DNA from: Pirellulales bacterium
Lineage (GTDB): Bacteria; Planctomycetota; Planctomycetia; Pirellulales; DATAWG01
Reading direction: 5' to 3'
Assembly: GCA_038210495.1 (NCBI GenBank)
Contig: JBBQWR010000007.1
Location: 1 to 64,000 of the forward strand
Length of the DNA: 64,000 nt
Part shown: positions 1-64,000 of the stretch, piece after piece
How positions within the stretch are numbered: the first letter of the stretch is position 1
Layout: the number at the start of each line of letters is the position of its first letter
The notes under the pieces: generated by a model
The model's database searches: none
The model's input: only the letters and a program-made list of their open reading frames with translations
Told to the model about the DNA's origin: nothing
Program-made: the position numbers and the translations under genes

Positions 1-619
1 GTACGACAACAAGTTCGTGGTCAAGGGAGACGGCGTGACCACGGGCAAGCACGAACTGGAGCTGCGCAAGAAAGGCGCCGGGCCGCTGTACTATAACGCC
101 TATCTGACCTACTTCACGCTCGAAGACCACATCACCCGGGCCGGCCTGGAAGTGAAGGTCAACCGGCAGATCTACAAGCTCACGCGAGACGACAAGACGA
201 CCCAAGTCGCCGGCTCGCGGGGCCAGGTCATCGATCAGCGGGCCGAAAAGTATCGCCGCGCGGAGCTCAAGGACAACGACCTGCTCAAGAGCGGCGACTT
301 GGTCGAAGTGGAACTGGAGATCGACTCGAAGAACGACTACGAGTATCTGATCTTCGAGGACATGAAGGCCGCGGGATTCGAGGCGGTCGAAGTCCGCTCA
401 GGCTACGGCGGCAACGCCCTGGGGGCCTACATGGAGATGCACGACAACCGCACCAGCTTCTTCGTGAGAACGCTAGCCCGGGGCAAGCACAGCGTGGCCT
501 ATCGCCTGCGTGCGGAAATCCCCGGCCGCTACAGCGCCCTGCCGGCCAAAGGCTGGGCGATGTACGCCCCGGAATTGAAGGCCAACTCAGACGAGCTGAA
601 GCTGCGAATCGAGGATTGA
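1..619 (+). CDS. Alpha-2-macroglobulin family protein, C-terminal fragment; the ORF enters from upstream of the window
   Basis: The frame is open from base 2. The C-terminal ~200 aa ([23 protein letters not shown] end, [24 protein letters not shown]) resemble the A2M receptor-binding/C-terminal domain and parallel the C-terminal part of the 2887-aa A2M-like protein at 25249. Stop at 617-619. Confidence 0.5.
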
Positions 620-673
620 CGGAACGTGGCGAGTGGCGAGTGAGGCTTCAGACTTGGACCACGCCTAAACGCC

Positions 674-704
<31 letters not shown>

Positions 705-777
705 GTGCAGCCTGTGAGCGCACATGAACAATCACTGCTGGGTAAGCCAGCAGTGGCACCCGATCCAGCAAGCAGCC

Positions 778-1797
778 ATGCCCTCCTCCATCGCTTTAGT
801 CACCGGCGCCAGCGGCTTCCTCGGCCGCTATGTCGTCGAGCAGCTTCTTGCGCGCGGCGACCGCGTTCGAGCTTACTGCCGCGCCGATAACGCCGACATT
901 CGCTCGCTAGGCGCCGAAATCTTCCTCGGCGACATCACCAATGCCGAACAAACGATCGCGGCCTGCGCGGGTGTCGATACCGTCTATCATGTCGCGGGCG
1001 TGGCCGGTCTGTGGGGCTCCTGGGAACACTTTCATTCCATTAATACCGTCGGCACGCGCTCGGTCATCGACGGTTGCCGGCGGCATGGTGTGCGGCGGTT
1101 GGTCTACACGAGCACTCCCAGCGTGACGTTCGATGGCCGCGACCAGTGCGGCGTCGACGAATCGGCGCCGTACGCCCGGCGCTGGCTCTGTCATTATCCG
1201 CATTCCAAAGCACTCGCCGAGCAACTTGTGCTGGCGGCCAACGGCAATGGGCTGTTTACTTGCGCGCTGAGGCCGCACTTGATCTGGGGCCCGGGCGATC
1301 GGCATCTGGTTCCACGGTTGATCGAACGGCAGCGGGCCGGCCAACTGCGGCGCGTCGGGGATGGCCGCAATCTGATCGACATGGTGTATGTCGAAAATGC
1401 CGCCGCCGCCCATTTGCAAGCGGCCGATGCACTAGGGCCCGAGTCAGCCGCATGTGGCAAGGCCTATTTCATCAGCCAAGGGGAGCCGGTTAACTGTTGG
1501 CGGTGGATCGGCGAACTGTTGGCGCTGGCTGGCTTGGGTCCGGTGCGCGGCTCAATACCGACTTCGGTTGCCTGGTCGATCGGCGCCGGCGTGGAAACGG
1601 TTCACAAAACGCTAGGCCTTCAATCCGAGCCCCGGATGACACGGTTTCTCGCGGCGCAGTTAGGACGAACGCATTATTTCAATATCAGCCGAGCCCGGGC
1701 CGACTTTGGTTATCGCCCGCGCGTTTCGACTATCGACGGGATGAAACAGTTAGGCGCGTCGTTTTCGCAGCATCAGAAGCCAAGCGGGGCCGAGTGA
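778..1797 (+). CDS. NAD-dependent epimerase/dehydratase (3-beta-hydroxysteroid dehydrogenase/isomerase family)
   Basis: N-terminal Rossmann motif VTGASGFLGRYVVEQLL directly after Met at 778. Later YxxxK-type region. The ORF track gives 724..1797, but the Met preceding the GxxGxxG motif is chosen as the start. Confidence 0.8.
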   Translation: MPSSIALVTGASGFLGRYVVEQLLARGDRVRAYCRADNADIRSLGAEIFLGDITNAEQTIAACAGVDTVYHVAGVAGLWGSWEHFHSINTVGTRSVIDGCRRHGVRRLVYTSTPSVTFDGRDQCGVDESAPYARRWLCHYPHSKALAEQLVLAANGNGLFTCALRPHLIWGPGDRHLVPRLIERQRAGQLRRVGDGRNLIDMVYVENAAAAHLQAADALGPESAACGKAYFISQGEPVNCWRWIGELLALAGLGPVRGSIPTSVAWSIGAGVETVHKTLGLQSEPRMTRFLAAQLGRTHYFNISRARADFGYRPRVSTIDGMKQLGASFSQHQKPSGAE

Positions 1798-1915
1798 CCT
1801 CGATATTGCGAGCTTTGCCTAGCATTCCAAGCCGCGCTCTGGTCCGGTAAAATGCCGTGCAGCTTACAACCGAAACGATCGGTGGGCCTCGCCCACCCTA
1901 CAGGGAAAGCAAGCG

Positions 1916-3421
1916 ATGTTCGAATCGATTCAGAATGGTTTGACCGGCGCCCTACGCACGCTGAGCGGCAAGGGCCGGCTGACCGAAGCCAATATGCGCG
2001 AGGGGCTGAAGCTGGTCGAGAACGCCCTGCTCGAAGCGGACGTCAGCTACCAGGTGGCCAAGGATTTCGTCGAAGCGGTTTCCGTGAAGGCGGTCGGCGA
2101 GACCGTGCTCAAATCGCTCAATCCCGGGCAGCAAGTTGTCGGCTTCGTCCATAGCGAACTGATCGACTTGATGGGGCCGGTGGACCATTCGCTGCATCTG
2201 AAGCCGGGCACGACCGTGCTCATGCTGTGCGGTTTGCAAGGCTCGGGCAAGACGACCACGTGCGGCAAGCTGGGGCGAATGATCAAGGAGCGCGCCGGCA
2301 AACCGATGCTCGTGGCGGCTGACCTCCAGCGCCCCGCGGCGATTCACCAGTTGCACGTGCTGGGGGAGCAGCTTGGAATTCCGGTGTATTCGGAGCCGGG
2401 CGCCACCAATCCGGTCGTGGTTTGTCAAAACGCGGTGAAGAAAGCCCGGGCCGAGGGGATCAGCGTCGTCATTCTCGACACGGCCGGCCGGCTGCACATC
2501 GATCAGGAATTGATGGAGCAACTCGAGCGGATCGACAAGCAGGTCAGTCCCGAGCAAGTGTATCTGGTCGTCGACGGCATGACCGGCCAGGACGCGGTCA
2601 ACAGCGCGAAAGCGTTCAACGAATCGATCACGCTCGACGGCGTCATCATGACGAAGCTCGATGGTGACTCGCGCGGCGGCGCGGCGCTGTCGGTCAAAGC
2701 AGTGACCGGCGTGCCGATCAAGTTCATCGGCACGGGCGAGCATCTCGATGCCTTGGAAGAATTCCATCCCGATCGCATGGCAGGGCGAATTCTCGGAATG
2801 GGCGACGTGCTCACGCTGGTCGAAAAGGCCCAGACGACGCTCGACCAGGATGAGATGGCGGCCCAGGAGGCCCGGCTCAAGAAGGGCGAATTTACGCTCG
2901 ACGATTTCCGCAACATGATGCGCCAAGCTCGTCGAATGGGGCCGCTCGGCAAGTTGATGGGCATGCTTCCCGGCATGGGCGCCATGAAGGATATGCTCGG
3001 AGACGCCGATCTCGAAGGGGACATGAACCGGCTGTTTGGGATCATCGATTCGATGACCGCCGACGAGCGCCGCAATCCCAGCCGCGTAGTCGATCAGAGC
3101 CGCAGGCGGCGGATCGCGGCCGGCGCCGGTGTCGAGCCCCACGAGGTGAATGACCTGGTCAAGCAATTCGACGGCATGGCGGCGATGATGAAGAGTTTTG
3201 CCGGAATGGGAATGCGCGATCGGATGAAGGCCATGCAGAGCTTGCAGGGGGGCATGGCGAATCCCGGCGCCATGCTGACCAAGGCCAAGCAGGGAACCGG
3301 CAAGCGACTGACGCCCGACGAAAAGCGGAAGCTGAAGAAGCAACGCGAGAAGGACCTCAAGCGGCGAAAGTTCGAGATTAAGCAGAAGAACGAATCCCCC
3401 GACCGCCGGAATCCGGGCTAG
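1916..3421 (+). CDS. ffh: Signal recognition particle protein Ffh, with a K/R-rich C-terminal extension
   Basis: N domain, G domain with [15 protein letters not shown]-loop and DTAGR motif, and a Met-rich M domain ([14 protein letters not shown]). The final ~60 aa are lysine/arginine rich ([22 protein letters not shown]). Confidence 0.95.
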
Positions 3422-3473
3422 GGCGAGCGAAGTCGAATGAACCGTCCGGTGTCGGCTGCCGCGGTCGACGTTA

Positions 3474-3556
3474 GAGCCGCGCACGAAGTAAGCGCGGTTG
3501 CACCGACTCGCTCGGCTGGCCCGTCACCCGCCATGTGCTTACTTCGTGCGCGGCTC
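3474..3556. terminator. Long hairpin: arms AGAGCCGCGCACGAAGTAAGCGCGG / GCTTACTTCGTGCGCGGCTCT with a ~37-nt loop, between ffh and rpsP
   Basis: Near-perfect ~22-bp inverted repeat read directly from the sequence. A second copy of the same arm sequence lies at 60129-60200. Confidence 0.5.
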
Positions 3557-3748
3557 TAGCGTCGCAAAAATTTCTCGATCGACCGCCGTTTTACCGGTCG
3601 CATTGCCGTGGCGAAATTTGTATAGTGTTAGTTTCGCCATTGGCGACAGCCATGAGTAGGGTGGGCACTGCCCGCATTTCTTGGCCGCTTCGGCGTGCAT
3701 TTTCGGTGGGCAATTCCCCCCTACATTGATTTTCAGGAGACGACGAGC

Positions 3749-4252
3749 GTGGCAGTCAGAATTCGCATGAAACGGATGGGACGCAAGCACCGGTCGTTTT
3801 TCCGGATTTGCGCAACGGATTCTCGCGCGCCGCGAGATGGGCGCGTGCTAGAGGAGTTGGGCACCTACGATCCTTCGATCCCGGAAACCGACGCCCGAAC
3901 GACGCTCAATGGCGACCGGCTGAAGTATTGGCTTGGCGTGGGAGCGCTTCCGTCGGAAAAAGTCGCCATCTTGATCAAGAAATACGGTCCCGAAGGGACC
4001 CACTTGCAGCAGCTCGAATCGGCCCGGCAAAAGCTTTCCGCGCCCAAATCGATTCCCGATCCGGGGGCGCCGACGTTCGTGATGCAGCCGAAAAAGACCA
4101 AGGCCGAAGAAGTCACGGCAGCTGCCGCCGCGCAGGCAGCTGCGGCCAGCGAGCCGGCGCCAGCCGCCGAAGCAGCTCCCGCCGCCGAACCCGCTGCGGC
4201 CCCAGTCGAACTGGCCACAGCCCCTGCCGAAGAGCCGCCGGCCCCGAGCTAA
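3749..4252 (+). CDS. rpsP: 30S ribosomal protein S16 with an Ala/Pro/Glu-rich C-terminal tail
   Basis: GTG start at 3749 preceded by AGGAGA 9 nt upstream. VAVRIRMKRMGRKHRSFFRICATDSRAPRDGR matches the S16 N-terminus (MAVKIRLARHGAKKRPFY...). The ORF-track Met at 3695 is upstream of the conserved N-terminus. Confidence 0.85.
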   Translation: MAVRIRMKRMGRKHRSFFRICATDSRAPRDGRVLEELGTYDPSIPETDARTTLNGDRLKYWLGVGALPSEKVAILIKKYGPEGTHLQQLESARQKLSAPKSIPDPGAPTFVMQPKKTKAEEVTAAAAAQAAAASEPAPAAEAAPAAEPAAAPVELATAPAEEPPAPS

Positions 4253-4391
4253 CGCAAGTTATGAGAACCCCTCTCCCCTGGGAGAAGGCAGGGTGAGGGC
4301 CGTGACGCTGTAACTTGGCTTGCCCTCACACCAACCCTCTCCCAAAGAGAGAGGGAGCCGATAACAACGAAATATTTTGGACTCCAGGACG

Positions 4392-5189
4392 ATGCGCTTC
4401 GATGTCCTCACGTTGTTCCCCGGTATGTTCCCGGGCTACTTGGGGCAAAGCCTGCTGAAGCTGGCGATCGAGCGGGGCTTGGTGGATGTGCGACTGCACA
4501 ACATCCGCGACTGGGCCAAAGGACGACATAAAGTAATGGACGATCGTCCCTACGGGGGCGGACCCGGCATGATCCTTAAGGTCGAGCCGGTGGTCGAATG
4601 CGTCGAAGCGATTCGGGCGGAAAGTGGCGATGAGTCAACGGGTGGCGATGAGTCAACGGGTGGCGATGTCTCAACGGGTGGCGATGATTCACCAGGTGGC
4701 GGCGGCTCAATCGGCCCGGGCCATCTGATCGTGCTCACGCCTCAGGGGCGCCGGCTGACGCAGCCGATCGTCGAAGAGTTAGCCGGGCACAAGCGATTGG
4801 TTTTGCTCTGTGGTCGGTACGAGGGATTTGACGATCGGGTGCGGCAAATTCTCGAGCCCGATGAATTGTCGATCGGCGATTTTATTTTGGGAGGTGGCGA
4901 GGTCGCGGCGATGGTGGTCATCGACGCGGTGATTCGCCTCCTGCCGGGAGTGTTGGGAGACGAGCAAAGCGCGGCGTGCGATTCGTTTTCCGGCGTCGAT
5001 CGATTATTGGAACACGCGCAATATACACGCCCTCGCGAGTACCGCGGCCTGACCGTGCCCGAGGTGCTGCTGGGGGGCAACCACGAGGAGATCGCCCGCT
5101 GGCGACAAGAGCAGAGCGAGCAAAAAACAGCCGCTCGAAGAGCAAACGACGAATGTCTAGTCAATGACGAATGCTCAAATGACGAATGA
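4392..5189 (+). CDS. trmD: tRNA (guanine37-N1)-methyltransferase TrmD with an internal Gly/Asp/Ser/Thr repeat insertion
   Basis: MRFDVLTLFPGMF...YGGGPGM...LLCGRYEGFDDR are TrmD hallmarks. The insertion GDESTGGDESTGGDVSTGGDDSPGGGG is encoded by a 21-bp tandem repeat at ~4624-4704. The stop codon lies inside a hairpin arm at 5181-5193. Confidence 0.9.
   Translation: MRFDVLTLFPGMFPGYLGQSLLKLAIERGLVDVRLHNIRDWAKGRHKVMDDRPYGGGPGMILKVEPVVECVEAIRAESGDESTGGDESTGGDVSTGGDDSPGGGGSIGPGHLIVLTPQGRRLTQPIVEELAGHKRLVLLCGRYEGFDDRVRQILEPDELSIGDFILGGGEVAAMVVIDAVIRLLPGVLGDEQSAACDSFSGVDRLLEHAQYTRPREYRGLTVPEVLLGGNHEEIARWRQEQSEQKTAARRANDECLVNDECSNDE
4624..4704 (+). repeat. 21-bp tandem repeat (~3.8 copies) inside trmD, encoding (GDxSTGG)n
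   Basis: ggcgatgagtcaacgggtggc repeated with point variants; read directly from the sequence. Confidence 0.8.
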
Positions 5190-5300
5190 CGAACACTCGC
5201 AACTTGAGGCCTTCGTCATTCGTGTTTCGCCTTTAGACATTGATTAGACCTTCGTTATTAGACATTACATATTTGACTTAGACATTGCGAATACGAACGA
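5141..5300. repeat. Intergenic block of TGACGAA(TG) heptamer-like repeats and TTAGACAT repeats, including hairpin 5181-5224
   Basis: gacgaatgtctagtcaatgacgaatgctcaaatgacgaatgacgaac... then cttcgtcattcgtg; ttagacat occurs 3 times. A closely related block lies at 35071-35285. Confidence 0.6.
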
Positions 5301-5317
5301 ATTCAAGGAATCATGCC

Positions 5318-5722
5318 ATGAGTCAGCAAATTCTTGCTTTGGTCGAAAAGAGCAGTCTGAAGGCCGAGCCGCCGAGGTTCGAAATCGGCGATACGGTCGA
5401 CGTCCACACGCGGATTCTGGAAGGCGAAAAAGAGCGAATCCAAATCTTCTCGGGCGTCGTCATTGCCCGCAGCGGCTCCGGCACGCGAGAGATGTTCACG
5501 GTCCGCCGGATCGTGCAGAGCGAAGGGGTCGAGCGCAAGTTCCCGCTCCACTCGCCCAAGATCGCCAAGGTCGAGGTCAAGCGGTCGGGCGTCGTTCGGC
5601 GAGCGAAGCTGTATTTCCTCCGCGATCGCATCGGCAAGGCTGTCCGGTTGCGCGAACGCCGCGGCGAAAATGTCGTCGAAGGTTTGGCCAGCGTCCCCAA
5701 GTCCGGCAAAAAGTCGAAGTAG
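5318..5722 (+). CDS. rplS: 50S ribosomal protein L19
   Basis: MSQQILALVEK...FEIGDTVDVHTRI...RRAKLYFLRDR is typical L19. AAGGA lies upstream of the ATG. Confidence 0.9.
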   Translation: MSQQILALVEKSSLKAEPPRFEIGDTVDVHTRILEGEKERIQIFSGVVIARSGSGTREMFTVRRIVQSEGVERKFPLHSPKIAKVEVKRSGVVRRAKLYFLRDRIGKAVRLRERRGENVVEGLASVPKSGKKSK

Positions 5723-5754
5723 CGGCGGCGGTCAACCCGCCTATTTCCTCCCCC

Positions 5755-6198
5755 ATGCGGCGTCGCTCCATGCGCCTGCTCGACAACCTACAGAGCGTCT
5801 GGCGCGACTGGTTCGGCCCGAAGACGCTCGGGCAGCAGGGCGAAGTCATCGCCGCCCGCTATCTGAAAAAGCTCGGCTATAAAATTATCGCCCGGGGCTC
5901 GCACGTCCATCGGGGCGAGATCGACGTCATCGTCGTCGACGTGCGGACTATCGTTTTTGTCGAGGTGAAAACGCGGCGGTCGCACGATCGCGGCCATCCC
6001 GCCGATGCTGTCGGCCGCGAAAAACAATATCGGCTAACTCGATTGGCCATGGTCTACCTGAAGCGAAACGGTCTACTCGAATGCCAAAGTCGCTTCGATG
6101 TCGTAGCCATCACCTGGCCGAAGACGCAACGCCGGCCGATAATCGAGCATTTCAAGAATGCATTCGAGCCCACGTCGCAGGGGCAGATGTTTTATTGA
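5755..6198 (+). CDS. YraN family endonuclease-like protein (UPF0102)
   Basis: GEIDVIVVDVRTIVFVEVKTRRS core motif. The position downstream of rplS matches the common trmD-rplS-(rnhB)-yraN neighbourhood. Confidence 0.7.
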   Translation: MRRRSMRLLDNLQSVWRDWFGPKTLGQQGEVIAARYLKKLGYKIIARGSHVHRGEIDVIVVDVRTIVFVEVKTRRSHDRGHPADAVGREKQYRLTRLAMVYLKRNGLLECQSRFDVVAITWPKTQRRPIIEHFKNAFEPTSQGQMFY

Positions 6199-6421
6199 CG
6201 GACTTCGGCGGCCGCCGAAAAACGACGCGCAGGGCGTGAGAATCGCCCGAAGCACACGACCAAAACGTTGCTATTTACCGAAACAAGTCCTAGAATTTTG
6301 GAGTGATCCATTCTTAGCGCCAGCGGCAGCTTGCGCGATTGCGAGCCTTTTTTGTTCGCACAACGACTTCGGCGGCCTTCCGTCCCCAGGTTGTCGCCGC
6401 CGATTTTCCGGAGCCGGCGCC

Positions 6422-6940
6422 ATGCAAGCAATCCATCTCAGCACAGCCATTGATCGAGGCAGCGAAGTCCAACGAGGCGAGTTGACGATCAACGCCGCCT
6501 TTCTCCAAGAGATCAAAGAAGATAACCGCGAGTTGCGTGAATTGCTCGCCGATTGCCTCGCGGCTTGCGAGCCGGCCGGCTGGCGGCGAACGATCGACCC
6601 GATGAAGCTCACCCGGCTGCTCGGCAAGCTGCGGGATCAACTGGGTATGCATTTCGCGCTCGAGGAAGCCTATGGCTATTTCGACGACGCCGTGTCGGTC
6701 GCCCCCCAGATCAGCCAACGAGCGCTCGAGCTTCGCCAGCAGCATCGCCCTTTGTTCGTGGAAATGTGCCAACTGGTGGACGAGACCGAGCAATTGCGCT
6801 ACCACGAACCCACGAGCGTTCACTGGCAGGATATCGCCGAGAACTTCTTCAATTTCCACGAGCGCTTCCGCCAGCACGAGGCGGCCGAAGACCAACTGAT
6901 CATGCAAATGATCAACGAAGAAATCGGCTGCGGCGACTAA
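6422..6940 (+). CDS. Hypothetical protein, possibly a hemerythrin-like HHE cation-binding domain
   Basis: Start chosen at MQAIHLS. H-x3-E and H...H...E spacing (HFALEEAYGYF; HWQDIAENFFNFHERFRQHEAAED). Assignment is weak. Confidence 0.45.
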   Translation: MQAIHLSTAIDRGSEVQRGELTINAAFLQEIKEDNRELRELLADCLAACEPAGWRRTIDPMKLTRLLGKLRDQLGMHFALEEAYGYFDDAVSVAPQISQRALELRQQHRPLFVEMCQLVDETEQLRYHEPTSVHWQDIAENFFNFHERFRQHEAAEDQLIMQMINEEIGCGD

Positions 6941-6952
6941 TGCCCCGTGGCG

Positions 6953-6980
6953 AGCGGGGAGCGTAAGCTCCCTGTCCCCG
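6953..6980. repeat. REP-like palindromic element GAGCGGGGAGCGTAAGCTCCCTGTCCCC (hairpin GGGAGC-GTAA-GCTCCC)
   Basis: Lies 13 nt after the stop codon. Other family members at 15039-15068, 19808-19835, 40705-40730 and 58953-58980. Confidence 0.6.
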
Positions 6981-7112
6981 ACGCAATCTCCTTCTCACGC
7001 GCATTCGTGTTCGAAGGTTCGCCGCAATCGTTTTCCGCCCGACTTCGGCGTCCATTCCCCTTGCCCTGGGCTAGTTTGTTGTGCCCCTTCGGGGCATAAG
7101 CAATGGCGAAAC

Positions 7113-8837
7113 CTACTTTACCGCCACCGGCAACCGATACACCGCATACGAAGGGTTCTCATATTCCGCCTTGGCATTCCATCGCGGCATGTCCGGCAAT
7201 TGTTGCACGATCGCATAGTGCGCACGATATTGACTCGCCAACTCGTTGAGGCGGGCCGGCGTCAATTGCCCCAGCGATTCGCGCCATAGCGTTGGCGGCA
7301 GATCGGGCGACAGACCGTGAATATCGCTCAGCCGCTGAGCCCATTGTTTGATGCTCGCCGCGTCCTGCGGGATGTCTTTCCAGTTCACCACTTCGGCGCG
7401 CTCGGCGTGCCAGCGGAGCGTCGCCGAGAGCCGCGGCGTGAAAAATACCGCGTCCGGCGGCGTGTTGTTTTTGATCCACTCGCATGCTTTCAGCCAATCG
7501 TCGTAATTCATATTTTTGTCCGACCGCGGCACAACCGGCGCGGCGTTGTTTGCAAGCAGCGAAATCGGCAGATGCTGCGTTTGAAAGCCCAAGTCGCCGA
7601 GAACGATCAGCGCGAGCCCTGCGACCCAATAGTGTGCGACGAGCAAGCCGGATTGTCGGGGGCCAATGCGGGCTTGCCCAGCAGCGCCGCCTGTAATCTC
7701 GCTTGACGAAGCACTGCTGGACAAGCCAGTCGTGGCGCCCCATCCTATTTGCGCGAGCCACCACAAGCCCACGAGCGACACGCCCATGGGAATCAGCACA
7801 TCGGTCATGCGGAACCAATAGAATCGCAACAGCGCCGCGGCAATGTCGGGCGACATGTACGACAATCCCACGAGCGCATATCCGGCCAACGTCAGGAGCA
7901 ACGAAGCGCTCGCGAACCATCGCAACCGTCGCTGGGCCGGATCGCTCGGCGCGGCGGTCACCATCGTGAGCCACAGCCCGCAAAGCAATAGATGCCGGCT
8001 GGGAAATCCTTCTCGGAATTTGTCGGCCGATAGATGATGCGGCAGTCGCTTCAGATAAACGTCATTCGCAAGCCGAACCGTCTCCGCATCGACTCCGCGG
8101 TTGAGCGAGAGCGCGAACCACAGCCCTGGCAAAGCCAGTAAGAATCCAGCTGCGAGTCCCGGCGCGATCTTGCGGAGCGGCGGACGAGCATCGCCTGCTC
8201 CGAGCCACGCCACGACCGCGGCCAGCGTCGACCAGCCGCCGACGATGACATGCAGCGAACTGGCCAAGCCGAGAAAGATCCACGCTCGGTTCCACCGCTC
8301 GCGCAGGATCGCTTCCAAAGCCAGAAACACCAGCGCATACGAAAAGCCCTTGGCTTCGATTCCCCCGATGACCCACTCGCCGGCCATGTGGGCATTTTCG
8401 TTAAGCAGAACAAACAAGCCGGCGGTCAACACGGCAAACCACGCTCTGGGTAGCACGACCCAGCTAAGCCGCCGCCAAGTCCAGGCCAGCAGGGCCCAAG
8501 TGACGAGCCGCCCCACCCAGGCCACTTGCTCGAGCGGGAGCCATTTGATCAGCCAGCCGAACGTCCAATAAAATACCTGATGGGCATCGGCCGTATTGAC
8601 GAAAAAGTCGTTCGCGCACCAAGCCGGATTCCAATAATGCTTGGCCTTGGACAAATAGTGACATTCGTTGACATCCGGCACGGGCCAGGCGCCGTGCAAC
8701 GCAAACACGCCAAAGATCAACACAACCTCGGCCGCGGCCAACCAAATCCGCCCGGCGGATGAGACTCGGGCCGGCTGCGAAGCGGAGAGAACGTCATTCA
8801 TGCGGGCGGCGCCGGTTTCGACCAGGAGATTGTGCAA
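7113..8837 (-). CDS. Large polytopic membrane protein, possibly a GT-C-fold glycosyltransferase (ArnT/PMT-like)
   Basis: ~12 predicted hydrophobic helices, an acidic first-loop motif (DVNECHY) and a ~170-aa C-terminal soluble domain. The start codon is uncertain; an internal Met at ~8801 is possible. Confidence 0.5.
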   Translation of the reverse strand: MHNLLVETGAARMNDVLSASQPARVSSAGRIWLAAAEVVLIFGVFALHGAWPVPDVNECHYLSKAKHYWNPAWCANDFFVNTADAHQVFYWTFGWLIKWLPLEQVAWVGRLVTWALLAWTWRRLSWVVLPRAWFAVLTAGLFVLLNENAHMAGEWVIGGIEAKGFSYALVFLALEAILRERWNRAWIFLGLASSLHVIVGGWSTLAAVVAWLGAGDARPPLRKIAPGLAAGFLLALPGLWFALSLNRGVDAETVRLANDVYLKRLPHHLSADKFREGFPSRHLLLCGLWLTMVTAAPSDPAQRRLRWFASASLLLTLAGYALVGLSYMSPDIAAALLRFYWFRMTDVLIPMGVSLVGLWWLAQIGWGATTGLSSSASSSEITGGAAGQARIGPRQSGLLVAHYWVAGLALIVLGDLGFQTQHLPISLLANNAAPVVPRSDKNMNYDDWLKACEWIKNNTPPDAVFFTPRLSATLRWHAERAEVVNWKDIPQDAASIKQWAQRLSDIHGLSPDLPPTLWRESLGQLTPARLNELASQYRAHYAIVQQLPDMPRWNAKAEYENPSYAVYRLPVAVK

Positions 8838-9162
8838 AATTGCTTAAGAAGTCCTCACAAAACCACCTCGGAGAAGGATACAATCCCAAGTCTTGCTCCG
8901 CGGACTGCGCCAAATGGGGACAGCTCTCGGCGGTTTTGCGAGCAGTTCTAATCGCTAGAGCCTAATCGAGCACCGCGTCAGTGAACAGGCCGACGATGCT
9001 TCCGCAATGGGGGCGATCTCTTGGCGCGAGTGTGTCGGTGTCGCGGGAATTATCGGGCCGTGTCTTGCACGCCCCGGCGCCAAAGCATCCAATGTCGCTC
9101 GGCCCTATGTTTGGGCAAGGCTATAATCGGATTCATCGCGTTGGGCCACCAGGAACTTCGGC

Positions 9163-10596
9163 TTGAAAAAGAGATTGCGATCCGGGTTGCTCGCTTTGGG
9201 ATTGGTTGTCGCCTGCTCGAATGCGGCCGGCGCGGCGGACGGAGAACGGCTGGATTTACCGATCTGGTCCGGCGGACCGTTTGTCCTGATGCTGTTGGGA
9301 ATCGCAGTTCTTCCCCTCGCGGCGCCGCATTTCTGGGAGCGGAATCGCAATAAGGCGATCTTCTCGGCTCTGATGGCTGCGCCTGTCGTTGTTGCCCTGT
9401 TGGCGCTGGGCGGAGGCGCCAAGTCACCGGCCAACATCTTCGAACGGCCGGGCGCCCAGGCGCTACTGCATGCATCGCAAGATTATCTGTCCTTCATTAT
9501 CCTGCTGGCTTCGCTGTACACGATCTCCGGCGGAATCGTGTTGTCCGGCGATATTCGAGCCAAGCCGCTGACGAACGTGCTGATTTTGGCGATCGGCGCC
9601 GCGCTGGCCAACGTCATTGGAACGACCGGGGCGAGCATGCTACTGATTCGGCCGCTGCTGCAAATCAACAGCGAGCGCCGTAACACGCGGCATTTGCCCG
9701 TGTTCTTCATCTATGTCGTCGGCAATCTCGGCGGACTGCTGACGCCGCTTGGCGACCCACCGCTGCTGCTCGGGTTTTTGCATGGAATCCGTTTTACATG
9801 GACGCTATCGCTCTGGCCTCATTGGCTTTTGGCGAATGGGATCGTGCTAACGATTTTTGCGATTTGGGACTCGATCGCTTATCGGCGCGAGAGCCCCGAG
9901 GCTATTCGCTTGGACAACATCCGGATCGAGCCGATTCGAGTAAGAGGACTTTTGAACGTGCCGCTGCTCGCCGGCATTCTGCTCGCCGTCGGTTTTCAAT
10001 CGGCCGAGTTGGCCGAAGGCGCGAGAGCTTGGGTTGGCCGGTTCGTGCCGTGTCCGAATTTAACGCTACGATTCCCTTGGGGCGACCTCGCGATGATCGC
10101 GATGGCCGGTTTATCGCTAGGTTTCACGCCGTCGGCGTTGCGGAAGTCCAATGCGTTTACGTGGAAGGCGATCGTCGAGGTGGCGGTCCTGTTCGCCGGC
10201 ATCTTCTTGACGATGGTTCCCGCGCTGGGCTGGATAGCGCAGCATGGCGACCGATTCGGCGTGACCAAACCGTGGCAATATTTTTGGCTGACCGGCGGCC
10301 TGTCGTCGGTTTTGGATAACGCGCCAACCTATTTGACGTTTGCCACGTTGGCGGCTGGCCCCCACGATTTTGCCTGGCTTATGACGAACAAGCCGTTGGT
10401 TCTAGCGGCGATCAGCACCGGGGCCGTGTTCATGGGAGCCGTTTCCTACATCGGCAACGGCCCCAATTTCATGGTCAAAGCGATTGCCGACGAGTCTGGT
10501 CTCAAAACACCGTCATTCTTTGGCTACTTGACGTATTCGGGACTCATTCTAATTCCGACGTTTATCGTCGTGACGCTCGTCTTCTTTGTGAAGTAA
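9163..10596 (+). CDS. Ion transporter of the ArsB/NhaD/CitMHS permease superfamily, with an N-terminal signal-like segment
   Basis: 477 aa with ~12 TM segments. Internal repeat with a GDPPLLLGF-type motif typical of NhaD/ArsB-like permeases. Confidence 0.6.
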
Positions 10597-11052
10597 ACGA
10601 CTCTTACTACGTCCACCGGTAGTCGAAATGGCATCCACCGATGGAATTCAGCAGGCAAAGCGCGAACAGGTTCAGCAGGCTCAAAAGGCAGAACTGCTTG
10701 AGAACCTAGCAATGGATGCCGCAAGGACCGGCAATCGTCGAAAATCGATGGCGGATGTCCATTAGAAAAACCACTATCAACAATGCATTAAAATCAGTCC
10801 TTTTAATACTTTGGACGGCAGTGCAAGCCGCCATATCCGGCCGCGCATTTCGCTCCTGGCACATGACTTTCTTTTGCCCGTAGCCTTGCTCGCATGTACT
10901 CGTGTGCGGCGGGCGACGAATCAGGTCATCGATGGCTTGGCTGTCGAAGGCGGGACTAAACGATCTCTGCCCGCTACGGCGGAACAGAGAGCGACGCGAT
11001 ACAGTGATCTCAAGTGAACTGACTTCAAATCAAAGCATAAGGGCTGGCGACT

Positions 11053-11406
11053 ATGAAAATGATCGTGGCGATTATCCGCCCAGAAAGATTGGACGCTGTG
11101 ATTGCGGCGTTGGACGAACGCGATGTACATCTGATGACCGTGAGCGATGTTCGAGGCTGCGGCCGGCAGCGAGGTTTTACCGAAACGTATCGCGGCGCCG
11201 AATATAAAACGCGACTGCTCCAGAAAATCAAACTCGAGATTGCCGTGAACGAGCAGTTCGTGGCGCCGACGATGGACGCCATCGTCACGGCGTCTCGCTC
11301 CGATGGCGGCGGCGCGGTCGGCGACGGCAAAATCTTCGTGTTCTCGCTGGACGACTGCATTCGGATTCGCACCGGCGAACAAGGAATGGTGGCGATCGGG
11401 CCGTGA
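11053..11406 (+). CDS. glnB: Nitrogen regulatory protein P-II (GlnB/GlnK family)
   Basis: GCGRQRGFTETYRGAEYKTRLLQKIKLEIAV...GDGKIFVF closely matches canonical P-II (GFGRQKGHTELYRGAEY...GDGKIFV). The T-loop Tyr is present. Confidence 0.85.
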   Translation: MKMIVAIIRPERLDAVIAALDERDVHLMTVSDVRGCGRQRGFTETYRGAEYKTRLLQKIKLEIAVNEQFVAPTMDAIVTASRSDGGGAVGDGKIFVFSLDDCIRIRTGEQGMVAIGP

Positions 11407-11422
11407 TCGAGATTGCGATCAC

Positions 11423-11518
11423 CGTAGGTCAGGTATCCTGCCTGACGCACGGTGTTCTCATCTTACCGAGTGGTTCGATCATCTAACCTGGTTGTCAGGC
11501 AGGATGCCTGACCTACGT
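11423..11518. terminator. Bidirectional terminator candidate: inverted repeat CGTAGGTCAGGTATCCTGCCTGAC / GTCAGGCAGGATGCCTGACCTACG, each arm itself a GTCAGGCA-N5-TGCCTGAC palindrome
   Basis: ~24-bp arms separated by ~45 nt between convergent glnB (+) and the ABC permease (-). Confidence 0.5.
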
Positions 11519-13147
11519 TCGGCGATGCGAGACAAATGCTGCCCCCGCCAGGGTCAGCCCGAGCGCGCCGGTCACGAGCAGAATGCACAGACCGGCCAGT
11601 TCGTTTTGAATGTTGAAGTGCAACAGTTGGGAGATGCGCACGCCGAGCGTCATCACTCCCGGTGGCACGACGAGGATCGTGGCCGACAATTCCCCGATTC
11701 CAATAATCACCGCAGCTAACCAAGCCCAGGCGATCGCCTGGCAGCGCATCGGCAAGACCACGGCGAAAAATCGACGCCCGGCGCTGGCGCCGTCCAACGC
11801 CGCGACGTCGAGCAGGTCTTGGGGCACGGTTCGGAAGACGTGCCAAAGTAGCAGGATGGCGATCGGCAGTCCGCGAATCGCCTGCGCGATGGCCACGACG
11901 GCGATCGTGCGGTCGTAGAGAAAATTCAAAAGCGGCAGAGAGCGATCGTTAAAAAGCTCGATCAGCCAACCTCCCACCAGAGGTCCCGGAATAGCCATCC
12001 CCGCCACCGCGACAAGCAACGCCGCCTGGGCCATCAAGCCGCTGCGCCGAGCTAACCAACCAAGCGGCGTGGCGATCATCAAGACCAGGACGCCAGCCGT
12101 CGTGGCGATCGTCAGCGACCAGCCGATTTCGCGGTGATATCGCAGCGCGCTGCCCGCGACAATTTCCCAACATCGGCCTGCCGACCAACTACGCAGATAT
12201 CCACCAACGCTCGGTGCGACGGTCATCCCCGCTTTGCAAATCAAATTCAGTAGCGGCACACCCACCACCGCCAACCCAATGGCCACCACTAATATGCCCA
12301 GCGGCCAGCGAGCCCGGCCTAGCCGATACACCAGCGGTGGACGAGCCGTCCACTGCGGCCGCCAACTGGCGATGGCGCTACAGAGCCATGCGCCGCATGC
12401 AATCAAGCATCCGGTGAGAGCCACGCCAATCAGCGTCGGCGGAGGAGTTTGTCCCGGCTCGGCCAAGAGCGCGAACTGCGTGTAAACCTCCTCGGCATAG
12501 GTCCGCAGTCGTGTGGCGCCGACCTGAAATAAATCGGTCACGGTCATATCGGTGGCGACACCGATCGCGACCCAGATCGCCGCCAGACCAGTTGCCGGCA
12601 GAGCGTGCGGCAGCGTCACGCGCCACAGCACTTGCCCGGGCGACCCATCGAGCAGCGCCATCTCCTCGAGCTCCGGTTCTACGAATCGGACCACCAATCC
12701 CACGATAAACGCAACCCAGGGGATCGCGGCCAGTCCATGCACCCAAATCGCGCCGGCCCAGCCTTCGAGCAGCCCCGGCTCATAGGGCCCGGCTGTGAAC
12801 AAGGTATACCAGCCCGACATGCCAAATCCGGCTTGCCATCCGGCGGCTTGAAGATAAAGCGGCATGACCATCAAGCTGGCTAACAATCCGGCCACGAGCG
12901 TGCGAAACGGAAGGTCAGTTCGAAACAGCGCGAGTCCCAGAAGCACACCAACCAGCAGGCCGATCGCCAGCGTTCCGGCGACAAGAAACAGCGTGTTCTC
13001 AACGAGCGACCAGCTTCGAGCATCGGCTGAGAGTCTGGCGATAAGCAGCGGAGCGGCGGCGACAACGACGTAGGTCAGGCCAGTGGCTTGACGAGTTGCC
13101 ACGCGATGCCAGAATTTGAGTAAACACATCGTGGCGAAGCGAAGCAT
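11513..13147 (-). CDS. ABC transporter permease with two fused transmembrane domains (iron(III)/thiamine FbpB-like type)
   Basis: 544 aa. Two repeated ABC-TMD units with EAA-like loops (e.g. LLDVAALDGASAGRRFFAVVLP). No cognate ATPase or binding protein lies adjacent in the window. Confidence 0.7.
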   Translation of the reverse strand: MLRFATMCLLKFWHRVATRQATGLTYVVVAAAPLLIARLSADARSWSLVENTLFLVAGTLAIGLLVGVLLGLALFRTDLPFRTLVAGLLASLMVMPLYLQAAGWQAGFGMSGWYTLFTAGPYEPGLLEGWAGAIWVHGLAAIPWVAFIVGLVVRFVEPELEEMALLDGSPGQVLWRVTLPHALPATGLAAIWVAIGVATDMTVTDLFQVGATRLRTYAEEVYTQFALLAEPGQTPPPTLIGVALTGCLIACGAWLCSAIASWRPQWTARPPLVYRLGRARWPLGILVVAIGLAVVGVPLLNLICKAGMTVAPSVGGYLRSWSAGRCWEIVAGSALRYHREIGWSLTIATTAGVLVLMIATPLGWLARRSGLMAQAALLVAVAGMAIPGPLVGGWLIELFNDRSLPLLNFLYDRTIAVVAIAQAIRGLPIAILLLWHVFRTVPQDLLDVAALDGASAGRRFFAVVLPMRCQAIAWAWLAAVIIGIGELSATILVVPPGVMTLGVRISQLLHFNIQNELAGLCILLVTGALGLTLAGAAFVSHRRT

Positions 13148-13377
13148 CCCGGAGGGATGCCAGACGGTAGCCGGCGGTAAGGCCGTACGCGGCCGACACC
13201 GCCGGTTTGGCGATAGCGCGAGCTATTCGACCCCGGCAGGGGCCGCAGAATTGCGCTAACAGGGGGCCGGTTGTCTGCGACCCCTGCCGGGGTCCATTCA
13301 TTCGTTGAGACGTGTAAACCGGCGGTGTCGGCCTAAAGGCCTCTGCCGCCGGCTACCATCTGGCATCCCTCCGGGAT
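13145..13377. repeat. ~233-bp nested imperfect palindrome (33-bp terminal inverted repeats plus two inner stem pairs); MITE-like or structured RNA
   Basis: CATCCCGGAGGGATGCCAGACGGTAGCCGGCGG (13145-13177) is the reverse complement of 13345-13377 with 1 mismatch. Inner pairs: GGCCGACACCGCCGGTTT with AAACCGGCGGTGTCGGCC, and GACCCCGGCAGGGGCCGCAG with CTGCGACCCCTGCCGGGGTC. Confidence 0.6.
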
Positions 13378-13527
13378 GCGTTTCCGATCGTCAAGTCACA
13401 CCGGAAAGTTACCTAATTCGACAGCGCACTTTCGCTGACCCGTCGCTGAATTCGTGAGAATTCAGATTCCTGCGGCGGACAATATCTCGGAATTCTCACG
13501 AATTCCGCTACGAAATGCACGATAGTG

Positions 13528-14931
13528 CTAATACTGGTCCCCGCCACCGAGTTTTTCTTCAATCTTGTCCGCTTGCCACGCGATGGCGGTGAGGACTTGT
13601 GAGAAGAGCGGGCCGGTGAGCGAATCGGCCATCACGCTCCCTTGCAGGGTAACCATCTCTCGATCGCCGACTTTCTCGAACGCGAACGCCCCGTGGACCA
13701 GCTTCGAGTTGTATCGCAAGAGGGCTTGGGCGTTCTCCTCGCTTGCCACGCCACAGGTCGAGCGGAACGAGACGACCGCGTGTCCCCCTTCGTCGTGCTG
13801 ACCAAACGCGATCGTCACCGTTTGTTTGCGCAGCGCGCCGACGGGCACCGTTACTTGCCAACTGTCGCCGCTCTCGTCGAGCTTATAACTGCCGGCCGAG
13901 ATAACGCCGCGAACCAGTTGCCGCGGATCGGTCGGCGTGGAAAGATCGAGATCGTCGAACGACGGAAGCCCGGCGCCGGCCGTGGACGCCGTCGCGGCGG
14001 CAGCGGCAGTTTGCGGCGGCGCGGGTTGCGGCGCGTAGGGCTGCTGCGGCGCCTGTTGTGGATACGAAGTCTGCGGCGTTGCGCCTGCGGCCATTGCATC
14101 GCGGATCATACCGGGCATCATCATGCCAAAACCGGCGCCGAAGCCCATTCCCATCGGGCCATTGGCGCCGCCGCCCCCCTGCTCCGCCATCTTGGCCATG
14201 CTTTGGGCGGCCTGAAATTTCATAAAGGCGTTGAGATCACCCACGGCCCCCATCGAGCTCCGCGAGTCGATCGCTTGCTGGACTTCATCGGGCGGCGTGA
14301 TCGCGTTAATGAAGAAATCGACCAGCTCCAAGCCATACTTGGCGAAGTCCGCAGTGACTTTAGCCCGCGTGCCCGAGGCGATTTGCTCGTAGTGGGTCGG
14401 CATGTCGAGAAGGCTGAGGCCCGAGGCGCCCAGCATGTCGGCCATTCGGGACACGATCAAATCGCGGAGAAACGACGTCACGGCATCGGTCGTGTATTTG
14501 CCTTGCGTGCCCACTAGCGTGTTGAGCAGGACCGCGCTATCGGCGACCCGCAACGAATACTTTCCGAACGAGCGAAGCCGGACCATGCCGAAATCCTTGT
14601 CGCGAAATACGATCGGCTGCGGCGTGCCCCATTTTTGGTCGACGAACGTCTGCTTGCCGACGAAATAAACCGATGCCTGGAACGGCGACTTTTCCCAGGG
14701 GATCGTCAATATCCGCGTGAGAATCGGCACATTAGCCGTGGTCAGCGTGTGCCGGCCGGGCGGAAAGCTGTCGAGCGCCTTGCCGTCGCGGAAGAAGACT
14801 CCCTCCTGGTGTTCTTGCACGATGAGTTGGGCGCCGTACTTGATGTCGGCGGAGCCTTCTTGGGGAATCCGCTGAACCAGCGTTTGGTTCGACTCGTCGA
14901 AAAATTGGATGACTTCGAGCCGAAGGCCCAT
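13528..14931 (-). CDS. SPFH/band-7 domain protein with a Gln/Pro/Ala-rich linker and a C-terminal YbjN-like domain
   Basis: The N-terminal ~250 aa resemble SPFH (Band_7_1 type: [26 protein letters not shown]...). A low-complexity linker ([23 protein letters not shown]) follows. The C-terminal ~130 aa resemble the YbjN/putative sensory transduction regulator fold. Confidence 0.6.
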
Positions 14932-15038
14932 ATGCGTGCATTCCTGTGAGAATTTTTGCCGTGGCGCCGGTGGGATGGCAGCCGGCGGTCGGGCGGCGGT
15001 TTTGTTTTCGCTTGTTGTGTGTCGGTTTCGTTGCGTCT

Positions 15039-15068
15039 GGGACAGGGAGCTTACGCTCCCCGCTCGCC
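15039..15068. repeat. REP-like element GGGACAGGGAGCTTACGCTCCCCGCTCGCC (reverse orientation of the 6953 family)
   Basis: Lies 8 nt downstream of the stop codon (on the minus strand) of the 15076..15834 gene. Confidence 0.6.
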
Positions 15069-15075
15069 TATGAGG

Positions 15076-15834
15076 TTATTCGAGCCCTTTGAGTAGCTCG
15101 GCGCGCTGGTCGACTCCGCGGTCAATTTCGTCCAGGATTTGGTTCAGCCGAGGCAGCATCGTGGCAGGATCGGGTGGACCGGCTTCGGTCGCGACCGGTG
15201 TCGCTGAGATCGGCGCCGCGGGATCGGGCGAGGCGGGCGTGCCGGTCAAATCGTGCGGCGGCAAATCGGGCGGCGCGGCGGTTTGCACAGGTCCGCGCTC
15301 CGGCGCGCCGGCGAGCCGTTCGATCGATGAGGCTAAATCCTCGACGTGTCCCATCAATCCCATGTCGTGCTCGTAAACGCGGTCCAAAAGCGTTTCGTTC
15401 ACCCGGACCAAGTCGAACACTCCACTGTATCCTTGCCAGCCGCCGCGAATCCGAGCGATGACGCGATCGATCTTGGCCCGCAAGTGGTCGTATTGCGTCA
15501 GCAGTTCGAGGTGTCCCGCGTTGGCCAATATTGAACCGACCGTTTCCAGAGATCGTTTGCTTTGATCGAGCCGATCGGCGAGCCACGATCGCTGAAGCGA
15601 ATCGCTGTCGCGGCGATATTCTTTTTCGAGATAGCCGCGAAAGCCGGGGATATGCCGCAGGATCGATTCGAGGGGGCCACGATGTTCGGTGTGTTGGCGG
15701 GGTTCGGGCACGGTTTGGACTCCAACGTAATTGAGCGGGGAAGCGGCGGCGCGCGATTTTATCAGGGATTCGCTTGCGACAACGTAATCTTGGCGGCGAT
15801 ATTGTCGGCGGCCGTGTTGCCGCCGCGCCGTCAT
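15076..15834 (-). CDS. Hypothetical protein (253 aa), Arg-rich N-terminus and Pro/Asp-rich C-terminal region
   Basis: Start chosen at MTARRQ (ATG at 15834). No recognisable domain. Lies directly upstream of the SPFH gene on the same strand. Confidence 0.45.
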   Translation of the reverse strand: MTARRQHGRRQYRRQDYVVASESLIKSRAAASPLNYVGVQTVPEPRQHTEHRGPLESILRHIPGFRGYLEKEYRRDSDSLQRSWLADRLDQSKRSLETVGSILANAGHLELLTQYDHLRAKIDRVIARIRGGWQGYSGVFDLVRVNETLLDRVYEHDMGLMGHVEDLASSIERLAGAPERGPVQTAAPPDLPPHDLTGTPASPDPAAPISATPVATEAGPPDPATMLPRLNQILDEIDRGVDQRAELLKGLE

Positions 15835-16113
15835 AATACCAGGGTCTGCAATGCGGACGCAAACGGTGGCCCGCAGCGCAACTGCCGAGCCAGCAAACGG
15901 GTTAGGGGCGGCGCGAGCAAGCCGCTGGCGATGCCAGCAGATACCGCGACCCCCGTCGCGATTTTGCACGTCGATCGCCACTCAGCCGGTCTTGGCGTGC
16001 AAGGGTGTTCTCTGCTATAGTCCGCCCCGCTCCGGGTCTAGGAACTGGATTTGCCAGCCCGGCGCCCTCGTCTGACTCATCTCATCGACATTCCGAAACA
16101 GTTGCGACTTCCG

Positions 16114-16860
16114 ATGCGCACACCATACGGCACTGGCCGGCGGCTGATTTCGTTTTGCCTGCTGCTTGCGCTGATGGGCGGCTGCACCTGGGGCTCGAAG
16201 AATGGCGTACCGTGGTGGGGCACGAAGAAGCAAAAGGACGAAGCCGCCGCCGATCTCGATAAATATGGTCCGGTCGCGTTTCAGCGTATCGACGTCGTTA
16301 AGAAATACGGCGAGTACGCGGCCAAGGGGAGCGAGACTGAAAAACAGCAGGTCGCCTCGCGACTGGCCATCGATATTCAAACCGAGCAAGATCCGCTCGT
16401 GCGAATCCAAATCATCCGCACGCTGGCGGGTATTCCGAACGAGACGGCCGCTGGAGTGCTGGGGGCCGGCATCAAGGATCCGGATTCCGAAGTGCGGATC
16501 GCGGTCTGCGAAGCCTGGGGCAAACGAACCGGACACTCCAAATCGCCAGATGAACCCTCGGCCCGCATGTTGGCCGAGACATTGTCGAGCGACACGAACA
16601 TCGACGTGCGTCTGGCAGCCGCGAAAGCTCTTGGCGCGGCGAAGAACGATCCGCGAGCCGTCGGGGCGCTTGCCATCGCGCTCAAGGATCCCGATCCCGC
16701 GATGCAGCACCGATCGGTCGCTTCGCTGAAGCAGGTGTCGGGGCAGAATTTCGGCGACGACGTGCAGAAGTGGCAACAGTGGGCGACGACGGTTGCGCCG
16801 CCCAGCGCTGCGGCCGACACGCCGAGCATCGCCTCTCAGCCGCAGCCGGCGCCACGCTAG
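16114..16860 (+). CDS. Lipoprotein with HEAT/PBS-lyase-like repeats
   Basis: Signal peptide with lipobox (LLLALMGGC). Repeated ...DPDSEVRIAVCEAWGK / TNIDVRLAAAKALGAAKNDPRAVGALAIALKDPDPAMQHRSV HEAT-like units. Confidence 0.6.
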   Translation: MRTPYGTGRRLISFCLLLALMGGCTWGSKNGVPWWGTKKQKDEAAADLDKYGPVAFQRIDVVKKYGEYAAKGSETEKQQVASRLAIDIQTEQDPLVRIQIIRTLAGIPNETAAGVLGAGIKDPDSEVRIAVCEAWGKRTGHSKSPDEPSARMLAETLSSDTNIDVRLAAAKALGAAKNDPRAVGALAIALKDPDPAMQHRSVASLKQVSGQNFGDDVQKWQQWATTVAPPSAAADTPSIASQPQPAPR

Positions 16861-17250
16861 GCGACGAAATCAGCGGGCGCACTCGTACATAGCCGCGGCT
16901 ATGTATGGCCGGCAAAGTTTCTCCAGCCGGTCGCGCTTATCTTTCGTCCAACTTGAAGCCGATCGTGGAAATCCGCGAGCTTCTTCCGACCGGCGTTGTT
17001 TCGCCGATTTCGCGGGGCGGTCGTTCCGTTTGTGAAGGGACCGGCGAGTTGAATGCACTCATCCGGTTCATTTTCCGATATGACTACTCGTGGCCATTGC
17101 GGCACGAAAGTGGCGGACGCCTTGTCGCGATGGGTCACTCGCTTTTAACGTTGGGCGATCCCGACGCAACGCATATTTATCGCTGTGACGTGGATAATTT
17201 CGTCCAGCCAGCCGCCCTCTGCATTACGCCAACTCACGGACATCACTTCG

Positions 17251-18708
17251 ATGCAGCGCTTCATTTTAATTTTTGTCGCGTCCGGGTTGATTACATTCGG
17301 TGCTTCTCGATCTCGGGCCGACGACGATCGAGAACCCGCTGAACCTATCGCCCAGAACGAACCGGCGCTGAACGAACCGGCGCTGAACGAACCGGCTCAA
17401 AACGAATCGGCTCAGCTCGACGCCGGTCCCGAGGCGGCCAGCCACTGCGTTACGATCCTAGGCGATGCTCTACAGTCGCTCGCTCTCGAAAAATGGATCG
17501 CGGCCATTGCGGATTGCAAATCCATCGTCGAGCAGTTGGACTTGCAATCAGTTCGAGCCCAATTGAACGATCGCAGCGCCAAAGCCGTTGGCGTCTGGCG
17601 TCTGGCGAGCGCCGAGCGGGCAAAGCTCGTCGTCAAACCAAACTTGCCCATCGCGCCGGAGCTTGCCGCTCTGCGCGACAAAATCCATAAGGCAGTGGCC
17701 AACTACGAGCAGCGGCCATTGAACGCCGCGCAGCAATCTCCTTGGGAGGTCATGCACCGCATCGTGGCCTACGGGATCGGAACCGAAATTCGCCGCGATG
17801 GCCCGACCGGTGACAAAGTCAACGCCATCGGCTGGCTGCTGTGGGGCAATCGCGCGGCGAGCGAGCCGCTGATGGTCGTGTCCGCGGGCCGCCCCCTCTG
17901 CCGCGTCGGACCAGGGCTACAAGGTCATCCGGGGCAATTCCTCGGTATGCTCGCGCAGTCGCAAGTCAGCATTCTCACTCCATTCCAACTCGACGGCCAC
18001 TCGTTCACCGTCGCCGATCTCGTGGAGCAAGAAAAGGCCGACTGCAGCACGCACATCGAATTGACCTTCAAACTGATCGCCCTCTCGTACTATTTGCCGA
18101 GCAACGAAACCTGGATCGCCAAAAATGGCGAGCGATGGTCGATTTCGCGGCTGGTGCAGGAAGAAATTCAACAGCCGCTGCGGACCGGCGCCTGCGGCGG
18201 AACTCATCGGCTGTTTAGCCTAAGCAATGCCTACCGTTATCGCGCAAAGCAAGGCTTACCGATCGACGGTGAATTCAAGCGGGCCGAGAAGTACGTCCGC
18301 GACTACCATCGTTACACGCTGGGCGCGCTGCAAAACCCGGACGGCAGCTTCAGCACCGAATGGTTCACCAAGCCGGCGAACGCGGACGACCCCGCGCGGA
18401 AGATTCAAACGACCGGCCACATGATGGAATGGCTCGCGCAGAGCCTGCCGGACTCCGAGCTGCGCGATCCGCGCGCGATCAAGACCATCGATTTTCTGGC
18501 GACGCAACTGTCGCAGGACCCGGTGAAGGATTGGAGCGTTGGCCCGCTCGGCCACGCCCTGCATGCCCTGATTATTTACGATCAGCGAGCGTTCGGCGAA
18601 GCCAATCCAGCGATCGCATCTTCCGTCGCCAAGGCGAATCGACCGGCCAACATGGCAACGCGGCCCCTGTATCCGCCGGTCCCGCGGAGCGGCGTCGACC
18701 AATGGTAG
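17251..18708 (+). CDS. Secreted hypothetical protein with an N-terminal NEPAL pentapeptide repeat
   Basis: Signal peptide MQRFILIFVASGLITFGASRSRA. A 15-bp tandem repeat at 17355-17415 encodes NEPALNEPALNEPAQNESAQ. The remainder has no confident domain assignment. Confidence 0.5.
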   Translation: MQRFILIFVASGLITFGASRSRADDDREPAEPIAQNEPALNEPALNEPAQNESAQLDAGPEAASHCVTILGDALQSLALEKWIAAIADCKSIVEQLDLQSVRAQLNDRSAKAVGVWRLASAERAKLVVKPNLPIAPELAALRDKIHKAVANYEQRPLNAAQQSPWEVMHRIVAYGIGTEIRRDGPTGDKVNAIGWLLWGNRAASEPLMVVSAGRPLCRVGPGLQGHPGQFLGMLAQSQVSILTPFQLDGHSFTVADLVEQEKADCSTHIELTFKLIALSYYLPSNETWIAKNGERWSISRLVQEEIQQPLRTGACGGTHRLFSLSNAYRYRAKQGLPIDGEFKRAEKYVRDYHRYTLGALQNPDGSFSTEWFTKPANADDPARKIQTTGHMMEWLAQSLPDSELRDPRAIKTIDFLATQLSQDPVKDWSVGPLGHALHALIIYDQRAFGEANPAIASSVAKANRPANMATRPLYPPVPRSGVDQW

Positions 18709-18720
18709 TCGGCCGGCGCC

Positions 18721-19737
18721 TCATTCGACTATCCATGTATCGCCGGAGTTGAGCAGTCCGGTCAAATCGCCGGCGCCTCGTTTCGCTCGCGCATCGTCGA
18801 TCTGGGCGTTGACCATCTGGTCGTACATCGGTCGTTCGACATCGCGGAAAACGCCGATCGGCTCGGGAAATTGCGGATACCGCATGCGGCTCAAAAAATA
18901 CGCGAGGCTCGGCTCGGTCAGCTTCTCGTCGTGAATCAACAGATCGTCCTCGGTGATTCCCTTGCCGAGGGTTACGACCTCCAGTTGCATTCCCGTCTGT
19001 CGGATTCCCTTGTCGCGATTCTTGCCGAAGACCAGCGGCTTGCCGTGCTCTAGCTCGATCGTTTGATCCATCTTGGTCAGCCGATCGGTCGCCCAATCGA
19101 ACTCGCCGTCGTTGAACACGTTACAGTTTTGATAAACCTCGACGAACGATGTGCCGCGATGCTCGGCGGCCCGCTTGAGGATCATCGACAAATGTTTGAT
19201 ATTCACGTCGATCGAGCGAGCGACGAACGTGGCTTCGCAGCCGATTGCGACCGATAGCGGGTGGATCGGGTTGTCGACCGAGCCGGCCGGCGTGCTCTTG
19301 GTCACTTTGCCCAGCGGCGAAGTCGGCGAGTATTGCCCCTTGGTCAGGCCGTAGATCCGATTGTTGAACAACACGATCTTGATGTCCAAATTCCGGCGAA
19401 TCGCGTGCATCAGATGGTTGCCGCCGATTGATAGCCCGTCGCCATCGCCTGTGATGACCCAGACCATCAGTTCGGGCCGAGTCACCTTGAGCCCCGTCGC
19501 GACCGCCGGCGCCCGGCCGTGAATCGAATGAATGCCGTAAGTATTCATGTAGTAGGGAAACCGGCTGGAGCAACCGATGCCCGAGACGAACACCATTCTC
19601 TCGGGCGGAACGCCGAGCGACGGCAGCACTTTTTTCATCTGGGCCAAAATCGAATAATCCCCGCAACCGGGGCACCAGCGAATGTCTTGGTCGCTGGCAA
19701 AGTCTTGGGGCGTGAGAACGGGAAGTGTCGTGGACAT
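18721..19737 (-). CDS. korB: 2-oxoglutarate:ferredoxin oxidoreductase subunit beta (TPP-binding)
   Basis: MSTTLPVLTPQDF... start; CPGCGDYSIL and GIGCSSRFPYYM...GDGDGLSIGGNH are TPP-binding motifs of OFOR beta subunits. The ATG at 19737 is preceded by a heptamer array rather than a Shine-Dalgarno sequence. Confidence 0.85.
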   Translation of the reverse strand: MSTTLPVLTPQDFASDQDIRWCPGCGDYSILAQMKKVLPSLGVPPERMVFVSGIGCSSRFPYYMNTYGIHSIHGRAPAVATGLKVTRPELMVWVITGDGDGLSIGGNHLMHAIRRNLDIKIVLFNNRIYGLTKGQYSPTSPLGKVTKSTPAGSVDNPIHPLSVAIGCEATFVARSIDVNIKHLSMILKRAAEHRGTSFVEVYQNCNVFNDGEFDWATDRLTKMDQTIELEHGKPLVFGKNRDKGIRQTGMQLEVVTLGKGITEDDLLIHDEKLTEPSLAYFLSRMRYPQFPEPIGVFRDVERPMYDQMVNAQIDDARAKRGAGDLTGLLNSGDTWIVE

Positions 19738-19746
19738 GGGGAAGTA

Positions 19747-19776
19747 GTCGGGAGTAGGGAGACGGGAGTCGGGAGT
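19747..19776. repeat. Heptamer array GTCGGGA/GTAGGGA/GACGGGA (4 units), 10 nt 5' of the korB start
   Basis: gtcgggagtagggagacgggagtcgggagt; the same units recur at 23430-23452 and 23527-23554. Confidence 0.6.
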
Positions 19777-19807
19777 TACATAGCTGCGGCATTCTGCCGC
19801 GTAGTCG

Positions 19808-19835
19808 AGCGGGGGGGCGTAAGCCCCCTGTCCCA
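19808..19835. repeat. REP-like element GAGCGGGGGGGCGTAAGCCCCCTGTCCC
   Basis: Variant of the 6953 family, located between korA and korB. Confidence 0.55.
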
Positions 19836-19857
19836 TCGGTCAACACTAATCAGACAC

Positions 19858-21774
19858 TTAATTCTTCAACAACGACTCAATCGCCGCAGCTACGTCGGCC
19901 ACGGCGAATGGCTTGCCCTGAACTTTGTTCAGCCCATGGGCGTCAACCAAATACGTCGCGCGAATCAACATTCTTAGCTGCCCGAGATTCAATTCCGGAA
20001 TCAGCACTTTTTCGTATTTGCTAAGCAACTCGCCGAGATTCGCCGGAAACGGATTGAGGTAGCGCAAGTGGGCATGGGCGACCGCGGCGCCCTCGGCTCG
20101 CGCTTCGCGGACCGCCGTCTCGCAGGCGCCGTACGTGCCACCCCAACTTAAGACCAACAGCCGGCCGCTCGCTGGCCCTTCGACCTTCTGAGGCGGCAAC
20201 TCGCGCGCAACCCCCGCGATCTTATCGGCCCGCAGATGCACCATATGCTCGTGGTTGGCCGGCTCGTAATTCACGCTCCCGGTGATGTCCTGTTTCTCCA
20301 GCCCACCGATTCGGTGCATCAGGCCCGGCGTTCCCGGCAGCGCCCAGGGCCGGGCCAACCGCCCGTCGCGAGTATAGGGCATGAACGCATCGCCATCGAT
20401 CGCGGCCGGCGGATGCGGCGACTCGATCGGCGGCAGGGCTTTCACATCCGGAATGCGCCACGGCTCGGACCCGTTCGCTATATAACCGTCGCTCAGGACC
20501 ATCACCGGCGTCATATATCGCACCGCGATCTGCCACGCCTCTTGCACGATTTCAAAACAATCCGCGGGTCCTTGAGCGGCCAGCACGGGCAGCGGGCATT
20601 CGCCGTTGCGTCCAAAAATTGCCTGTAGCAGGTCGGCCTGTTCGGTCTTCGTCGGCAGTCCGGTGCTTGGCCCGCCGCGCTGCACGTTGACGATAATCAT
20701 GGGCAGTTCGGTCATCACCGCCAAGCCGATTCCCTCCTGCTTGAGCGCGATCCCTGGGCCGCTCGATGTCGTGACGGCCATCGCTCCGCCGAACGACGCG
20801 CCAACGCAAGCCGTGATCGCCGCGATCTCGTCCTCCGCCTGAAATGTCCGCACGCCGAAATTCTTGTACCGCGTGAGCTCGTGCAATATGTCGCTGGCGG
20901 GCGTGATCGGATAGGAGCCAAAAAACAGCTCGCATTGGCTCCGCTCGGCCGCGACCATCAGGCCCCAAGCCAGCGCTTGATTGCCCGTGATGTTGCGGTA
21001 TGTGCCCGGCGGAAGCTTCGCCTTGGCGACGGCATAGTGATCGCCGAAGGCCTCGGTCGTCTCGCCATAGTTGTAACCGGCATAGAGAGCCCGGCGATTG
21101 GCCTCGGCCACCTGCTGCGACTTGGCGAATTTGTCGTCGATGTATCGCAGTGTCGGATCGAGCGGGCGATCGTAGAGCCAAAACACCAACCCCATCGCGA
21201 AAAAATTGCGGCAACGGTCGCTTTCTTTCATCCCCAGTCCAAGCTCACCGACGGCCAGTCGCGTGATCTTCGTCATCTCGACCGGGAACAGCCGATAACC
21301 GTCGAGCGAGCCATCGTCGAGCGGATTGGTCTGGTAGCCGGCCTGCTTGAGGTCCTTCTCGTCGAACGCGTCGCCGTTGACGATCAGGATGCCGCCTTTC
21401 ACCAAGTCGCCGAGATTCGTCACCAACGCGGCCGGGTTCATGGCGACCAGCGCGTCGACTTGGTCGCCGGGCGTGAAGATTTCTTGACTGGCGAAGTGGA
21501 TCTGAAAGCCGCTCACGCCGGCCTTCGTGCCACGCGGCGCGCGAATCTCGGCCGGGAAATCGGGAAACGTCGCGACATCGTTGCCGACCAGGGCCGAGGT
21601 GTTGGTCAACTGCGTGCCGGCCAACTGCATTCCGTCCCCCGAGTCGCCGCAAAACCGAACCGTGGCGTCGGTGATGTGCGTGACCGGCTTGATCGATCGA
21701 GGAGGCGCCGTGCGGAGCGATTCCTTCAGCTGGGGCGACTGAAGGCTATCGACAGTCGTCGAGGATTGGATCAT
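19858..21774 (-). CDS. korA: 2-oxoglutarate:ferredoxin oxidoreductase subunit alpha (fused alpha/gamma type)
   Basis: Start chosen at MIQSSTTVDS (ATG 21774). Pyruvate flavodoxin/ferredoxin oxidoreductase core domains. Paired with the downstream korB on the same strand. Confidence 0.8.
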   Translation of the reverse strand: MIQSSTTVDSLQSPQLKESLRTAPPRSIKPVTHITDATVRFCGDSGDGMQLAGTQLTNTSALVGNDVATFPDFPAEIRAPRGTKAGVSGFQIHFASQEIFTPGDQVDALVAMNPAALVTNLGDLVKGGILIVNGDAFDEKDLKQAGYQTNPLDDGSLDGYRLFPVEMTKITRLAVGELGLGMKESDRCRNFFAMGLVFWLYDRPLDPTLRYIDDKFAKSQQVAEANRRALYAGYNYGETTEAFGDHYAVAKAKLPPGTYRNITGNQALAWGLMVAAERSQCELFFGSYPITPASDILHELTRYKNFGVRTFQAEDEIAAITACVGASFGGAMAVTTSSGPGIALKQEGIGLAVMTELPMIIVNVQRGGPSTGLPTKTEQADLLQAIFGRNGECPLPVLAAQGPADCFEIVQEAWQIAVRYMTPVMVLSDGYIANGSEPWRIPDVKALPPIESPHPPAAIDGDAFMPYTRDGRLARPWALPGTPGLMHRIGGLEKQDITGSVNYEPANHEHMVHLRADKIAGVARELPPQKVEGPASGRLLVLSWGGTYGACETAVREARAEGAAVAHAHLRYLNPFPANLGELLSKYEKVLIPELNLGQLRMLIRATYLVDAHGLNKVQGKPFAVADVAAAIESLLKN

Positions 21775-22251
21775 GGATCGAACATCCCGATGGGCAACGT
21801 GCGTTGGAAATCCGCGAACATCTTCGGCGAGCGCCGGGCGACACGCGGTGAACCGACAAGGCAGCGGCTGGTGCGGCAAACAGATTGCGCCGGCGGCCGC
21901 TCGGACGAGAACTCCGCGGCAGCTTGGATGGCCAAGTCGACTCATTGGGAAAATGTCGACCGACAGCGCTTCCGCCCATGACGTCTCCCGAAGAGACACA
22001 AGCTTTGGTGAGCTAAATTGCGGGTTCGGAGCGCCAATTTTGCGGCATCTGGCGAACCGGCATCGCTATTATAAGCGAGTCATCAAGCACGACGCCACAA
22101 TTTTCCATGCTTCGGCGGTTAGTTCCTGCTCGAATCCCGGTTTCATCGTCAGCCTACTTCCGCCTATACTTTTACGGCGCATCTGAAGGAGGCCTCGCGC
22201 CCCTTCGCTTGCATGATCGCTAACGTTCCATAATCTTATTGCGCCCTCAAA

Positions 22252-22282
22252 TAGTGGACAAAAGTATATGTCCCGCTATAAT
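22252..22282 (+). promoter_or_regulatory. Sigma-70-like promoter candidate: TGGACA, 16-nt spacer, TATAAT
   Basis: tggacaaaagtatatgtcccgctataat lies in an AT-richer intergenic stretch ~50 nt upstream of a small ORF with a strong Shine-Dalgarno sequence. Confidence 0.3.
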
Positions 22283-22332
22283 CCTGGTATTGGCCGATCT
22301 GAGAATCGCCCTTTCAACCCAGGAGGTGGACG

Positions 22333-22548
22333 ATGGTTTCGCTCACGGATGCCGGCGGATGGAATGTTTTTGAGGCGCGGATGCCACTTCGAGAAGCGCG
22401 AGCGATCGGACTCGTCTTGCCCGCCGTGCTAGCACGGTACAATATCGTTTTCCCGACGCTGGCCGAAGCAGGGCTCGCGCCGACGGATGGCCGGGACTGG
22501 ACCAAACGGATGCCCCGGAGCGTCGCAACTGATTCTGTCGTCCAATAA
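22333..22548 (+). CDS. Small hypothetical protein (71 aa)
   Basis: The ATG at 22333 is preceded by AGGAGG at a 6-nt spacing, one of the few canonical Shine-Dalgarno sequences in the window. No recognised domain. Confidence 0.3.
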   Translation: MVSLTDAGGWNVFEARMPLREARAIGLVLPAVLARYNIVFPTLAEAGLAPTDGRDWTKRMPRSVATDSVVQ

Positions 22549-22623
22549 CCGGGGCTTCGGCGAAGCGCCTCCAGCCTTGGCCACCCTTCAATTGAAACTT
22601 GGCGGATCACTAGCGCCGCCTGC

Positions 22624-23409
22624 TCACTGCCATTTCGGTTCGCGTTTTTCCAGAAAGGCGGCCAAACCTTCGGCGGCCGCTTCGGTGGTTCGGGCCGTGG
22701 CGCTGATCGCGGCCCCGGCGGTGAGCATCGTCGGCAACTGCTCGCCGAGCGTTTCGTTGAGCATGCGTTTGGTCATCAGCAAGGCCTCGGGGGCACAAGC
22801 GGCACAGTAGCCCGCCAGTTCCGTCGCGCGGGGCCAAAGATGATTGCCGGGCACCACCTCGTGAAAGATGCCCCACTGGTAGGCCTGGCCTGCGGACGCG
22901 ATCTGTGCGGTCAGCAATAGATAGGCCGCCCGGCCGGCGCCGATCCGAAAAGTCAGCAGCGGCGCGACCATGCCGGCCACCAACCCGCGGCGCGGTTCCG
23001 GCAGCCCAAATGTCGCGTCGTCGCTGGCGATCACGATGTCGCAGGCCAGCGCCAGCCCGGCCCCTCCGGCCAGCGCCGCGCCACCGACGGCAGCGATCAG
23101 CGGTTTGGGAAACTGGAGCATTCGCTCGAGCAAATCTCGATAGGCGACCGAGTCTTCATGCCAACGGGCCTGCGCGTCCGTTTGCATACTAGCGGCCTGC
23201 ATTTCCGCCAAATCCATCCCGGCGCAGAAGGCTGGCCCCGATCCAGTAAGAACCACCGCCCGAACGCGCCGCTCGCCGTGCAAATCGCCGAGAGCCTGAT
23301 CGAGCTCGGCCAGCATGGCCCTCGACAGGGCGTTCCGCTTCTCCGGGCGATTCAAGATGATCGTACCCGTATGCTCGTGAACGTGAATCTTCACCAGCGG
23401 CTTAGTCAT
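22624..23409 (-). CDS. Enoyl-CoA hydratase/isomerase (crotonase) family protein
   Basis: MTKPLVKIHVHEHTGTIILNRPEKRNAL...VLTGSGPAFCAGMDL...GGAALAGGAGLALACDIVIASDDATFGLPE is the classic crotonase fold signature. Confidence 0.8.
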   Translation of the reverse strand: MTKPLVKIHVHEHTGTIILNRPEKRNALSRAMLAELDQALGDLHGERRVRAVVLTGSGPAFCAGMDLAEMQAASMQTDAQARWHEDSVAYRDLLERMLQFPKPLIAAVGGAALAGGAGLALACDIVIASDDATFGLPEPRRGLVAGMVAPLLTFRIGAGRAAYLLLTAQIASAGQAYQWGIFHEVVPGNHLWPRATELAGYCAACAPEALLMTKRMLNETLGEQLPTMLTAGAAISATARTTEAAAEGLAAFLEKREPKWQ

Positions 23410-23429
23410 GGTTTTGCCTCTGGCAAAAA

Positions 23430-23554
23430 GTCGGGAGTCGGGAGACGGGAGTTGAAGCAGCCTCTGCGGCGCCAAGATTGGAGACAGCATAACTTGCGGC
23501 GTCGGGCCGGCGAAGCCGGCTTGTCTCACTCCCGACTCCCGACTCCCGTCTCCC
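23430..23554. repeat. Inverted pair of GTCGGGA-type heptamer arrays (23430-23452 and 23527-23554) forming a ~120-nt hairpin between two minus-strand genes
   Basis: gtcgggagtcgggagacgggagt ... actcccgactcccgactcccgtctcccc. The left arm is ~21 nt 5' of the enoyl-CoA hydratase ATG. The right arm overlaps the last codons of the 23526 gene. Confidence 0.6.
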
Positions 23555-23891
23555 CACTATTTCCGTCCGGCGCGGGTAGCTTCAGGTCCAAAATGGCCGT
23601 GCCGAGCAGCTTGCCTTGCGTGTCGATGCGTAGCGACTGACTGGCGCCGCCGCCGAGTGCGTTGTAGAGCACGAAATTCAGCGCCCAAATTTTCGGCAGC
23701 TCGAATCGCTCGACTCGATCGCCGCCGAGCCCGCAAAAGTATTCGGCGACTCTCTCGGATGTCAGCTCGCGCTGCAGGTAGGCAAACCCGGCCGGCGTGT
23801 ACGCTACGACGCCGATGTTCGCGTGGTTGCCCTTGTCGCCGCTGCGAGCATGAGCGATTTGGCCAAGGGTAATGGTAGCAGTATTGAACAT
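23526..23891 (-). CDS. Hypothetical protein, possibly DUF4387-like (AtuA-associated small protein family)
   Basis: Start chosen at MFNTATITL (ATG 23891). ARSGDKGNHANIGVVA ... FELPKIWALNFVLYNALGGGASQSLRIDTQGKLLGTAILDLKLP recalls DUF4387 proteins. Recall-based and weak. Confidence 0.4.
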   Translation of the reverse strand: MFNTATITLGQIAHARSGDKGNHANIGVVAYTPAGFAYLQRELTSERVAEYFCGLGGDRVERFELPKIWALNFVLYNALGGGASQSLRIDTQGKLLGTAILDLKLPAPDGNSGETGVGSRE

Positions 23892-23907
23892 GGAGAAAAT
23901 TTGTAGA

Positions 23908-23926
23908 TCAGGCACTCTGTGCCTGA
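23908..23926. repeat. GTCAGGCA-type palindrome TCAGGCACTCTGTGCCTGA (same family as 11423/11493)
   Basis: Perfect 7-bp stem with a 5-nt loop. A half-site variant lies at 23977-23997. Confidence 0.5.
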
Positions 23927-24004
23927 CGAGGGGAGCAACCTATATGTCTGCCATCAGGTCGATTTAACCCACGCATGTCAGTCACACAGTGCCTGACTTA
24001 CGCC

Positions 24005-25006
24005 TCACCGCCAACGGCCTTCGGTCGGGCTGCCCCACATATCGGAATTATGGCCTAACAATTGTTTCAACGGCTCAGTCACCGCATTGAGTTCCACGAT
24101 CGCGTCGCCATCCAAAATCAACGCACCCGCAGCGGCATTCTTGGCGACCTGCTCCGGGCTATGCGCTCCAGCGATCACCGCCGTGACTCCCGGTTGCTGC
24201 AAGCACCACGCCAGGGCCACCGCCGCCATCGGCTGTTCGATTCTACCCGCAATCGCACGGATGCGATCGATCGCCGCGAATGTTTCGCTCTCTGCGCCGG
24301 CGAAACCATGTCGCGAGCGGGGCCGCGTCGGGGCAAAGTGCCGGCTCCGTGTGCGACCCTCGGGTACTTCGTCGGCGGTGCGGAATTTTCCGGTGAGCAA
24401 GCCTTGGCAGAGCGGCGAGTAGCACAGCACGCCGATCTCGTGGCGCCGGCACAGTTCCAACTCGGAGAACTCGATACTGCGATACAGCAGATTGAAAGGC
24501 AGCTGATTCGATTCACAGCGCCCCGCCGCGAGCAGATCGCTCAAATCGAGCGGGCCATAATTGCTCACGCCGAAGACGCGGACCTTCCCGGCATCCGCGA
24601 GCCGGTCCATCTGACGTAGCACGTCGTCGACCGGCACGGCATGATTGGGCCAGTGAATTTGATATAGATCGACATAGTCGGTATTCAAGCGGCGCAGGCT
24701 GGCCTCGCACGCCGCCGCGACACCGCCACCGGCCAGATGGTCGGGATTGATCTTCGTGGCGACGATGTATTGCTCGCGCCGCCCCGCCAGCGCTTTACCG
24801 AGCAGCTCTTCCGATTGGCCGGCGCCGTAGGCCTCGGCCGTGTCGAAAAAGTTGATTCCCGCGTCGATCGCGGCTTCAATGGTTCGCAGGCAGTCCGCTT
24901 CTGTTTGGCCGCCCCAATTGATGTCGTCCTGCAAGATCATCTGCCAGCAGCCGAAGGCAATGCGGGAGACGCTGAGCGGACTGCGGCCGAGTGGAGCAAG
25001 TAGCAT
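24005..25006 (-). CDS. Aldo/keto reductase family oxidoreductase
   Basis: AFGCWQM...GINFFDTAEAYG...YVDLYQIHWPN...VSNY are hallmark AKR motifs. Confidence 0.85.
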   Translation of the reverse strand: MLLAPLGRSPLSVSRIAFGCWQMILQDDINWGGQTEADCLRTIEAAIDAGINFFDTAEAYGAGQSEELLGKALAGRREQYIVATKINPDHLAGGGVAAACEASLRRLNTDYVDLYQIHWPNHAVPVDDVLRQMDRLADAGKVRVFGVSNYGPLDLSDLLAAGRCESNQLPFNLLYRSIEFSELELCRRHEIGVLCYSPLCQGLLTGKFRTADEVPEGRTRSRHFAPTRPRSRHGFAGAESETFAAIDRIRAIAGRIEQPMAAVALAWCLQQPGVTAVIAGAHSPEQVAKNAAAGALILDGDAIVELNAVTEPLKQLLGHNSDMWGSPTEGRWR

Positions 25007-25007
25007 C

Positions 25008-25029
25008 GTGGCGGGTGGCGGGTGGCGAG
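25008..25029. repeat. Heptamer array GTGGCGG x2 + GTGGCGA, directly abutting the AKR start codon (sense strand TCGCCACCCGCCACCCGCCAC-G-ATG)
   Basis: Same heptamer family as the array at 58988-59051. Confidence 0.6.
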
Positions 25030-25248
25030 ATTAAAAATTAGCCGCGTCTCTCACGACGCGCTCAACCGGATCGCAACATTCTGCGCGACGGTTACCGGCT
25101 TGTTACAATAATCGCAAACTTTTCACCGTGTCAAAGCGTCTAATATAGCAGCCGGGGATTATTGCGCGCCCGATCGCGGCGGGCGACCCGGCCAATGAAC
25201 TGGTAAATCAGCGCGGTCGCGGCTCATTTCACAATTTCGGAGCTAAAG

Positions 25249-28200
25249 ATGAAACGCATGTTCTCGGTAGCGGCGGCCGTTCTTTCGATCACCGTCGGCC
25301 TCGGCGTGACGTTGCGATTGGTCGGCGCAGACGCGAAAGAGGCTCCGGCTCCGCCCGAGACAAAAAAGCCGGCCGCGGCGGCCGACGGCGGCCTGTTCGC
25401 CGTGCCGCATGTGCCGACGAAAATCAGCGAACTGCTGGCGGATCACAAATACGCCGACGCGATTGCGGCCATCGATGCCGCTCGCAAAGACGCCAAAGCG
25501 AAAGATGCCCCCTGGGACTATCTGGCCTATCTCAAGGGCCGGGCCCTGCATCTGGATGGCCAGTACGACGCGGCCGTCAAGCAGTTCACCGCGATGGAAA
25601 AGGAATTTCCAGGCAGCCCCTGGGCTCGCCGCGCTCGATTCGGCAAAGCCGTGTCGCTGGCTCGCAAGGGTGATTTTCGCGCGGCCGAGCTCATCTACCG
25701 CACGGAGGTCGAGTATCTGCTCTCGTCGGCCCGCAAGCAGGAGATCGCCGACCTGTATCTGGAATTCGCCGACGCCTATTTCAAGCCGAAGGACGAAATC
25801 CAGCACAAGCCGGATTACCAAAAAGCGCTTGAGTTCTATCTGAAGGCCTTGGAGGTCGGCCCGCAGAACGATCGCCGGGCCGAGATCGAACTGCAGACGG
25901 CCCGCAGCTATCAATTGCTCAATCAACTGCCCGAGGCGGCTAAGCGATTTAGCCAGTTCATCAAGGACCATCCCGGCCTGCCGGCCGTGATCGAGGCCCG
26001 ATTCCGCTTGGGCGAGGTTCAGCTAGCGCAGAGCCAACAGCAAGAGGCTCGCCGCACTTGGCAAGATCTGCTTGCCGCGCATGCCGATTCGAAGTCCGAG
26101 CGAATTCCCGAGGCCGCATATCGCTTGGCGTTTACTTACAACCTACCGAATCCCCAGACCGATGAAGAACTCAGCCTCGGCATAAGCACGCTCGAATCGT
26201 TTATTAAAAATTATCCGGATCACAAGCTCGCGTCGCAGGCCCATCTGCTCATCGCCAATAGCTACATCGCCCGCGGCCGGTACGAAGACGCGGTCAAGTC
26301 GTTGATTCGGTTCCTGGCCGACAAGCGTTACGCCGATCGCGAGGAAGTGGCCGACGCCCGGAATCTGCTCGGCCGTTCGTACCAACTCCAGCGAAAGTTC
26401 ACCGCCGCGCTCGAGGCTTGGCGCGATTATCTGACCAAGCATCCCTCGCATCACGCTTGGAGCGACGTGCAGCGCGAGATCGTCAACACGGAATACCTGA
26501 TGGCCGACGACAAGGCCCAGGCGAAGCAATACGACGAAGCCCGCAAGCTGTGGAACGATTTTCTCGCCAAATATCCGCTCGATCCCCGCGATCCGCAGAT
26601 TCTTTATCTGTTCGGCTGGATGAACTACCAGCAGGAAAGATTTCCCGAGGCGAACAGCGACTGGCGTCGGCTGGCGTCAAAATATCCGGGCACTGAGCCG
26701 GCCCAGCGCGGCCAACTCATGATCGCCGCGACGCTCGAAGGCAAGCTCGGCAAGCTGGAAGAGGCGCTCCAGGAATACAAAAAGGTCCAGCCGGGCAATT
26801 GCCAAAATCTGGCCCAAATGGCCATCAACCGGCTCACGGCCAAGAGCATGGCGATCGTCACCGAGCGGGTATTTCGCAGCGACGAGACTCCCAAGATTAA
26901 GCTCACCAGCCGCAACATCGAGTCGGTCACCGTCCGGGCCTACAAGGTCGATCTTGAAACCTATTTCCGCAAGATGCACGTCGTCCAAGGGGTCGAGGGA
27001 CTCGACATCGCCCTGATCGATCCGGACAAAACGTTCGAATTCAAGATCCCCAAATACAATGAGTATCAGCAGGTCGAGAACGAGATCGAGCTACCGCTGT
27101 TCAAAGACATAGCCAAGGATGCGGCCAACGCCGACGCCAAAGACGCCGGCAAGCTGACGCCCTCTGGCGCCTGGGCCGTCACGGTGAGCAGCAAGACGCT
27201 CGAAGCCACAACGCTAGTATTGCAAAGTGACCTGGACCTGATCGTCAAAAGCTCGCGCGATGAGCTGTTCGTGTTCGCCGAAAACATGCGGACCGGAAAA
27301 CCCTGGCCGGGCGTAAAACTCTTACTCTCCAATGGCCAGCAGGTGTTTGGCGAAGTCGCCTGCGGCGCCGATGGCGTGCTCAAGCAGTCGTTCAAGGAGC
27401 TCAAGGGAGCCGGCGACGTGCGGGTCTTCGCGCTGGCCGACGGGGGCGTGGCGTCGAATGTCGTTAGTCTACAGGGGGTTGGCGTCGCTCAAGGGCTCGT
27501 CGACAAGGGTTACATCTACACCGATCGGCCCGCCTATCGAGCCGGGCAGATTGTGCATGTTCGCGGCATTCTGCGGCGGGCGGTGGACGACAACTACACG
27601 GTCGAAAAGGGGAAGAAGGAGACCGTCGAGGTCTACGATCCGCGCAGCCGGCTGATCTGGCAGGAAGAGACCAAGCTGTCGGACGTCGGGAGTCTGCACA
27701 TGTATTTTACGCTCCCGGCGACCAGTCCCGTGGGGCCGTATCGCGTGGTGGTCCACGATGACGAGGGGCACAGCCACGCGGGCGGGTTCACGGTGCACGA
27801 GTATCAGATCGACCCGGTGCGGCTGTCGGTCGATATCGATCGCCACGTGTTCTATCGGGGGGAAGAGATCGAAGGGACGATTCGGGCCGCGTTCTACTAC
27901 GGGGCGCCGCTCGCCGACCGCGAAGTGACCTATAAGCTGGCCGACGGCCGCGTGAATAGCGCCAAGACCGACGACAAGGGAGAGGTGCATTTCAAGCTGC
28001 CGACCCGCGACTTCCGCGAGACGCAGACGCTACCGCTGGTCGTCACGCTGGCCGAGCGGAATCTGACGACCGTGCAGAATTTCTTCCTGGCGACGCAAGG
28101 GTTCGCGATCAGCATGAGCACAGTCCGGCCGGTGTATGTGGCCGGCGAAACGTTCGAGGTGACGCTCAAGGCGATGGACGCGGAGAACAAGCCACTCGCT

Positions 28201-31200
28201 CAAAAACTCACGCTCAATGTGCTTGAGCGGACGGTCGTAGATGGCAAGGTCGGCGAGAAGCAGGTCGATACGTTTGAAGTGGCGACCGACGCCAAGGACG
28301 GAACGGCGCGTAAGACGCTCAAGCTCGAAAAGGGCGCCGAATATATCTTGCGAGCCGAAGGCATCGATCGGTTCAAGAACCCGGTGGTCGGCCAGTATCG
28401 GATCAAGATTTCCGATGAGAACGACAGCGTGCGGCTGCGCATCTTGGCCGATCGGCACACGTACAAAGTCGGTGACGCGGCCGACGTGCAACTGCACTGG
28501 CGCGAGAAGCCGGCCCTGGCGCTGGTCACGTTCCAAGGCGCGCGAGTGCTCGATTATCGGCTCGTGCAACTGGAGACCGGGGCGAACAAGCTGGCGATTC
28601 CCATGTCGGCCAAGCTCGCGCCGAATTTTGATCTCACGGTCGCGGTCATGACCGACGCCGGGCGACTGGAAAAGGGGCTAGGGGCAGGTGATGGGACTAG
28701 GGAGAAGAAGGCAGGCGGAAACGATGCAGTTAAGTTACCGGAGAGTCCGCTTAAGGTGGCGAAGGCGCCGGCGAAGCGATTTCATGAGGCTTCGAGTCCG
28801 TTCAGCGTCGAGCGGCAACTTACGCTGAAGCTTGAAACCAAGCGGAAGGAGGGGGCGAAGGGCGCCATTCGGCCGGGCGAAGAGGTGGAACTGGTCATCG
28901 TCGCCACCGATCCGCAAGGCAAGCCGGTCGCGGCCGAGGTCAGCCTTGGGATGGTCGAACAGGCGCTCTTGAATATGTTCCCGCCGAACGTGCCGGCGAT
29001 CGATGAATTTTTCAAAGGCGTGCCCCGGCAATCGGCGCTTCACACTTCGACCAGTGTCGTATTTGGCTATTTCCCCGCAACGCATCCGATCGATCGGCAT
29101 TTGCTTTCGGAGGTCCAGCGGCAAGAGATTGCGAAGGAGGAGGCGGAGAGCACGGCAGTGCGCACGCGCCTATTACTGCAGGCGCAACAACAGGCGGCGA
29201 ACCAATCCGATGCAACTCCCGCGCTCGTCATTCAAGAGGAAGCAGCAGAACAGTTGCTGGGCTCGGAACAGCCGAGAGCACAAGCCGGCGCTCTCTTTAC
29301 GGACGGAAGCACCGGGATTCAAGCCGGCGGGATCGCAGGCTCTGGCGGCCTTGGCAATGTTGACTTAGCTTTAGACGGGGTTCACGCCTATGGATGGACT
29401 GGCGACCAACATAACTCTGGCGAGGCGGCCGCCAATGAAGATCGAACTACCGCGGCCGTCGCTTACACGGATCAGGCGGCGATTCCCTTTCCGGTTAAGC
29501 CCGGAATTCAATATCCAACTCACGCTCAGGGGCGGACGTTGACGCGGGATCGCATGCGTTATAGTCAACTTCAAGTCGATCCAAGCGGCGGCGTCGGAGG
29601 CGGGGCTTCTGCCGGTGGATGGGCAGCAAATTCAAATAGGCCAGCAGCTTCGACGCCAATTGGCCGGACGCCTCAACTTGGGGCCGTCCCGCATATGAAT
29701 CGACTGTTCGACATGCCCCCGCAGCTTGGCCGAACGAGTGGCGAATTGGAATATGCGTTGAATGGCGGCGATTTGAGCGACAACTACGCCGTCGTTGCTC
29801 AAGACGGTAGCCAGCGGAATTGGTCGTTCGGCGCCAACTGGGCGCTTGGAGACGGCGGTCGCAAGGAATTGGCCGCCAAACGTGTCGCGGAATTGCAAAC
29901 GGCGATCGCCAATAAGGCGCTCGTCACGCCGCAGCGCGGGTTGGTCGAAACGGCTTATTGGAATCCGGCGATTGTCACCGACGACAAAGGCCGGGCGAGC
30001 GTCACGATCTCGATGCCCGATCAATCGACGGCCTGGAAGCTATCGGCCAAGGGAATCACGGCCGATACGCTGGCCGGCGAAGGGGAATTGGATCTGGTAG
30101 TGAAAAAGGACCTGTTCGGCGAATTGAAACTGCCGACGGCGTTCACCGACGGCGACGACGCCCAGATTCTCGCGACGATCCACAACGGCCTGTTGGACAA
30201 GGGTCAGATCGAGGTCACGCTCAAGACGACGATGGGCGGCAAGTCGACCGAGGAGAAAAAGACGATCGACGTCACGGCCACAGGGTTGTCCGAGTTGACG
30301 TTCCCGCTCGCCGTTCGCCGCCCGACCGCGGATGACAAGGCCGAGAAGAAGGTCGACGCCAAGAAAGAGGACAACCCGGCCGACGACAGCCAGGTGACGA
30401 TAGAGTTATCGGTCTCCTCGGGCGCCGAGCGCGACGTGGTTCGCCGCGTCGTGCCGATTCATCCTTACGGCATGTCGGTCTACGCGACGGCCGGCGGCGC
30501 CGCGTCCTCCGACACCACCGTGTGGGTCGAGGCGCCCAAGGACATGCCGCTGGCGGCCCCAAGCCTCCAGATTCTCGTCGGGCCGACGATTCAGCAGAGC
30601 CTCTTGGACGTGCTGTTTGGAACCGCGCCAACCTGTGAGATTGATGTGCTCCGGTCTGCCTCGGCGCTGGATTCGCCGGCCAGCGATCTGATGGCCGCGC
30701 TGGCTCTGCAAAAGCTGATCAATACGACCCGCGACGCTGGCAACCCGCAAGCCCGGTTGCTCGACGATCGGGTCCGCTCGGCAATCAGCCTGCTTGTCTC
30801 ATCGCAACTGGACGATGGCAGTTGGAGTTGGGGCGGCCAAGGCCTTCAAGCACAGGCCGCTCAAGGTCATCGCCTGGGGACGGCCCGCGTGATTTGGGCG
30901 CTTTCGCTGGCCAAATCGGCCGGCTACAAACTGCCCGGCGAGCAGTTCGAGAAGGGGCTGACGTTCCTGCAAAGCCAAATCGCGACCACTGCCGAGACCG
31001 ACTACGAAACCAAGGCCGTGCTCTTGCACGCCCTGGCCGCGGCGGGGCGCGGTGACTTCACGCTGGCCAATCGGCTGTATCGCAATCGCCCGGCGCTCAC
31101 GACCGCCGCGCTCGTGTATCTCTCGCTGGCGCTAGCGGAGATGGACCACCAGCCGATGGCCGAGGATCTTTTGAAACTGCTCGATCAGCGGAATTTGGAT

Positions 31201-33912
31201 GACGAAGACGCCACGGGCAAGCTCGGCTCGCTCGCTTGGAGCCGATCGTCGGCCGAGATTCGGTCTCTCTATGCGCTGGCGCTGGAACAAGTGCTGGCCG
31301 ATAGCCCCAAGCTCAAACTGCAAGTCGATTGGCTGATGACCCATCGCACGGGCCATCGCTGGTCGCCCGACAAAGCCACCGGGCCGGCCACGCTCGCGCT
31401 CGCCCGCTGGTTCGCCAAGACCCAGTTCGACGACGAGCATTACAAGCTGACCGTCACGGTCAACGACGTGGAAGTGAAGACGCTTGACATCGACAAGAAT
31501 TCGGGCGGTCTGGTCGTCGATGTGCCCGCCCACGCGCTAGTCGCCGGCAAGCAGCGGATTCACTTCGGGCTCATCGGCCGCGGCCGATATACGTTCCAAG
31601 CGATTCTGAGCGGCTTCGTGGATGCCGACAAACTGAAGGGCACGATGCAAGGAGTCGTCGTCAACCGGTACTATGAGCCGGCCCCGATCGAGCTCGACGG
31701 CAAGGAAATTCCTCGTGGATTCGGCGTCCTGCAAGGCTCGTACACGTCGTTCCGCAATCCGCTCACGCAACTGGCCGTCGGCAAGCGGGGACATGTCGAA
31801 CTCCAGATCGATCGCCCGTACGAACCGACGATGCGAGAAGAATACTGGGTCGTTACCGAGCCCCTGCCCAGCGGAGTAACCGTGATCGAAAACTCGATCA
31901 GCGGCAATTTCGAGCGGTTCGAGCTCGGCGCCGGCGCGATCACCTTCTATCTCCGGTCGTCGACGACATCGAGCCGGATTCACTTCGACGTCCACGGCTA
32001 TCTGCCGGGCCAATATCGCGCGGCGCCCACCGTGGTCCGCGACGCCTATCGGCTCGACAAGATGGTCGTGGCCGCCGCGACAAAACTGACCGTGCTGGCC
32101 CTCAACGCCAAGAGCGCCGACGCCTATCGCCTCACGCCGCAGGAATTGTATGAGCTGGGCAAGCGATACTTCGAGAAGGCGGATTACAAAGCGGCCGGAG
32201 AGCATCTCACCGAGCTAATGGCCAAGTGGAACATCCAGCCGGAGGTGTACAAGGAAACGGCCCGGATGCTCTTGGACATCCACTTGCAAACCGGCCCGCC
32301 GGCGCAGGTCGTGCATTACTTCGAGATCATCAAGGAGAAGTGGCCGGAGCTCGAATTCCCGTTCGAGAAAATCGTCAAGGTGGCGACCGCTTATCACGAG
32401 ATGGGCGAGTACGAGCGGAGCTACCTGGTCTTCCGCGCCACGGCCGAGAGCAGTTTTCTGCGCGAAGCGGCCGTCGGCGGGTTCTTGGAATCGCAGGGTG
32501 AATTTCTGCGGAGCATCGCGTTCATGAACCGGCTGCTGGCCGAATATCCCCCCGAGCCGTATGTGGTGGCGGCGACGTTCGCCCTCTCGCAGCGGGTCTA
32601 TGGCATGGCGCCCAAGGCGGCCGATGACCCAAAACTCCGCGAGAAGAAGATCAACAAGGTCGATCTGATCGGGCAGGCCGTCGCTATGCTCGATAATTTT
32701 CTGTCCGATTACCCCGACGACCCGGCCGCCGATCAGGCCTCGTTCTCGCTAGCCAATGCCCTGTTGGAACTTAAGTCGTACAAGGAAGTGATCGCCCGGG
32801 CGACCAAATTCGCCGCCCGGTATCCCAAGAGCGATTATCTCGATAGTTTCTGGTACATCGTGGCCTACGGTCATTTCGCCTTGGGGGAGCATGAGCAGGC
32901 CCTGACGATGGCCAAGAAGGTGGCCGAGGCCAAGCGGATCGATAAATTATCGGGCCGCGAGACCGAAAGCCCCAACAAATGGGAAGCGATCTACATCATG
33001 GGCCAGGTGTACCACAGCCTGGGGAAGGCGGCCGAGGCGATCGTCGAATATACGCGAGTCGCCGATCGGTTCGCCGACGCGAAGGAGGCCATCGCCTATT
33101 TCACGCGCAAGGAAATCACATTGCCCGAAGTGACGGTGATCCGCCCGGCTGACGCTGCCGAGGTGGAACTCAAATTCCGCAATGTCGCCACCGCCGACGT
33201 GAAACTGTACCGAATCGACCTGATGAAGTTCGGCCTGCTGAAGCGTAATCTGGCCGGGATCACGCAGATCAATCTGGCGGGGATTCGACCGTTCTTCGAG
33301 AGCAAGCTCGAGCTCGGCGATGGGAAGGATTTCCGCGACCGCACGCACAAGATCGCGCTGCCGATCAAGGAAGAAGGCGCCTATCTGATCGTCTGCCGCG
33401 GCGGCGATCTATATGCCAGCGGGCTGGTGCTGCTCAGCCCGCTGTCAGTCGAAGTGCAAGAAGACGCCTCGGCCGGGCAGGTGCGCGTCACGGTGAAGAA
33501 CGTGCTCAAGGACACCTACATCTCGGACGTCCAGGCCAAGGTGATCGGCAGCCGGAACGAGGACTTCGTGTCCGGCGAAACGGATCTCCGCGGCGTGTTC
33601 GTGGCCCAAGGGGTGCGCGGCGCGAGCACGGTGATCGCCCAAGCGGACAGCGGGCGTTATGCGTTCTTCCGCGGCAAGACCGAGCTTGGCCCACCGGAAC
33701 CGGCCGCATCGCCGCCGGCTCCGGCCAAGCAGTCCGAACAAACCGACAATCAGATGGAAAAGCCCCAGCAAGGCGAGAATCGCCGGGGCGACAATGGCCT
33801 GCTCGACAATCTGCAACGGGGCAACAACTCGTTGCAAGACTTCAACAACGACAAGCTGCAGAATTTCTATAAGCAGAACAAGAGTGGCGTGAAGGCGAAG
33901 GAGGCGTATTGA
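25249..33912 (+). CDS. Giant secreted TPR / alpha-2-macroglobulin / TPR fusion protein (2887 aa)
   Basis: Signal peptide. N-terminal TPR repeats (YbgF-like), then MG-type beta-sandwich repeats, then an A2M/TED-like region (LVSSQLDDGSWSWGGQG alpha-alpha toroid motif) and receptor-binding-like domain (cf. the 1..619 fragment). A second TPR block and a C-terminal beta-rich domain follow. No obvious CxEQ thioester motif was seen. Low-complexity Gln/Ala/Gly insert at ~29150-29800. Confidence 0.8.
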   Translation: MKRMFSVAAAVLSITVGLGVTLRLVGADAKEAPAPPETKKPAAAADGGLFAVPHVPTKISELLADHKYADAIAAIDAARKDAKAKDAPWDYLAYLKGRALHLDGQYDAAVKQFTAMEKEFPGSPWARRARFGKAVSLARKGDFRAAELIYRTEVEYLLSSARKQEIADLYLEFADAYFKPKDEIQHKPDYQKALEFYLKALEVGPQNDRRAEIELQTARSYQLLNQLPEAAKRFSQFIKDHPGLPAVIEARFRLGEVQLAQSQQQEARRTWQDLLAAHADSKSERIPEAAYRLAFTYNLPNPQTDEELSLGISTLESFIKNYPDHKLASQAHLLIANSYIARGRYEDAVKSLIRFLADKRYADREEVADARNLLGRSYQLQRKFTAALEAWRDYLTKHPSHHAWSDVQREIVNTEYLMADDKAQAKQYDEARKLWNDFLAKYPLDPRDPQILYLFGWMNYQQERFPEANSDWRRLASKYPGTEPAQRGQLMIAATLEGKLGKLEEALQEYKKVQPGNCQNLAQMAINRLTAKSMAIVTERVFRSDETPKIKLTSRNIESVTVRAYKVDLETYFRKMHVVQGVEGLDIALIDPDKTFEFKIPKYNEYQQVENEIELPLFKDIAKDAANADAKDAGKLTPSGAWAVTVSSKTLEATTLVLQSDLDLIVKSSRDELFVFAENMRTGKPWPGVKLLLSNGQQVFGEVACGADGVLKQSFKELKGAGDVRVFALADGGVASNVVSLQGVGVAQGLVDKGYIYTDRPAYRAGQIVHVRGILRRAVDDNYTVEKGKKETVEVYDPRSRLIWQEETKLSDVGSLHMYFTLPATSPVGPYRVVVHDDEGHSHAGGFTVHEYQIDPVRLSVDIDRHVFYRGEEIEGTIRAAFYYGAPLADREVTYKLADGRVNSAKTDDKGEVHFKLPTRDFRETQTLPLVVTLAERNLTTVQNFFLATQGFAISMSTVRPVYVAGETFEVTLKAMDAENKPLAQKLTLNVLERTVVDGKVGEKQVDTFEVATDAKDGTARKTLKLEKGAEYILRAEGIDRFKNPVVGQYRIKISDENDSVRLRILADRHTYKVGDAADVQLHWREKPALALVTFQGARVLDYRLVQLETGANKLAIPMSAKLAPNFDLTVAVMTDAGRLEKGLGAGDGTREKKAGGNDAVKLPESPLKVAKAPAKRFHEASSPFSVERQLTLKLETKRKEGAKGAIRPGEEVELVIVATDPQGKPVAAEVSLGMVEQALLNMFPPNVPAIDEFFKGVPRQSALHTSTSVVFGYFPATHPIDRHLLSEVQRQEIAKEEAESTAVRTRLLLQAQQQAANQSDATPALVIQEEAAEQLLGSEQPRAQAGALFTDGSTGIQAGGIAGSGGLGNVDLALDGVHAYGWTGDQHNSGEAAANEDRTTAAVAYTDQAAIPFPVKPGIQYPTHAQGRTLTRDRMRYSQLQVDPSGGVGGGASAGGWAANSNRPAASTPIGRTPQLGAVPHMNRLFDMPPQLGRTSGELEYALNGGDLSDNYAVVAQDGSQRNWSFGANWALGDGGRKELAAKRVAELQTAIANKALVTPQRGLVETAYWNPAIVTDDKGRASVTISMPDQSTAWKLSAKGITADTLAGEGELDLVVKKDLFGELKLPTAFTDGDDAQILATIHNGLLDKGQIEVTLKTTMGGKSTEEKKTIDVTATGLSELTFPLAVRRPTADDKAEKKVDAKKEDNPADDSQVTIELSVSSGAERDVVRRVVPIHPYGMSVYATAGGAASSDTTVWVEAPKDMPLAAPSLQILVGPTIQQSLLDVLFGTAPTCEIDVLRSASALDSPASDLMAALALQKLINTTRDAGNPQARLLDDRVRSAISLLVSSQLDDGSWSWGGQGLQAQAAQGHRLGTARVIWALSLAKSAGYKLPGEQFEKGLTFLQSQIATTAETDYETKAVLLHALAAAGRGDFTLANRLYRNRPALTTAALVYLSLALAEMDHQPMAEDLLKLLDQRNLDDEDATGKLGSLAWSRSSAEIRSLYALALEQVLADSPKLKLQVDWLMTHRTGHRWSPDKATGPATLALARWFAKTQFDDEHYKLTVTVNDVEVKTLDIDKNSGGLVVDVPAHALVAGKQRIHFGLIGRGRYTFQAILSGFVDADKLKGTMQGVVVNRYYEPAPIELDGKEIPRGFGVLQGSYTSFRNPLTQLAVGKRGHVELQIDRPYEPTMREEYWVVTEPLPSGVTVIENSISGNFERFELGAGAITFYLRSSTTSSRIHFDVHGYLPGQYRAAPTVVRDAYRLDKMVVAAATKLTVLALNAKSADAYRLTPQELYELGKRYFEKADYKAAGEHLTELMAKWNIQPEVYKETARMLLDIHLQTGPPAQVVHYFEIIKEKWPELEFPFEKIVKVATAYHEMGEYERSYLVFRATAESSFLREAAVGGFLESQGEFLRSIAFMNRLLAEYPPEPYVVAATFALSQRVYGMAPKAADDPKLREKKINKVDLIGQAVAMLDNFLSDYPDDPAADQASFSLANALLELKSYKEVIARATKFAARYPKSDYLDSFWYIVAYGHFALGEHEQALTMAKKVAEAKRIDKLSGRETESPNKWEAIYIMGQVYHSLGKAAEAIVEYTRVADRFADAKEAIAYFTRKEITLPEVTVIRPADAAEVELKFRNVATADVKLYRIDLMKFGLLKRNLAGITQINLAGIRPFFESKLELGDGKDFRDRTHKIALPIKEEGAYLIVCRGGDLYASGLVLLSPLSVEVQEDASAGQVRVTVKNVLKDTYISDVQAKVIGSRNEDFVSGETDLRGVFVAQGVRGASTVIAQADSGRYAFFRGKTELGPPEPAASPPAPAKQSEQTDNQMEKPQQGENRRGDNGLLDNLQRGNNSLQDFNNDKLQNFYKQNKSGVKAKEAY

Positions 33913-33944
33913 CGAGGATTGTGGTAGGTTATTTCGCGTTTCAG

Positions 33945-34172
33945 GCGCAAGCGCGCGAGCTTACGCCCCGAAGGGGCAGCCACACGAAAGCCCAGGGCAA
34001 CGCCCTGGGCTGAGGCGCCTCCACCAGTGCAAAGCCCTGAAGGGGGCGAAACAATTGTCGCGGTTGTGACGCCCTGTCAGGGCTTAAACGCACGTCGTTT
34101 TTCAACCCAGGGCGTTGCCCTGGCTGATTTGTTGCGCCCCGTTGGGGCTCCGGACTTCTCGAATCGGAGCGC
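33945..34172. repeat. Cluster of seven GC-rich mini-hairpins between convergent genes (bidirectional terminator region)
   Basis: The seven hairpins are gccccgaaggggc, cccagggcaacgccctggg, gccctgaagggggc, gccctgtcagggc, ccagggcgttgccctgg, gccccgttggggc and ctccg...cggag. The cccagggcaacgccctggg and ccagggcgttgccctgg hairpins are reverse complements of each other. Confidence 0.55.
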
Positions 34173-34184
34173 TGGCGTCTAGCC

Positions 34185-35072
34185 TCACGCACCCGCTTTG
34201 CGAAAGTTCAGCAGCGGCCACAGTTGGCCTTCCCGCCGCGCGTAGAGAATCGACACTAACTCGCCTTGGGCGTCGATGGCCGCAAGTTGTGCGCTGTCGT
34301 TCGTTCCGAAAGGCGATCCGAACGGCAAACCGTGGATGACGAGTTCGACCTCCACATCACTTAGCGCGAGCGTCGGCAGCGAGTCGAGCGCCGCGCGGGG
34401 CGAAAGGATGCGACTCGGCAATGTCTCGGCGTTTAGCGTCCGCGGATCGCAGGCGTCCGCCACATGGAATGGCCCGATCGCCGTGCGCTGCAGAGCCGAC
34501 ATCACTGCCGCGGTTCCCAGCGACTCGGCAAGGTCGCGACCGATCGACCGCACGTACGTGCCCGAACTGCATGCGATCTGGAGCGTCAGTTCCGGATAAT
34601 CGTAGCTCTCGATCCATAGCTTATGCACCGTGATGGCCCGCGACTGCAATTCGACGTCGCGGCCCTTTCTCGCCAGCTCGTACGCTCGACGGCCGGCGAC
34701 TTTGATCGCCGAAAAGATCGGTGGCCGCTGCTGAATCTCGCCGATCATGGCCGCGGCGGCGTGCTGTATCTCGTCGAGCGTTGGGATCGGCGGATCGATC
34801 AGCTCGGTGATCTCGCGCTCGATGTCCTCCGACTCGCTCGAACGTCCGAGCAAGAATACGCCGCGATAGCGCTTCGGCATCCGCTGCACATATTCGACCA
34901 ATCGCGTCGCCGGGCCAAGGCATGCAATCAGGACTCCCGAGGCGATCGGATCGAGGGTGCCAGCATGTCCGATCTTCGCCGGCTTGACAAGATGTTTGAT
35001 CCGCCCGAGCACGGCTGCCGACGACAACCCGACGGGCTTATTGAGATTCAGAAGGCCGAACATGGGGGGCAA
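34185..35072 (-). CDS. truB: tRNA pseudouridine(55) synthase TruB
   Basis: FGLLNLNKPVGLSSAAVLGRIKHL...HAGTLDPIASGVLIACLG is the TruB catalytic Asp motif region. Confidence 0.9.
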   Translation of the reverse strand: MPPMFGLLNLNKPVGLSSAAVLGRIKHLVKPAKIGHAGTLDPIASGVLIACLGPATRLVEYVQRMPKRYRGVFLLGRSSESEDIEREITELIDPPIPTLDEIQHAAAAMIGEIQQRPPIFSAIKVAGRRAYELARKGRDVELQSRAITVHKLWIESYDYPELTLQIACSSGTYVRSIGRDLAESLGTAAVMSALQRTAIGPFHVADACDPRTLNAETLPSRILSPRAALDSLPTLALSDVEVELVIHGLPFGSPFGTNDSAQLAAIDAQGELVSILYARREGQLWPLLNFRKAGA

Positions 35073-35285
35073 ATGACTAATGACGAATGTCTAATCAATG
35101 ACGAATGACGAAGCTCGAATGACGAAGGACTGAGATCACGTTTTTGCAGTAATGCTTAGGTCGACTAATTTTCTCGACATCACAAACGTGCTCGAAGATT
35201 CGACATCAGACCTTCGTCATTCGTCAATTAAGCATTAGTCATTGATTAGACATTGGGTATTTCGTCATTCGTCATTCCTCATCAA
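35071..35285. repeat. Intergenic TGACGAA/TTCGTCA heptamer and TTAGACAT repeat block, related to 5141-5300
   Basis: aatgacgaatgtctaatcaatgacgaatgacgaag ... cttcgtcattcgtcaattaagcattagtcattgattagacattg ... ttcgtcattcgtcattcc; it shares a 30-nt near-identical segment with the 5141-5300 block. Confidence 0.6.
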
Positions 35286-36556
35286 TTCGCCACCTGGGCC
35301 AAGACATACGGCCCCTTGGGGATGACGGCTAGCGTGGCGTTGGGTCCGTATTCGGCGAGGCTTTCGGCCACGGCTTGCTCGACGCTGGCGGCGCTCTCGA
35401 CGAACAGCCGATCGATCGTCTCGCGGGGCAGGCCGTCGCTGACGACCTTAACTCGGACCTTGCGGCGCACCTTGGCCAGCTCTTCAAGCTGCCACTGGTC
35501 CATCACAAAATAGTCCTTGCCCAAGATCCGCTCGACGAACAAGTCGAGGCTTGAATTGTCGGTGAACAAGCTTTGAAACTCGGGACTGCCGATCCCTTCC
35601 GACAGGCTTGCGGCCAAAATGATCGTGCCCCCTTGCTTGACGATCGGCAGCGCGCCGGTCAGACCCTTTACGGCCTGATAAAACGTCGTGTCGAGCGGGT
35701 AGCCGGCGGAACTGGTCACGACCACGTCGACCGGCTCGGGCACGGTGTCGACCACCACGCCGCGGACAAATTCGACTCCCTCCAAAAACGCCGCCTCCAT
35801 GTCACCGGCGACCCACTTGAGCGGCCGGCGTTCGGAATCGATCACGACGTTGACGATGAAATCGCAGCCCGTGTGGCGGCCGATCCAGGTGTTCTCTTCG
35901 TGGACCGGATTGCCGTCCAAGATGCCGCAGTCGGCCTTGGGGTGCTCAAGAAAATCGGGCCCGTGCCAGACTTTTACGGTTTCCAGGGCCGCGATGCCGG
36001 GGCAGATTAGCTTGCGCCCGCCGGAAAAACCGGCCATCAAATGCGGCTCGATCAGGCCTGTAGTGATTTTCAGGTCGGCTTCGACATAGTTGCGGTCGAT
36101 CCAGATTGGCACGCCGCGAGGGCTGTCCCCCAGGTAGACATGCTCATTGAGGATCGTGCCATGATGATTGACGCAGCGGTAATTAACCGCGATTTCATGA
36201 CCGACTAACTCGACGAGCTCGGCGCCTTCGTTCGGACGGTGCAGACCGGTGGCGATCAGGATCGCGATCGCGGCTCGGGGAATACCCGACTGCTCGAGCG
36301 TTTCGAGCACCGGCTGGAGAATCATTTGATTGGGAACAGGCCGCGTGATGTCGCAAATGACGACACACGCGCTCTTGCGCCCCTTGGCCAGTTCGGCGAG
36401 CGGCGGCGCGGCAGTGGGTTTTTCGAGAACCCGCCGCAAGTCGCCGCGCGGATCGGCCAGCGGAATGGCGTCTTTATACGCCAGCTTTCGCGTGACCCGC
36501 TCGGTCGGCAGATCGATATCGAGCCCCGTGCGGCCGTATTCGAGATGGAATCGCAT
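35282..36556 (-). CDS. LarA-like nickel-dependent lactate racemase family protein (DUF2088)
   Basis: 424 aa with an N-terminal DUF2088-like domain. Conserved His/Lys-rich stretches (e.g. [19 protein letters not shown]) resemble LarA nickel-pincer cofactor binding residues. Confidence 0.65.
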
Positions 36557-36630
36557 GACGAGGAGCCCGAGAAGAGGAGGCCGCGATTGTGCGATCCATC
36601 GCCCGGGGCGGCCGAAAATCGTGCAATGGG

Positions 36631-36885
36631 CTATTTGCCCTTTCCAGCCGGTTTGGCGGCAGGCTTCGCCGCGGCGGCGTCTCCCTCGGCGCCTTCCTCT
36701 TCCTTCTTCTTTTTCTTCTTCTTCATCGCCAGCTTAAACACGCGGACTTTCGGCAGACCGAGGGCGCTGGTCTCATCGGACCAACGGTCCGATTCCTTTA
36801 GCCGGGTGATCCGCTCGGCCCGATTCAGCACGCCGCGGGCTCGCGTCATACCCTTGCGAACGCGCAAACTCTTATCCATCGTCAT
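36631..36885 (-). CDS. Small basic protein with a poly-Lys / [12 protein letters not shown] histone-H1-like tail (hypothetical; possibly nucleoid- or ribosome-associated)
   Basis: Start chosen at [20 protein letters not shown]. The C-terminus [30 protein letters not shown] is read directly. No family recognised. Confidence 0.4.
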
Positions 36886-37151
36886 GATCGAATAGCTCCA
36901 GCAAATAACTTCAGACTGTGTATTGATTGCGTTGCGGCACGACACTTTGCGGTCATGCTAGCCCAGCAGTATAAGGCATTTTGCAGGAGCGTTCAATATA
37001 ACGCGCGTGCAGAAATCAAGCCGGGTAGCCGGATTGGCAGGGTAGCGGACGGAGGTGTGGGAATGGTGGCTGGGGCTCAAGGCGCTTCGCCGAAGCCTCG
37101 GTGGGCGGCGTGGCTGCATATTCGGCGTCAGCAAGGAAGAACTACCGATGA

Positions 37152-38321
37152 TTAAGCGCCTGGCGGCGGTACGGCGATGCCAATAGCTAGCGCCTGTTCC
37201 AGATCGTCTTTGAGATCCTCAAATGCTTCGAGTCCCACGGAAATTCGCACCAGCCCGTCCGTGATGCCGAAGGAGAGCCGGGCCGCGGAGTCGTAGCTGG
37301 CGTGGGACATGGCGGCGGGCTGCTCGATGAGCGATTCGACGGCGCCCAAGCTGACGGCTAATTGGAACAGCCGTGTGCTCTCGGCCACGCGCTTGGCGGC
37401 CGCGAAATCACCATTCACTTCGAACGACACCATCGCGCCGAAGCCTCCCTGCATTTGCTTGGCCGCCACCTTGTGTCCAAGATGCCCCTTTAGCCCAGGA
37501 TAGAGCACCCGGCGAACGCGGCGATCGGCCGATAGAAACTCGGCGATCCTCGCGGCGGTTCGGCATTGCTCAAGCACTCGCAATTCCAGCGTTTTCAAAC
37601 CCCGCGTGCACAAAAATGCTTCCAAAGGCGACATCACGGCGCCCGTCGCATTTTGAATGAAGTACAGCTTCTTCAGCAGTTCGGCGTCGCGCACGACCAA
37701 GGCGCCGCCAAGCACATCGCTATGGCCGCCCAGATATTTCGTCGCCGAATGCATCGCGATATCCGCGCCCAATTCCAGCGGTCGCGTGAGCACCGGCGTC
37801 GCGAACGTGCTGTCGACGCCTAGCAAAATCCCGCGCCGCCGCGCGAGCTCCGCGCAGGCGGCGATATCGGTGATCGACAACAGCGGGTTGCCGGGGCTCT
37901 CGATCCACAGGAGCTTGGTTTTCGGCGTAACGGCCGCCGCGAACTGGTCGATGTCCGTCGCCGGCGCTAGCGTCACCCCGATTCCGGCTCGATTGCAGAT
38001 TTTGTGCAGCAATCGAAACGTGCCACCGTAGATATCCGAGCCGGCGAGAATGTGATCGCCCGATTCGAGCAGCATCGTCGCGCAGTGGATCGCCGCCATG
38101 CCCGAGGAAAACGCCAGGGCGCCGCAGCCTCCTTCGAGCGAGGCGAGCGTTGTCTCGAAAGCCTTGCGGGTCGGGTTGCCGCTGCGTGAGTAGTCGAATT
38201 CGCCCCACGAGCCCGCGCCCGGCTGAACGAATGTTGCCGCCAAATGCATCGGCGCCACCACGGCGCCCGTTTGCGGATCGGGCGGATTGCCGACGTGAAT
38301 GGCTCGGGTGCGAAATTTCAT
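37152..38321 (-). CDS. PLP-dependent Cys/Met metabolism enzyme (cystathionine beta-lyase / gamma-synthase family)
   Basis: SRSGNPTR...AFSSGMAAI...DSTFATP...HSATKYLGGHSD is the trans-sulfuration family signature with the PLP lysine. Confidence 0.85.
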   Translation of the reverse strand: MKFRTRAIHVGNPPDPQTGAVVAPMHLAATFVQPGAGSWGEFDYSRSGNPTRKAFETTLASLEGGCGALAFSSGMAAIHCATMLLESGDHILAGSDIYGGTFRLLHKICNRAGIGVTLAPATDIDQFAAAVTPKTKLLWIESPGNPLLSITDIAACAELARRRGILLGVDSTFATPVLTRPLELGADIAMHSATKYLGGHSDVLGGALVVRDAELLKKLYFIQNATGAVMSPLEAFLCTRGLKTLELRVLEQCRTAARIAEFLSADRRVRRVLYPGLKGHLGHKVAAKQMQGGFGAMVSFEVNGDFAAAKRVAESTRLFQLAVSLGAVESLIEQPAAMSHASYDSAARLSFGITDGLVRISVGLEAFEDLKDDLEQALAIGIAVPPPGA

Positions 38322-39649
38322 GACTCGAGCGCCTGCGCCAAATCGGCCACGAGATCTTCCGGATTCTCAATCCCGCAAGCCAGCCGGATCATGTTGTCCG
38401 AAATGCCAAACCGCTCCCGATCGGCCGGCGGGCATTCGTAATAACTCATCACGAGCGGCTGCTCGATCAGCGATTCCACGCCCCCCAAGCTCGGCCCAAT
38501 GCGAGGAATTTTTACCGAGTCGACGACCCGCGCCGTCGCGCGCCAATCGGCGTCTCGCACCAAGAACGTCACCAGCCCGCCGAAGCCCCGCATGGTGCGC
38601 TTCGCGACTTCGTAATAGGGATGCGAGGGCAGACCCGGATAATAGACCCGCTCGATCCGCGGATGGCCGGCCAAGAACTGGGCGACCGCCATGCCATTTT
38701 CATTGTGCCTGCGCATCCGCAACTCGAACGTCTTGAGGCCCCTGCTCAACAGATAGATATTGTGCGGCGAGTTGATGGCGCCCATGATGCCCCGCAGCTT
38801 TCGCACGGGCTCGAGCTTCTCGGCGGTTCCGGTCACGGCGCCCGCCAAGAGATCGTTGTGTCCACCGAGATATTTTGTCGCCGAGTGCATCACATAGTCG
38901 ATGCCGGCCGCCAGCGGTCGAATGTTGAAAGGCGTGCCGAGCGTGGCGTCGATGAGCGTTTCCACCCCGTGCCGCCGGCCAAGATCGGCGAACCGGTCGA
39001 GATCGACGATGCTCAGGTGGGGATTCGTCGGCGACTCGCTAATGAGCAACCGCGTTTGCGGATTGATGGCGGCCTCCATCGCGTCGTAGTCGCAGGCCTT
39101 CACCTGCCGGGTGACCACGCCGAATCGCGCCAGATGTTTGGAGCAAAATTCGCGGCTGCGGTGATAACACTCGTCGAAGAAAATCACTTCGTCGCCGGAG
39201 TTGAGCTTGGCCATCAGCAAACCGACGAGCGCCGACATGCCGGTCGAAAACACGAGCGCCGCTTCGCCCCCTTCGAGAGCCGCCAACTTCCGCTCGACGG
39301 ATCGCTCGCTCGGATTGCCATAACGGCCATATTCTTCCCGAGGCTGTTTTTGCTCGATGAAATCGATCACCGATTGCGTATCGTCAAACGTATAGGTCGA
39401 CGTCGCGAAAATCGGATCGGTTAGCGAATGGGCAAATTTCTGGCGGTCTTCGCCGCCATGCACGGCGATCGTCGAAAGTCTCGGCGCAGGGCCCTGCGAG
39501 CGCTCATCGCCAGCGGCCAACTCTGCGACAGCCTCGCTTTTAGCGATGGGCGATGCGGATGGTGTTTTCGCGCCGCCCACGAGCGGCGGGTGAGCACTGG
39601 TTGAAGTGTGCGAATCCAGCGCGGCGGCGGCGGATGGTTTTGTCGTCAT
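38318..39649 (-). CDS. Second PLP-dependent Cys/Met metabolism enzyme (cystathionine gamma-synthase / O-succinylhomoserine sulfhydrylase-like) with a ~60-aa low-complexity N-terminal extension
   Basis: YGRYGNPS...FSTGMSAL...HSATKYLGGHND. It overlaps the downstream paralog by 4 nt (ATGA), suggesting an operon. Confidence 0.8.
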   Translation of the reverse strand: MTTKPSAAAALDSHTSTSAHPPLVGGAKTPSASPIAKSEAVAELAAGDERSQGPAPRLSTIAVHGGEDRQKFAHSLTDPIFATSTYTFDDTQSVIDFIEQKQPREEYGRYGNPSERSVERKLAALEGGEAALVFSTGMSALVGLLMAKLNSGDEVIFFDECYHRSREFCSKHLARFGVVTRQVKACDYDAMEAAINPQTRLLISESPTNPHLSIVDLDRFADLGRRHGVETLIDATLGTPFNIRPLAAGIDYVMHSATKYLGGHNDLLAGAVTGTAEKLEPVRKLRGIMGAINSPHNIYLLSRGLKTFELRMRRHNENGMAVAQFLAGHPRIERVYYPGLPSHPYYEVAKRTMRGFGGLVTFLVRDADWRATARVVDSVKIPRIGPSLGGVESLIEQPLVMSYYECPPADRERFGISDNMIRLACGIENPEDLVADLAQALES

Positions 39650-40460
39650 AAAACCCGATCAAACTCGACAGCCGATTGGGGGCAAGCTAAAGCGGTAATC
39701 CACGCGGACGCCGCAGCACGCCTCACAAGATTCGCGTTGTCTTGCGGCCAAAAAAAAGCCGCATCACGCCGAATTGGATCGGCTGTGGCGCGGCTCCCTT
39801 GTGTCAAGTTTGATCGCTTTTGATTGCCAAGAGACTTTTCCGCGACGCATCTGGCCGTAACCAACCTGCATTCATCTCGTCGCGCGGAAAACACCTTGTC
39901 AAACGGAGGCGATGGCACTTTAGCAGTGGTGGCTGCAAGCGGCCGCAAATCCCGTTAGCCCAATTCTAGTGCGGCGCCGCGGCGGTTGCAACCGTTCATC
40001 GCGAGCCGCAATGGCTTCGGCCAATGACGGATGCGAATCGGCCGAGCATAGACGACGCAATTGAACCCTCTCGCGCCTCATGCTACGATTGATCTGCGTT
40101 CCCCCGGAGGGCAAGCGAAAGGCTAGCGGCCACACTGGAAATGGCCCGACCGATGCCGTTTTTACCGGAGAAAACGAGGTTTTCGGCACTGAGCGCAGCG
40201 CTACGCGCAGCAGTCAATGCGCTGGCGATCCCGATCTAACCCGGATCAACGCCGTTTGGCATTCGCTGCCCGTGGCCCTCCGCTCCGGCATTCTCGCGAT
40301 GTTTAACGCGGCCAGTCCCCCGGCGGCGATCGCGAAGCTGAGCCGGCCCCGAACGGCGAAGCCGTCCCGGCGCTGATCGGGCCGCTAGGCGTACTGGCCA
40401 CGCCCCCCGCGGCAAGGTAAAACTCATGGCGGTCGAATCCGGTTCTCAGCGCCTTGCCGG

Positions 40461-40658
40461 GTGGATTGTTGCTGCCACCGCACGATTGTCGAACTCATCG
40501 GCAACACGACCACCGACGCGGGCCTCATCGTTCGTGCCGCCCTCGATCAAACGGACTATCCAACTGGACTAAAAATCAGCGACAACCAACTGGCCCAAGT
40601 CAAACTGATCCGAGCTGACTTTCATGGCGAATGGAACTACGCCGTCCGCCCTCGCTAA
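40461..40658 (+). pseudogene. Possible C-terminal remnant of an ISAzo13-family transposase
   Basis: ELIGNTTTDAGLIVRAALDQTDYPTGLKISDNQLAQVKLIRADFHGEWNYAVRP recalls the conserved C-terminal region of ISAzo13-type transposases (from memory). It is only 65 aa with no upstream DDE region in frame. Confidence 0.3.
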
Positions 40659-40704
40659 ACTTAATCAACTTATTCTTTCGCCCGTCCTAACCGCGCGCCG
40701 CGGT

Positions 40705-40730
40705 GAGCGAGGCGCGTAAGCTCCCTGTCC
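40705..40730. repeat. Degenerate REP-like element GAGCGAGGCGCGTAAGCTCCCTGTCC
   Basis: Shares the GCGTAAGCTCCCTGTCC core with 6953-6980. Confidence 0.45.
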
Positions 40731-40847
40731 AGCGTCCAACCACTTCGAACGACGTCACGTCCCTTGCAATCCGGACTATCACCCCTTGATAATACCGGCG
40801 AACATCTTGCGCCCATTCGTCTTTGACATCATCCGGGACCTCTCTTC

Positions 40848-42203
40848 ATGCGAACCCACGCTCGTTCAGCCACTGGGATTCTTACTATTATAATCGGCTT
40901 CGCTTTCGCCTTTCTCGCCATGGCGGCCGGCGCCATGAATTTCGTTTCGGCCGAGGAAAATCGGCCCGTGAAATCACTGAATCATTTTCCGTCGGTCGAC
41001 AAACTGCCGGCGCATCCCGACTTGCCCGGTCCGCTGGTGATGCTCGACGGCACGCGCGTGTCGAGCATCGAGCAATGGAACACGTCGCGCAAGCCCGAGC
41101 TCAAGGCGCTATTCCAGCATTACATGTACGGCTTCTTGCCCACGGCGCCGGAAAAAATCTCGGCCGAGGTTTTCCGCGAAGACAAGGATTTTTACGCCGG
41201 CAAGGCCACGCTACGTCAGATTCGCATTTCGCTCGGACCAGCCGGTTGTCCGCCCATCAATCTGTTGTTGTTTGTTCCCAATCGCAGCGCCACCAAAGCC
41301 AGCCCTCCCGTCATTTTGGGCCTCAACTTCAACGGCAATCACACGGTCGATCTGGACAAACGGATCGCGATTCCGACCGCTTGGATGCCCGACGACCCGA
41401 GCGCGGGCGTCGCCAATCACCGCGCGACGGAAAAAGGGCGCGGCTCGCAGGCCGATCGTTGGCAAATCGAGCATGCCATCGACCGCGGGTATGCGGTGGC
41501 GACGTTTTATTACGGCGACATTGCGCCCGACAAATCGGGGCCGCTGGGAGGCGTGATGCCTTACTTCATTCGCAAAGAAAAAACAACGTCGACGGACGAC
41601 GACTGTGGGGCCATCGCCGCCTGGGCTTGGGGCCTGAGCCGAGCGGTCGATTATCTGCTGACGGATTCCGATATCGACAGTCATCGGATCATCGTCTTCG
41701 GCCATTCGCGAAACGGCAAAGCGGCCATTCTAGCCGGAGCGATGGACGACCGGATCGCCGCGACGATCGCGCATCAAGCCGGTTGCGGCGGCACATCTCC
41801 CAGTCGCCGTCGGAATCCGAAGGGGGAATCGGTCAAAATCATCAACGAGCATTTTCCGCACTGGTTCGACGGCGCGTTCAAAATGTTCGTCGGCCAGGAG
41901 GACAAGTTGCCCGTCGATCAAAATTGCCTGATCGCCCTCTGCTGCCCACGGCCCGTGCTGCTGACCTGCGGCGAGGTGGATCAATGGGCCGATCCGGCCG
42001 GCGAGCTAGAAAATCTGCGGGCCGCGGACGACGTCTACCGTCTCTTCGGCGTCGAAGGAATTTCCAAGGACGCCAAACCGGAAAACAACAAGCGGATCGG
42101 CGGCCATCTCGCCTATTACACCCGCGAAGCGCCGCACACCGTCGATAAAGTTTTCTGGGAGGCCTTCCTCGACTTCGCCGATACGGCCTGCCCGGCTAAA
42201 TAG
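40848..42203 (+). CDS. Secreted carbohydrate esterase family 15 (glucuronoyl esterase)-like protein
   Basis: Signal peptide. GHSRNGKAAILAGAMDDRIAA matches the G-C/H-S-R-x-G catalytic Ser motif of CE15 glucuronoyl esterases. Confidence 0.65.
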   Translation: MRTHARSATGILTIIIGFAFAFLAMAAGAMNFVSAEENRPVKSLNHFPSVDKLPAHPDLPGPLVMLDGTRVSSIEQWNTSRKPELKALFQHYMYGFLPTAPEKISAEVFREDKDFYAGKATLRQIRISLGPAGCPPINLLLFVPNRSATKASPPVILGLNFNGNHTVDLDKRIAIPTAWMPDDPSAGVANHRATEKGRGSQADRWQIEHAIDRGYAVATFYYGDIAPDKSGPLGGVMPYFIRKEKTTSTDDDCGAIAAWAWGLSRAVDYLLTDSDIDSHRIIVFGHSRNGKAAILAGAMDDRIAATIAHQAGCGGTSPSRRRNPKGESVKIINEHFPHWFDGAFKMFVGQEDKLPVDQNCLIALCCPRPVLLTCGEVDQWADPAGELENLRAADDVYRLFGVEGISKDAKPENNKRIGGHLAYYTREAPHTVDKVFWEAFLDFADTACPAK

Positions 42204-42284
42204 AAAGGCTGCCGATCAAGTCGGGCAGATGACTTGTAGAGCCGAGAAGTGGCGCGGTGGTTTAGGTTGGGCCTATCTGTTGGC

Positions 42285-44242
42285 CGGCTCTTTCGTATGC
42301 CGGTGCCTCAATAGCCCGACCATGCTCCGTTTCCACTTCCCGCTCATCGAACCGGACAGGCGGATTTCCCGCATCCGGCTCTCGGACAAGGTTATCATGC
42401 GTTCGCCCACGGAAGGTTGGGTTTCAGCCGGCTGAGCCGTACCAGGCCCAGTTCGTTGTGCAGGTATTCGGCCGGAAATCGCCGATACTTCTGCTCCTGC
42501 ACTTTGTGCTTGCGACACAACCACTGGCGCAGCCGACGCGCGACATGCTGATCGATGGCTCGATACGCAGCGCCCGCCGGCTCAAGACAGAAGTAAGTCG
42601 CCCAGCCAACCAACTTGCGGTTGAGTCGACGAGTCATCTCCTTGGCGTCTTGGAGGGTGGTGTTGGAAGCGGTCATCTCGCTGGTCTCGCGACAGAGTCG
42701 CTGGACTTTCTTTCGCGACGGTTTCGTGCCCAGATAGGCGCGACCCGTGCGCGGCGAGTAGCACCGCCCCAACGTATAGCCCAGAAAGTCGAAGTCCTCT
42801 TCGGGCAGTCGGCAAACGTGCGTCTTCGTCTCGTTGACCGTCAGCTTGAGCGTCTGCATCATGTTCCGCATGGCGGACATCGCCGCATCGGCGCTGCCGC
42901 GGCAGCAGATCACGAAGTCATCCGCGTAGTTGACGATCCGAGCGCGAAACCGCCGCTCGTGTCCCAACGTCTTCCAGCCCAGCACGAATCGACGCATGTA
43001 GAGATTGCTGAGCAGCGGCGAGATCGGGGCGCCTTGCGGGCTGCCACGACCCGTGTCCTTGTTGCGAGTCGTTCGTTGCAGATTGCCCCGCGCGTCCGTC
43101 TCTTCCACCGGCGCTTCGAGCCACATCTTAACTAGATGCAGCACCTGCTTGTCGCTTACGCGACGCGCCACCGATGTCATCAACTCCGCGTGGGGAATGC
43201 TGTCGAAGTATCCGCTTAGGTCCGCGTCCACAACCTCCGTATGCCCCGTGCTTAGCAGCCGATGGACCTCCTGTACGGCGTCCAACGCGCTGCGTCCGGG
43301 CCGGTAGGCGTATTGCTCCGGCTGCAAGTCGGTCTCGAAGATCGGTTCGAGAACCAGCAAGGCAGCCATTTGCACGACACGATCCTTGATCGTGGGAATA
43401 CCCAACGGTCGTTGTTTGCCGTCCGGCTTGGGAATGTACACCCGCCGGACTGCCTGGGGTCGGTACGTCTTCGTCCTGAGTTCCTCCGCTAGTTCGTCCA
43501 ACCAGCGCTGCACGCCGTAGGCTTCGATGTCCGCGAACGTCTGTCGATCGACTCCCGGAGCGCCTCCGTTGAGGAGGCAGCGGCGGTGAGCCGTCCACAG
43601 CACATCCTGACGATACACCTTGTCGTACAGCGCATAGAAACGATAGTTGGGCGATTCCTTCGCTTTGGCATGCAACGCTTCCTGGAGCTTCTGAACCGTA
43701 GGTAGAGTTGGTAGGCTCATCGCCAATCTTGCCATTGCTGGCTTACGGTCCCGCGCCACTTCCGGCGTTGGCCTTGAACTGAGGTCCCTTCGCTCCGCCG
43801 GAGTTACCCGGCTTCCTCGCTACTACGGACCTCTCCGTCACCCCACGCGGCCCGGCTCTGTCCCTCGCGGGCTGCCAGTTGACGGTCACGCGCCGTCACC
43901 GCTGGGGCTTCCCGTGTTGCGTCAAGTTTCCTTATGCAGACATGCCGCCGCCAATACCCCGGTGGGATCGCTGAGGTGTTTCGCTCGACTCATATCCTCT
44001 CAGCGACAGCGGCCTTCCCCGTCCCTTTGACAGGTCGGCTCCCACATTACCCGTTTCGAGGCCTACGCGGCGTTCACTCACGTTGCGGCCTGCCTGCTCG
44101 CGGAGTTGCCCAAGGCAACCCTTTACACCGAAGGCTCCGGCGGCTTCGTTACCTCCACCGCCGCTCCGATTGCTACCGGCCGGAGCGAAACCTTGCCGGG
44201 CGGGAATTGCACCCGCTGAAAACTCACGCCTTTCACGGCGCA
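42285..44242 (-). mobile_element. Bacterial group II intron (full-length, ~1.95 kb) with an intron-encoded RT/maturase; the 3' boundary is approximate (+/-30 nt)
   Basis: The minus-strand 5' end GUGCGCC lies at plus 44236-44242. ~480 nt of domains I-III precede the ORF. Domain V-like GAGCCGGAUGCGGGAAAUCCGCCUGUCCGGUUC (plus 42349-42381) with an AGC triad lies 13 nt after the ORF stop. A domain VI region follows. Confidence 0.75.
42395..43759 (-). CDS. Group II intron reverse transcriptase/maturase (intron-encoded protein)
   Basis: RT domains 0-7 ([15 protein letters not shown] in [10 protein letters not shown]), X/maturase domain ([19 protein letters not shown]) and a C-terminal D/En-like region. 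Confidence 0.9.
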
Positions 44243-44327
44243 CAAAGGGGACGGGAGGCTGGTGGCATGGGAGTTGCAAAGTTAGAGCGGCGACTGGTTA
44301 GTCCTTTTAATCCCATCCGAACCTTGC

Positions 44328-45033
44328 TTGAAGGAATCGCACGTGGACGTGCTCGTAATCGACATCGGCGGCACCTCAGTCAAATTCTGGCACACGGCGC
44401 ACGAGGAGCATCGAAAGTTTCCTTCCGGCAAGCGACTCACGCCGGAGGTCATGATTAAAGAAGCGATGGACTTGGTCCGCGATTGGGAGTGGGAGGCGAT
44501 AGCGCTGGGATTGCCCTGTCGGGTCAGCAACGGCCGCTCCGTCGAAGATCCGCAGAACCTCGGGCCCGGTTGGGTAGGGTTCAATTTCGCCGCTGCGTTC
44601 GGCAAGCCCGTGCGAGTGATGAACGACGCATCCCTGCAAGCCTTGGGAAGCTACGACCGGACGCATGGTATTTTTGGGTCTTGGCACTGCGGTCGGCTCG
44701 GCCTATATCGCCGATCATCTGGTGCTTTCGCTCGATCTGGGCCGGATGAAAGTCGGGGATGAGCCACTCTACAAGTTGCTGGGCGACGAAGGCTTCGAGG
44801 AGCTCGGCGCCAAGAAATGGCAGGCCGTCGTGCACCAAGTCATTCCCGCCCTGAAAAACGCCATGATGGCCGACTACGTCGTCCTCGGTGGCGGCAGCGT
44901 CAAGCACATCGACGAACTGCCCGAAGGGGTCCGTCGCGGCCACAATCGGACCGTGGTCGAGGGAGGCCGAAAGCTCTGGGAAGAACTCCCCGATCCGGGC
45001 GAAAAACATGCCGGGGTTTGGCTCATTCTTTGA
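44328..45033 (+). pseudogene. ROK-family sugar kinase (glucokinase-like) interrupted by a +1 frameshift near a T5 run at ~44660-44672
   Basis: ORF 44328..44762 (VLVIDIGGTSVKF ATPase motif, ...NDASLQALGSYDRT) and ORF 44665..45033 (MVFLGLGTAVGSAYIADH..., a ROK GxGxGxG motif) are consecutive parts of one ROK protein in different frames. Confidence 0.5.
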
Positions 45034-45294
45034 ATCGGCGCCGTGCCATTGGGTAACTAGGCAACCGATTGCTTTCAATTTGCCGAACATCCGTTATGCA
45101 GGACTGGCGCCATCGCCGCATTTTCGAGCAAATCGCAGTGTGAATTTTGCGCGCTGGCGGTTAAAATCGAAATGTCGCCTCGTCGGCCCAGTTTCAGTTG
45201 CCGACCCCCCATCGAACTATCGGGCGGGAGATAGAGGCCCAAGATCGGTCGTCTCTCAAACCCTGGACCGCCGTAAGAAGAAAGAGCAAACGCA

Positions 45295-45519
45295 ATGCTG
45301 ACCGAGAGAGAAATCTCGCTGAAATGGCGCGAACTGTTTCGTAGTCTTCCGATCACCGAGGGAGTGTACACCAAGGCGTCCGAACTGATCGAAGAGCTTC
45401 CGACCACCAGCCCCCTGCGACAGCGCTACGCGAGCGAATTATCCGATCTTCGGCGGCTGGCCATGCCGCCAAAAGCGGCGACCGCGAAGAAGAGGGCGAA
45501 GGGAAAATCCGCCGGATGA
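45295..45519 (+). CDS. Small hypothetical protein (74 aa) with a basic C-terminal tail
   Basis: ORF only; no recognised domain. Confidence 0.25.
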   Translation: MLTEREISLKWRELFRSLPITEGVYTKASELIEELPTTSPLRQRYASELSDLRRLAMPPKAATAKKRAKGKSAG

Positions 45520-45541
45520 TCGTCGAACCGAGGAGTATTCG

Positions 45542-47395
45542 TTGCACCCGGATATTGCGTCGTCATGCCGGCCGACCGGCTGGATCATTTCTCCGCTGGC
45601 CGATATTACTCTGCTGCTGGCCAGCCCTCTGGCGATCGTGCCGGCCGTCTTCGTAGCGGCCCGGCATTTTTCTCCCGAGTTTATTTTTTTGGTCGTGGGT
45701 TCGTTCGCCTCGATCGGCCATCATCTGCCGGGCTTTCTGCGGGCTTATGGCGATCCGGCTTTGTTTCGCCGTTTTCGTTGGCGTTTTCTTCTCGCGCCGC
45801 CGCTCGTGCTAGCGACGGCGATTTTGTTTACTTCGCGGAAGTTTCACGGGCTCACGCTGATCCTGTTCGTCTGGGCCACATGGCACATCATCATGCAGAC
45901 CTATGGCCTGATGAGGATCTACGATTTGAAACGCGGCATCCGCGCGGCGTGGGACGCGCGGATGGATTTTTGCGTTTGCGCGGCCATGTTCGTCGCCGGA
46001 ATTCTGTTCAGCCAAGCCCGCCTGTTTTCGATTCTCGAAATCTTTCAAGGAGTGGGCATCGGGTTGGCTCCGCCGAAAACAATCGCCGTCCTGAGATGGA
46101 CGTTGGGGACCGGAATCGGAATTGTCTTGGTCGCGTATGCGATCCAGGTGCTATGTCAGACTCGAGCCGCAGGCCCCAGTTGGGCCAAGCTCGCGCTGCT
46201 GATGGTCACGGGCGCGCTGTATTGGAGCTGCGGGTCGTTAAGCACGAATTTGTTGATCGGCGTGGCCCTCTTCGAGGTTTTTCACGCCGTTCAGTACAAC
46301 GCCCTGGTGTGGAGTTATAACCGCCGAATGGCCGACCGCGAAGGAACTCGCTTCGGACCATTGCGATTCATGTTCGCCGGCGGTTGGTTGCCCGTGGCGA
46401 TGTATCTGGCGGTGATCGCGGCCTTCGGCTCCCTCAAATGGTTCACCGAGTCGCTCGATCATTCGGCGGCGAAAACGCTGCTGCTAACGCTTCTGCTGAC
46501 CTCCACCGCGCTCCATTTCTATTTCGATGGCTTCATTTGGAAGGTGAGCGAGCGGGAGACGCAGCGGAACTTGGGGTTTGACAACGGGGGACGCATGGCC
46601 GGCGCCGTCACCGCCCTGAAGCACATGGCGAAATGGGGCAGTCTAGCGGCGGTCGTCGTGGTGCTGTTCTGGGTGGAAGCCAGCGCGGCGCCACGAACCG
46701 ACGCCCAGGAGCGGGCCTGGGTGAACAATGTTTCGCGGTGGACTCCCGATTTGCCTGAGGTCCTGATGCGCCAAGCGCAACTGGCCCTTGCGGCCAAGGA
46801 CGGCTCGACGGCGGTCGATGCCGCGCGGCGCGCCGTGCAGTTGCTTCCCAATTCGCCGGAAGCTCGCTTGTTGCTGGTAAAATCACTGGTCGCTCTACGA
46901 GATTTTCCAGCCGCCAATGAAGCAGCCATGGGCGCGGTCGCATTGTGCCCCGATTCGGCCGAAGCCAATTACCAGTTGGGCCTGATCGATGTCCAACTTC
47001 GCAACTTCATAACGGCGGAATTCGCTCTGCGGCGGTCGCTCGCGAGCAATGGCGTTTCGGCCGATACCCACTTGCAACTGGGAAACGTCTATTTTCTGAC
47101 CGGACGACCGGAGCTTGCCGAACAATGTTTCCGCAGAGCGGTCGAACTTTCTCCCGGCATGGCCGAGGGGCATGGAAACCTCGGTTCGGTGCTACTCCAG
47201 ATGGGACGGGTGTCCGAAGCCAGGCAATCGCTGGTGAGCGCGCTCGGATTGGGCGATAACGCCCAGTGCCATTACAATCTGGCCTTGATCCTCTTGAACG
47301 AGGGCGGAATTTCCGCGGCGCGAGCCCATTTCGTCCGCAGCCAGCAACTGGGTCAGCCGATTAGTCCCGAGCTCCGCATGGCGGCCGGCCTGTAG
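45542..47395 (+). CDS. Polytopic membrane protein with a C-terminal TPR domain (possibly O-antigen ligase/polymerase-like)
   Basis: ~10 hydrophobic helices in the first ~380 aa, then TPR-like repeats (NSPEARLLLVKSL..., ANYQLGLIDVQL..., HLQLGNVYFLTGRPELAEQCFRRAVEL, HGNLGSVLLQMGR...). The family call is tentative. Confidence 0.55.
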   Translation: MHPDIASSCRPTGWIISPLADITLLLASPLAIVPAVFVAARHFSPEFIFLVVGSFASIGHHLPGFLRAYGDPALFRRFRWRFLLAPPLVLATAILFTSRKFHGLTLILFVWATWHIIMQTYGLMRIYDLKRGIRAAWDARMDFCVCAAMFVAGILFSQARLFSILEIFQGVGIGLAPPKTIAVLRWTLGTGIGIVLVAYAIQVLCQTRAAGPSWAKLALLMVTGALYWSCGSLSTNLLIGVALFEVFHAVQYNALVWSYNRRMADREGTRFGPLRFMFAGGWLPVAMYLAVIAAFGSLKWFTESLDHSAAKTLLLTLLLTSTALHFYFDGFIWKVSERETQRNLGFDNGGRMAGAVTALKHMAKWGSLAAVVVVLFWVEASAAPRTDAQERAWVNNVSRWTPDLPEVLMRQAQLALAAKDGSTAVDAARRAVQLLPNSPEARLLLVKSLVALRDFPAANEAAMGAVALCPDSAEANYQLGLIDVQLRNFITAEFALRRSLASNGVSADTHLQLGNVYFLTGRPELAEQCFRRAVELSPGMAEGHGNLGSVLLQMGRVSEARQSLVSALGLGDNAQCHYNLALILLNEGGISAARAHFVRSQQLGQPISPELRMAAGL

Positions 47396-47421
47396 GAACA
47401 CAAACGAACGATCGCGCGAAC

Positions 47422-47652
47422 ATGAGTTCCAAGACGAAATTGCTGCTTGTCGGCTGGTCGCTTGCCCTGGCGGGGCTGGCAATCGTGGTTTGGCAGACGA
47501 CCTCCACCGCCGGCGGCGGATCGGATCGCATCTTCAACGTCGGCGTCGCGGCCCTGATCGTGGGAAATGTGCTGCGCGTGTATGCCAGATATCGGCCGAG
47601 AAAACCGAAACCTGTCGCTCCCAAAACTGGTGACCCGTCGCGGTCTTCGTAG
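47422..47652 (+). CDS. Small membrane protein (76 aa), hypothetical
   Basis: Two hydrophobic segments; ORF only. Confidence 0.3.
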   Translation: MSSKTKLLLVGWSLALAGLAIVVWQTTSTAGGGSDRIFNVGVAALIVGNVLRVYARYRPRKPKPVAPKTGDPSRSS

Positions 47653-47700
47653 CACGGACGCCTTGCCCGTGCAAGGACGCCGTCAACTTGTTTGCTATTG

Positions 47701-48741
47701 CTAACGCAGCAAAAAAAACGTCGTCGCGCTGATTCCCAGCGCCGTCAAACCCGCGATTGCGGCCAGGATCCAAAACAGGCTGTGATTCGCCCGGGCGAGC
47801 GCGAGCGAGGCGATCGTCACGCCTGCCTGAGCGAACAACATACTGTAAAAGAACTTGCGACTTCGCTCCCGATGGATGTCGGATTCGACCCCGCTGCGGG
47901 CGACTTGAAGCTCGTAAAGCTGGGCCACCGTCCGATTGTATTGCGACTCGCGGCGACAGCGACGAGCATCGTAATCGAGCGCCGCGACCTCGATTTCCGA
48001 CGATAGCTTGTCGGCTCCGGCCGTCGTTCCGGCGTCGGCGGATCGCGGCAAGCTGGTTAGGAAACCTCGAAGCTGGCCGATCGCCGAATTGGTCGGCTCG
48101 CAAGCGGCGGAAAATTCGACCGAATTGTGTTCGACCGTGGCCGTCACTTCTTCCACGCGCTCGGGCGTGACGGCTCGCACGAGGTGGGCCAATTCGGCCT
48201 CCGTCCGCTGTTTGGGCATGAGCGCCAGGGCAGTTCGCAGATCGTCGAACTCCACGCCGTCCGGCAGTGGCTTGCTGGTCTCGAAGGGGAGCGATTGACC
48301 GGCCAAAAATTGGAGCGTTCCATTCTTCTGGGCGCTCGTCAGCCACTGGGCCAGTTGAGCCGGTGGCGACTTCGAATAATCGCCATTGGAATTTTTTGAT
48401 TCGGCGATCAGTGCCCAGTGCTGCGACAAGCTGCGCAGCGCATCGGCCAATCGGTCGGGCGTCGGACGATCGACGTGCGTCAAACTGCGCAGCAGCGTGA
48501 CCGTGCCGGCGAGCGAAGTCTCTCGCAGCCGTTTCGATTGATAGAATGACCATTGATCGCCGGCCTTGGCCTGATGCTGACCGGCCAGCGAGCGATAGTA
48601 CATGGACTGAGTCATCTCGCTCGATGAAATCCCGGCCAGCGCCGTCGCCAGCACGGTCATGACGATCGGCGTGATTTGCACGACATGGCCCCACAGAGTA
48701 GTCGGCTGAGCTGCGTGCGTGGTCGTGTCGGGTATATTCAT
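47701..48741 (-). CDS. Hypothetical protein with two C-terminal transmembrane helices
   Basis: Start chosen at MNIPDTT (ATG 48741). Mostly a soluble alpha-helical region followed by FFYSMLFAQAGVTIASLALARANHSLFWILAAIAGLTALGISATTFFLL. Confidence 0.5.
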   Translation of the reverse strand: MNIPDTTTHAAQPTTLWGHVVQITPIVMTVLATALAGISSSEMTQSMYYRSLAGQHQAKAGDQWSFYQSKRLRETSLAGTVTLLRSLTHVDRPTPDRLADALRSLSQHWALIAESKNSNGDYSKSPPAQLAQWLTSAQKNGTLQFLAGQSLPFETSKPLPDGVEFDDLRTALALMPKQRTEAELAHLVRAVTPERVEEVTATVEHNSVEFSAACEPTNSAIGQLRGFLTSLPRSADAGTTAGADKLSSEIEVAALDYDARRCRRESQYNRTVAQLYELQVARSGVESDIHRERSRKFFYSMLFAQAGVTIASLALARANHSLFWILAAIAGLTALGISATTFFLLR

Positions 48742-49321
48742 GACGATCGCCGGAATTGGTCGAAGGTGCGCGAGTTCGCTTTTGCGGCTCGATGGAGAAT
48801 GCCCGCAAATCGGCGGGATAGTACCGAAATGCACGTTTCACGGCAAGAGAGGCGACCTGGAAATGACCGGTTGCCAAATGCCAAGTCGCACGCTGCATGA
48901 CACGGTCGGCGAGGTTAACAAAAGGGGGGAGTAAATTTGGCCCGTTGGGCAGCGGCGAGAGGCGGGCCTGGAGCCGCGAAGCGGCGCCACATAGCCGCGG
49001 CAGCCTGCTGCGGAGTACATGGATGGCCAGTAAGCTGTCGCTGCCCAATGGATTACGATAGCGGGAGATTTGAAGTCGCCCATAGCGAAACCTCTGCTCT
49101 GCGGTAGCCGCTCGGTACTCCGCAGCAGGATGCCGCGGATATGGGGCCGAGCCTTCGGCTTGGCCGGAACGTTCGCGTCTCGTCGATTTACCGACCCTTG
49201 AAGGCCGATCCGTCTCCGTGGTAAGGTTGAGGGATTTTACTGGCCGCCGGAGGGCGCAGGGGGCGGGACAACAGGCGAACGGAAATGCTGACGGAAACAC
49301 GGTCTTAGCTAAGGATTCATC

Positions 49322-52300
49322 GTGCCGCGTCGTAGCGACATTCATAAGATTTTGCTGATTGGGTCGGGGCCGATCGTGATTGGTCAGGCCTGCGAGTTCG
49401 ATTATTCGGGCACGCAGGCGTGCAAGGCCTTGCGCGAAGAGGGTTACGAGGTCGTGCTCGTGAATTCCAATCCGGCCACGATCATGACCGATCCCGAGAT
49501 GGCCGACCGCACATATATCGAGCCGCTCACTTGGGAGACCGTCGCCCAGGTCATTGAAGTCGAGCGGCCCGATGCGCTGCTGCCGACGCTGGGCGGGCAG
49601 ACGGGCCTCAATTTGGCGATGGATCTGGCGCGCAACGGCGTTCTGGAAAAATACGGCGTCGAGATGATCGGCGCTCGGGCCGATGTCATCGCCAAGGCCG
49701 AGGAGCGCGAGCAGTTCAAGCAGGCGATGGAAAAGATCGGGCTCGAGGTCTGCCGCGGCCGGACGGTGCATAGCCTGACCGCCGCGCGGCAGACGTTGAA
49801 AGAAATCGGCCTGCCGTGCGTCATTCGCCCCAGCTTTACGATGGGGGGCAGCGGGTCCAGCATGGCCTACAATCGCGAGGAATTCGACGCCGTCGTGTCG
49901 CGCGGGCTGGACGCCTCGCCGATCGGCGAAGTGCTTGTCGAAGAGTCGATCGCGGGCTGGAAAGAATACGAAATGGAGGTGATGCGCGACGCCGACGACA
50001 ATTGCGTCATCATCTGCTCGATCGAAAACTTCGACCCGGTGGGCGTTCACACAGGCGATTCGATCACGGTCGCGCCGGCCCAAACGCTCACGGACAAGGA
50101 ATATCAGCGGATGCGCGACGCCTCGCTGGCCGTGATCCGCGAGATTGGCGTCGAGACGGGAGGTTCGAATATCCAGTTCGCCGTCGATCCGAAGACGGGC
50201 CGGATGATCGTGATCGAGATGAACCCGCGCGTGAGTCGCTCCAGCGCCCTGGCGTCCAAAGCCACTGGGTTTCCGATCGCCAAGATCGCCGCCAAGTTGG
50301 CCGTCGGCTATCGGCTGCATGAGCTGCCGAACGATATTACCCGCGAAACTCGGGCCTGCTTCGAGCCGACGATCGACTATGTCGTGACGAAGATTCCGCG
50401 GTTCGCGTTCGAAAAATTTCCCGAGGCCGATAGCCGGCTGACCACGCAGATGAAGAGCGTCGGCGAGACGATGGCGATCGGCCGGACGTTTAAGGAGTCG
50501 TTTCAAAAGGCGCTGCGGGGACTTGAGGTCGGCAGTTTTGGATTTGGTTGCGATAACAAAGACTTGTGGGGCACGCCGCAGCAGCCGCTGATGGACGAGA
50601 TTCGCGTGAAGCTGGCCACGCCCAACGCCGATCGGCCCTGGTATATCCGCTATGCGTTCAAAGCGGGCATGACGGCCGCCGAAATTCATGCCCTGACGCA
50701 GATCGATCCTTGGTTCCTCGACGAGCTCCAGCAGATCGTCGAGCTGGAAGAAGAGCTTCGCCGCTATAGCGACCCGAGCCAGATCGACGACCGGCTACTG
50801 CGGAAGGCGAAGCAGTTCGGCTTTTCGGATCGGCAGCTTTGCACGATTTGGAATTCCAGCGAGATGGATTTTCGCAACCATCGCAAGATGCGGGGAATCG
50901 CCGCGACGTTCAAGTCGGTCGACACGTGCGCCGCCGAGTTCGAGGCCTACACCCCTTATTTCTATTCGACCTACGAGCAGGAAGACGAGACGCCGCGCAA
51001 GCCCGAGGGGGGCAAGCGGATCATGATCCTCGGCGGCGGGCCCAATCGAATCGGCCAGGGGATCGAGTTCGATTATTGCTGCTGCCATGCGAGCTTCGCC
51101 CTCCGCGAGCTGGGCATCGAGTCGGTGATGGTCAACAGCAACCCGGAAACGGTGAGCACCGACTACGACACGAGCGATCTGCTATTCTTCGAGCCGCTGA
51201 CGACCGAGGACGTGCTGAACATCGTCGATCGCGTGCAGCCGGATGGCGTGATCGTGCAGTTCGGCGGCCAAACGCCGCTCAATCTATCGCGGGCACTGTC
51301 GAATGCCGGCGTGCCGATCATCGGGACCAGCGTCGACACGATCGAAGACGCGGAGGATCGCGAGAAGTTTCAGCGACTCTTGCACCGACTTGGGCTGCGG
51401 CAGCCGGCGAACGGCATCGCGCGGACAATGAACGAAGCCCGGGCCGAGGCGGTGAAGATCGGCTATCCGAATCTCGTGCGACCGAGTTTCGTGCTCGGCG
51501 GCCGGGCGATGGAAATCTGCTACGATCAGACTCAACTCGAGCGGTTCGTGGCCGAGGCGTTTGTCGTCGCTCAGGGACAGCCCGTGCTGATCGACCGGTT
51601 TCTGGAGGACGCGATCGAGGTGGACGTCGACGCGATCTGCGACGGCCAGACGGTGATCGTCGCGGGGATCATGGAGCATATCGAAGAGGCGGGCGTTCAT
51701 TCGGGCGACTCGGCCTGTGCGATTCCGCCATACAGCTTGACCGGCCCGATTCTCAATGAGATTCGCGAGGCGACGCACAAGATGGCCCGGCAACTTAAGG
51801 TCGTCGGACTGATGAACGTGCAATATGCCATCAAGCGCGAAGAGGGAAAGCAAGTGCTGTATGTGCTCGAAGTGAATCCTCGGGCCAGCCGCACGGCGCC
51901 GTTTGTCGCGAAGGCCACGGGCATGCCGATCGCGCGGGTGGCGGCCAAGGTGATGGCCGGCGTCTCGCTGGCCGAGCAAGGCTACACGTCCGACCCGATT
52001 CCGCTCTATGTGTCGGTCAAGGAGAGCGTGTTCCCGTTCAGCAAGTTCGCGGGCGTGGATATCGTGCTGGGGCCCGAGATGCGATCGACCGGCGAGGTAA
52101 TGGGGATCAGCGAGCGGTTCTCGATCGCATTCGCCAAGAGCCAATTGGCGGCGGGCATCATACTCCCCAAGGAAGGGCGGATTTTCATCAGCGTCGCTTC
52201 CAAGGGAGCCAAAGAGCATATGGTCGCGCTCGCGCCGCGGTTGGTGAAGCTCGGGTTCGAGTTGTGCGCCACCGACGGCACCGCTCGGGCAATCGAGTCG

Positions 52301-52603
52301 GTGGGCATCAAAGTCGAGCGCGTGAAGAAGTTGCAAGAGGGGCATCCTAACCTGATCGACATGCTGATCGATGGCCGGGTGCAGATGATCATGAACACGC
52401 CGCGGGGCAAGGGCGCCCGAACGGACGAGGGCCGCATTCGGGCCGCCTCGGTCAGCCACGGCGTTCCCTGCATCACGACGATTCCGGCCGCCGAGGCGTG
52501 CGTCAAGGCCATGGAGGCGCTGCTCGAAGAATCGATGGGCGTCCAGGCGCTTCAGGACCGGGTGATCAAACAGCCGGCAAGAGAGAATCTAACGAACGTG
52601 TGA
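49322..52603 (+). CDS. carB: Carbamoyl-phosphate synthase large subunit
   Basis: [58 protein letters not shown]... with duplicated ATP-grasp halves and a C-terminal MGS-like domain. No carA is adjacent upstream. Confidence 0.95.
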
Positions 52604-52775
52604 GGAGGGGGGCTAGGGGACCGCTGCGCGACGGCTCCGCCGTAGGGGTTAGGGGCAAGGGAAGGAAACGAAGATGCTCGCAGTACGGCCCACGCTCGAT
52701 CTTTTCCTTCCCCGCGGCTCCGCATCTTGTCCTCTCTCTAGTCCCTAACCCCACCACTCCTAGCCCCTTTGCCTT

Positions 52776-54755
52776 GTGCCATCCATTCGCCAACTAACGC
52801 CGAGCGTCGTCAATAAGATCGCCGCGGGCGAGGTGATCGAGCGCCCCGCGAGCGTCGTCAAGGAGCTCATGGAGAACGCCGTCGACGCCGGCGCGATGCG
52901 GATCGACGTCGGTGTTTCGCAGGGGGGCGTCGAACTAATCCGCGTCGTCGACAACGGCTGCGGAATCGCGGCGGACGAGCTTCAGTTGGCCGTCGCGCCG
53001 CATGCGACGAGCAAGATTTCCGACGCCGACGATCTGTTTCGAATCGGCACGCTCGGGTTTCGCGGCGAGGCACTGGCGTCGATCGCCGAGATCAGTCGGA
53101 CGGTGCTGCGGAGCCGCGCGTCCGGCGCCGACGCCGGCGCGGAACTCGAAATCACCGGTGGGCAGCAACGCCCGATCTCGCCGTGCGGATGCCCGACAGG
53201 GACGCTGATCGAGGTCCATAACCTGTTTTTCAATACGCCCGTCCGCCGCAAGTTTCTCCGCGCAACGCAGACCGAGATGGGGCATGTCACCGAGGCGTTC
53301 ACTCGCTTGGCGCTGGCGTATCCCGACCGCCACTTTACGCTCCGGCATCAAGAAAAACTGATGCACGATCTGCCGCCGACGAGCGATTGGCTGACGCGAA
53401 TCGCGGCGTTTTTCGGCGGCGAGTTGGCCGATCAACTCCTGCGAGTCGAAAGCCGCGACGGCGATCTGCGATTGGCCGGTTACGTCGCCAATCCGAGCCA
53501 AAGCCGGGCGAACAATCGGATGCAATTTCTGTTTCTCAACGGCCGAGCGATCCGCGATCGCTCGCTCCAGCACGCCTTGACCGAGGCCTATCGCGGCCTG
53601 CTGCTCACGGGCCGCTACCCGATCGCGTTTCTGGAAATCGAAATGCCGGCCGATGCGGTCGACGTCAACGTGCATCCGACGAAGCTCGAAGTCCGCTTCC
53701 AGGATGGCGGCCGGATCTATAGCCAACTGCTGGGAACGCTCCGCACGCGATTTCTGACGACCGACCTGACGGCGCGGCTGCAACCGGTTGGCGCCTCCGC
53801 GGCTGCGGGCGGCTCGATGGCCGATTTCGACCGACCGGAGGGAGACTCCGCGGGCGTGAATTTGCAAGTCGCTCACGATCCGACCGGAGCCCACGACCCG
53901 GCCCATTCGGCCCGGCTTCAAACTGAGCTCGTCGCCTGGGCAAAAGGACAATTGGGAGCGGCTGGAGCGGCGGTTGGAGAGTTTGTCCCTTTTCCCGCGC
54001 CAGTCAATTCGCTCGGCGGGGCGTCGGTTCACGTGCCGCGGCCGCATCACGCTCCGCTGGAGCTCGTGCCGCTCGACCGCAGCCGGTTCGCTGGCGACAT
54101 TTTGCAACCCTCGGCCGTAAGCGGCGTGGCCCTTGAGGCAATGCCTGTCGCTGAAACGGCTCGGCCGACGGCTTGGCGTTCCCCGGCGACACAGGCGATC
54201 CAGGTCCACGATCGCTACCTGATCGCCGAGACCGACGACGGCATGGTCGTGATCGATCAACACGCGCTTCACGAACGCGTGCTCTATGAGCAAATCCGCG
54301 AGAAGGTGCTGGCCGGAGCGCTCGAGTCGCAACGGCTATTGGTGCCCGAGCCGGTCGATCTCAGCCCAGCCGAATACGCGGCCGCGATCTCCGAACAGCA
54401 GCTGATTCAGCGATTGGGAGTCGAGATCGAGCCGTTCGGCGGCGAGACGGTGCTCGTCGTCAGTTATCCGGCCATGCTCGGCAAGTTGCGGCCGGCCGAA
54501 GTGCTGCGGAGCATCGTCGAGCGGCTGGTCGACGAGGGGAAGGCGCCGGACCGCCGCGACTTGCTCGATGAACTGTTGCACATGATCTCTTGCAAGGCGG
54601 CGATTAAAGCGGGCGACCCGCTCACGTCCGACGAAATCGCGGCCCTAGTGCAGCAGCGGCACTTGGCCCAGGACAGCCATCATTGTCCCCACGGCCGACC
54701 GACGGCCTTGGTCTTTACGCGAGACCAACTCGACAAGCAGTTCAAGCGAACGTGA
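52776..54755 (+). CDS. mutL: DNA mismatch repair protein MutL
   Basis: [37 protein letters not shown]...DNGCGI...[10 protein letters not shown] is the GHKL ATPase N-terminus. C-terminal dimerisation domain present. Confidence 0.9.
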
Positions 54756-55063
54756 GCGGCGCGTGTCAAGCGACGACAACCGATTCCCGGGGCGCGGCTG
54801 CCCAATTGATCGGCATCTTCGGCACAGACGGAATGGCCGACAGTCAAAATTTTTGTTTAGAGGTGTCGGGGATCGGCAAATTTGGCGCCGGACCCGCATC
54901 GGTTCTGTCATCCGCCGATAGCTGGCGCCGCACAAACAGGCGACCCTGCATCTTGGCGATCGTGATCGATTGCGGCGGTTCGTTGACACTTTGGCATAAC
55001 GCATTTAGAGTGAATAGGTTGTTGCCTGGGAACGTGTTCCGTCGGCGCCTGCGAAAGCAAAAC

Positions 55064-56452
55064 GTGGCTGGAAAAGCTTGGTCAGGAGTTTTTAACGAGG
55101 CGACGGACCGCCGAGTGGAGCAGTTTACCGAAAGCATTAGCTTCGACCGGCGACTGTATGCGCACGACATCCAAGGTTCGATCGCCCACGCCCGAATGCT
55201 GGCCTCGGTCAGCCTGCTGACGGCCGACGAATGCCAGCAAATTGAGCAGGGACTGTGTGAAATCCGCCAGCTAATTGAGCAAGGCGATTTTAAGTTCACG
55301 ATCGAGTTGGAAGACATTCACCTGCACATCGAGCGGGCGCTGATTGAGCGGCTGGGCGATGTCGGACGAAAGCTCCACACGGCCCGCAGTCGCAACGATC
55401 AAGTCGCGACCGATCTTCGCCTTTGGCAGCGCGAGGCGATCGACCAGCTCGACCAGCGGCTGATCGCGCTTCAACAAGCATTTGTGGGCCGCGCGGACCA
55501 AGACGAAGGCTGCATCCTGCCGGGCTACACGCACCTCCAGCGCGCCCAGCCGGTTCTAGCGGCGCACTATTGGCTTGCGTATTGCGAAAAACTGGAGCGC
55601 GATCGGCAAAGGTTGGCCGACTGCCGGCGACGAACGAATGTGTTGCCGTTGGGGTCGGCGGCGCTGGCTGGTACTTCGCTGCCGATCGACCGGGATTTTG
55701 TCGCGCGGGAGCTCGGATTCGATTCGGTCGCGGCCAACAGTCTGGATGCCACAAGCGACCGCGATTTCGTGCTCGAGTTTGCGTTCGCGCTAAGTCAGAT
55801 CGCCGTGCATCTGAGTGGCTGGGCAGAGGAGTGGATTCTGTGGTCGACCGCGGAATTCAATTTCCTGAAACTGCCGGAGGCGTTTTGCACGGGGTCGTCG
55901 ATCATGCCTCAAAAAGTCAATCCCGACGTGCTGGAACTCACGCGTGGCAAGACGGCTCGGGTGATCGGCAATTTGCAGGCCCTGCTGGTGCTCGTGAAGG
56001 GTTTGCCGCTGGCCTACAACCGAGATTTGCAGGAAGACAAGCAGCGGGTGTTCGATTCGTTCGACACGGTGGCCGCCTGTTTGGAATTGGCCGCGCCGCT
56101 TGTGGCCGAGACAAAGCTGAATCGAACGGCCATCACCGAGCGATTGGACCGCGGCTATTTGGACGCGACGACGTTGATGGAAGAGTTTATTCGCCGCGGG
56201 GTTCCGCAGCGCACGGCCCACGAGCTTGTCGGCCGGCTAGTCCGGAAAGCCATGGATCGCGGAGTTCGATTGTCGGATTTGGCGGCTAGCGAGTTTCACG
56301 AAGCTCATCCGCTGTTAGACGGCAGCTTCGAGGACTCACTGGGCGTCGAACGGGCGATCGCGCGGTTTGTCAGCTATGGCTCGACGGCCCCGTCGGAAGT
56401 GCGGCGACAGGTCGAGCAGTGGAGAAAACGGCTGGGAAAGCGTGAAGCGTGA
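55064..56452 (+). CDS. argH: Argininosuccinate lyase
   Basis: Proposed GTG start at 55064: (V)[34 protein letters not shown] aligns with the E. coli ArgH N-terminus [45 protein letters not shown] and [12 protein letters not shown] are fumarate-lyase signatures. The ORF-track start at 54683 would overlap mutL by 73 nt. Confidence 0.85.
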
Positions 56453-56500
56453 AGCGTGAAGCGTGAAGCGTGAAGCGTGGGGCGTGGGGCGTGGGGCGTG
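56440..56500. repeat. Heptanucleotide tandem array: GTGAAGC x5 then GTGGGGC x3; contains the argH stop codon and lies ~50 nt upstream of the next gene
   Basis: gcgtgaagcgtgaagcgtgaagcgtgaagcgtgaagcgtggggcgtggggcgtggggcgtg, read directly from the sequence. Confidence 0.85.
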
Positions 56501-56550
56501 AAAAAGGCGGGTGTTCGGCGAAGACGGCTGGCGCAAGAGGGGATGCAATT

Positions 56551-58911
56551 ATGAATCGCAACATACAGACGGGGCCTATGTTTAATTACCATTGGTTTGG
56601 TATTTGCGCGATTTCGGTCGGCGCCTTTTCGATGGCGAGCTTCGTCGTGGGACAGGAGCCGCCGGAGAAGAAGATGGCCGAAAAGAAAGCGGCGGGACCG
56701 GCTGGTCCTGTCGCGGCGCCACCGACGGCGCCCGCGGCTAAAGCTCCAGGCGCCAAAGCTGTCGCTGAGGCGCCCCCGTCGCCGGTGTTTAATCCCGAAA
56801 GCCCGGCGGTCGAAAATATCCTGGCGGCCAAGCCGAAGTCGCCCCGGGATGTGATGCAGGCCGTGATTTCGCTTGGCCAACTGGATCGACCGGATTTGGC
56901 CAAGCAAATGCTCGATCAACTGTTGGCCGCGAAGCTAGACGCCGCGGCCCTCGCCGACCTCAATCATCAGTTCGGCAGCGCGACGTTCATCCAGATGCTG
57001 ACCAGCGCGCCCTTGGCGCCGCAAGGACGCCAGTTAGCCGACGTGGTATTCGCCGCCGGCGCCGCCGAAAGCCGAAATCCCGAGCGGCTCGCTCTGCAGA
57101 TCAAGCAGCTCAGCGACCCGTCGTCCGATGTTCAGGCGAGCGCGCTGGAGGCACTGGCCGGCGGCGGATCGTATGCGGCCGCCGCGCTGTTTGCGGCTCT
57201 CGCAAGTCCCACGCCGCCGGCCAGAGCGGCGCTCGCCCGTCGGGCCTTGATCGAAATCGGGGACGACGCCGTGCGACCGCTCTTGGCGGCTCTCGAAGCC
57301 CGCGACGCTGCGACTCAGCTCAAGGCTCTCGATGGGCTGTCCGAACTCGACGTACCGACCGACGCGGTTCCGTACCTATTGGCTTGCGCCTTCTCGGGGA
57401 CCAGTTCCGAAGAAGTCCGGCAAGCCGCCACGCGCGTGTTGGCCAAAGCTTATCGAGGAACCCCGACGAAGTCCGACGCGGCGATCATCCTCTCGCGGGC
57501 GGCCCGCGAGTTCTTGGAGCACGATCATCCGCTCATCGCCGACGAAGGCGACAAAGTCTCTCTATGGCGGTGGGACGCCGTCGGCCATCGGCCGGTGATG
57601 GAGGCCTATCCGCCGCGGCAGGCCAGCACGGTGATCGCGGCCAAGCTCGCGAGCGGGTTGCAGCAAGTCGCCCCCGACGCTGCCGCTCGAGGGCAATTGT
57701 ATTTGATCAGTCTGCTTGAATCCGGAGTGGTTCGCGCGGGCCTCGACGCGCCGCTGCCCACCGGCGCCGGTAGCGAATTTGAATTGGCCGCGAAAATGGG
57801 AGTCGAGGCGGTCAACGACGCGCTCGCCCAGGCGATGGCCACCGGTCATCCGGCTGCGGCTCGGGGGGCCGCGGACGTGTTGGCCGCGATCGGCGATGCA
57901 AAATTGCTGACCCGCGACGGCGCCAGCGTCAGCCCCCTGGTCGAAGCTCTGCGCCAACCAGATCGCCGGCTGCGGATGGCGGCTACCGCGGCGATCATGA
58001 AGTTCAAGCCCTCTGCGCCATTCCCGGGCGCGTCGCTATTGACGGATTCGGTGGCCGACATGGCTCGCTCGACGGGCAAGCGCGGCGCCGCCATCGCGTT
58101 CTCCTCGATCGAGCCCCTTCAAACGCTGGCCGGCATGACCAATGCCCTCGGCTACGAGACGATGACGGCAACCAGCGGACGGCAGCTTGTGGCAGCGGCC
58201 TCGCAGGCGGCCGATACTGAGGTGATCTTAGTCAGCGGGCGAATCGATCATTCGCCCGCGTTCGACACGGTTCAGGCGCTACTCCGAGACCCGCGCACGG
58301 CGGATGCTCCGATTTGCGTCATGGCCGAACTCGATCAAATCGAGTGGCTGGGTCAGAAATACGAAGGCTTTCCGCATGTGTTCGTCGAACTGCGGCCGAT
58401 CTCGCTCGATCAGATGAAGCGGATAATTCTCAAGGCCACGGACCTTGCCGGCGATCGAATTCCGCCGGCGAACGTGCGGGCGCAGCATGTCGTTCAGGCG
58501 CTCGAATGGCTGGCTCAGTTGGCCGAGGCGCCGCCGGCGGTAGCCGATGCGCGGCGATACGAACCGATCGCCGAACGCGCGCTCTTTCGTCCGGCGACGA
58601 CCATCGCGGCGGCAAAAGTCATGACCCGACTCGGGACGCCGTCATCGCAATTGTCACTGGTGGACCTGGCCAGCGTCGCGACACAGCCGATCGAGTCGCG
58701 GCAGATCGCGGCCACGGCGTTTCGCGACAGCGTCCGCCACTTCGGTTTGCGGCTGAGTCCATCGGAAATTCTCCGCCAGTATCAACGTTACAACGAAAGC
58801 GCGCAGCTCGATGCGGCGACGCAAAAGGTTTTGTCCCATGTGTTGGATACGCTCGAACTGTCGGCGAAAAAGCAAGCGGCGAACGTAAGCCGTCCGCCGC
58901 GCGCGCCGTGA
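56551..58911 (+). CDS. Secreted HEAT/ARM-repeat protein (hypothetical, 787 aa)
   Basis: Start at MNRNIQTGPMFNYHWFGICAISVGAFSMASFVVGQE (signal-peptide-like) with a GAGGGGA purine tract upstream. Ala/Pro-rich linker, then alpha-helical repeat architecture (repeated ...ALEAL.../...AAIGDAKLL... units). Confidence 0.6.
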   Translation: MNRNIQTGPMFNYHWFGICAISVGAFSMASFVVGQEPPEKKMAEKKAAGPAGPVAAPPTAPAAKAPGAKAVAEAPPSPVFNPESPAVENILAAKPKSPRDVMQAVISLGQLDRPDLAKQMLDQLLAAKLDAAALADLNHQFGSATFIQMLTSAPLAPQGRQLADVVFAAGAAESRNPERLALQIKQLSDPSSDVQASALEALAGGGSYAAAALFAALASPTPPARAALARRALIEIGDDAVRPLLAALEARDAATQLKALDGLSELDVPTDAVPYLLACAFSGTSSEEVRQAATRVLAKAYRGTPTKSDAAIILSRAAREFLEHDHPLIADEGDKVSLWRWDAVGHRPVMEAYPPRQASTVIAAKLASGLQQVAPDAAARGQLYLISLLESGVVRAGLDAPLPTGAGSEFELAAKMGVEAVNDALAQAMATGHPAAARGAADVLAAIGDAKLLTRDGASVSPLVEALRQPDRRLRMAATAAIMKFKPSAPFPGASLLTDSVADMARSTGKRGAAIAFSSIEPLQTLAGMTNALGYETMTATSGRQLVAAASQAADTEVILVSGRIDHSPAFDTVQALLRDPRTADAPICVMAELDQIEWLGQKYEGFPHVFVELRPISLDQMKRIILKATDLAGDRIPPANVRAQHVVQALEWLAQLAEAPPAVADARRYEPIAERALFRPATTIAAAKVMTRLGTPSSQLSLVDLASVATQPIESRQIAATAFRDSVRHFGLRLSPSEILRQYQRYNESAQLDAATQKVLSHVLDTLELSAKKQAANVSRPPRAP

Positions 58912-58952
58912 GGAATGCGACCCATGTACGTCGATCGTAGTGCTCGCGGTTA

Positions 58953-58980
58953 GGACAGGGGGCGAACTCCCCCGCTCGCC
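58953..58980. repeat. REP-like variant GGACAGGGGGCGAACTCCCCCGCTCGCC
   Basis: Reverse-orientation relative of the 6953 family. Lies 42 nt after the stop of the 56551 gene. Confidence 0.5.
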
Positions 58981-58987
58981 TTTATTG

Positions 58988-59051
58988 CTCGCCACCCGCC
59001 ACCCGCCACCCGCCACTCGCCACTCGCCACTCGCCACTCGCCACTCGCCAC
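58988..59051. repeat. Heptanucleotide tandem array: GCCACCC x3 then GCCACTC x5 (+ GCCACCT); ends 10 nt before the sigma-54 activator start codon
   Basis: ctcgccacccgccacccgccacccgccactcgccactcgccactcgccactcgccactcgccacct. Its reverse complement reads (GTGGCGA)5(GTGGCGG)3, giving the same 5+3 organisation as the array at 56440-56500. Confidence 0.85.
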
Positions 59052-59061
59052 CTGCCCCTGA

Positions 59062-60129
59062 ATGTCCCACTCCTTTCGACCTTTGGAAGCCAACGCCAGT
59101 GGGCCGCCGATCAAGGGGATCATCGGCTCCGGGCCGGCGATGACCGATGTCTATCGGATCACGCGGCAAGTGGCTCGGTCGAATGCGTCGGTCCTCCTGC
59201 TGGGCGAGACGGGCACCGGCAAGGAGCTGATCGCCAAGGCCATTCATCAGCTGAGTGCCCGCGGCACCGGCCCGTTTGTGCGCGTTAACTGCGGCGCCCT
59301 GACCGAAAGCCTGCTCGAAAGCGAGCTGTTCGGCCATGTCCGCGGCGCGTTCACCGGCGCCATCGCCAATCGGACCGGCCGATTCGAGGCCGCCCATACC
59401 GGCACGATCTTTTTGGACGAGATCAATTCGACGACGCCGAAGCTACAGGTCAAGCTACTGCGAGTTTTGCAGGAGCGCGAGTTCGAGCGCGTCGGCGACA
59501 CGCAGACCGTGCGGGTCGATACGCGCGTCGTGGCGGCAAGTAACCGGGATTTGCTCGAAGAGGTCGAAAAGGAGACCTTTCGCGAGGACCTGTACTATCG
59601 TCTCAACGTCGTGCCGATTCATCTGCCGCCGCTGCGGATGCGGCGTGAGGACATTCCCGAATTGGTCGGACATTTTCTCAATATCAGCAACGAGGAAAAC
59701 GATCGTTACGTCGTGCATATCGAACGCAAGGCAATCGAAGCGTTGCAGGACTACCATTGGCCGGGCAATGTCCGCGAGCTGCAAAATTACGTCGAGCGGG
59801 CCGTCGTCATGGCCAATGGCGACGAACTGAACTGCGAGCTACTGCCCCCGGCGGTGATGGGCGATAGCCGCCCCCGAAGCGGCAAGTTCAAGGCCGTCGA
59901 TCTCGATACGCTCACCGGCGAGCTCGTGCATCAGGGCCTCGCGACCGCCGGTCCGCAGGAAGACGCCCTGTATACGAAGATCGTCAACAAGGTCGAGCGG
60001 GAGCTGATCGCCCAGGTGATGGCGGCGTGCGACAACGTGCAGACGAAAGCGGCGAGCCGTCTGGGAATCAATCGCAATACGCTGCACAAGAAGCTGAAGG
60101 AGCACGGCTTGGAAGAAGGCGCCGACTAG
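59062..60129 (+). CDS. Sigma-54-dependent transcriptional activator (AAA+ sigma-54 interaction domain plus Fis-type HTH, no receiver/sensor domain)
   Basis: [18 protein letters not shown] Walker A, the GAFTGA motif ([17 protein letters not shown]), Walker [18 protein letters not shown], and the C-terminal [27 protein letters not shown]. Only ~25 aa precede the AAA+ core. Confidence 0.85.
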
Positions 60130-60200
60130 AGTCGCGCACGAAGTAAGCGCGGGGCGCCAACTCGCGCAACGTCGCTCGCGCTTACTTCGTGCGCGGCTCT
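60129..60200. terminator. Hairpin of the GCGCACGAAGTAAGCGCGG family (second copy), shared by convergent genes; both stop codons lie at or in the arms
   Basis: gagtcgcgcacgaagtaagcgcgg ... cgcgcttacttcgtgcgcggctct, same arm sequence as 3474-3556. Confidence 0.55.
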
Positions 60201-60535
60201 ATCGACCACTCGCAGCAGTCGTCGATCGCGCAGATGTCTTCGCACCGCGTCTCATGACTGTCGCGATCGAGGTGCGTGGACCCACTGTGCTCGCTGCCGA
60301 CGTACTTGGCCTTCGACCTACTGTTGTCGGATGTCTTGTGCGTATAGTGCATTCCCGGGGTGGTCGATTTCTCGGTCATCGTCCATCGCGCATGGCTCGT
60401 GTTCGACCGACCGGCGCGGGTCAGAGCCGAGGCGCTGTTTCCAGCCGGGCCCTTTGCCTGAGCGGCCGCGCCAAGCATGGCTGTGAGAGCCAGCGTCAGG
60501 CCGCCCACTATCAATTTGTGTGTTGCAGCGTTCAT
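60182..60535 (-). CDS. Small secreted Ser/Thr/His-rich protein with a Cys-rich C-terminus (hypothetical)
   Basis: Signal peptide MNAATHKLIVGGLTLALTAMLGAAAQA. C-terminal CEDICAIDDCCEW. Confidence 0.4.
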   Translation of the reverse strand: MNAATHKLIVGGLTLALTAMLGAAAQAKGPAGNSASALTRAGRSNTSHARWTMTEKSTTPGMHYTHKTSDNSRSKAKYVGSEHSGSTHLDRDSHETRCEDICAIDDCCEWSIEPRTK

Positions 60536-60663
60536 GGACTATCTCGGGTTGGCTGGATAGGTTTTTGACTGGTTGCCGCACGCAACGATCGGCTACTTCA
60601 TTATCCAGCAAAGCGAGATCGCGGCGCGGATGTTACAGTCCCGACGACCGGCGAGTTATACTC

Positions 60664-61653
60664 ATGGTCCGTCGTTTTCGTTCGGTTGAATATCGCCGCT
60701 CGCCCGAGGACCCACCCGTGAGAGATTTCCTAGCGTCCGCGTTGATTCTGTCTAGCTTTGTTGCCGCGTCTTCTATCGCGCCCTCCGCGATTCGGGCGGC
60801 GGAAGAGCCGGCAATCCGACATTCGTTCTTCGTCGCCGGTCCCAATTTCACCGGCATTATCGGCGAGGGTGGCAAGCAGGTCTGGGACTCGGGGCGGCCG
60901 GGCGCTCGCGACGGCTATGTGCTCGAAAACGGCAACGTGCTGATTGCCTGGGGCGATGTCGCCCGAGAATTCACGCGCGACAAGAATGTCGTGTTCGAGT
61001 ACAAGAAATCGGCCGACAGCGGTGAGCTCGGCACGATCGAACGATTGGAAAACGGGCGAACGCTGATTACCGAGCTCGGCCCGAAGCCGAGGCTCATGGA
61101 GGTCGAAAAGAACGGCAAAGTCGCGGTCAGTGTTCCGCTTCAGCCGGAAACCGACAACGCCCACATGCAGACCCGGATGGCTCGCAAGTTGCCAAACGGC
61201 AATTATCTCGTGCCGCATCTGCTGGCCTTCAAAGTGAAGGAGTACACACCCGAGGGGAAAATCGTGCGCGAGTTCAAAACCGATTTGGATGAGCTCGGCG
61301 GGCGAAAAGCCGAGAATTGGCCGTTCACCGCGATCCGCCTCGCCGATGGCCACACGCTCGTGAATCTGACTCACGGCAACAAAACGGTCGAGCTGAACGA
61401 CAAAGGCGACGTGGTTTGGAAAATCAGCAACGACGATTTTTCCGAAAAGCCATTCGCCGATCCATGCGGCGCCCAGCGCTTGCCCAATGGCAACACGGTG
61501 ATCGCGAGCTACGCCGCCACCGGCCCGATCAAGATCTTCGAAGTCACGCCGGACAAGAAGCTCGTGTGGCAATACACGGGGTCCGAGCACGCCCACGAGA
61601 TTCAAATCCTGACGACTAACGGCAAACCGATCTCCGGCACGCCGTTAAAGTAG
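60664..61653 (+). CDS. Secreted beta-propeller-like protein with repeated NGN motifs (hypothetical)
   Basis: Signal-like segment LASALILSSFVAASSIAPSAIRAAEE. Repeats ENGNVLIAWGD / ENGRTLITE / PNGNYLVPH / ADGHTLVNL / PNGNTVIAS suggest a PQQ/WD-like beta-propeller. The start could alternatively be the GTG at ~60716. Confidence 0.5.
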   Translation: MVRRFRSVEYRRSPEDPPVRDFLASALILSSFVAASSIAPSAIRAAEEPAIRHSFFVAGPNFTGIIGEGGKQVWDSGRPGARDGYVLENGNVLIAWGDVAREFTRDKNVVFEYKKSADSGELGTIERLENGRTLITELGPKPRLMEVEKNGKVAVSVPLQPETDNAHMQTRMARKLPNGNYLVPHLLAFKVKEYTPEGKIVREFKTDLDELGGRKAENWPFTAIRLADGHTLVNLTHGNKTVELNDKGDVVWKISNDDFSEKPFADPCGAQRLPNGNTVIASYAATGPIKIFEVTPDKKLVWQYTGSEHAHEIQILTTNGKPISGTPLK

Positions 61654-61729
61654 GAACGCGAATTGGCCATGAACCACCTTACGGGGGCGGCCCGTGAAAT
61701 CGCGAACTCCCATCGCCGGATGACGCGAT

Positions 61730-64000
61730 CTATCGCACGATCGGATCTTCAATCGACTCGCGCTCGAAGGTGAATTCGCCGTCGCGGAAGTCGACCTTGA
61801 TTTTGGCGCCTTCGGAGATGCCCTTGAGGACTTCGGTGGCCAGTGGATTTTGGATCTGCTGCTGAATGACTCGCTTGAGCGGTCGGGCGCCGAAGGTCGG
61901 ATCGTAGCCGCGGGCGGCGATTTCATCGAGAGCCGCCTCGGTCACTTCCAAGCTCAGCCCTGCTTCGGCGGCCTGGTCGAGCAGTCTTTCGACTTGAATC
62001 TCGCCGATGAGCCGAATCTGCCGCTCGCCGAGCGGGCGGAAAATAATCGTTTCGTCCACGCGATTGAGAAACTCGGGCAAGAACCGCTCTTGCAGAGCTT
62101 CTTTGATCGCCGTGCGAATCTCTTCTTCCGTTCCCTTTTCGCGGGTGATCTCCTGAATCATCTGGCTGCCGATGTTCGAGGTCATCACGACGATCGTGTT
62201 GGTGAAGTCGACCGTGTGGCCGAGATTGTCGGTCAGCCGGCCCTCGTCGAGCACTTGCAGCAAAATGTTGAAGACGTCGCGGTGAGCCTTTTCGATTTCG
62301 TCGAGCAGGACCACTGAATAGGGGCGGCGGCGGACGGCTTCGGTCAGGCGGCCCCCTTCTTCGTAGCCTACGTACCCTGGGGGAGCCCCGATGAGCCGGC
62401 TGACGGTGTGCCGTTCCATGAATTCGCTCATGTCGAGCCGGACCATCGCTCGCTCGTCGTCGAAGAGCACCTCCGCGAGCGCCTTGCAAAGCTCCGTTTT
62501 GCCGACGCCCGTGGGACCCAAGAAAATAAACGAGCCGATCGGCCGATGCGGATCTTGCAGGCCCGATCGATTGCGGCGAACGGCGTTGGCGACGGCGTCG
62601 ACCGCCTCTTCTTGACCGACGACGCGCTGATGCAGTCGTTCTTCGAGGACCAGCAGCTTCGCCCGCTCGCTTTCGAGCAGCCGGGTGAGCGGGATGCCAG
62701 TCCAGGCGCTCACGACCTCGGCGATTTCCTCGGGCCCGACTTCCTGGCGAAGCAGGCGCCGGGTCTTGCTCGCTTGAGTGGCGGGCTGGGCGGCCGTTTC
62801 CGTTTCGATGGCGGTGGCGAGCTTCTTGCGCTGAACGTCTAGCTCGTAAAGTTTTTGGTAGAGGTCTTCGCCGACGATGCTGCCCGAGGCTTGTGTTTCC
62901 TTGATCGTCGCGCTGGCCTTGTCGAATTCTCGCTCGACGGCGGCGAGCTTTTGCCGCGTTTGTTGCACGTCGCCGATGCCCAGTTTTTCGGCTTCCCACT
63001 GCTCGCGGAGACTGGCCAGCTTGTGGCGGAGCGATTGCATTTCCTCTTCGATGTCGCCGAGCCGTTCGCGGGTATGCTCTTCGGTCTCGTCGGCCAATTG
63101 CCGAGCGGCTAGCTCCAGTTGCACGAGTCGCCGCTGCACTTGGTCGATCTCGGACGGCACGCTTTCTAGCTCCATCGCCACGCGGCTGGCCGCCTCGTCC
63201 ATTAAATCGATCGCCTTGTCGGGCAAGAAACGATCGGGAATATAACGTGTCGACAACTTCGTCGCGGCCACGAGCGCCGAGTCTTTGATCTTTACGCCGT
63301 GATGCTCTTCGTATCGAGACTTGAGACCGCGGAGGATGGCGATCGTGTCTTCGATCGACGGCTCTCCGACCGTAACGGGCTGAAACCGGCGCTCCAGCGC
63401 GGCGTCTTTTTCGACGTGCTTGCGGTATTCGTCCAGTGTTGTGGCGCCGATGCAATGCAGCGATCCGCGGGCGAGAGCCGGCTTGAGCAGATTCGCGGCG
63501 TCGTTGGCGCCCTCGGCCGCCCCGGCGCCGATGACGGTGTGCAGTTCGTCGATGAACAGCACAATCTTGCCCTGGGACGATTCGACCTCGCGGAGCACGG
63601 CCTTTAGACGCTCTTCGAACTCGCCGCGAAATTTCGTGCCGGCGATGAGCGCGCCCATGTCCAGCGCGATGACCTGCTTGTCCTTCAGACTCTGCGGGAC
63701 GTCGCCGTTCACGATCCGCACGGCGAGTCCTTCGACGATTGCCGTTTTGCCGACGCCCGGTTCGCCGATCAGCACCGGGTTGTTCTTCGTCCGCCGTGAA
63801 AGAACCTGAATCACGCGGCGAATCTCTTGATCGCGGCCGATGACCGGGTCGAGCTTCTGCTGCCGGGCCCGTTGGACGAGATCGATCCCATACTTTTTCA
63901 GGGCCTGAAATTTCTCCTCCGGATTCTGATCGGTCACGCGAGCCGAGCCGCGAATCTCGCGCAGCGCGGCGAGCAATTCCTTCTCGCCAACGGCGTTCAG
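61730..64000 (-). CDS. clpB: ATP-dependent chaperone ClpB (5'-truncated by the window end; N-terminal domain lies beyond 64000)
   Basis: Two AAA+ modules ([15 protein letters not shown]; [15 protein letters not shown]), a long coiled-coil M-domain and C-terminal [10 protein letters not shown]. The frame stays open to the window edge. Confidence 0.95.

Follow-up and report, generated by a model that had tools for sequence, protein, structure and literature searches.

The 64 kb window, by which we mean the whole stretch of Pirellulales DNA analysed here, carries short C-rich heptamer arrays just 5' of the start codons of three unrelated genes on the minus strand. An (ACTCCCG)x4.4 array with TCTCCCT variants, identified by a tandem-repeat scan at 19746..19776, is separated by 81 nt from the preceding korA stop codon (19858-19860) and by 8 nt from the korB ATG that follows (19737), a start that is backed by an N-terminus (MST.LPVL) kept in relatives. 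This array is partner-less, its leader shows no significant structure (z -1.2), and its plus strand contains four GGG tracts (G3N4 x4). An (ACTCCCG)x3.4 array (23429..23452) precedes by 19 nt the ATG (23409) of an enoyl-CoA (methylglutaconyl-CoA-type) hydratase, for which an identical 261-aa database protein and homologs of 259-261 aa support this start. Finally, a (CCGCCAC)x2.9 array (25008..25027), situated in a divergent intergenic region, lies 1 nt 5' of the ATG (25006) of an aldo/keto reductase (AKR), in which the Pfam AKR domain begins at residue 15. The first-pass annotation had placed C-rich arrays before these three genes, and they are present there, with CCGCCAC units adjoining the AKR start; the distances it gave for korB (10 nt) and the hydratase (~21 nt) are corrected by the measurements above.

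A second array at the hydratase locus had been overlooked. This (GGGAGTC)x4.4 repeat (23528..23558, minus strand), detected by the scan, is the reverse complement of the hydratase-proximal array and forms an inverted pair with it, 75 nt apart. According to the ORF translation, it encodes the last 10 codons (…GETGVGSRE*) of an AtuA-ferredoxin-like ORF with its stop codon at 23526-23528. The intervening 75-nt spacer (23453..23527, minus strand), which forms the loop, is unique and resembles none of the other loci fetched. Pairing of the two arms gives a stem of ~27 bp (region MFE -79.2 kcal/mol, z -4.3), in which variant units that are unmirrored between the arms give A.A and U.U mismatches, and the RNA 3' of the C-arm reads UUUUU, followed by a small hairpin including AGAGG. 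There are only three G tracts in the hydratase-proximal array; 23528-23558 has, on the minus strand, four tracts of G3 or longer with 4-nt loops.

Scanning the window for tandem repeats (match +1, mismatch -3, score of at least 10) yielded eight strong period-7 arrays against 0.11 expected by chance (mean of 100 second-order Markov simulations, maximum 1 array), and the same scan of the 64 kb gave none at periods 4-6 and 8-12. The proposed recurring family of 7-nt tandem repeats is therefore borne out, and for period 7 alone. Four unit families recur at several loci (GGGAGTC, GTGGCGA/GTGGCGG, AATGACG and AAGCGTG), with 2.4-9 copies per array. On the plus strand, (GTGGCGA)x2.4 (626..642), the reverse complement of the TCGCCAC unit, lies 6 nt 3' of the stop codon (…619) of an alpha-2-macroglobulin-like gene. 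The scan also found (AATGACG)x4.3 (5163..5223, plus strand), which includes the trmD stop codon (5187-5189) and encodes the trmD tail …NDECLVNDECSNDE*; together with an inverted partner, ttcgtcattcgtg, at ~5211-5223, it forms part of a hairpin (z -4.0) located ~95 nt 5' of rplS (5318). This element is homologous to that at 35072-35282 on the minus strand, where a degenerate TTCGTCA-type array (x8.9, sense strand; 35072..35130) precedes the truB ATG (35063) by 8 nt and constitutes the pyrimidine-rich arm of a long palindrome (z -6.7), while its purine-rich partner (…AATGACGAATGACGAA, sense strand; 35261..35282) directly follows the larA stop codon (35282-35284). Two long arrays complete the set on the plus strand, namely (AAGCGTG)x6 followed by (GGGCGTG)x3 (56438..56502), including the argH stop codon (56450-56452; tail …KREA*), and (CCGCCAC)x3 followed by (TCGCCAC)x6 (58988..59051), which stops 10 nt before a sigma-54 activator gene (ATG at 59062). 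The latter two, the first given as 56440, and the TGACGAA/TTCGTCA blocks (here AATGACG/TTCGTCA) had been noticed previously.

The arrays are tightly confined to gene ends, with 10 of the 11 intergenic window arrays lying within 20 nt of one (within-interval test, P 1e-5). As the first-pass annotation had anticipated, they are enriched near start codons over random intergenic positions of the window (5/11 within 20 nt, null mean 0.85, P ~0.001), and its claim of a start-proximal feature therefore stands. However, the arrays are not exclusive to leader regions, given that another 5/11 adjoin or overlap stop codons (P ~0.001, window), with the opposite sense, and that three inverted pairs exist. 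These stop-codon arrays, equal in number to those at starts, had gone unremarked. On the sense strand, all five stop-proximal arrays of the window are purine/G-rich; all five start-proximal arrays, as well as the rplS-side partner arm (~95 nt from the start), are pyrimidine/C-rich. Each module thus has a G/purine-rich array that overlaps a stop codon or closely follows it, the reverse complement of such an array shortly 5' of a start codon, or both. In modules with two arms, these flank a spacer specific to the locus and fold into a 25-70 bp hairpin on either strand. Such inverted pairs (G-arm, unique spacer, C-arm) occur at 3/8 window loci, giving long hairpins (z -4.3, -6.7 and -4.0) that are equally stable on both strands.

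The same rules were observed beyond the window. Within a comparison set of GGGAGTC/ACTCCCG arrays from 120 metagenome contigs, for which at least three units were required, the G-arm came first in 16/16 strict pairs, and of the lone arrays no more than 30 nt from a gene end, 17 obeyed the orientation rule and 4 broke it. For pairs of any unit, from several phyla and all gene contexts, the order was G..C in 46, neutral in 6 and C..G in 2, and some pairs lay between genes that converge or diverge. In 1.38 Mb covering many phyla, 54/61 period-7 arrays were intergenic, compared to 0-8 intergenic arrays for each other period. An ATG, GTG or Shine-Dalgarno (SD) tetramer was contained in 0/19 start-proximal versus 13/25 stop-proximal arrays, a difference that is possibly biased, as gene ends outside the window came from a rough gene caller and arrays containing ATG could be absorbed into ORFs.

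We conclude that the korB, hydratase and AKR arrays are members of a known bacterial class of intergenic heptamer repeats; the class itself is already published, and what is new is its occurrence in a Pirellulales planctomycete. Its closest relatives are the G-rich heptameric SSRs GGGANTN described for Xanthomonas (GGGAATC) and Nostoc (GGGGAYT) (Rehm et al. 2015, PMC4692102). The unit GGGAGTC fits this formula, and those repeats are likewise strongly intergenic, typically of ~4 units, frequently in convergent inverted pairs, near a neighbouring ORF and next to genes of all functional classes, with details that are unconserved between related species (PMC4692102). By contrast, the arrays here belong to the Planctomycetota and include units without G3 (GTGGCGA, AATGACG, AAGCGTG) that obey the same placement. 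The STRR (short tandemly repeated repetitive) heptanucleotides known from heterocystous cyanobacteria (Mazel et al. 1990, as cited in PMC4692102) and the heptamer-dominated long SSRs of many bacteria (Mrazek, Guo, Shah 2007, summarised in PMC4679880) are tandem heptamers too, dispersed and non-coding, with several families of units in one genome and heptamers far exceeding other 5-11-nt units, but they differ in phylum, unit sequence and array length, the arrays here being shorter (2.4-9 copies).

We propose that the C-rich arrays are probably the start-proximal or lone arms of a genome-wide intergenic heptanucleotide repeat family, born by slippage and oriented by selection, rather than substitutes for the SD sequence. 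Slipped-strand replication would grow and shrink the arrays, with 7-nt units favoured as in Mrazek's polymerase-contact idea, and, since 7 is not divisible by 3, only arrays lying outside reading frames would survive. The simplest origin of the second arm would be template switching across a nascent hairpin. Their orientation might reflect selection retaining configurations that are harmless to expression: start-adjoining arrays would be kept free of ATG/GTG or GGAG-like motifs, exposed C-rich RNA would be selected against after stops, and a G-poor, unstructured array might simply be compatible with the normal leader of an SD-poor lineage. Nevertheless, slippage and selection do not obviously account for arrays at gene ends with a unique spacer midway, nor do they account for the few recurring units per genome or for GGGAGTC in contigs of 33-73% GC, features suggestive of some mechanism of dispersal or of a sequence-specific factor.

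Paired modules would place a long hairpin between cistrons, which could incidentally provide a site for RNase III, act as a stabiliser or, considering the U5 after the hydratase pair, serve as a terminator. That such hairpins are the function of the arrays, either in these roles or in translational coupling, whereby translation up to the upstream stop codon melts the stem and frees the start, seems rather unlikely to us. The stems are very stable, upstream ORFs end in or at the G-arm and downstream starts lie 8-19 nt beyond the C-arm, but lone arms make up half of the arrays, pairs also separate convergent or divergent genes, stability has no strand bias, pairs are not kept in relatives and the variant hydratase units are unmirrored. 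A precedent exists in H. influenzae hmw1A, where a 5'-UTR (ATCTTTC)n array and a complementary arm likewise form a long hairpin that affects expression and is an RNase III target, as determined experimentally (PMC12721329). Its pyrimidine-rich arm is 5' and its G-rich arm 3', the reverse of the order here, and, unlike here, just one locus is involved, that of a phase-variable adhesin, with at least 10 repeats (PMC12721329).

It is unlikely that the arrays are termini of non-autonomous MITE/REP-like mobile elements with a transposase encoded elsewhere. The REP/BIME elements of proteobacteria are palindromes scattered through intergenic regions close to the 3' ends of genes; they are often arranged as inverted pairs, and they form RNA hairpins. 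A REP, however, is one imperfect palindrome that has a conserved 5' tetranucleotide and is mobilised by a RAYT transposase, not a tandem heptamer array. The elements here resemble them in being dispersed, intergenic, placed at gene ends, often inverted and hairpin-forming, and the same units recur at many loci. Moreover, the composite AATGACG palindrome common to 5150-5250 and 35072-35282, as well as conserved spacers between the arms in two high-GC contigs (L174 and L184), look MITE-like. However, flanks and spacers are unique at the hydratase, korB, AKR, argH and sigma-54-activator loci when compared within the window, lone arrays vary in copy number, and we found neither target-site duplications nor a RAYT/Y1 transposase in the window.

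A dedicated leader element, in which pyrimidine-rich arrays would attract ribosomes or an RNA-binding protein (S1, a heptamer-site cold-shock protein or a CsrA-like one) for SD-independent initiation or regulation, appears quite improbable, despite the start-proximal enrichment, the strict sense-strand orientation and the unstructured korB leader. The claim that the three leaders lack a purine-rich SD sequence holds for korB and AKR (duplex energy with the canonical anti-SD tail ~0 kcal/mol) but not for the hydratase, which has a weak SD-like AGAGG 7 nt before its ATG. Array leaders are the least SD-like of the window. Yet an SD core is present in only 12/37 genes, and leaders are SD-poor and C-rich with or without arrays, as is typical of Planctomycetes (PMC5397173). 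No array was present at korB sites of 13 planctomycete loci compared (best 83% aa), whose array-less Pirellulales leaders are likewise SD-poor and C-rich, or at the orthologous hydratase site (two records of one ortholog, 78% identical). Judged by duplex energy, the C-rich units have no complementarity to the canonical anti-SD tail. Furthermore, four unrelated unit families coexist in this genome next to unrelated housekeeping genes, and the arrays lie as often at stops, in opposite sense, so that they constitute no special ribosome-binding signal. An SD-independent initiation role is thus not supported. The alternative of promoter-embedded repeats fares no better: the sole consensus promoter near any array, a sigma-70-like site (25134-25105, minus strand), lies together with a terminator-like hairpin (25060-25043) upstream of the AKR array, which is therefore in the 5' UTR. 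A parallel case is that of the TAACTGA direct repeats found in marine Beggiatoaceae and in some Cyanobacteria and Bacteroidetes, for which MacGregor put forward a leader-element role of this kind; they similarly lie a few nt upstream of starts in fixed orientation, overlapping the position expected for an RBS, in SD-poor genomes and next to functionally unrelated genes (MacGregor 2015, PMC4679880). Those, however, are a single unit, inverted in 1/170 sets, whereas here several units occur, inverted pairs exist at 3/8 loci and stop-codon arrays equal start-codon arrays in number.

We are doubtful that the GGGAGTC family acts as G-quadruplex/i-motif DNA or RNA elements, as considered by Rehm et al. 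(PMC4692102). The unit fits, the korB array (plus) and 23528-23558 (minus) have the four tracts and 4-nt loops, and copy number peaks at 4 in 140 metagenome arrays, albeit biased by the three-unit minimum, but the hydratase-proximal array has three tracts and families lacking G3 follow the same positional rules. Lastly, phase variation, in which copy-number change switches downstream expression as for the hmw1A 5'-UTR heptamers (PMC12721329), is very unlikely, since, although the 9-copy arrays (56438 and 58988) are expected to be unstable, the neighbours (korB, trmD, truB, argH) serve core metabolism and translation and half of the arrays lie 3' of genes.

Tandem Repeats Finder as well as our own period scan found all three of the C-rich heptamer arrays that the first-pass annotation had claimed 5' of the korB, enoyl-CoA hydratase and aldo/keto reductase (AKR) genes. 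The korB array (19746-19776) comprises 4.4 copies of a unit that reads ACTCCCG on the korB coding strand and AGTCGGG on the plus strand; the C-rich arm (C-arm) at the hydratase gene (23429-23452) comprises 3.4 copies of ACTCCCG on the coding strand, and the AKR array (25008-25027) 2.9 copies of GTGGCGG on the plus strand, or CCGCCAC on the coding strand. The further arrays that it had named were also detected, at 56438-56502 (AAGCGTG/GGGCGTG, nine copies, including the argH stop codon), 58988 (CCGCCAC/TCGCCAC, nine copies), 5163-5193 (AATGACG type, including the trmD stop codon), 35072 (AATGACG type) and 35261 (TTCGTCA), and another array, of GTGGCGA, lies at 626-642, 6 nt past a stop codon. 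Overall, four unit families are spread over 8 loci in these 64 kb. Under one scoring scheme the window holds 8 arrays of period 7 and none of periods 4-6 or 8-12, and second-order Markov simulations of the window (n=100) yielded a mean of 0.11 period-7 arrays and at most one; the heptamer arrays are real and statistically strong. The only period-7 array with a score of at least 10 within coding sequence, (TGGCGTC)x2.7 at 17589-17607 (+), sits inside a 485-507-aa ORF without a Pfam match and may be due to chance. In an Rfam search of the window the arrays were covered by no family, and the sole match was a group II intron at 42395-44218 (-), with group-II-D1D4-4 at 44078-44218 (110.7 bits) and an RT/maturase ORF (RVT_1 and GIIM) at 42395-43675.

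The arrays hug the ends of genes. Randomisation of the 11 arrays over all intergenic DNA of the window, with a 20-nt cut-off, gave a null mean of 1.7 arrays within 20 nt of any gene end, against 10/11 observed (P <5e-5), and placement inside each array's own interval was likewise non-random (combined P 1e-5). Start codons had 5/11 arrays within 20 nt (null mean 0.85, P ~0.001), which confirms, within the window, an enrichment over random intergenic positions. The repeat family that had been proposed as a recurring leader-region feature therefore exists and is enriched at starts, but stop codons are adjoined by just as many arrays (5/11, null mean 0.84, P ~0.001). Array-to-start gaps in the window are 8, 19, 1, 8 and 10 nt. 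Arrays do lie close 5' of all three ATGs of the original claim, although the gaps at korB (18721-19737, minus strand; N-terminus MST.LPVL kept in relatives; korA ends at 19858) and at the hydratase gene (22624-23409, minus strand; identical 261-aa protein in the database, homologs of 259-261 aa) are 8 and 19 nt, not 10 and ~21 nt; that at AKR (24005-25006, minus strand) is 1 nt.

Orientation is equally regular: on the sense strand, purines prevail in all five stop-proximal arrays, and pyrimidines in all five start-proximal arrays and in the partner arm on the rplS side, ~95 nt from its start. Among 19 arrays that lie no more than 25 nt upstream of a start, none carried an ATG, GTG or SD (Shine-Dalgarno) tetramer on the sense strand, compared with 13/25 just after stops (Fisher P 1e-4), a difference to which a gene caller that absorbs ATG-bearing arrays into ORFs may contribute. 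Three ORFs take their last codons and their stop from heptamer arrays, namely trmD (tail …NDECLVNDECSNDE, 5142-5189), the AtuA-ferredoxin-like ORF upstream of the hydratase gene (…GETGVGSRE, 23526-23558) and argH (…KREA, 56438-56452), and the arrays therefore remodel protein C-termini. For annotation, this means that arrays extend the 3' ends of ORFs such as these and should not be taken as regulatory leaders of particular genes.

The array at 23528-23558 (GGGAGTC, 4.4 copies) is the reverse complement of that at 23429-23452, 75 nt away, a pairing that had been overlooked. The hydratase transcript thus runs from this G-rich arm (G-arm) through a spacer to the C-arm, followed by 19 nt and the ATG, and the AtuA-ferredoxin-like ORF reads through the entire G-arm. 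A stem of ~27 bp is predicted for this pair (region MFE -79.2 kcal/mol, z -4.3). At truB, the larA stop is followed by a purine-rich arm (35282-35261), a 130-nt spacer, a pyrimidine-rich arm (35130-35072), 8 nt and the truB ATG (predicted fold z -6.7), and a third pair lies at the trmD stop, with rplS ~95 nt downstream (predicted fold z -4.0). Inverted pairs are thus found at 3 of the 8 array loci. These predicted folds would be compatible with selected functions of the hairpins, which we nevertheless regard as unlikely; a G-U test for RNA-level selection revealed no strand asymmetry in hairpin stability, the folds of the two strands being equally stable. Each locus of the window has a spacer of its own, except for a composite AATGACG palindrome common to the trmD and truB loci, and the ACTCCCG, TCGCCAC and AAGCGTG loci of the window show no spacer conservation, so that a simple MITE model was set aside for this genome. 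On two metagenome contigs of 72% GC (L174 and L184), GGGAGTC/GACTCCC pairs flank a conserved ~90-130-nt spacer (…ccctcgcgccgccgttcgcgcccgctcgaatgccgaggagggcaacggccgg…) that is present several times per contig and resembles a MITE-like element whose ends are heptamer arrays. The spacers between G- and C-arms on two other metagenome contigs (L098 and L121) carry a second palindromic motif, cattccgagcgtagcgaggaatc / catcccgagcgaagcgagggacc, which resembles a dispersed REP-like repeat nested within the heptamer pair.

SD poverty is genome-wide here, and the SD-less leader of the array genes is not special. Only 12/37 called window genes have a 4-nt SD core at -20 to -4, window leaders are C-rich overall (C 32%, G 25%), and low SD usage in Planctomycetes has been published (PMC5397173). 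Likewise, korB leaders of array-less Pirellulales relatives are SD-less and A/C-rich. GGAGG-type SDs are present in more distant planctomycete relatives with korB directly after korA. The absence of an SD that had been reported for all three leaders holds for korB and AKR (anti-SD duplex ~0), but a weak SD-like AGAGG does precede the hydratase ATG, at a distance of 7 nt. With the canonical tail sequence assumed, as the 16S gene lies outside the window, anti-SD duplex energies of array leaders were +0.1 (korB), -0.3 (AKR), -0.4 and -1.6 kcal/mol, against a weak median of -5.1 kcal/mol for the other genes; the near-nil pairing arises because the array leaders are G-poor. Energies this close to zero rule out the C-rich units as anti-SD partners, and the suggested test for motif complementarity to the 16S rRNA 3' tail thus came out negative; the units look like the anti-SD and are not complementary to it, and the SD-like strand is that of the G-arm.

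Neither of the two functions that had been suggested for the arrays fared well. A consensus-promoter scan found no promoter overlapping an array, which speaks against promoter-embedded repeats. A dedicated role in SD-independent initiation is not supported either, given that stops are adjoined as often as starts, that orthologous leaders are array-less and that array-less leaders are SD-less too. We therefore consider it improbable that the arrays are a true initiation element or a binding element for an RNA-binding protein, even with the start-proximal arrays in the place of a ribosome-binding site. The AKR 5' region (25043-25134) contains a sigma-70-like site, TTGACA-18-TATTGT at 25134-25105 (-), followed, upstream of the array, by a terminator-like hairpin and T-run at 25060-25043 (-), and may be an attenuator-like leader.

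Comparison with relatives showed that the arrays are not conserved at orthologous sites. The window derives from an uncultured member of the Pirellulales. The best korB match was 83% identical at the amino acid level and came from a Pirellulales MAG, hydratase homologs belonged to Pirellulales or Planctomycetia, and exact-protein database look-ups with korB and hydratase returned no near-identical contigs, the next hydratase homolog being 79% identical. As synteny beyond korAB was absent in 80 genome loci, the orthologous comparison covers korB (13 planctomycete loci) and the hydratase gene (L201 and L202, two records of one ortholog). No array was present upstream of korB at any of the 13 planctomycete korB loci, and the orthologous AtuA-ferredoxin/hydratase spacer of a 78%-identical relative has the same length (112 nt) and lacks the arrays, which are therefore evolutionarily young or transient.

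The phenomenon itself is not lineage-specific. Period-7 arrays occur at 1.25 per 10 kb in the window, 0.24 in 296 kb of planctomycete loci and 0.45 in other phyla. Within 1.38 Mb around korB from many phyla, 54/61 period-7 arrays were intergenic, and each of periods 5, 6 and 8-11 had 0-8 intergenic arrays. Hot spots included an Acidobacteria contig, Chloroflexota, Chitinophaga and Ignavibacteria. The first of these (L013, positions 1-21005, Acidobacteria bacterium 13_1_20CM_3_53_8) has 15 arrays in 21 kb, with several inverted pairs, between almost every gene, and its unit families include AACTGAA/CAGTTTT, which matches the TAACTGA repeat of Beggiatoaceae and cyanobacteria at 6/7 positions. 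Scanning metagenomes for ACTCCCGNCTCCCGNCTCCCG yielded at least 120 contigs with GC contents from 33% to 73% and a copy-number mode of 4 (at least 140 arrays, in a search that required at least 3 units). Among the matches listed, arrays with the C-rich strand on top adjoin their right-hand neighbour and not the left, strict inverted pairs have the G-arm first in 16/16 cases (27/27 in a looser test), and lone arrays no further than 30 nt from a gene end fit the pattern 'G-rich after stop, C-rich before start' in 17 cases, with 4 against. Orientation counts among the matches listed were 31-32 G-rich versus 7 after stops and 14-15 C-rich versus 2 before starts. Inverted pairs of all loci and all units, again among the matches listed, comprised 46 G..C, 6 neutral and 2 C..G, the G..C to C..G ratio being 13:0 between co-directional, 4:0 between convergent and 4:0 between divergent genes. 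Because a G..C pair reads G..C on both strands, this order is a property of the DNA element, with which the equal folding of the two strands is consistent.

Tandem repeats of heptamers, first noted in bacteria in 1990, form the dominant class of long simple sequence repeats (SSRs); PMC4679880 summarises Mrazek et al. 2007, who found that heptanucleotides outnumber all other long SSRs in most genomes and who proposed polymerase slippage tuned to a 7-nt contact. A search of the literature turned up no description of heptamer arrays from Planctomycetes, and the window arrays are a new planctomycete example of this known, functionally unexplained kind of repeat. They come close to the (GGGANTN)n repeats of Xanthomonas and Nostoc (Rehm et al. 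2015, PMC4692102), which are ~90% intergenic, usually have four units, form at least 70 convergent inverted pairs per genome and G-quadruplexes (G4) in vitro and lie on average 28 nt from one ORF and 160 nt from the other, and whose function 'remains to be elucidated'. This unit is matched by the korB and hydratase arrays (GGGAGTC, GGGAGAC and GGGAGTA on the G-rich strand), whereas the other unit families of the window do not. The intergenic bias and closeness to ORFs are reproduced here (54/61 intergenic; 10/11 window arrays within 20 nt), as are convergent G-first pairs (23429/23528; 16/16 and 46 vs 2 among the matches listed) and the strand orientation of arrays at stops and starts, and the four-unit preference compares with 4.4, 3.4 and 4.4 copies here and the mode of 4 under the search for at least 3 units. 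Cyanobacterial short tandemly repeated repetitive heptanucleotides (STRR) are similar in that a few unit families are dispersed in non-coding DNA but differ in host, theirs being heterocystous cyanobacteria and the closest korB and hydratase relatives here being Pirellulales/Planctomycetota MAGs. The TAACTGA arrays that SD-poor Beggiatoaceae carry just ahead of start codons, at a few nt distance, and for which binding of S1, Csp or CsrA was proposed (MacGregor 2015, PMC4679880), as in the first-pass annotation, share one orientation and the ribosome-binding-site position a few nt 5' of starts with our arrays. However, their sequence differs, and they are almost never inverted and lie mostly 5' of genes, while here 3/8 loci are inverted pairs and 5/11 arrays are at stops. 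In the hmw1A 5' UTR of H. influenzae, an (ATCTTTC)n repeat pairs with a G-rich arm, and RNase III cleaves the resulting long hairpin (PMC12721329). Unlike phase-variable contingency SSRs, the window arrays have no surface or host-interaction genes beside them, their neighbours being korB, hydratase, AKR, trmD, rplS, truB, larA, argH and a sigma-54 activator. REP/BIME elements consist of a single imperfect palindrome with a conserved 5' tetranucleotide and a Y1 (RAYT) transposase, whereas the window elements are tandem heptamers; no Y1 transposase was found among 36 proteins scanned from this 64 kb of the genome.

Three rules known from a single unit in Xanthomonas and Nostoc extend to many units and phyla in the window and the loci compared with it: arrays sit close against gene ends, the G-rich arm precedes the C-rich one, and neither start codons nor SD motifs occur in start-proximal arms. 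This regularity argues for a common mechanism or constraint, and the generality of the G-arm-first, gene-end-hugging rule over units and phyla is the most useful by-product of the analysis. The arrays probably belong to an STRR-like family of heptamer repeats that serves no leader function specific to particular genes. We propose that they would arise and change by slipped-strand replication and survive only where a shift of 7 nt disrupts no reading frame, that the partner arm might be copied by template switching across the hairpin, and that selection may trim the outcome, leaving start-proximal arrays without ATG, GTG or SD tetramer on the sense strand. As convergent genes show the G..C order too, selection against spurious starts cannot act alone; a disadvantage of C-rich RNA left exposed behind stops (Rho loading), or some mechanistic bias, may play a part. 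The STRR-like family, the selected hairpins and the initiation or protein-binding element are not fully exclusive readings. It is quite improbable that the paired modules are a translational-coupling or shunt device in an SD-poor lineage, or that the pyrimidine-rich arrays are tandem sites for an OB-fold protein (S1 or Csp) licensing SD-independent initiation. In such coupling, the upstream ORF would end in or at the G-arm, the base of the stem would bring its stop next to the start of the following gene, which is 8-19 nt beyond the C-arm, and translation of the first gene would open, or pass ribosomes to, the second. If true, either would give a function to long-unexplained bacterial heptamer repeats and also account for the near-universal G-arm-first order and the gene-end hugging. 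We rejected a telomerase-like or DSB-addition origin of the G..C pairs, since the arrays flank the unique spacer and do not adjoin each other, and G4 as a general explanation, since non-G3 units obey the same rules.

Other features of the window include an 18-nt tandem repeat, GTGGCGATGAGTCAACGG x4.3, at 4624-4710 (+), which lies in frame within trmD, contains a GTGGCGA heptamer and adds ~30 residues (ESGDESTGGDESTGGDVSTGGDDSPGGGGS) between positions ~57 and 58 of the Pfam tRNA_m1G_MT profile. A long imperfect palindrome at 673-762 (+), with ~30-nt arms (cgggtgccactgctggctt … aagccagcagtggcacccg) and unrelated to the heptamers, lies in the stretch from the 626 array to the start of a 3-beta-HSD/epimerase gene. 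Finally, a 2887-aa ORF at 25249-33912 (+) combines TPR repeats, alpha-2-macroglobulin MG2/bMG3/A2M domains and a YfiO-like region, and a second A2M-like gene fragment is located at the start of the window.

Follow-up and report, generated by a model that had tools for sequence, protein, structure and literature searches.

A conserved family of predicted secreted-type alpha-2-macroglobulins without a thioester and with duplicated TPR arms in Pirellulales-type planctomycetes

The window analysed here, a 64-kb stretch of DNA, carries a gene whose product appears to embed an alpha-2-macroglobulin (A2M) core between two blocks of tetratricopeptide repeats (TPRs). Is such a protein a genuine member of the A2M family, and what might it do? 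The gene (25249..33912, + strand, as are all features described below) is a single uninterrupted open reading frame (ORF) of 2887 aa, stop codon included, in both the ORF list and the translation, and an SD-like GGAG lies 6 nt before its ATG. NCBI has an identical protein, P0001, on a 139,549-bp contig. A protein of such unusual length, having lost its thioester and carrying a low-complexity insert, might be a misassembled or miscalled fusion of TPR and A2M sequences, or a decaying pseudogene. The uninterrupted frame speaks against this, and the comparative data refute it. Over 120 independent homologs, full-length at 2,700–3,100 aa and of the same architecture, came from various assemblies and sources, and 208 homologous stretches occurred in GTDB species-representative genomes; at E<=1e-30 there were 450 representatives. 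The 52 long distant representatives were collinear without exception (52/52), down to ~29% identity, and identity stood at 57–73% along all domains. An artefact of assembly or gene calling therefore has virtually no chance of being the explanation. The best 80 of the 208 stretches bore planctomycete MAG labels, plus one Nealsonbacteria bin, and the distant members are labelled in their records just ‘bacterium’ or ‘Planctomycetota bacterium’. MAGs with the labels Blastopirellula and Rhodopirellula (L049, L072) contain full-length matches. These counts bear on the distribution of the architecture, which an earlier note on this DNA had proposed to assess. Conservation runs over the whole length of the protein across hundreds of genomes, and sequence comparison indicates that the TPR-A2M-TPR protein is a large conserved family rather than a fusion confined to one genome. 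The protein is real, strongly conserved and predicted to be secreted, and it belongs to Pirellulales-type planctomycetes.

Pfam and NCBIfam matches, all falling within the one ORF, confirmed the TPR/A2M/TPR fusion that had been read from the 2887-aa translation. From the N-terminus, the first half holds a YbgF-like TPR block, an array with bMG3 and MG2, A2M_BRD, an insert of ~270 aa and the A2M domain; the second half holds a TED-like helical domain, a C-terminal macroglobulin (MG)-like region, a BamD-like TPR block, two beta domains and a conserved tail. Pfam delineation, as the earlier note had advised, placed bMG3 (aa 660–741, 2.7e-10), MG2 (aa 753–847, 1e-21), A2M_BRD (aa 1063–1243), A2M (aa 1568–1658) and many TPR families above cut-off. 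That a domain search might return no MG, A2M or TED domains, which had been named as the result that would speak against the reading, was not what we saw: of these, Pfam TED alone was absent. An AlphaFold model, also suggested earlier, was of partial use. Built with AF2 from a five-sequence alignment and used for secondary structure and Foldseek, it gave helices, beta regions and Foldseek matches to the A2M family, but its overall confidence was low (mean pLDDT 53.9, pTM 0.31).

The N-terminus (25249..25329), as read from the sequence, is signal-peptide-like, with MKR followed by a hydrophobic stretch and VGA|DA, and without a lipobox Cys. Among 120 homologs, 114 have the hydrophobic stretch and just 3 a lipobox-like motif. 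The N-terminal TPR block (aa ~55–530, 25411..26838) matches the YbgF-like TPR model TIGR02795 in eight stretches (1.1e-40), as well as TPR_16 and TPR_6, and its family profile matches YbgF 2xev (3e-11) and CpoB 6g5s, so that the YbgF-like character first noticed by eye is upheld. Beyond it lie an MG1-like beta-sandwich (aa 535–655, 26851..27213; 68% mean pairwise identity, variable loop at aa 601–640), which aligns with the first of the C-terminal beta domains, then bMG3 and MG2 (aa 660–847, 27226..27789), and then further MG-type beta domains (aa ~851–1060, 27799..28428; 60% mean identity) with sub-threshold MG4 and bMG5 matches, and MG3/MG4 matches in orthologs. The MG region aligned by hhalign with residues 285–527 of Escherichia coli YfhM (bMG3-MG2-MG3) at 93.5% probability, and PDB sequence matches for the array were to A2ML1, A2M, Sa-A2M and CD109.

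Both domains that bracket the bait position were matched over their full profiles: the bait-region domain A2M_BRD (aa 1063–1243, 28435..28977; PF07703, 3.5e-10, 1–140/140) and the A2M domain (aa 1568–1658, 29950..30222; PF00207, 1.5e-14, 1–92/92), which has ETAYWNP at its start and is covered by PDB matches to complement C5 and YfhM. We located the bait slot through the Pfam coordinates of PF07703 and PF00207; mapping by hhalign of BRD-insert-A2M against YfhM was dropped, just the bMG3-MG2 part having aligned. The gap between the two domains is 325 aa in the window protein versus 64 aa in YfhM/ECAM, where, on the Pfam coordinates used for mapping, it runs from 905 to ~969 and encloses bait residues 923–942. 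In the window protein, the space between PF07703 and PF00207 holds a hypervariable insert (aa 1299–1567, 29143..29949), consisting of a variable core (aa 1299–1519) that is unalignable among orthologs and a semi-conserved C-terminal part (aa 1520–1567). It is the sole long unalignable segment of the protein, with a mean identity of 18% versus 57–73% elsewhere; its length ranges from 104 to 461 aa among 108 homologs, and it is enriched in G and N across the family. The window's insert matched nothing in Pfam at E<=1, and ortholog inserts are mosaic, some carrying PATR or Secretin_N-like pieces. The ~200-aa low-complexity insert of the earlier description is thus real, and it lies at the position of the bait region, in the same slot as the bait of ECAM, which is described as largely disordered. 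Since the insert shrinks to between a few tens of residues and ~100 aa in distant members, a very large bait would belong to a single clade rather than characterise the family as a whole.

We found no CxEQ motif in the protein: there are only four Cys (518, 705, 1796 and 2716), none in a C.EQ context, and the failure to find the motif by eye was therefore no oversight. The site equivalent to the thioester Cys reads C1796-E-I-D in the translation (30634..30645). A Cys is kept at this position in 38 of 40 sampled homologs, mainly as C-Q-x-[ED], and CxEQ occurs there in 0 of 40 aligned homologs and in 1 of 52 distant representatives. In P0378, a distant member with the full architecture, GGCTEQT lies within two alignment columns of the C1796 site. 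The thioester-site Cys lies 138 aa past the end of the A2M domain in the window protein, 130 aa in YfhM and 120 aa in P0378. By these alignments, C1796 (CEID) is the relic of the thioester cysteine, and P0378, with its full architecture and GGCTEQT at the matching position, shows that the family descends from a thioester-bearing ancestor. A non-canonical thioester, with C-Q at i+1 or an alternative chemistry, is improbable, given the E at i+1 and D at i+3 after the relic Cys in the window protein and the G at i+1 in some orthologs.

The all-helical region that contains this site (aa ~1790–2060, 30616..31428) is probably a TED-like domain, on several individually weak lines of evidence. There was no Pfam TED match in the window protein; the low-confidence AF2 model has 11 helices at aa 1808–2058, with local pLDDT up to ~86, and hhalign found the TED-to-MG10 part of YfhM collinear with the window protein, weakly (E 8e-4, probability 24%). 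Foldseek with the same low-confidence model matched A2ML1, ECAM, CD109 and C5 over 500–640 columns. The adjoining region, CUB-like plus C-terminal MG (aa ~2061–2285, 31429..32103), is all-beta in this low-confidence model. PF17973 (bMG10) did not rise above threshold anywhere in the 2887-aa protein; it matched orthologs P0106 and P0378 at the equivalent position, and the motif EPLPSGVTVIEN of the window protein resembles ‘LLPAGLELEN’ of YfhM. Across the family, the BRD, A2M, TED-like and C-terminal MG-like parts are conserved at 57–64% identity.

The C-terminal TPR block (aa ~2292–2622, 32122..33114), whose length had also been remarked on earlier, was matched by YfiO (2.6e-17) and by the BamD/YfiO-like TPR model TIGR03302 (2.1e-28, aa ~2475–2612), and forms ~18 helices in the AF2 model (pLDDT 70–87). 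It is followed by two beta domains (aa 2626–2812, 33124..33684) that duplicate MG1 and the start of the next MG domain, with a BLASTP E of 2e-9 against the N-terminal MG1 region. The duplication extends to the TPRs: hhalign aligned the C-terminal TPR-beta module (aa 2375–2784) with the N-terminal TPR-MG1-MG module (aa 214–711) at 98.8% and E 1.1e-16, which shows the two TPR blocks to be parts of one duplicated TPR-MG-MG module. The two terminal beta domains are the best-conserved segments (73% and 67% identity). With the highest conservation of any part of the protein, the C-terminal module is presumably functionally required. Past a Pro-rich linker, the tail (33784..33909) has the consensus LL.NLQ.GN..LQ...L.N.YK....GVKAKEAY, in columns that are nearly invariant in the family alignment; the final residue is F, Y or W in 94 of 120 homologs, and a tail HMM also matches many distant members. 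The 2887-aa protein is, in short, a bacterial A2M minus the thioester, with the bait enlarged ~5-fold and two related TPR arms added.

A second A2M-family gene runs off the start of the window, leaving its C-terminal 205 aa (2..619). Because this fragment contains bMG10 (PF17973, 1.5e-24), a second A2M-family gene does end at 619, as had been claimed. The fragment has 1081 homologs at E<=1e-20, and its ortholog on L081 is one A2M of ~2,000 aa, frameshift-split in the assembly, with YPYGCTEQT; by orthology, the second gene would be of the canonical thioester-bearing (CTEQ) type. A stand-alone bMG10 gene, an idea that came from homologs of 229 aa, was rejected: the long L081 contig has a 1-nt frameshift, and partial gene calls that begin at conserved start codons within the gene would account for the lengths that recur. 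A thioester-type paralog beside a thioester-less protein is consistent with a possible division of labour. On either side of the 2887-aa gene itself lie a divergent aldo/keto reductase gene and a convergent truB, and housekeeping genes make up the rest of the large ORFs in the window. Neither A2M gene has a PBP or transglycosylase gene next to it within the window, and there is no PBP anywhere in the window, which agrees with the earlier remark that pbpC is not adjacent, the part 5' of the second gene lying beyond the window. Mag partner genes were likewise absent from the window, and across five related loci we saw no conserved synteny, the neighbours differing at each.

By its sequence the protein can be placed in the A2M superfamily, having both the MG array and a bait domain with a variable segment before PF00207. 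It shares the order MG array, BRD, bait and A2M, followed by the probable TED-like and C-terminal MG-like parts, with the Type I proteins ECAM/YfhM and Sa-A2M, and its bait slot and Cys position coincide with those of YfhM. In YfhM, C1187 belongs to a CLEQ motif, the N-terminus is a lipoprotein signal (…LAGC) and pbpC is adjacent; the window protein instead reads CEID, lacks both lipobox and pbpC, and carries ~1,100 additional residues in TPR and duplicated MG domains. The Type I set of thioester, lipoprotein anchor and pbpC operon is thus missing from the window protein; the truncated second A2M gene is Type I-like by its thioester, as judged by orthology. With a bait region and no CxEQ, the window protein matches the description of Type II A2Ms (PMC5764988), and it has in common with MagD/YfaS the A2M fold, MG array, bait region, a probable TED-like part and lack of CxEQ, its periplasmic location being predicted. 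MagD of Pseudomonas aeruginosa, a Type II protein without CxEQ, traps protease non-covalently after bait cleavage; its gene belongs to the six-gene magABCDEF operon, and MagB is needed for the stability of MagD (PMC5764988). In contrast, the window gene stands alone, without Mag partners in the window or conserved synteny, and the six-gene mag/yfa operon (MagA, B, C, E, F) typical of Type II is absent from the locus. Compared with MagD by description, the protein is much larger too, at 2,887 aa, with two TPR-MG-MG modules and a bait gap of ~325 aa. Its TPRs are of the CpoB/YbgF type at the N-terminus (1.1e-40) and of the BamD/YfiO type at the C-terminus (2.1e-28), but the NCBIfam models of those proteins span ~240–260 positions, whereas the window protein carries its TPRs as arms of an A2M of 2,887 aa. 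A literature search returned nothing on TPR-A2M fusions, planctomycete A2Ms or any member of this family. The TPR-A2M-TPR architecture is a previously undescribed variant within a known protease-trap family, and its function is putative only.

A ‘non-covalent trap or scaffold’, as guessed earlier, is reasonable by analogy with Type II bacterial A2Ms. We tentatively favour, at somewhat below an even chance, a Type-II-like non-covalent periplasmic protease trap in which the TPR-MG-MG modules would stand in for anchor, partners and tether. The A2M-type protein, which is unable to form a thioester, would be extracytoplasmic, most likely periplasmic. A protease would cut the long, exposed, disordered insert at the bait position; the cut would let the MG ring and TED arm change their conformation, and this protease would then be held non-covalently, as with MagD. 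We infer that the modules at both ends could replace the missing lipid anchor, the Mag-type partners and the covalent tether, and they may dock the protein to envelope partners, aid trap closure, or both. The canonical order of the A2M-family domains argues for such a trap, as do the alignments with YfhM, the bait-slot position and hypervariability of the insert, the descent from a thioester-bearing ancestor, the trapping by thioester-less MagD and the signal-peptide-like N-terminus. Against it, by analogy, stands the Sa-A2M thioester mutant that failed to trap protease (PMC5764988), since monomeric A2Ms can lose trapping along with the thioester. The lack of Mag partners and conserved neighbours in the window and the five related loci also counts against it, as do the shrunken insert of distant members and the weak profile scores and low-confidence model behind the TED and C-terminal MG assignments, and a structural scaffold would account just as well for the high conservation of the TPR and terminal beta modules. 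That alternative, an envelope scaffold or adaptor, would make the A2M core a rigid frame, the TPR-MG-MG modules binders of cell-wall, outer-membrane or secretion partners, and the insert a tolerated linker. The loss of the thioester speaks for it, the terminal TPR and beta modules and not the TED are best conserved, and the TPR blocks are similar to CpoB/YbgF and BamD, adaptors for protein-protein contacts in the periplasm. The short insert of distant members and the PATR or Secretin_N-like fragments in some inserts would likewise suit a permissive loop, and the conserved tail with its terminal aromatic could serve as a docking peptide. However, the BRD, A2M, TED-like and C-terminal MG-like parts are kept at an identity beyond the needs of a mere frame, the variable region falls exactly at the bait slot, and no conserved gene neighbours hint at a partner; we consider a scaffold possible but on the unlikely side.

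Were the TPR and duplicated MG domains to mediate self-assembly, the protein could also be an oligomeric hollow container like CAGE or the tetrameric eukaryotic A2M. The CAGE complex of Tetrahymena (I7MLD7, CAGE1; PDB 11KS/11KT) is a homotetrameric hollow assembly of ~2,300-aa chains, and its bacterial homologs are commonest in Planctomycetota and Verrucomicrobiota and have signal peptides (10.1101/2025.09.22.677704). The window protein is similarly giant (>2,000 aa) and mixes helical with MG-like beta-sandwich parts, and its pseudo-symmetric TPR-MG-MG ends could act as subunit interfaces. In contrast to CAGE1, which is reported to be without Pfam-detectable domains, it gives strong A2M-family and TPR matches. 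We detected no sequence similarity between the two, and no CAGE chain appeared among the PDB matches at E<=10, in the search with the family profile or in the Foldseek top 50, in a database copy that may lack 11KS/11KT. The comparisons run do not support a relationship to CAGE, which is a design analogue at most, and a container of this kind seems quite improbable. Eukaryotic A2Ms gain extra walls by oligomerising. A further reading, itself improbable, would have the C-terminal copy of the TPR-MG1-MG2 head supply such walls within one polypeptide, giving a single-chain pseudo-symmetric cage with purely non-covalent entrapment, free of thioester and Mag partners. Its enlarged, fast-evolving, module-swapping bait would diversify as a decoy for proteases from competing or predatory organisms, and together with the thioester paralog the protein would give the large periplasm of planctomycetes an innate defence in two tiers.

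How thioester-less Type II A2Ms hold a protease is described as unclear (PMC5764988). For non-covalent holding, as in the trap that we favour, this family may provide a natural series in which the thioester is lost, operon partners are lacking, a module is duplicated and one lineage has CTEQ. It could also be useful for studying the evolution of bait regions. Unless a function can be shown, the practical consequences would be small. Members of the family rank with the largest conserved extracytoplasmic-type proteins of Pirellulales, a group with a poorly understood envelope biology. In the databases its members go by the name ‘tetratricopeptide repeat protein’, and one is called ‘outer membrane protein assembly factor BamD’ at NCBI; the BamD name is an annotation artefact.

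The stretch 25249-33912 (+) is a single unbroken ORF of 2,887 codons by ORF list and translation, with an SD-like GGAG 6 nt 5′ of its ATG. The earlier note had read it as a 2887-aa TPR / alpha-2-macroglobulin (A2M) / TPR fusion, and in the intact ORF the Pfam and NCBIfam domains do fall in that order; the note's factual points all hold. Pfam places an N-terminal TPR block at aa ~95-515 of this window protein, followed by bMG3 (aa 660-741), MG2 (aa 753-847), A2M_BRD (PF07703, aa 1063-1243), A2M (PF00207, aa 1568-1658) and a C-terminal TPR block around aa 2475-2612. By its MG, BRD and A2M domains we assign the protein to the A2M superfamily. In NCBIfam the N-terminal TPR block scores as YbgF-type (TIGR02795, 1.1e-40) and the C-terminal block as BamD/YfiO-type (TIGR03302, 2.1e-28). 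The N-terminus is signal-peptide-like and lacks a lipobox, suggesting that the protein is probably exported and then soluble or held via protein contacts.

The TPR-A2M-TPR architecture is common to a whole family. A whole-protein search returned >120 full-length homologs (2,700-3,100 aa, 51-62% identity) with the same Pfam domain set, and all their source taxon names are planctomycetal (Pirellulales, Planctomycetia, Planctomycetaceae or Planctomycetota). Scanning one genome per GTDB species, we found 208 encoding stretches; matches mostly span residue ~50 to the end of the window protein, and some MAGs have two copies. The best 80 of these 208 carry planctomycete MAG labels (Pirellulales, Pirellulaceae, Thermoguttaceae, Planctomycetaceae, Planctomycetia and Planctomycetota, with Blastopirellula and Rhodopirellula bins), save one Candidatus Nealsonbacteria bin. 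Searched exhaustively with HMMER, the MG7-TED-CTMG core (aa 1560-2290) gave 450 cluster representatives at E<=1e-30. Module HMMs, one per module, were made from the family alignment and applied to all representatives 2,400 aa or longer; N-TPR, MG1-6, core, C-TPR and C-beta occur in the same order in 52 of 52, at core identity down to ~29%. Every structured module has a mean pairwise identity of 57-73% in a 40-sequence sample. Homologs, collinear modules and module identity together rule out an assembly or gene-calling artefact, and it is well supported that the family is real, ancient and constrained.

Gene neighbourhoods of family members differ between all loci examined, so the window-protein gene stands alone. 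It is flanked upstream by a divergent aldo/keto reductase gene and downstream by a convergent truB, with a weak terminator-like hairpin between its stop codon and truB. A distant TPR-A2M-TPR member (P0338, on the 4.9-Mb contig L083) is flanked on one side by genes for a TonB-dependent receptor and VWA/DUF58 (Bat-like) proteins and on the other by a gene for a 948-aa ECF-sigma / CarboxypepD_reg / AhpC-TSA fusion; this locus suggests that the family may extend beyond Pirellulales. A 6.8-kb contig binned as 'Candidatus Nealsonbacteria' (L007, JABMRB010000660.1), with a member at 52% identity, is in all likelihood a planctomycete contig placed in the wrong bin. Members are labelled 'tetratricopeptide repeat protein', 'MG2 domain-containing protein', 'alpha-2-macroglobulin' or 'BamD' in databases, the last of which is wrong. 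A literature search yielded no publication describing a TPR-A2M-TPR architecture.

The two ends of the protein are related to each other. When the N-terminal 611 aa were compared with the C-terminal 529 aa by BLASTP, a collinear 253-aa alignment (E 2e-9) resulted, which continues from the last TPRs into the first beta domain, where AINRLTAKSMAIVTERVFRSDETPKIKLTSRNIESVTVRAYKVDL pairs with AIAYFTRKEITLPEVTVIRPADAAEVELKFRNVATADVKLYRIDL. Profile-profile comparison of family sub-alignments matched aa 214-711 to aa 2375-2784 (98.8% probability, E 1.1e-16, 394 columns), a match that takes in MG1 together with several TPRs before it and the beginning of the MG domain after it. The protein therefore has the layout TPR-MG1-MG, A2M core, TPR-MG1′-MG′. 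The C-terminal module has the highest conservation in the whole protein (mean identity 73% for C-beta1, 67% for C-beta2 and 65% for C-TPR), so this copy is not a passenger. After this module, a Pro-rich linker leads into a C-terminal tail of ~40 aa, also conserved (window 33784-33909, aa 2846-2887), with the consensus LL..LQ..N..[IL]Q..Q...L...Y....GV.A..A[FY]; the terminal residue is F, Y or W in 94 of 120 homologs, and the tail is a possible docking or sorting peptide. In a related genome, the N-terminal region of the thioester-type paralog is helical as well, and a TPR match above threshold directly precedes its first MG domain; the TPR-to-MG1 start may therefore be ancestral for planctomycete A2Ms.

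No CxEQ motif had been found by eye, and closer inspection bears this out: none of the four cysteines in the window protein stands in a C.EQ context, and the expected site reads APT-C1796-E-I-D. A Cys occupies this position in 38 of 40 aligned homologs, mostly as C-Q-x-[ED], and CxEQ in 0 of 40. With Glu or Asp instead of Gln at i+3, the canonical Cys-Gln thioester is unable to form, as follows from the known chemistry of CxEQ. The distance from the A2M-domain end to the Cys is 138 aa for C1796 vs 130 aa for C1187 (CLEQ), the thioester Cys of YfhM (ECAM), the E. coli Type I A2M. A distant representative of 2,698 aa (P0378), which shows the TPR-A2M-TPR architecture in full and matches Pfam bMG10, has a canonical G-G-C-T-E-Q-T at most two alignment columns from C1796, 120 aa past its A2M domain; most other distant members lack a Cys there. 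C1796 is thus the relic of a thioester Cys, the thioester having been lost in the window protein. Because the C1796 spacing matches YfhM and P0378 keeps GGCTEQT there, we infer that the family ancestor was a thioester-bearing A2M and that the bond was lost in most lineages. In a predicted model, poor because it was built on a five-sequence alignment (mean pLDDT 53.9, pTM 0.31), the domain containing the C1796 site is all-helical, with 11 helices at aa 1808-2058. This helical domain is collinear with YfhM TED-to-MG10, though at E 8e-4 and 24% probability, the alignment pairing 'SQLDDGSWSW' with 'MQRDNGGFALW'. Foldseek matched the model to A2ML1 (9e-6), protease-activated ECAM (2.3e-5), CD109 and C5 over 500-640 columns. 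Since the model is poor, the TED and C-terminal MG assignments are probable, not proven.

The low-complexity insert noticed earlier lies where a bait would be expected. In YfhM, the bait falls between PF07703 (end 905) and PF00207 (start ~969), a gap of 64 aa; it is largely disordered, and residues 923-942 are absent from the cleaved structure (PMC4498604). The corresponding gap in the window protein, from 1243 to 1568, is 325 aa. Mean identity is 57% over aa 1244-1298, 18% (essentially unalignable) over 1299-1519 and 32% (semi-conserved) over 1520-1567. Among 108 homologs, insert lengths range over 104-461 aa (median 239); the inserts are rich in Gly (12.3% vs 6.7%) and Asn, and poor in Lys, Tyr and Ile. 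In its position, its disorder-like composition and its hypervariability, the insert is as expected of a bait region. The window-protein insert gave no Pfam match at a threshold as loose as E<=1. At the same position, some orthologs (P0004, P0012, P0030) have PATR repeats above cut-off (28.9 bits), and others (P0038, P0040, P0017, P0043) have sub-threshold Secretin_N-like pieces reading 'LDGLDVLVLRG..DVE.V'; 'W[DE][DE]VG…LV[IV]SQTQ' motifs also occur in ortholog inserts (equivalent to window 29143-29949). The slot looks like a hot-spot of module gain and loss. A 4,167-aa homolog (P0083) has an extra ~1,057-aa insertion in the 1134-1177 loop. Distant members have an MG1-6-to-core gap of only a few tens to ~100 aa, and the size of the insert is unusual in the window protein's clade.

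The second A2M-like C-terminus, reported as ending at 619, proved to be bMG10 (1.5e-24), the domain with which bacterial A2Ms end, in the last 205 codons of a gene running off the window start (2..619 (+)). This fragment has 1,081 homologs at E<=1e-20, and the best 120 of the 1,081 are all short gene calls. On a 2.5-Mb contig (L081), such a '229-aa protein' is the end of one ~2,000-aa A2M gene, split into five calls by frameshifts (the shift in frame can be seen at '…GELAP|RLVKYIL…') and encoding a canonical thioester, YPYGCTEQT; no PBP gene lies near it. This thioester-type paralog appears as 4-5 consecutive short genes in public long-contig assemblies owing to frameshifts (L081:3472-9690, L082:3408-9690), and its bMG10 tail recurs in protein databases as many 'proteins' of 229, 243, 265, 269, 329 or 345 aa. 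We rejected these tails as stand-alone genes; they are partial calls from conserved internal start codons. By orthology, at 65-76% identity over the fragment, the second gene is most likely of the canonical thioester type, so the genome probably encodes one covalent and one thioester-less macroglobulin.

Type I bacterial A2Ms have a thioester, a lipobox and pbpC; the window protein lacks all three and is not Type I. The absence of an adjacent pbpC extends to any penicillin-binding protein gene within the 64-kb window, which also holds no Mag-operon-like genes. By sequence the protein falls within the Type II definition (bait present, no CxEQ); genomically it does not, having no mag operon at its gene, and its architecture is also unlike Type II. 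What makes the family instructive is its duplicated head module, its thioester relic with one lineage intact, and its expanded mosaic bait.

The closest functional precedent is MagD, the P. aeruginosa Type II A2M, which lacks CxEQ, is cleaved at its bait and thereafter holds the protease non-covalently, acting within the multi-protein Mag complex (PMC5764988). Whereas MagD works with Mag partners, the window protein has neither these nor a lipid anchor, and instead has two homologous TPR-MG-MG modules under strong constraint. By analogy, we tentatively favour, at somewhat below an even chance, a non-covalent protease trap in which the enlarged insert would be the bait and the two modules would dock the protein, close the trap or both. 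Strong conservation of the protein ends and the short insert of distant members fit equally well with an A2M core turned into an envelope scaffold or adaptor, the insert being a permissive loop; we consider this main rival rather unlikely. A third idea is an oligomeric container like CAGE, the complex of Tetrahymena I7MLD7 (CAGE1), whose ~2,300-aa subunits combine helical and MG-like domains and whose bacterial homologs have signal peptides and come mostly from Planctomycetota and Verrucomicrobiota (2025-26 preprint, 10.1101/2025.09.22.677704). CAGE1 is, however, reported to be without Pfam domains, and none of the PDB comparisons run brought up a CAGE chain, although the PDB copies used may omit CAGE entries.

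The remaining window genes are ordinary chromosomal housekeeping genes (ffh, carB, mutL, argH, truB, a LarA-like gene and genes for a Clp-type ATPase and Cys/Met PLP enzymes). A 1,051-aa ORF at 47534-50689 (-), without a Pfam match, overlaps carB (carbamoyl-phosphate synthase large chain, 49322-52603 (+)) partly antisense. Spurious long ORFs are frequent in 61% GC DNA, and this candidate gene may be spurious. Uncharacterised ORFs also encode a 507-aa protein without a Pfam match (17185-18708 (+)), a 574-aa protein with DUF6798 (7113-8837 (-)) and an 813-aa HEAT-repeat protein (56470-58911 (+)).

Follow-up and report, generated by a model that had tools for sequence, protein, structure and literature searches.

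A group II intron of probable class F type with a substituted branch site between an esterase gene and a ROK-like kinase gene in a Pirellulales bacterium

The window (the whole 64-kb stretch of DNA that was analyzed) contains a complete group II intron on its minus strand, together with the reverse transcriptase/maturase gene that such elements carry, and all of the defining parts are present. As the original prediction had proposed, it is inserted antisense in the non-coding spacer between two plus-strand genes, a CE15-like esterase and a ROK-like kinase. The features of the locus are:

40461-40658: remnant of an ISAzo13 transposase (its last 59 residues), upstream of the esterase
[quoted passage not shown]
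42236..44243, minus strand: complete group II intron, 5' GUGCG ... CUCUAC 3', 2008 nt
44239..44243, minus strand: 5' splice-site consensus GUGCG, by direct sequence reading
42236..42238, minus strand: 3'-terminal UAC (AY consensus), by direct sequence reading
44328..45033, plus strand: ROK-like sugar kinase, with a frameshift near 44650-44665 that splits it into two overlapping open reading frames (ORFs) in different frames, with its start 84 nt from the 5' end of the intron

The gene next to the 5' end of the intron is weakly ROK-like, with the repaired protein scoring 22.2 bits on PF00480 (cut-off 22.9) and showing weak matches to polyphosphate glucokinase; an exact-protein look-up of the ROK fragment returned no record. 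The intron separates this gene from whatever lay upstream. The frameshifted neighbor that had been described is real, as the gene is found in two frames, and one may speculate that the frameshift is related to the intron insertion. The insertion sequence remnant is also present, but on the far side of the esterase, upstream of it, rather than next to the intron. One such remnant 1.6 kb away and one frameshifted neighbor were the sole basis for the suggestion of a local hotspot for mobile DNA, which nothing else in the analysis supports. Because the intron is antisense to both neighbors, it cannot be spliced out of their transcripts. The intron has no credible minus-strand gene on either side, a scan of the intron region called no terminators, and a promoter scan gave a single promoter-like site, a weak plus-strand match within the ORF. 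Across the 64-kb window, GC skew provided no usable signal of replication direction, and no second copy or fragment of the intron was found elsewhere in the window. An exact scan of metagenome contigs for the empty exon junction, GGCAGATGACTT joined to AAAGGGGACGGG, did not find it. A syntenic uninterrupted site was likewise not found, as the esterase relatives retrieved from metagenomes reached no more than 55% identity and lacked a neighboring ROK-like gene.

Group II introns generally begin with GUGYG and end with AY, and both termini are present in the window intron. To place the boundaries, 80 related loci were taken from genomes and compared with the window using blastn. The alignment ends pile up at 44243 (5') and 42236 (3'), and the flanks diverge directly outside these two positions in more than 45 copies. 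In the copies listed, the 5' end reads GUGCGCCGUG or a close variant and is preceded by unrelated sequence; most of the 58 relatives listed start with GUGCG, and a few have GUGUG, GUACG or other variants. At the other end, 46 copies finish with ...CCACCGCGCCACNNCUCGACUCUAC and are then followed by unrelated sequence. The last nine bases of the window intron are shared with the curated 3' terminus of Ni.ha.I1, an intron from Nitrobacter hamburgensis (...CUCGACUCUAC), from which the window differs at the branch site alone. These boundaries modify the original prediction in two respects. The 5' sequence GUGCGCC is present as described, with its GUGCG at 44243-44239, but starts at 44243 and not 44242, a difference of one nucleotide. 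The 3' end had been placed at 42285, whereas the boundaries of the related copies locate the true end at 42236, 49 nt further on. That the 3' splice site could not be fixed by eye is explained by an unusually long domain VI (described below).

The intron-encoded protein occupies domain IV:

42395..43720, minus strand: intron-encoded reverse transcriptase/maturase in domain IV, with YADD and X/GIIM and no endonuclease domain; 441 aa by homology

The longest ORF (42395-43759, minus strand) encodes 454 aa from a GTG start at 43759, and in this form the intact 454-aa protein with YADD motif and X domain was recovered as predicted. It scores 358.4 bits on TIGR04416, the equivalog model for group II intron reverse transcriptases/maturases (cut-off 300). 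Its only domain matches are RVT_1 and GIIM, which are followed by a 29-aa tail, and no DNA-binding/endonuclease domain is present. Most of the 120 top-ranked protein relatives, out of thousands of homologues, have 441 aa, and the true start is therefore probably the ATG at 43720 (441 aa), or else lies at 43735 (446 aa). At 182 highly conserved positions (at least 97% conserved), the window protein deviates at two, N388T and G393E, both of which are in the GWxNYF region of domain X. Its closest relatives have the same residues, with P0001 carrying both N388T and G393E and P0002 carrying E393, so these changes are lineage traits. The ORF differs from that of the closest copy (L081) by 79 synonymous and 24 nonsynonymous codons, which indicates purifying selection in the lineage. 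From its sequence, the window protein thus looks sound and intact. A PDB sequence search with the protein retrieved only group II reverse transcriptases, with GsI-IIC RT as the best match, and was of no help in assigning the class.

Group II introns pair with the 5' exon through exon-binding sites (EBS) in the intron and intron-binding sites (IBS) in the exon, and the following elements were located:

44078..44218, minus strand: domain I segment matching Rfam RF02003 (group-II-D1D4-4) over the full model length, 110.7 bits against a gathering score of 49
44050..44054, minus strand: EBS2 (ACGGG), which pairs with IBS2; a variable segment in the conserved context GAAA-NNNNN-AAU
44023..44028, minus strand: EBS1 (AAAGGG), in a hairpin loop in domain I (intron positions 216-221)
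44251..44255, minus strand: IBS2 (CCCGU), positions -12..-8 of the 5' exon, 5 bp complementary to EBS2
44244..44249, minus strand: IBS1 (CCCUUU), the final six bases of the 5' exon, 6 bp complementary to EBS1

Across 55 copies, intron positions 216-220 are paired with exon positions -5..-1 in 88% of cells, and the runner-up position reaches 64%. EBS2 was not recovered by a fixed-offset 5-mer scan; it was located from the variable loop itself, with the spacing left free. At least four contiguous pairs between the EBS2 segment and the copy's own 5' exon were found in 43 of 53 copies, whereas 500 exon shuffles used as the control gave 22.9 such copies on average and never more than 30. The covariation of EBS and IBS with each copy's own exon is therefore far above the shuffled controls. 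Two relatives with the same type of EBS1 (L018 and L145) are also inserted after CCCCUUU. The target of the window intron reads 5'-CCCGU-C-CCCUUU/A-3', with the slash at the insertion point (in its other notation, CCCGUCCCCUUU/A). Since EBS1/IBS1 and EBS2/IBS2 both pair correctly at the site, the sequence identifies it as a cognate target of the intron.

The 3' part of the ribozyme comprises domain V and an enlarged domain VI:

42349..42381, minus strand: domain V with the AGC triad, a 2-nt bulge and a 5-nt terminal loop, GAAAU, from the Rfam alignment
42239..42345, minus strand: domain VI, 107 nt, with a 13-bp basal helix containing one bulged nucleotide, a CGG/CCG helix and a distal insertion
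42258..42326, minus strand: domain VI insertion of ~75 nt, with a long helix, a conserved internal loop (UGAGGCA / CAACAG) and a 5-bp hairpin with a C-GAAA-G loop

The domain V hairpin with its AGC triad, 13 nt past the ORF stop, had been recognized correctly and was found at 42381-42349. The covariance-model check proposed for 42285-42400 on the minus strand was also positive: Rfam RF00029 (Intron_gpII, domains V/VI) matched 42383-42305 (minus strand) with 37.9 bits and E = 2.6e-5 at relaxed thresholds, ~2 bits below the RF00029 gathering score of 40. The structure of domains V and VI was examined by applying RNAalifold to 27 non-identical copies, which predicted the domain VI fold listed above, after which pairs were counted on a structure that we specified. 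In domain V, 99.7% of cells were paired across the 27 sequences, with five compensatory pairs and a 5-nt loop in the alignment. For domains V and VI together, 92.9% of cells were paired, compared to 84.6% in shuffles and 33-44% when partners were slid; changes on both sides were seen in 25 pairs, and 0 of 500 shuffles reached the observed values. The basal helix of domain VI was 99.4% paired, with compensatory change in 7 of its 13 pairs, and helices 4 and 6 of the insertion covary. The ~75-nt insertion is thus a covariation-supported part of domain VI, as judged from the aligned copies. With its GAAA-capped hairpin and invariant internal loop, it is present in the copies examined from planctomycetes, acidobacteria and Bradyrhizobium, and is absent from Ni.ha.I1 and L011, where a short cap takes its place. 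[quoted passage not shown] Just 3 nt, the canonical distance, separate the basal helix from that end, which places the extra length inside domain VI and leaves no domain VII-type extension.

The branch site of the intron is in the basal helix:

42242, minus strand: branch-site position, the bulged nucleotide at -7 from the 3' end; G in the window copy, A in the family

Group II introns generally carry a bulged adenosine in domain VI, 7-8 nt before the 3' splice site, and the family conforms to this. In the window copy the bulge is present and the base is G. The description of the intron as apparently complete consequently holds for its structure, but not for the branch-site adenosine, which is replaced by G at 42242. 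The position is A in 26 of 26 other aligned sequences, and in all 76 matches at other sites in a motif search over all fetched loci; the only other sequences with G, L083 and L084, both represent the window locus itself. A is also found in L081, the nearest independent copy at 92% identity. Invariance on this scale argues for strong constraint on the position. In the domain V-VI region, the branch G is the sole real deviation of the window from conserved positions (at least 90% conserved), and in the 5' 520 nt the window deviates at 4 of 219 conserved columns, a count in the middle of the family's range. With G in place the bulge can slide by one position, where the bulged base is still G, and no alternative bulged A was found in the domain VI helix. 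In other group II introns, branch-site mutants can still be spliced through first-step hydrolysis while branching is poor, and guanosine can act as a weak branch nucleophile in some of them. Retrohoming in bacteria normally relies on the excised lariat (PMC3280974), and lariat formation requires the branch adenosine (PMC3753933). Normal lariat formation by the window copy is therefore probably absent, and we infer that the copy is likely immobile, or largely so.

The alternative that survives best holds that the element is fully functional and currently mobile, with the branch G either tolerated as the nucleophile or bypassed. The 5' GUGCG, domain V, exon-binding sites and protein are all intact, the lineage is under purifying selection, and the contigs of L083 and L084 break inside the intron, suggesting other copies in the same communities; all of this is in line with a working element. 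Against it, the residue in question is A in 76 of 76 copies elsewhere and is the only position of at least 90% conservation in the 3' region where the window differs, and the 3' strand of domain VI offers no other bulged A that could substitute. On balance, full function is improbable. Considerably less credible is a sequencing or assembly error at 42242 in a real intron with a canonical branch A. A single-base difference in a sequence repeated within the community could arise from a collapsed or chimeric assembly. However, L083 and L084 lie on contigs from different sequencing runs (SRR19962015 and SRR24807096); the two contigs match the window at 100% identity, over 4103 and 2775 nt, and both cover the branch G and the unique esterase flank. 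The presence of G in two independent assemblies therefore makes an error very unlikely.

Over its full length, the protein shares 50.6% identity with the product of an ORF at 75551-76864 on N. hamburgensis plasmid 1 (NC_007959), identified by tblastn of plasmids. This ORF belongs to Ni.ha.I1 of strain X14, which is curated as "g3, Bacterial F" with boundaries at 75444-77354 (Toro and Martinez-Abarca 2013). Like the window protein, the Ni.ha.I1 protein has no endonuclease domain. The RNAs also correspond, as Ni.ha.I1 matches RF02003 at the same offset from its 5' end, matches RF00029 up to its curated 3' end, and has a homologous domain V and domain VI basal helix; its 3' end (...CCCGUCCUCGACUCUAC; ...CUCG-A-CUCUAC) has the same terminal motif and basal helix as the window family. 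It differs in length (1911 versus 2008 nt), in having the short domain VI cap in place of the ~75-nt insertion, and in its branch A versus G. Introns of classes IIE and IIF have small, IIB-like ribozymes (450-700 nt) in which the domain V loop is 5 nt long, and a long, highly structured domain VI is a IIF trait (Nagy et al. 2013, PMC3753933). Two further IIF-specific features belong to DId3, namely an alpha-prime motif that ends a stem-loop and an additional bulge loop. In the window intron the corresponding traits are a ~680-nt ribozyme, the GAAAU loop of domain V, and a 107-nt domain VI with covarying helices. Given the protein identity to Ni.ha.I1 and the absence of an endonuclease, the 3' end, the shared domain I model, and the 5-nt domain V loop, the window intron was filed as class F (g3-like), on the basis of one curated reference and RNA traits, where the rule of the curated database calls for the three best curated matches to be in one class (PMC4028801). 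Its position fits this company, as most listed class F introns lie in putative non-coding sequence (Toro and Martinez-Abarca 2013).

By description, the characterized IIF introns Pe.th.I2 and Ge.ur.I1 resemble the window intron in the small IIB-like ribozyme, 5-nt domain V loop, long structured domain VI, and use of EBS1 and EBS2 (PMC3753933). Both self-splice in vitro to produce lariat or circles (PMC3753933), whereas the window copy has no branch A and is known from its sequence alone. RmInt1, a class D intron from Sinorhizobium meliloti, is also similar by description in being endonuclease-less, guided by EBS/IBS pairing and usually found outside genes or inside insertion sequences; its protein is of a different class. 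The 3'-extended class B introns (B.c.I4 type, "domain VII") share the long distance from domain V to the 3' splice site, which in both cases defeats boundary prediction by eye or by standard profiles, but there the extra 53-70 nt follow domain VI, whereas those of the window are nested inside it. It is hardly conceivable that the extra 3' sequence is such a domain VII extension, or that the element is a class C (IIC) intron aimed at a terminator hairpin: the doubled domain V-to-3' distance and a hairpin at 42209-42228, 7 nt from the intron end, would suit these readings, but the covarying 13-bp basal helix encloses the extra sequence with the intron end 3 nt later, domain V is full length, EBS1 is accompanied by EBS2, which IIC introns lack, and the nearby hairpin sits in the 3' exon, with no hairpin in the 5' exon, where that of IIC introns lies just upstream of the insertion (PMC1702495), and with nothing called here in the terminator scan. 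Class C was rejected on these grounds.

The identity, boundaries, class features, exon pairings, and branch-site substitution of the window intron are shown by the analysis. Collectively, these observations make it very probable that a single bacterial group II intron of class F (IIF) type, full-length and with a mutated branch site, occupies 44243-42236 (minus strand).

A history for this copy can be proposed. The ribozyme of ~680 nt, with domain IV predicted to encode the 441-aa reverse transcriptase/maturase that lacks an endonuclease domain, would have entered a cognate DNA target by retrohoming or retrotransposition. EBS2 and EBS1 would have recognized that target by base pairing in the 116-bp spacer between the esterase and the ROK-like gene; the exon pairing and the boundaries of paralogues point to such an insertion event. 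The branch-site adenosine would then have mutated to G in the window copy alone, with the ribozyme core and the protein otherwise appearing intact. If transcribed, the copy could still excise as linear RNA by maturase-assisted first-step hydrolysis, presumably with little or no lariat. The window copy would thus be a recently disabled and largely immobile member of a lineage that appears otherwise active and still under purifying selection. There is a small chance of something more unusual, in either of two forms: the copy with the bulged G may still excise and persist, for example by obligate hydrolytic splicing or with G as the nucleophile, or the domain VI insertion may be an uncharacterized tertiary-contact module. 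If the latter were true, the module could position domain VI for branching in a sub-lineage of IIF introns.

The intron is otherwise an ordinary one of a known class, and the branch-site substitution is the newly noted point. The value of the analysis is mainly for annotation: an intron with a 3' end that cannot be placed by eye, and with an RF00029 score in the window copy just under the Rfam threshold for domains V/VI, now has precise boundaries and an assigned class. The change from A to G at the branch site offers a clean natural example of probable single-base disabling in an otherwise intact copy of a bacterial group II intron, and it cautions that an intact ORF plus domain V does not mean that an intron is mobile.

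Several introns related to the class F group II intron of the window (42236-44243 (-)) are interrupted by further sequence. Inserts of ~1.9 kb occupy one common point in the reverse transcriptase (RT) ORF of the related intron loci L060-L063 (Singulisphaera acidiphila, NC_019892), L078, L055/L056 and L073; this point lies near the YADD codons, and its equivalent in the window is ~42917. The inserts of L060 and L078 match the Rfam D1D4-2 model with 105-113 bits, and each also contains a separate domain V/VI match. Judged from these sequence matches, both inserts are identified as a second group II intron, differing in type from its class F host. They form nested introns (twintrons) with this host and home into its RT gene.

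Inserts of 1.2-2.5 kb were found elsewhere in the intron in L077, L026, L013, L003, L019 and L074. In L077 and L026, the insert falls within the hairpin of the domain VI insertion (window equivalent, ~42312). The internal-loop sequences of this insertion of ~75 nt (42258-42326 (-)), UGAGGCA and CAACAG, hardly vary, and a C-G pair closes its GAAA loop; Ni.ha.I1, the curated class F intron from plasmid 1 of Nitrobacter hamburgensis X14, and the related locus L011 lack the insertion.

On the 3' side of the intron, a hairpin (CUGCCGA-UCAAG-UCGGGCAG, 42209-42228) is located between the intron end, from which it is separated by a 7-nt spacer, and the stop codon of the CE15-type esterase gene. On the minus strand a U-rich stretch comes after the hairpin, which was not called in a terminator scan. 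The 5' exon directly adjoins the ROK-like kinase gene, which changes frame at 44650-44665, immediately before the LGLGT motif. No homopolymer run is present at the shift point, and the frame change reflects either genuine pseudogenization or faulty assembly. An ISAzo13-family transposase is reduced to its C-terminal 59 residues at 40461-40658, the trace of an old, eroded IS insertion.

At 52357-52375, 19 nt are identical to intron positions 1685-1703, inside the ORF of the intron-encoded protein (IEP); this match (E = 0.003) is probably due to chance. The short-read contigs of the window intron's locus from two independent sequencing runs, L083 and L084, terminate at 42357 and 42352, respectively, both within the intron at domain V. 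Repeats are expected to break an assembly in this way, and additional copies of the window intron therefore probably exist in the communities from which these contigs derive. In L145, an intron copy encoding the homologous IEP P0003 (85% protein identity) is preceded at position 45 by ...AUCCCCUUU, and its IBS1 is the same as that of the window intron. The common IBS1 is consistent with a target preference shared within the sub-lineage.

Follow-up and report, generated by a model that had tools for sequence, protein, structure and literature searches.

A heptanucleotide repeat array at the end of argH and another before a sigma-54 activator gene in a Pirellulales bacterium: probable members of a genome-wide repeat population

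The window analysed here is a stretch of 64,000 nucleotides from a Pirellulales bacterium, in which the gene starts are our own calls, made from open reading frames and codon-position GC. The genes at the locus are argH, identified as argininosuccinate lyase (Pfam Lyase_1 and ASL_C2); a HEAT-repeat gene (56551–58911), whose Pfam HEAT_2 matches bear out the preliminary description; and a sigma-54 activator gene on the plus strand (59062–60129; Pfam Sigma54_activat, E=1e-70). The HEAT gene lies between two tandem arrays of seven-nucleotide units.

Array 1 is found at 56438–56502 on the plus strand (TRF: period 7, 9.3 copies, 93% matches), sequence and TRF agreeing with the position first described. 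It is made up of (GTGAAGC)5 at 56442–56476 and (GTGGGGC)3 at 56477–56497, followed by a partial GTGAA, and constitutes a G-skewed arm on the sense strand, on the stop side. The argH stop codon does lie within it, as had been described: the TGA at 56450–56452 (plus strand) is in unit 2, and the final ArgH codons, K-R-E-A-stop, are encoded by the array. TGA stops occur in all three sense frames of array 1, and the length of ArgH and its tail ...GKREA* are constant for any number of A-type (GTGAAGC) units of at least three. The fold of the array 1 context has z=-2.0.

Array 2 is likewise confirmed by sequence and TRF, at 58988–59051 (plus strand; period 7, 9.1 copies, 96% matches). Its sense strand is CT(CGCCACC)3(CGCCACT)5CGCCAC, a C-skewed arm on the start side, which contains neither a stop nor a start codon in any sense frame; its context is less stably folded than shuffled sequence (z=+1.7). 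The distance from the end of the array at 59051 to the activator ATG at 59062 is indeed 10 nt, a gap CTGCCCCTGA that contains no Shine-Dalgarno-like sequence, and a TGA directly abuts the ATG (59059–59064, plus strand). Array 2 is preceded by an AT-rich box and by a REP-like hairpin at 58950–58986 (plus strand), consisting of GGACAGGGGGC-GAAC-TCCCCCGCTCGCC and then a T-rich tail CTTTATTG. This hairpin looks like a terminator 3' of the HEAT gene, with a predicted terminator-like site at 58960–58977, and it belongs to a dispersed family with copies in the window at 6949, 15031, 19805, 40695 and 58950. The tail GCTCGCC of the element at 58950 is similar to the array 2 unit CTCGCCA.

Both arrays are far beyond chance. 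Tandem GTGGCGR dimers number 11 against 0.28 expected, and tandem GTGRRGC dimers 7 against 0.45 expected, counts equalled by none of 100 shuffles in either case; there are 9 exact period-7 runs in the window and none of periods 4–6 or 8–13. The copy-number comparison proposed in the preliminary description shows that array 1 has 3 GTGGGGC units in the window and 4 in L004, a Logan unitig of run SRR19962015 that represents the same organism in an independent assembly and encodes a 100% identical HEAT protein. This is the sole difference across the 14.6 kb compared (window vs L004, L011, L014 and L015), and could be an assembly discrepancy; that it falls exactly in array 1 agrees with the earlier suggestion of slipped-strand-type repeats with a common mode of origin. 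That each long block has five units is read from the window's own assembly alone; k=31 unitigs break within both 35-nt blocks.

Similar arrays occur elsewhere in the window, which contains GTGGCGR units, the array 2 family, at three loci. (GTGGCGA)2.4 lies at 626–642 (plus strand) as a G-skewed stop-side arm, 7 nt past a stop codon, and the array at 25008–25027 (minus strand), CTCGCCACCCGCCACCCGCCAC on its sense strand, ends 1 nt before the ATG at 25006. The latter matches the initial 22 nt of array 2 exactly, has an AT-rich box upstream as array 2 does, and is identical in the Logan unitig L011. At 19746–19776 (minus strand) a lone start-side arm, which reads (ACTCCCG)4.4 in the sense direction, lies about 10 nt before an ATG and downstream of a REP-like hairpin at 19805–19835.

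Other arrays form inverted pairs, whose RNA, as modelled, would fold into a long stem around the intergenic spacer. The pair at 23429–23558 (minus strand; z=-4.2) encloses its spacer, with (GGGAGTC)n ending in the upstream stop codon (23526–23528) and (ACTCCCG)n lying 19 nt before the next ATG. At 35072–35282 (minus strand; z=-8.1), degenerate AATGACG and CGTCATT arrays fill the whole spacer from the stop codon (35282–35284) to 8 nt before the next ATG; a homologue of this palindrome at 5145–5266 (plus strand; z=-4.2) has an AATGACG arm overlapping the stop at 5187–5189, an 18-nt loop and a CGTCATT arm. A degenerate pair at 52643–52775 (plus strand; z=-3.8) has TAGGGGT-type units past the stop at 52603 and TAGTCCC, TAACCCC and TAGCCCC units up to the mutL GTG at 52776.

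We then consider a census made by TRF over a sample of only 172.7 kb, comprising the window and the related Pirellulales loci L005 and L007–L010. Seven was the dominant tandem period, with 34 rows of period 7, against 7 of period 6 and 5 of period 8. The period-7 arrays cluster at gene ends: 26 of the 34 are within 20 nt of one, at a median distance of 4 nt, while only about 6% of bases lie that near (binomial p=3e-25). They also follow a strand rule, by which the G-skewed strand is sense at or just past stop codons and the C-skewed strand is sense just before start codons. The rule is followed by 27 of 30 boundary arrays (p=8e-6), or 21 of 24 when paired arms and a duplicate row are collapsed (p=3e-4). 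Many of the arrays form nearby inverted pairs with an intergenic spacer enclosed between the arms, and the stretch from array to start codon lacks any Shine-Dalgarno-like sequence. Units of the AATGACG type recur at unrelated loci and in different genera (the window, L005, L009 and L010), and within the window the same internal order of variant units is seen at 19739–19769 and 23422–23452, and again at 5145–5173 and 35079–35107. Such recurring unit families and shared variant orders are not predicted by purely local slippage, and suggest that arrays are copied from locus to locus or that their sequence is under selection.

The same two boundaries differ among the orthologous loci. The end of argH carries (TGAAAGT)2.4 in L007 and (GCGAGGG)4 in L009, and the argH-HEAT boundary of L008 has no array. 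L005 and L008 close the spacer between the HEAT and sigma-54 activator genes with pairs of GGGRCTN and its reverse complement; L009 and L010 lack an array there. In L009, a Y1 transposase with hairpins on both flanks lies between argH and the HEAT gene.

From this evidence, arrays 1 and 2 are probably independent members of a genome-wide population of heptanucleotide simple sequence repeats, formed by slippage and filtered by orientation, in this Pirellulales bacterium and its relatives.

It is possible, if rather unlikely, that the arrays are instead functional RNA elements. The C-rich start-side arrays would then be structure-free leaders that replace the Shine-Dalgarno sequence, where, for instance, ribosomal protein S1 or proteins of the cold-shock type might dock, one protein per 7 nt being a possible spacing. 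Where a G-rich arm is located within the upstream gene or directly past it, the arm pairs would be stems that hide the downstream start, to be opened by upstream translation or termination (giving translational coupling), or would be mRNA-stabilising or processing hairpins, with arrays 1 and 2 as single-arm versions. The stems span whole spacers, with the stop in or beside the 5' arm and the ATG 0–19 nt past the 3' arm; the lack of Shine-Dalgarno-like sequences and the unusually unstructured context of array 2 also fit. Furthermore, the arms in the HEAT-sigma-54 spacer are complementary in L005, L008 and L007 although their sequences differ, so that the architecture is kept, which hints at selection for the stem and hence at function. 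Comparable roles have been proposed for TAACTGA repeats, where the candidate proteins were S1, Csp and CsrA (PMC4679880), and for the heptamers of Nostoc recF and recO (bioRxiv 10.1101/2022.06.06.494920). However, a boundary that has an array in one relative may have none in another, arrays 1 and 2 are both partnerless, and experiments reported for Nostoc and Xanthomonas revealed small effects or none: removal of the 8 heptamers at the start codon of Nostoc recO altered reporter output at most about 3-fold (bioRxiv 10.1101/2022.06.06.494920).

We consider it very doubtful that non-B structures explain the arrays, with the GTGGGGC block as a sense-strand G-quadruplex past argH and array 2 as an opposite-strand quadruplex or i-motif, with effects on transcription or termination like those suggested for GGGAATC repeats. 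The G-rich strand is placed as in Xanthomonas and Nostoc, and a canonical motif (four G3+ tracts with N1-7 loops) appears with the 4 GTGGGGC units of the L004 allele. The 3-unit allele of the window lacks such a motif, however; array 2 has only three GGG tracts on the opposite strand; and the AATGACG, GTGAAGC, TGAAAGT, AAGTACG and ACTGACA arrays have no G-tracts at all.

Contingency control, in which gain or loss of units switches or tunes expression of the HEAT or sigma-54 activator gene, had been suggested in the preliminary description, and there is little chance that it is correct. The arrays are perfect and long, one difference in unit number exists between assemblies, and a regulator gene lies directly downstream of array 2. 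On/off phase variation is nevertheless unsupported, because ArgH is insensitive to unit number and the arrays are outside the HEAT and activator reading frames and outside any promoter hexamer spacing. Promoter-spacer tuning fares no better: there is no sigma-70-like -35/-10 pair in 56200–59300, and a 64-nt array is too long to be the 17-nt spacer between hexamers. The genes are housekeeping or regulatory rather than surface or restriction-modification genes, like arrays are present at many unrelated gene ends, and Rehm et al. were equally negative for Xanthomonas and Nostoc (PMC4692102).

The preliminary description also treated the arrays as a matched pair that brackets the HEAT gene. The shared 5+3 pattern holds for array 1 in the window, but array 2, read on the minus strand, is (GTGGCGA)5(GTGGCGG)3(GTGGCGA)1, that is 5+3+1, and the G-block of array 1 has 4 units in L004. 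Since it is dependent on register and variable between assemblies, the likeness is best read as coincidence. Similarly, both units do begin with GTG, with array 2 on the other strand, but they are not mutual reverse complements. Nor is the HEAT gene enclosed as one unit: the two arrays belong to separate spacers, and the orthologous boundaries carry other heptamers or none. No inverted partner of either array was found within 600 nt. Arrays 1 and 2 are single arms in two different spacers, unrelated and independent family members that do not control the HEAT gene as a pair. That they pair with each other around this gene, whether in RNA or through a cruciform or loop in DNA, with the mirrored 5+3 reflecting co-evolution of the arms, is extremely improbable: an antiparallel register does set the 5-unit A-block opposite the 5-unit T-block and the 3-unit G-block opposite the 3-unit C-block, with a predicted duplex of -61.1 kcal/mol, but this energy is typical of permuted-unit controls of equal composition (mean -66.6 +/- 23.5; 40% equal or better), only 4–5 of the 7 positions match between the core units, 2.5 kb and a translated gene separate the arrays where true pairs are 20–150 nt apart, the unit numbers differ as above, and the orthologues have separate arrays or pairs in each spacer.

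A slippage-formed repeat population is in keeping with what is known of bacterial simple sequence repeats, among which heptamers are over-represented and for which polymerase slippage is a hypothesis of origin. Repeats of this kind are already known from Xanthomonas, cyanobacteria and Beggiatoaceae; the host here is a planctomycete, a phylum absent from the heptamer-repeat literature compared. The intergenic GGGAATC repeats of Xanthomonas and GGGGAYT repeats of Nostoc PCC 7120 (Rehm et al., 2015, PMC4692102) share with our arrays the tandem 7-nt units in 2 to 26 copies, the blocks of variant units, the strong intergenic bias towards gene ends, the differences in length and sequence among close relatives, and the absence of a tie to gene function or a demonstrated role. 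Inverted pairs are also frequent in Xanthomonas, with 70–75 nearby cases (PMC4692102). Here, by contrast, one genome contains many unit families (GTGAAGC, GTGGCGR, AATGACG, GGGAGTC, TAGGGGT), most of which cannot form G-quadruplexes, and the arrays abut stops and starts and often fill the whole spacer.

TAACTGA direct repeats, found in marine Beggiatoaceae, cyanobacteria and Bacteroidetes, lie a few nt 5' of start codons or overlap the upstream stop (MacGregor, 2015, PMC4679880). Like our arrays, they mostly stand just before starts in place of a recognisable ribosome-binding site, and some overlap the upstream stop. The forward TAACTGA unit places stops in all three frames, a property shared by GTGAAGC in array 1, and indels that separate close strains come in multiples of 7 nt. 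The TAACTGA system has one unit conserved across phyla, with only one indirect repeat reported, whereas the present genome has many units, frequent inverted pairs, and start-side arms that are C-rich and free of stops. The STRR heptanucleotide repeats of cyanobacteria, such as the tandem heptanucleotides of Calothrix PCC 7601 (as cited in PMC4692102), and the Nostoc recF/recO heptamers are also few families dispersed over many loci; the 8-unit recO array runs into the start codon, comparable to array 2 with its 9 units 10 nt before the ATG. They differ in units, phylum and AT-rich genomes, and systematic stop-side/start-side pairing is not known from them.

The dispersed hairpin family, with one copy directly 5' of array 2, is reminiscent of REP/BIME elements, and paired heptamer arrays are likewise extragenic palindromes. 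REPs are, however, fixed units of 20–40 nt rather than variable tandem arrays, and arrays 1 and 2 are non-palindromic and partnerless; an unsystematic look through the window identified no RAYT gene. Contingency loci of Haemophilus and Neisseria share the perfect, slippage-prone tandem repeats and a difference in unit number, but their units, of 1–5 nt and occasionally 7, are located within the reading frames of surface or restriction-modification genes or between the promoter hexamers (-35 and -10) of such genes; the 7-nt units here are outside the affected frames, beside housekeeping and regulator genes, and follow a genome-wide pattern.

We return to the slippage-formed population as the probable origin of arrays 1 and 2. 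Replication slippage would create the arrays and lengthen or shorten them 7 nt at a time, and variant blocks such as 5+3 would arise when a mutated unit is itself amplified. Selection would then filter orientation: only the C-rich strand may be tolerated beside a start codon, because it has no GTG, ATG or TTG starts, no stops and little structure, and the purine-rich orientation, which carries TGA, TAG or TAA, may be tolerated at and past stop codons. Array 1 would provide the C-terminus of ArgH and stops in three frames, and array 2 an open C-rich leader, lacking a Shine-Dalgarno sequence, for the sigma-54 activator gene. Any influence of copy-number change on expression is probably graded and modest at most, and not that of a switch.

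The two heptamer arrays that flank the HEAT-repeat gene were confirmed by inspection of the sequence and by TRF, and both are near-perfect. Array 1, at the stop codon of argH, spans 56438-56502 and consists of (GTGAAGC)5, (GTGGGGC)3 and the partial unit GTGAA, which is 9.3 copies in all. Array 2, 5' of the sigma-54 activator gene, spans 58988-59051 and reads CT(CGCCACC)3(CGCCACT)5CGCCAC on the plus strand (9.1 copies). Tandem dimers of the two unit types were matched 11 and 7 times where 0.28 and 0.45 matches were expected, far in excess of chance. The preliminary description was correct in placing the argH stop codon within array 1 (TGA at 56450-56452, in unit 2), and in placing the end of array 2 10 nt before the ATG of the activator gene (59062). 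The argH product is identified as argininosuccinate lyase from the Pfam domains Lyase_1 and ASL_C2; the HEAT gene (56551-58911), between the arrays, carries HEAT_2 repeats (Pfam); and the activator is a 355-residue protein with AAA+ and HTH_8 domains. We called the gene starts in the window ourselves and refined them by eye, and the HEAT ATG is the same in an independent Logan gene call. Array 1 is followed after 48 nt by the start of the HEAT reading frame, and a TGA lies immediately 5' of the activator ATG.

Period 7 dominates the tandem repeats of this DNA. Exact period-7 runs occur nine times in the window, compared to none for periods 4-6 and 8-13, and TRF finds ten period-7 arrays in the 64 kb besides arrays 1 and 2. 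A wider census covered 172.7 kb, comprising the window and the argH-HEAT-sigma-54 loci of five relatives (L005 and L007-L010). Here period 7 was the commonest TRF period, with 34 rows, compared with 7 of period 6 and 5 of period 8. These arrays lie at gene boundaries: 26 of the 34 are within 20 nt of a gene end, at a median distance of 4 nt (p = 3e-25, against a background in which about 6% of bases are that near a gene end). They also obey a strand rule, by which the G-rich strand is the sense strand at stop codons and the C-rich strand is the sense strand just before start codons. Of 30 boundary arrays, 27 follow the rule (p = 8e-6); with paired arms and one duplicate row collapsed, 21 of 24 do so (p = 3e-4). 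Stop-side arrays are G-skewed and purine-rich on the sense strand of the neighbouring gene, and the stop codon is often inside the array, as in ...gaagcg TGA, ...gggag TGA, ...gacgaa TGA and ...ggggt TAG. Start-side arrays are C-skewed and reach to 0-19 nt from the ATG, and no Shine-Dalgarno-like sequence was found between them and the ATG. Many unrelated genes are flanked by arrays of this class; the neighbours of arrays 1 and 2 encode argininosuccinate lyase, a HEAT-repeat protein and a sigma-54 activator, and include no surface, antigen or restriction-modification genes. Arrays 1 and 2 lie in different spacers, the former as a stop-side and the latter as a start-side arm, and both follow the strand rule. 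We conclude that they are single-arm members of a clade-wide, slippage-prone class of heptamer arrays at gene boundaries.

Many members of the class are inverted pairs of one unit, which bracket a whole intergenic spacer. In the window such pairs are found on the minus strand from 23558 to 23429 (GGGAGTC / ACTCCCG) and from 35282 to 35072 (AATGACG / CGTCATT), and also at 5145-5266 and 52643-52775. In the relatives they are found in the HEAT-sigma54 spacer of L005 and L008, at 13481-13594 in L008 and at 1453-1594 in L010. As RNA, the pairs are predicted to fold into long stems, with z of -3.8 to -8.1 relative to shuffles. The palindromes at 5.2 kb and 35.1 kb are homologues with the same order of variant units, and a shared order of variant units is also seen in the 19.7-kb and 23.4-kb arrays (repeat D12). 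No inverted partner arm was found within 600 nt of 56438-56502 or 58988-59051. The context of array 2 is less structured than shuffled sequence (z = +1.7), and Rfam gave no match at either array at gathering score.

The two arrays had been proposed to form a matched, inverted 5+3 pair that brackets and controls the HEAT gene. The 5+3 architecture applies to array 1 in the window, but array 2 on the minus strand is 5+3+1, and L004, a Logan unitig from the window's own organism, has four GTGGGGC units in array 1. Similarly, the inverted orientation holds to the extent that GTG..G is common to both once array 2 is taken on the opposite strand, but the arrays are not reverse complements. The predicted duplex between them (-61.1 kcal/mol) is at the level of permuted-unit controls (-66.6 +/- 23.5 kcal/mol), 40% of which equal or beat it, and each array sits in its own spacer. 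The data do not support control of the HEAT gene by a bracketing matched pair, and the apparent pair is coincidental.

The window was compared over 14.6 kb with four independent Logan unitigs of its own organism, drawn from two sequencing runs, and they agree at 100% identity except in the number of GTGGGGC units: four in L004 and three in the window. The 5+3 pattern is therefore not fixed. This is one case of a difference in length, at array 1; the 25008 array is identical in L011, as are the degenerate 52.6-kb arrays in L014 and L015. The unitigs (L004, L011, L014) break inside perfect arrays, at 56443/56467, 59019 and 23525, and k=31 graphs cannot count units in 35-nt perfect repeats; the count of five units in each long block consequently comes from the window's own assembly only. 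Blocks of variant units would arise when a mutated unit is amplified through slippage, and for two arrays of about 8-9 units and two block types we estimate that a shared split would occur by chance roughly 1 in 4 to 1 in 7 times, which is not surprising. A search of metagenomes with the exact 22-nt flank of array 1 returned two chance matches only, both in unrelated sequence (L012 and L013), and neither the sigma-54 activator nor the gene at 18721-19737 gave an exact product in Logan look-ups.

Within the window, the unit of array 2 (GTGGCGR) recurs at 626-642, 7 nt after a stop codon, and at 25008-25027, where the array ends 1 nt 5' of an ATG; the unit of array 1 (GTGRRGC), in contrast, is confined to 56442-56497. 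The sense strand of 25008-25027 matches the first 22 nt of array 2 exactly, and an AT-rich box precedes both, in the case of array 2 TTTATTG at 58981-58987. A very large ORF (25249-33912, plus strand, 2888 residues) follows downstream of the divergent region in which the 25008 array lies. Directly upstream of array 2, at 58950-58986, is a copy of a REP-like hairpin with a T-rich tail, which looks like the terminator of the HEAT gene. Its tail GCTCGCC resembles the unit of array 2, and this likeness in sequence hints at how array 2 may have been seeded. The hairpin belongs to a dispersed family with consensus GGCGAGCGGGGAGC-GTAA-GCTCCCTGTCC, which is intergenic and occurs in both orientations, with members at 6949-6986, 15031-15068, 40695-40730, 19805-19848 and 58938-58980. 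Two copies lie beside heptamer arrays (at 19.7 kb and at array 2), and the copy at 6942 begins with GTGGCGAG, which is the unit of array 2.

The organism belongs to Planctomycetia/Pirellulales. The closest proteins, at 46-56% identity, are from Pirellulales MAGs; the nearest species representatives are 31-35% identical in the HEAT protein, and the search of the genome collection, in which this was the best HEAT match, found no close relative. The gene order argH, HEAT protein, sigma-54 activator (55070-60129 in the window) is kept in the loci of all five Pirellulales relatives. The conservation of this trio suggests, at the level of gene order, a joint function of the HEAT protein and the activator. 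Homologues of the HEAT protein are named 'CheY-like' by JGI, and the activator is short, without an N-terminal sensor domain. Period-7 arrays are present in the orthologous loci too. The argH boundary has (TGAAAGT)2.4 in L007 and (GCGAGGG)4 in L009, and at the HEAT-sigma54 boundary L005 and L008 have GGGRCTN pairs, L007 has a degenerate palindrome, and L009 and L010 have no array. In L009 (8605-10000) a 141-residue Y1 transposase (PF01797) lies between argH and the HEAT gene, with the same hairpin repeats GCCCCGTTCACGGGGC and CCCGGCGTTTACGCCGGG on both sides, an arrangement like that of REP-associated transposases. Arrays of the AATGACG type (AATGAYG; reverse complement TTCGTCA/TTCGACA) occur at non-orthologous gene boundaries in several genera: at 5153-5266 and 35072-35282 in the window, at 16483-16506 in L005, 19735-19765 in L009 and 6665-6694 in L010, and as AATGATG in L001/L002. 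Random local slippage would not predict this recurrence.

In the HEAT-sigma54 spacer, the complementarity of the arms persists through sequence turnover. Together with the recurrence of units across genera, this leaves room for a role at the RNA level, for example in translational coupling or as a leader, which we regard as possible but rather unlikely. A more specific proposal, that inverted heptamer arrays in Pirellulales are a general device of operon architecture in which a start-hiding stem gives translational coupling, seems to us quite improbable. By this proposal the G-rich arm in or at the upstream stop and the C-rich arm leading up to the next start may form a stem between them, and this stem, lying over a start that lacks a Shine-Dalgarno sequence, may be melted by the ribosome finishing the upstream gene. 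Translational coupling would then extend across spacers of 50-200 nt, and its strength, if the proposal is true, would be evolvable, as slippage continually lengthens and shortens the arms. A lone arm, as in array 1 or array 2, would represent the uncoupled state, with an always-open leader for the activator, and the units preferred across genera (AATGACG type) would reflect a trans-acting binder or a copying mechanism.

Two of the regulatory roles put forward in the preliminary description, slipped-strand on/off control and tuning of a promoter spacer, are unsupported, because the ArgH product is constant at three or more units, the HEAT and activator reading frames lie outside the arrays, and no sigma-70-like promoter was found for the arrays to tune. 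With three or more A-type units, whatever their number, ArgH remains 460 residues long and ends in ...GKREA*, since TGA occurs in each unit and a stop recurs in every frame. Array 2 has neither start nor stop codons in any sense frame. No sigma-70-like hexamer pair was found in 56200-59300, and as a sigma-54 promoter the TGGCGC...TGCA stretch 5' of the HEAT ATG is, judged by eye, wrongly spaced. We also considered a G-quadruplex: the canonical motif (at least four G3+ tracts with loops of 1-7 nt) arises with four GTGGGGC units but not with three. G-tracts are missing from most of the sister arrays, and a quadruplex therefore cannot explain the class. CRISPR-like and telomere-like interpretations were dismissed at sight, as the arrays have no spacers and are internal and 64 nt long.

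The window contains several other repeats and elements. Its only Rfam match is to group II intron domains D1-D4 (RF02003) at 44078-44218 on the minus strand (110.7 bits, E = 7e-24), and the adjacent minus-strand ORF at 42395-43759 (455 residues) could be the intron-encoded protein. A second palindromic family (TAGAGCCGCGCACGAAGTAAGCGCG and its complement) forms hairpins at two distant intergenic sites, 3466-3493 / 3537-3564 and 60127-60151 / 60177-60201, the latter just after the sigma-54 activator gene. The 30-nt inverted repeat GGGTGCCACTGCTGGCTTGTCCAGCAGTG (673-702 / 733-762, 93% complementary) surrounds the ATG at 724, which the hairpin would place in its loop, and a third copy is at 7711-7740. 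Two further inverted repeats are intergenic: 13144-13177 / 13346-13379 (34 nt, 97%, arms 168 nt apart) and 48986-49018 / 49115-49147 (33 nt, 91%, arms 96 nt apart). In predicted coding sequence are an 18-nt repeat GTGGCGATGAGTCAACGG (4-5 copies, 4624-4713), which begins with the heptamer of array 2, and a 15-nt repeat GAACGAACCGGCGCT (3.8 copies, 17350-17409); as their lengths are multiples of three, both are probably peptide repeats.

Since STRRs were described in cyanobacteria, it has been asked why many bacteria favour 7-nt repeats and what role these have at gene ends; the studies consulted here report weak effects or none. Heptamers are over-represented among bacterial SSRs, with polymerase slippage as an explanation, according to literature that we take as it is cited in Rehm et al. 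(PMC4692102). The same authors describe GGGAATC repeats in Xanthomonas and GGGGAYT repeats in Nostoc, which have an intergenic bias, form 70-75 nearby inverted pairs and differ between close species; they were not linked to gene function, and a regulatory role could not be detected (PMC4692102). The Pirellulales arrays share this intergenic bias. TAACTGA arrays are found a few nt 5' of start codons, in many cases overlapping the stop codon of the preceding gene; they provide stops in all frames and show 7-nt indels between strains (MacGregor, PMC4679880). In Nostoc, according to a preprint, the eight heptamers that run into the recO start codon altered reporter expression by at most about 3-fold (bioRxiv 10.1101/2022.06.06.494920). 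Our literature searches found no planctomycete-specific report of heptamer arrays; PMC4692102, PMC4679880, PMC4060949 and PMC6749651 do not discuss them in Planctomycetes, and two of these papers mention the phylum only in other contexts.

The arrays thus extend a known kind of heptamer repeat to a new phylum, with many unit families. For annotation, they should not be taken as phase-variation switches. They fragment short-read assemblies, with Logan unitigs ending within them, and they confound start-codon calling, since open reading frames continue across the C-rich arrays. They add a GC-rich lineage of planctomycetes where one placement and one strand rule govern many different heptamers, and the rule is therefore a property of the class, independent of any one motif or quadruplex. 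The frequent stop-to-start inverted pairs suggest a testable role at the RNA level.
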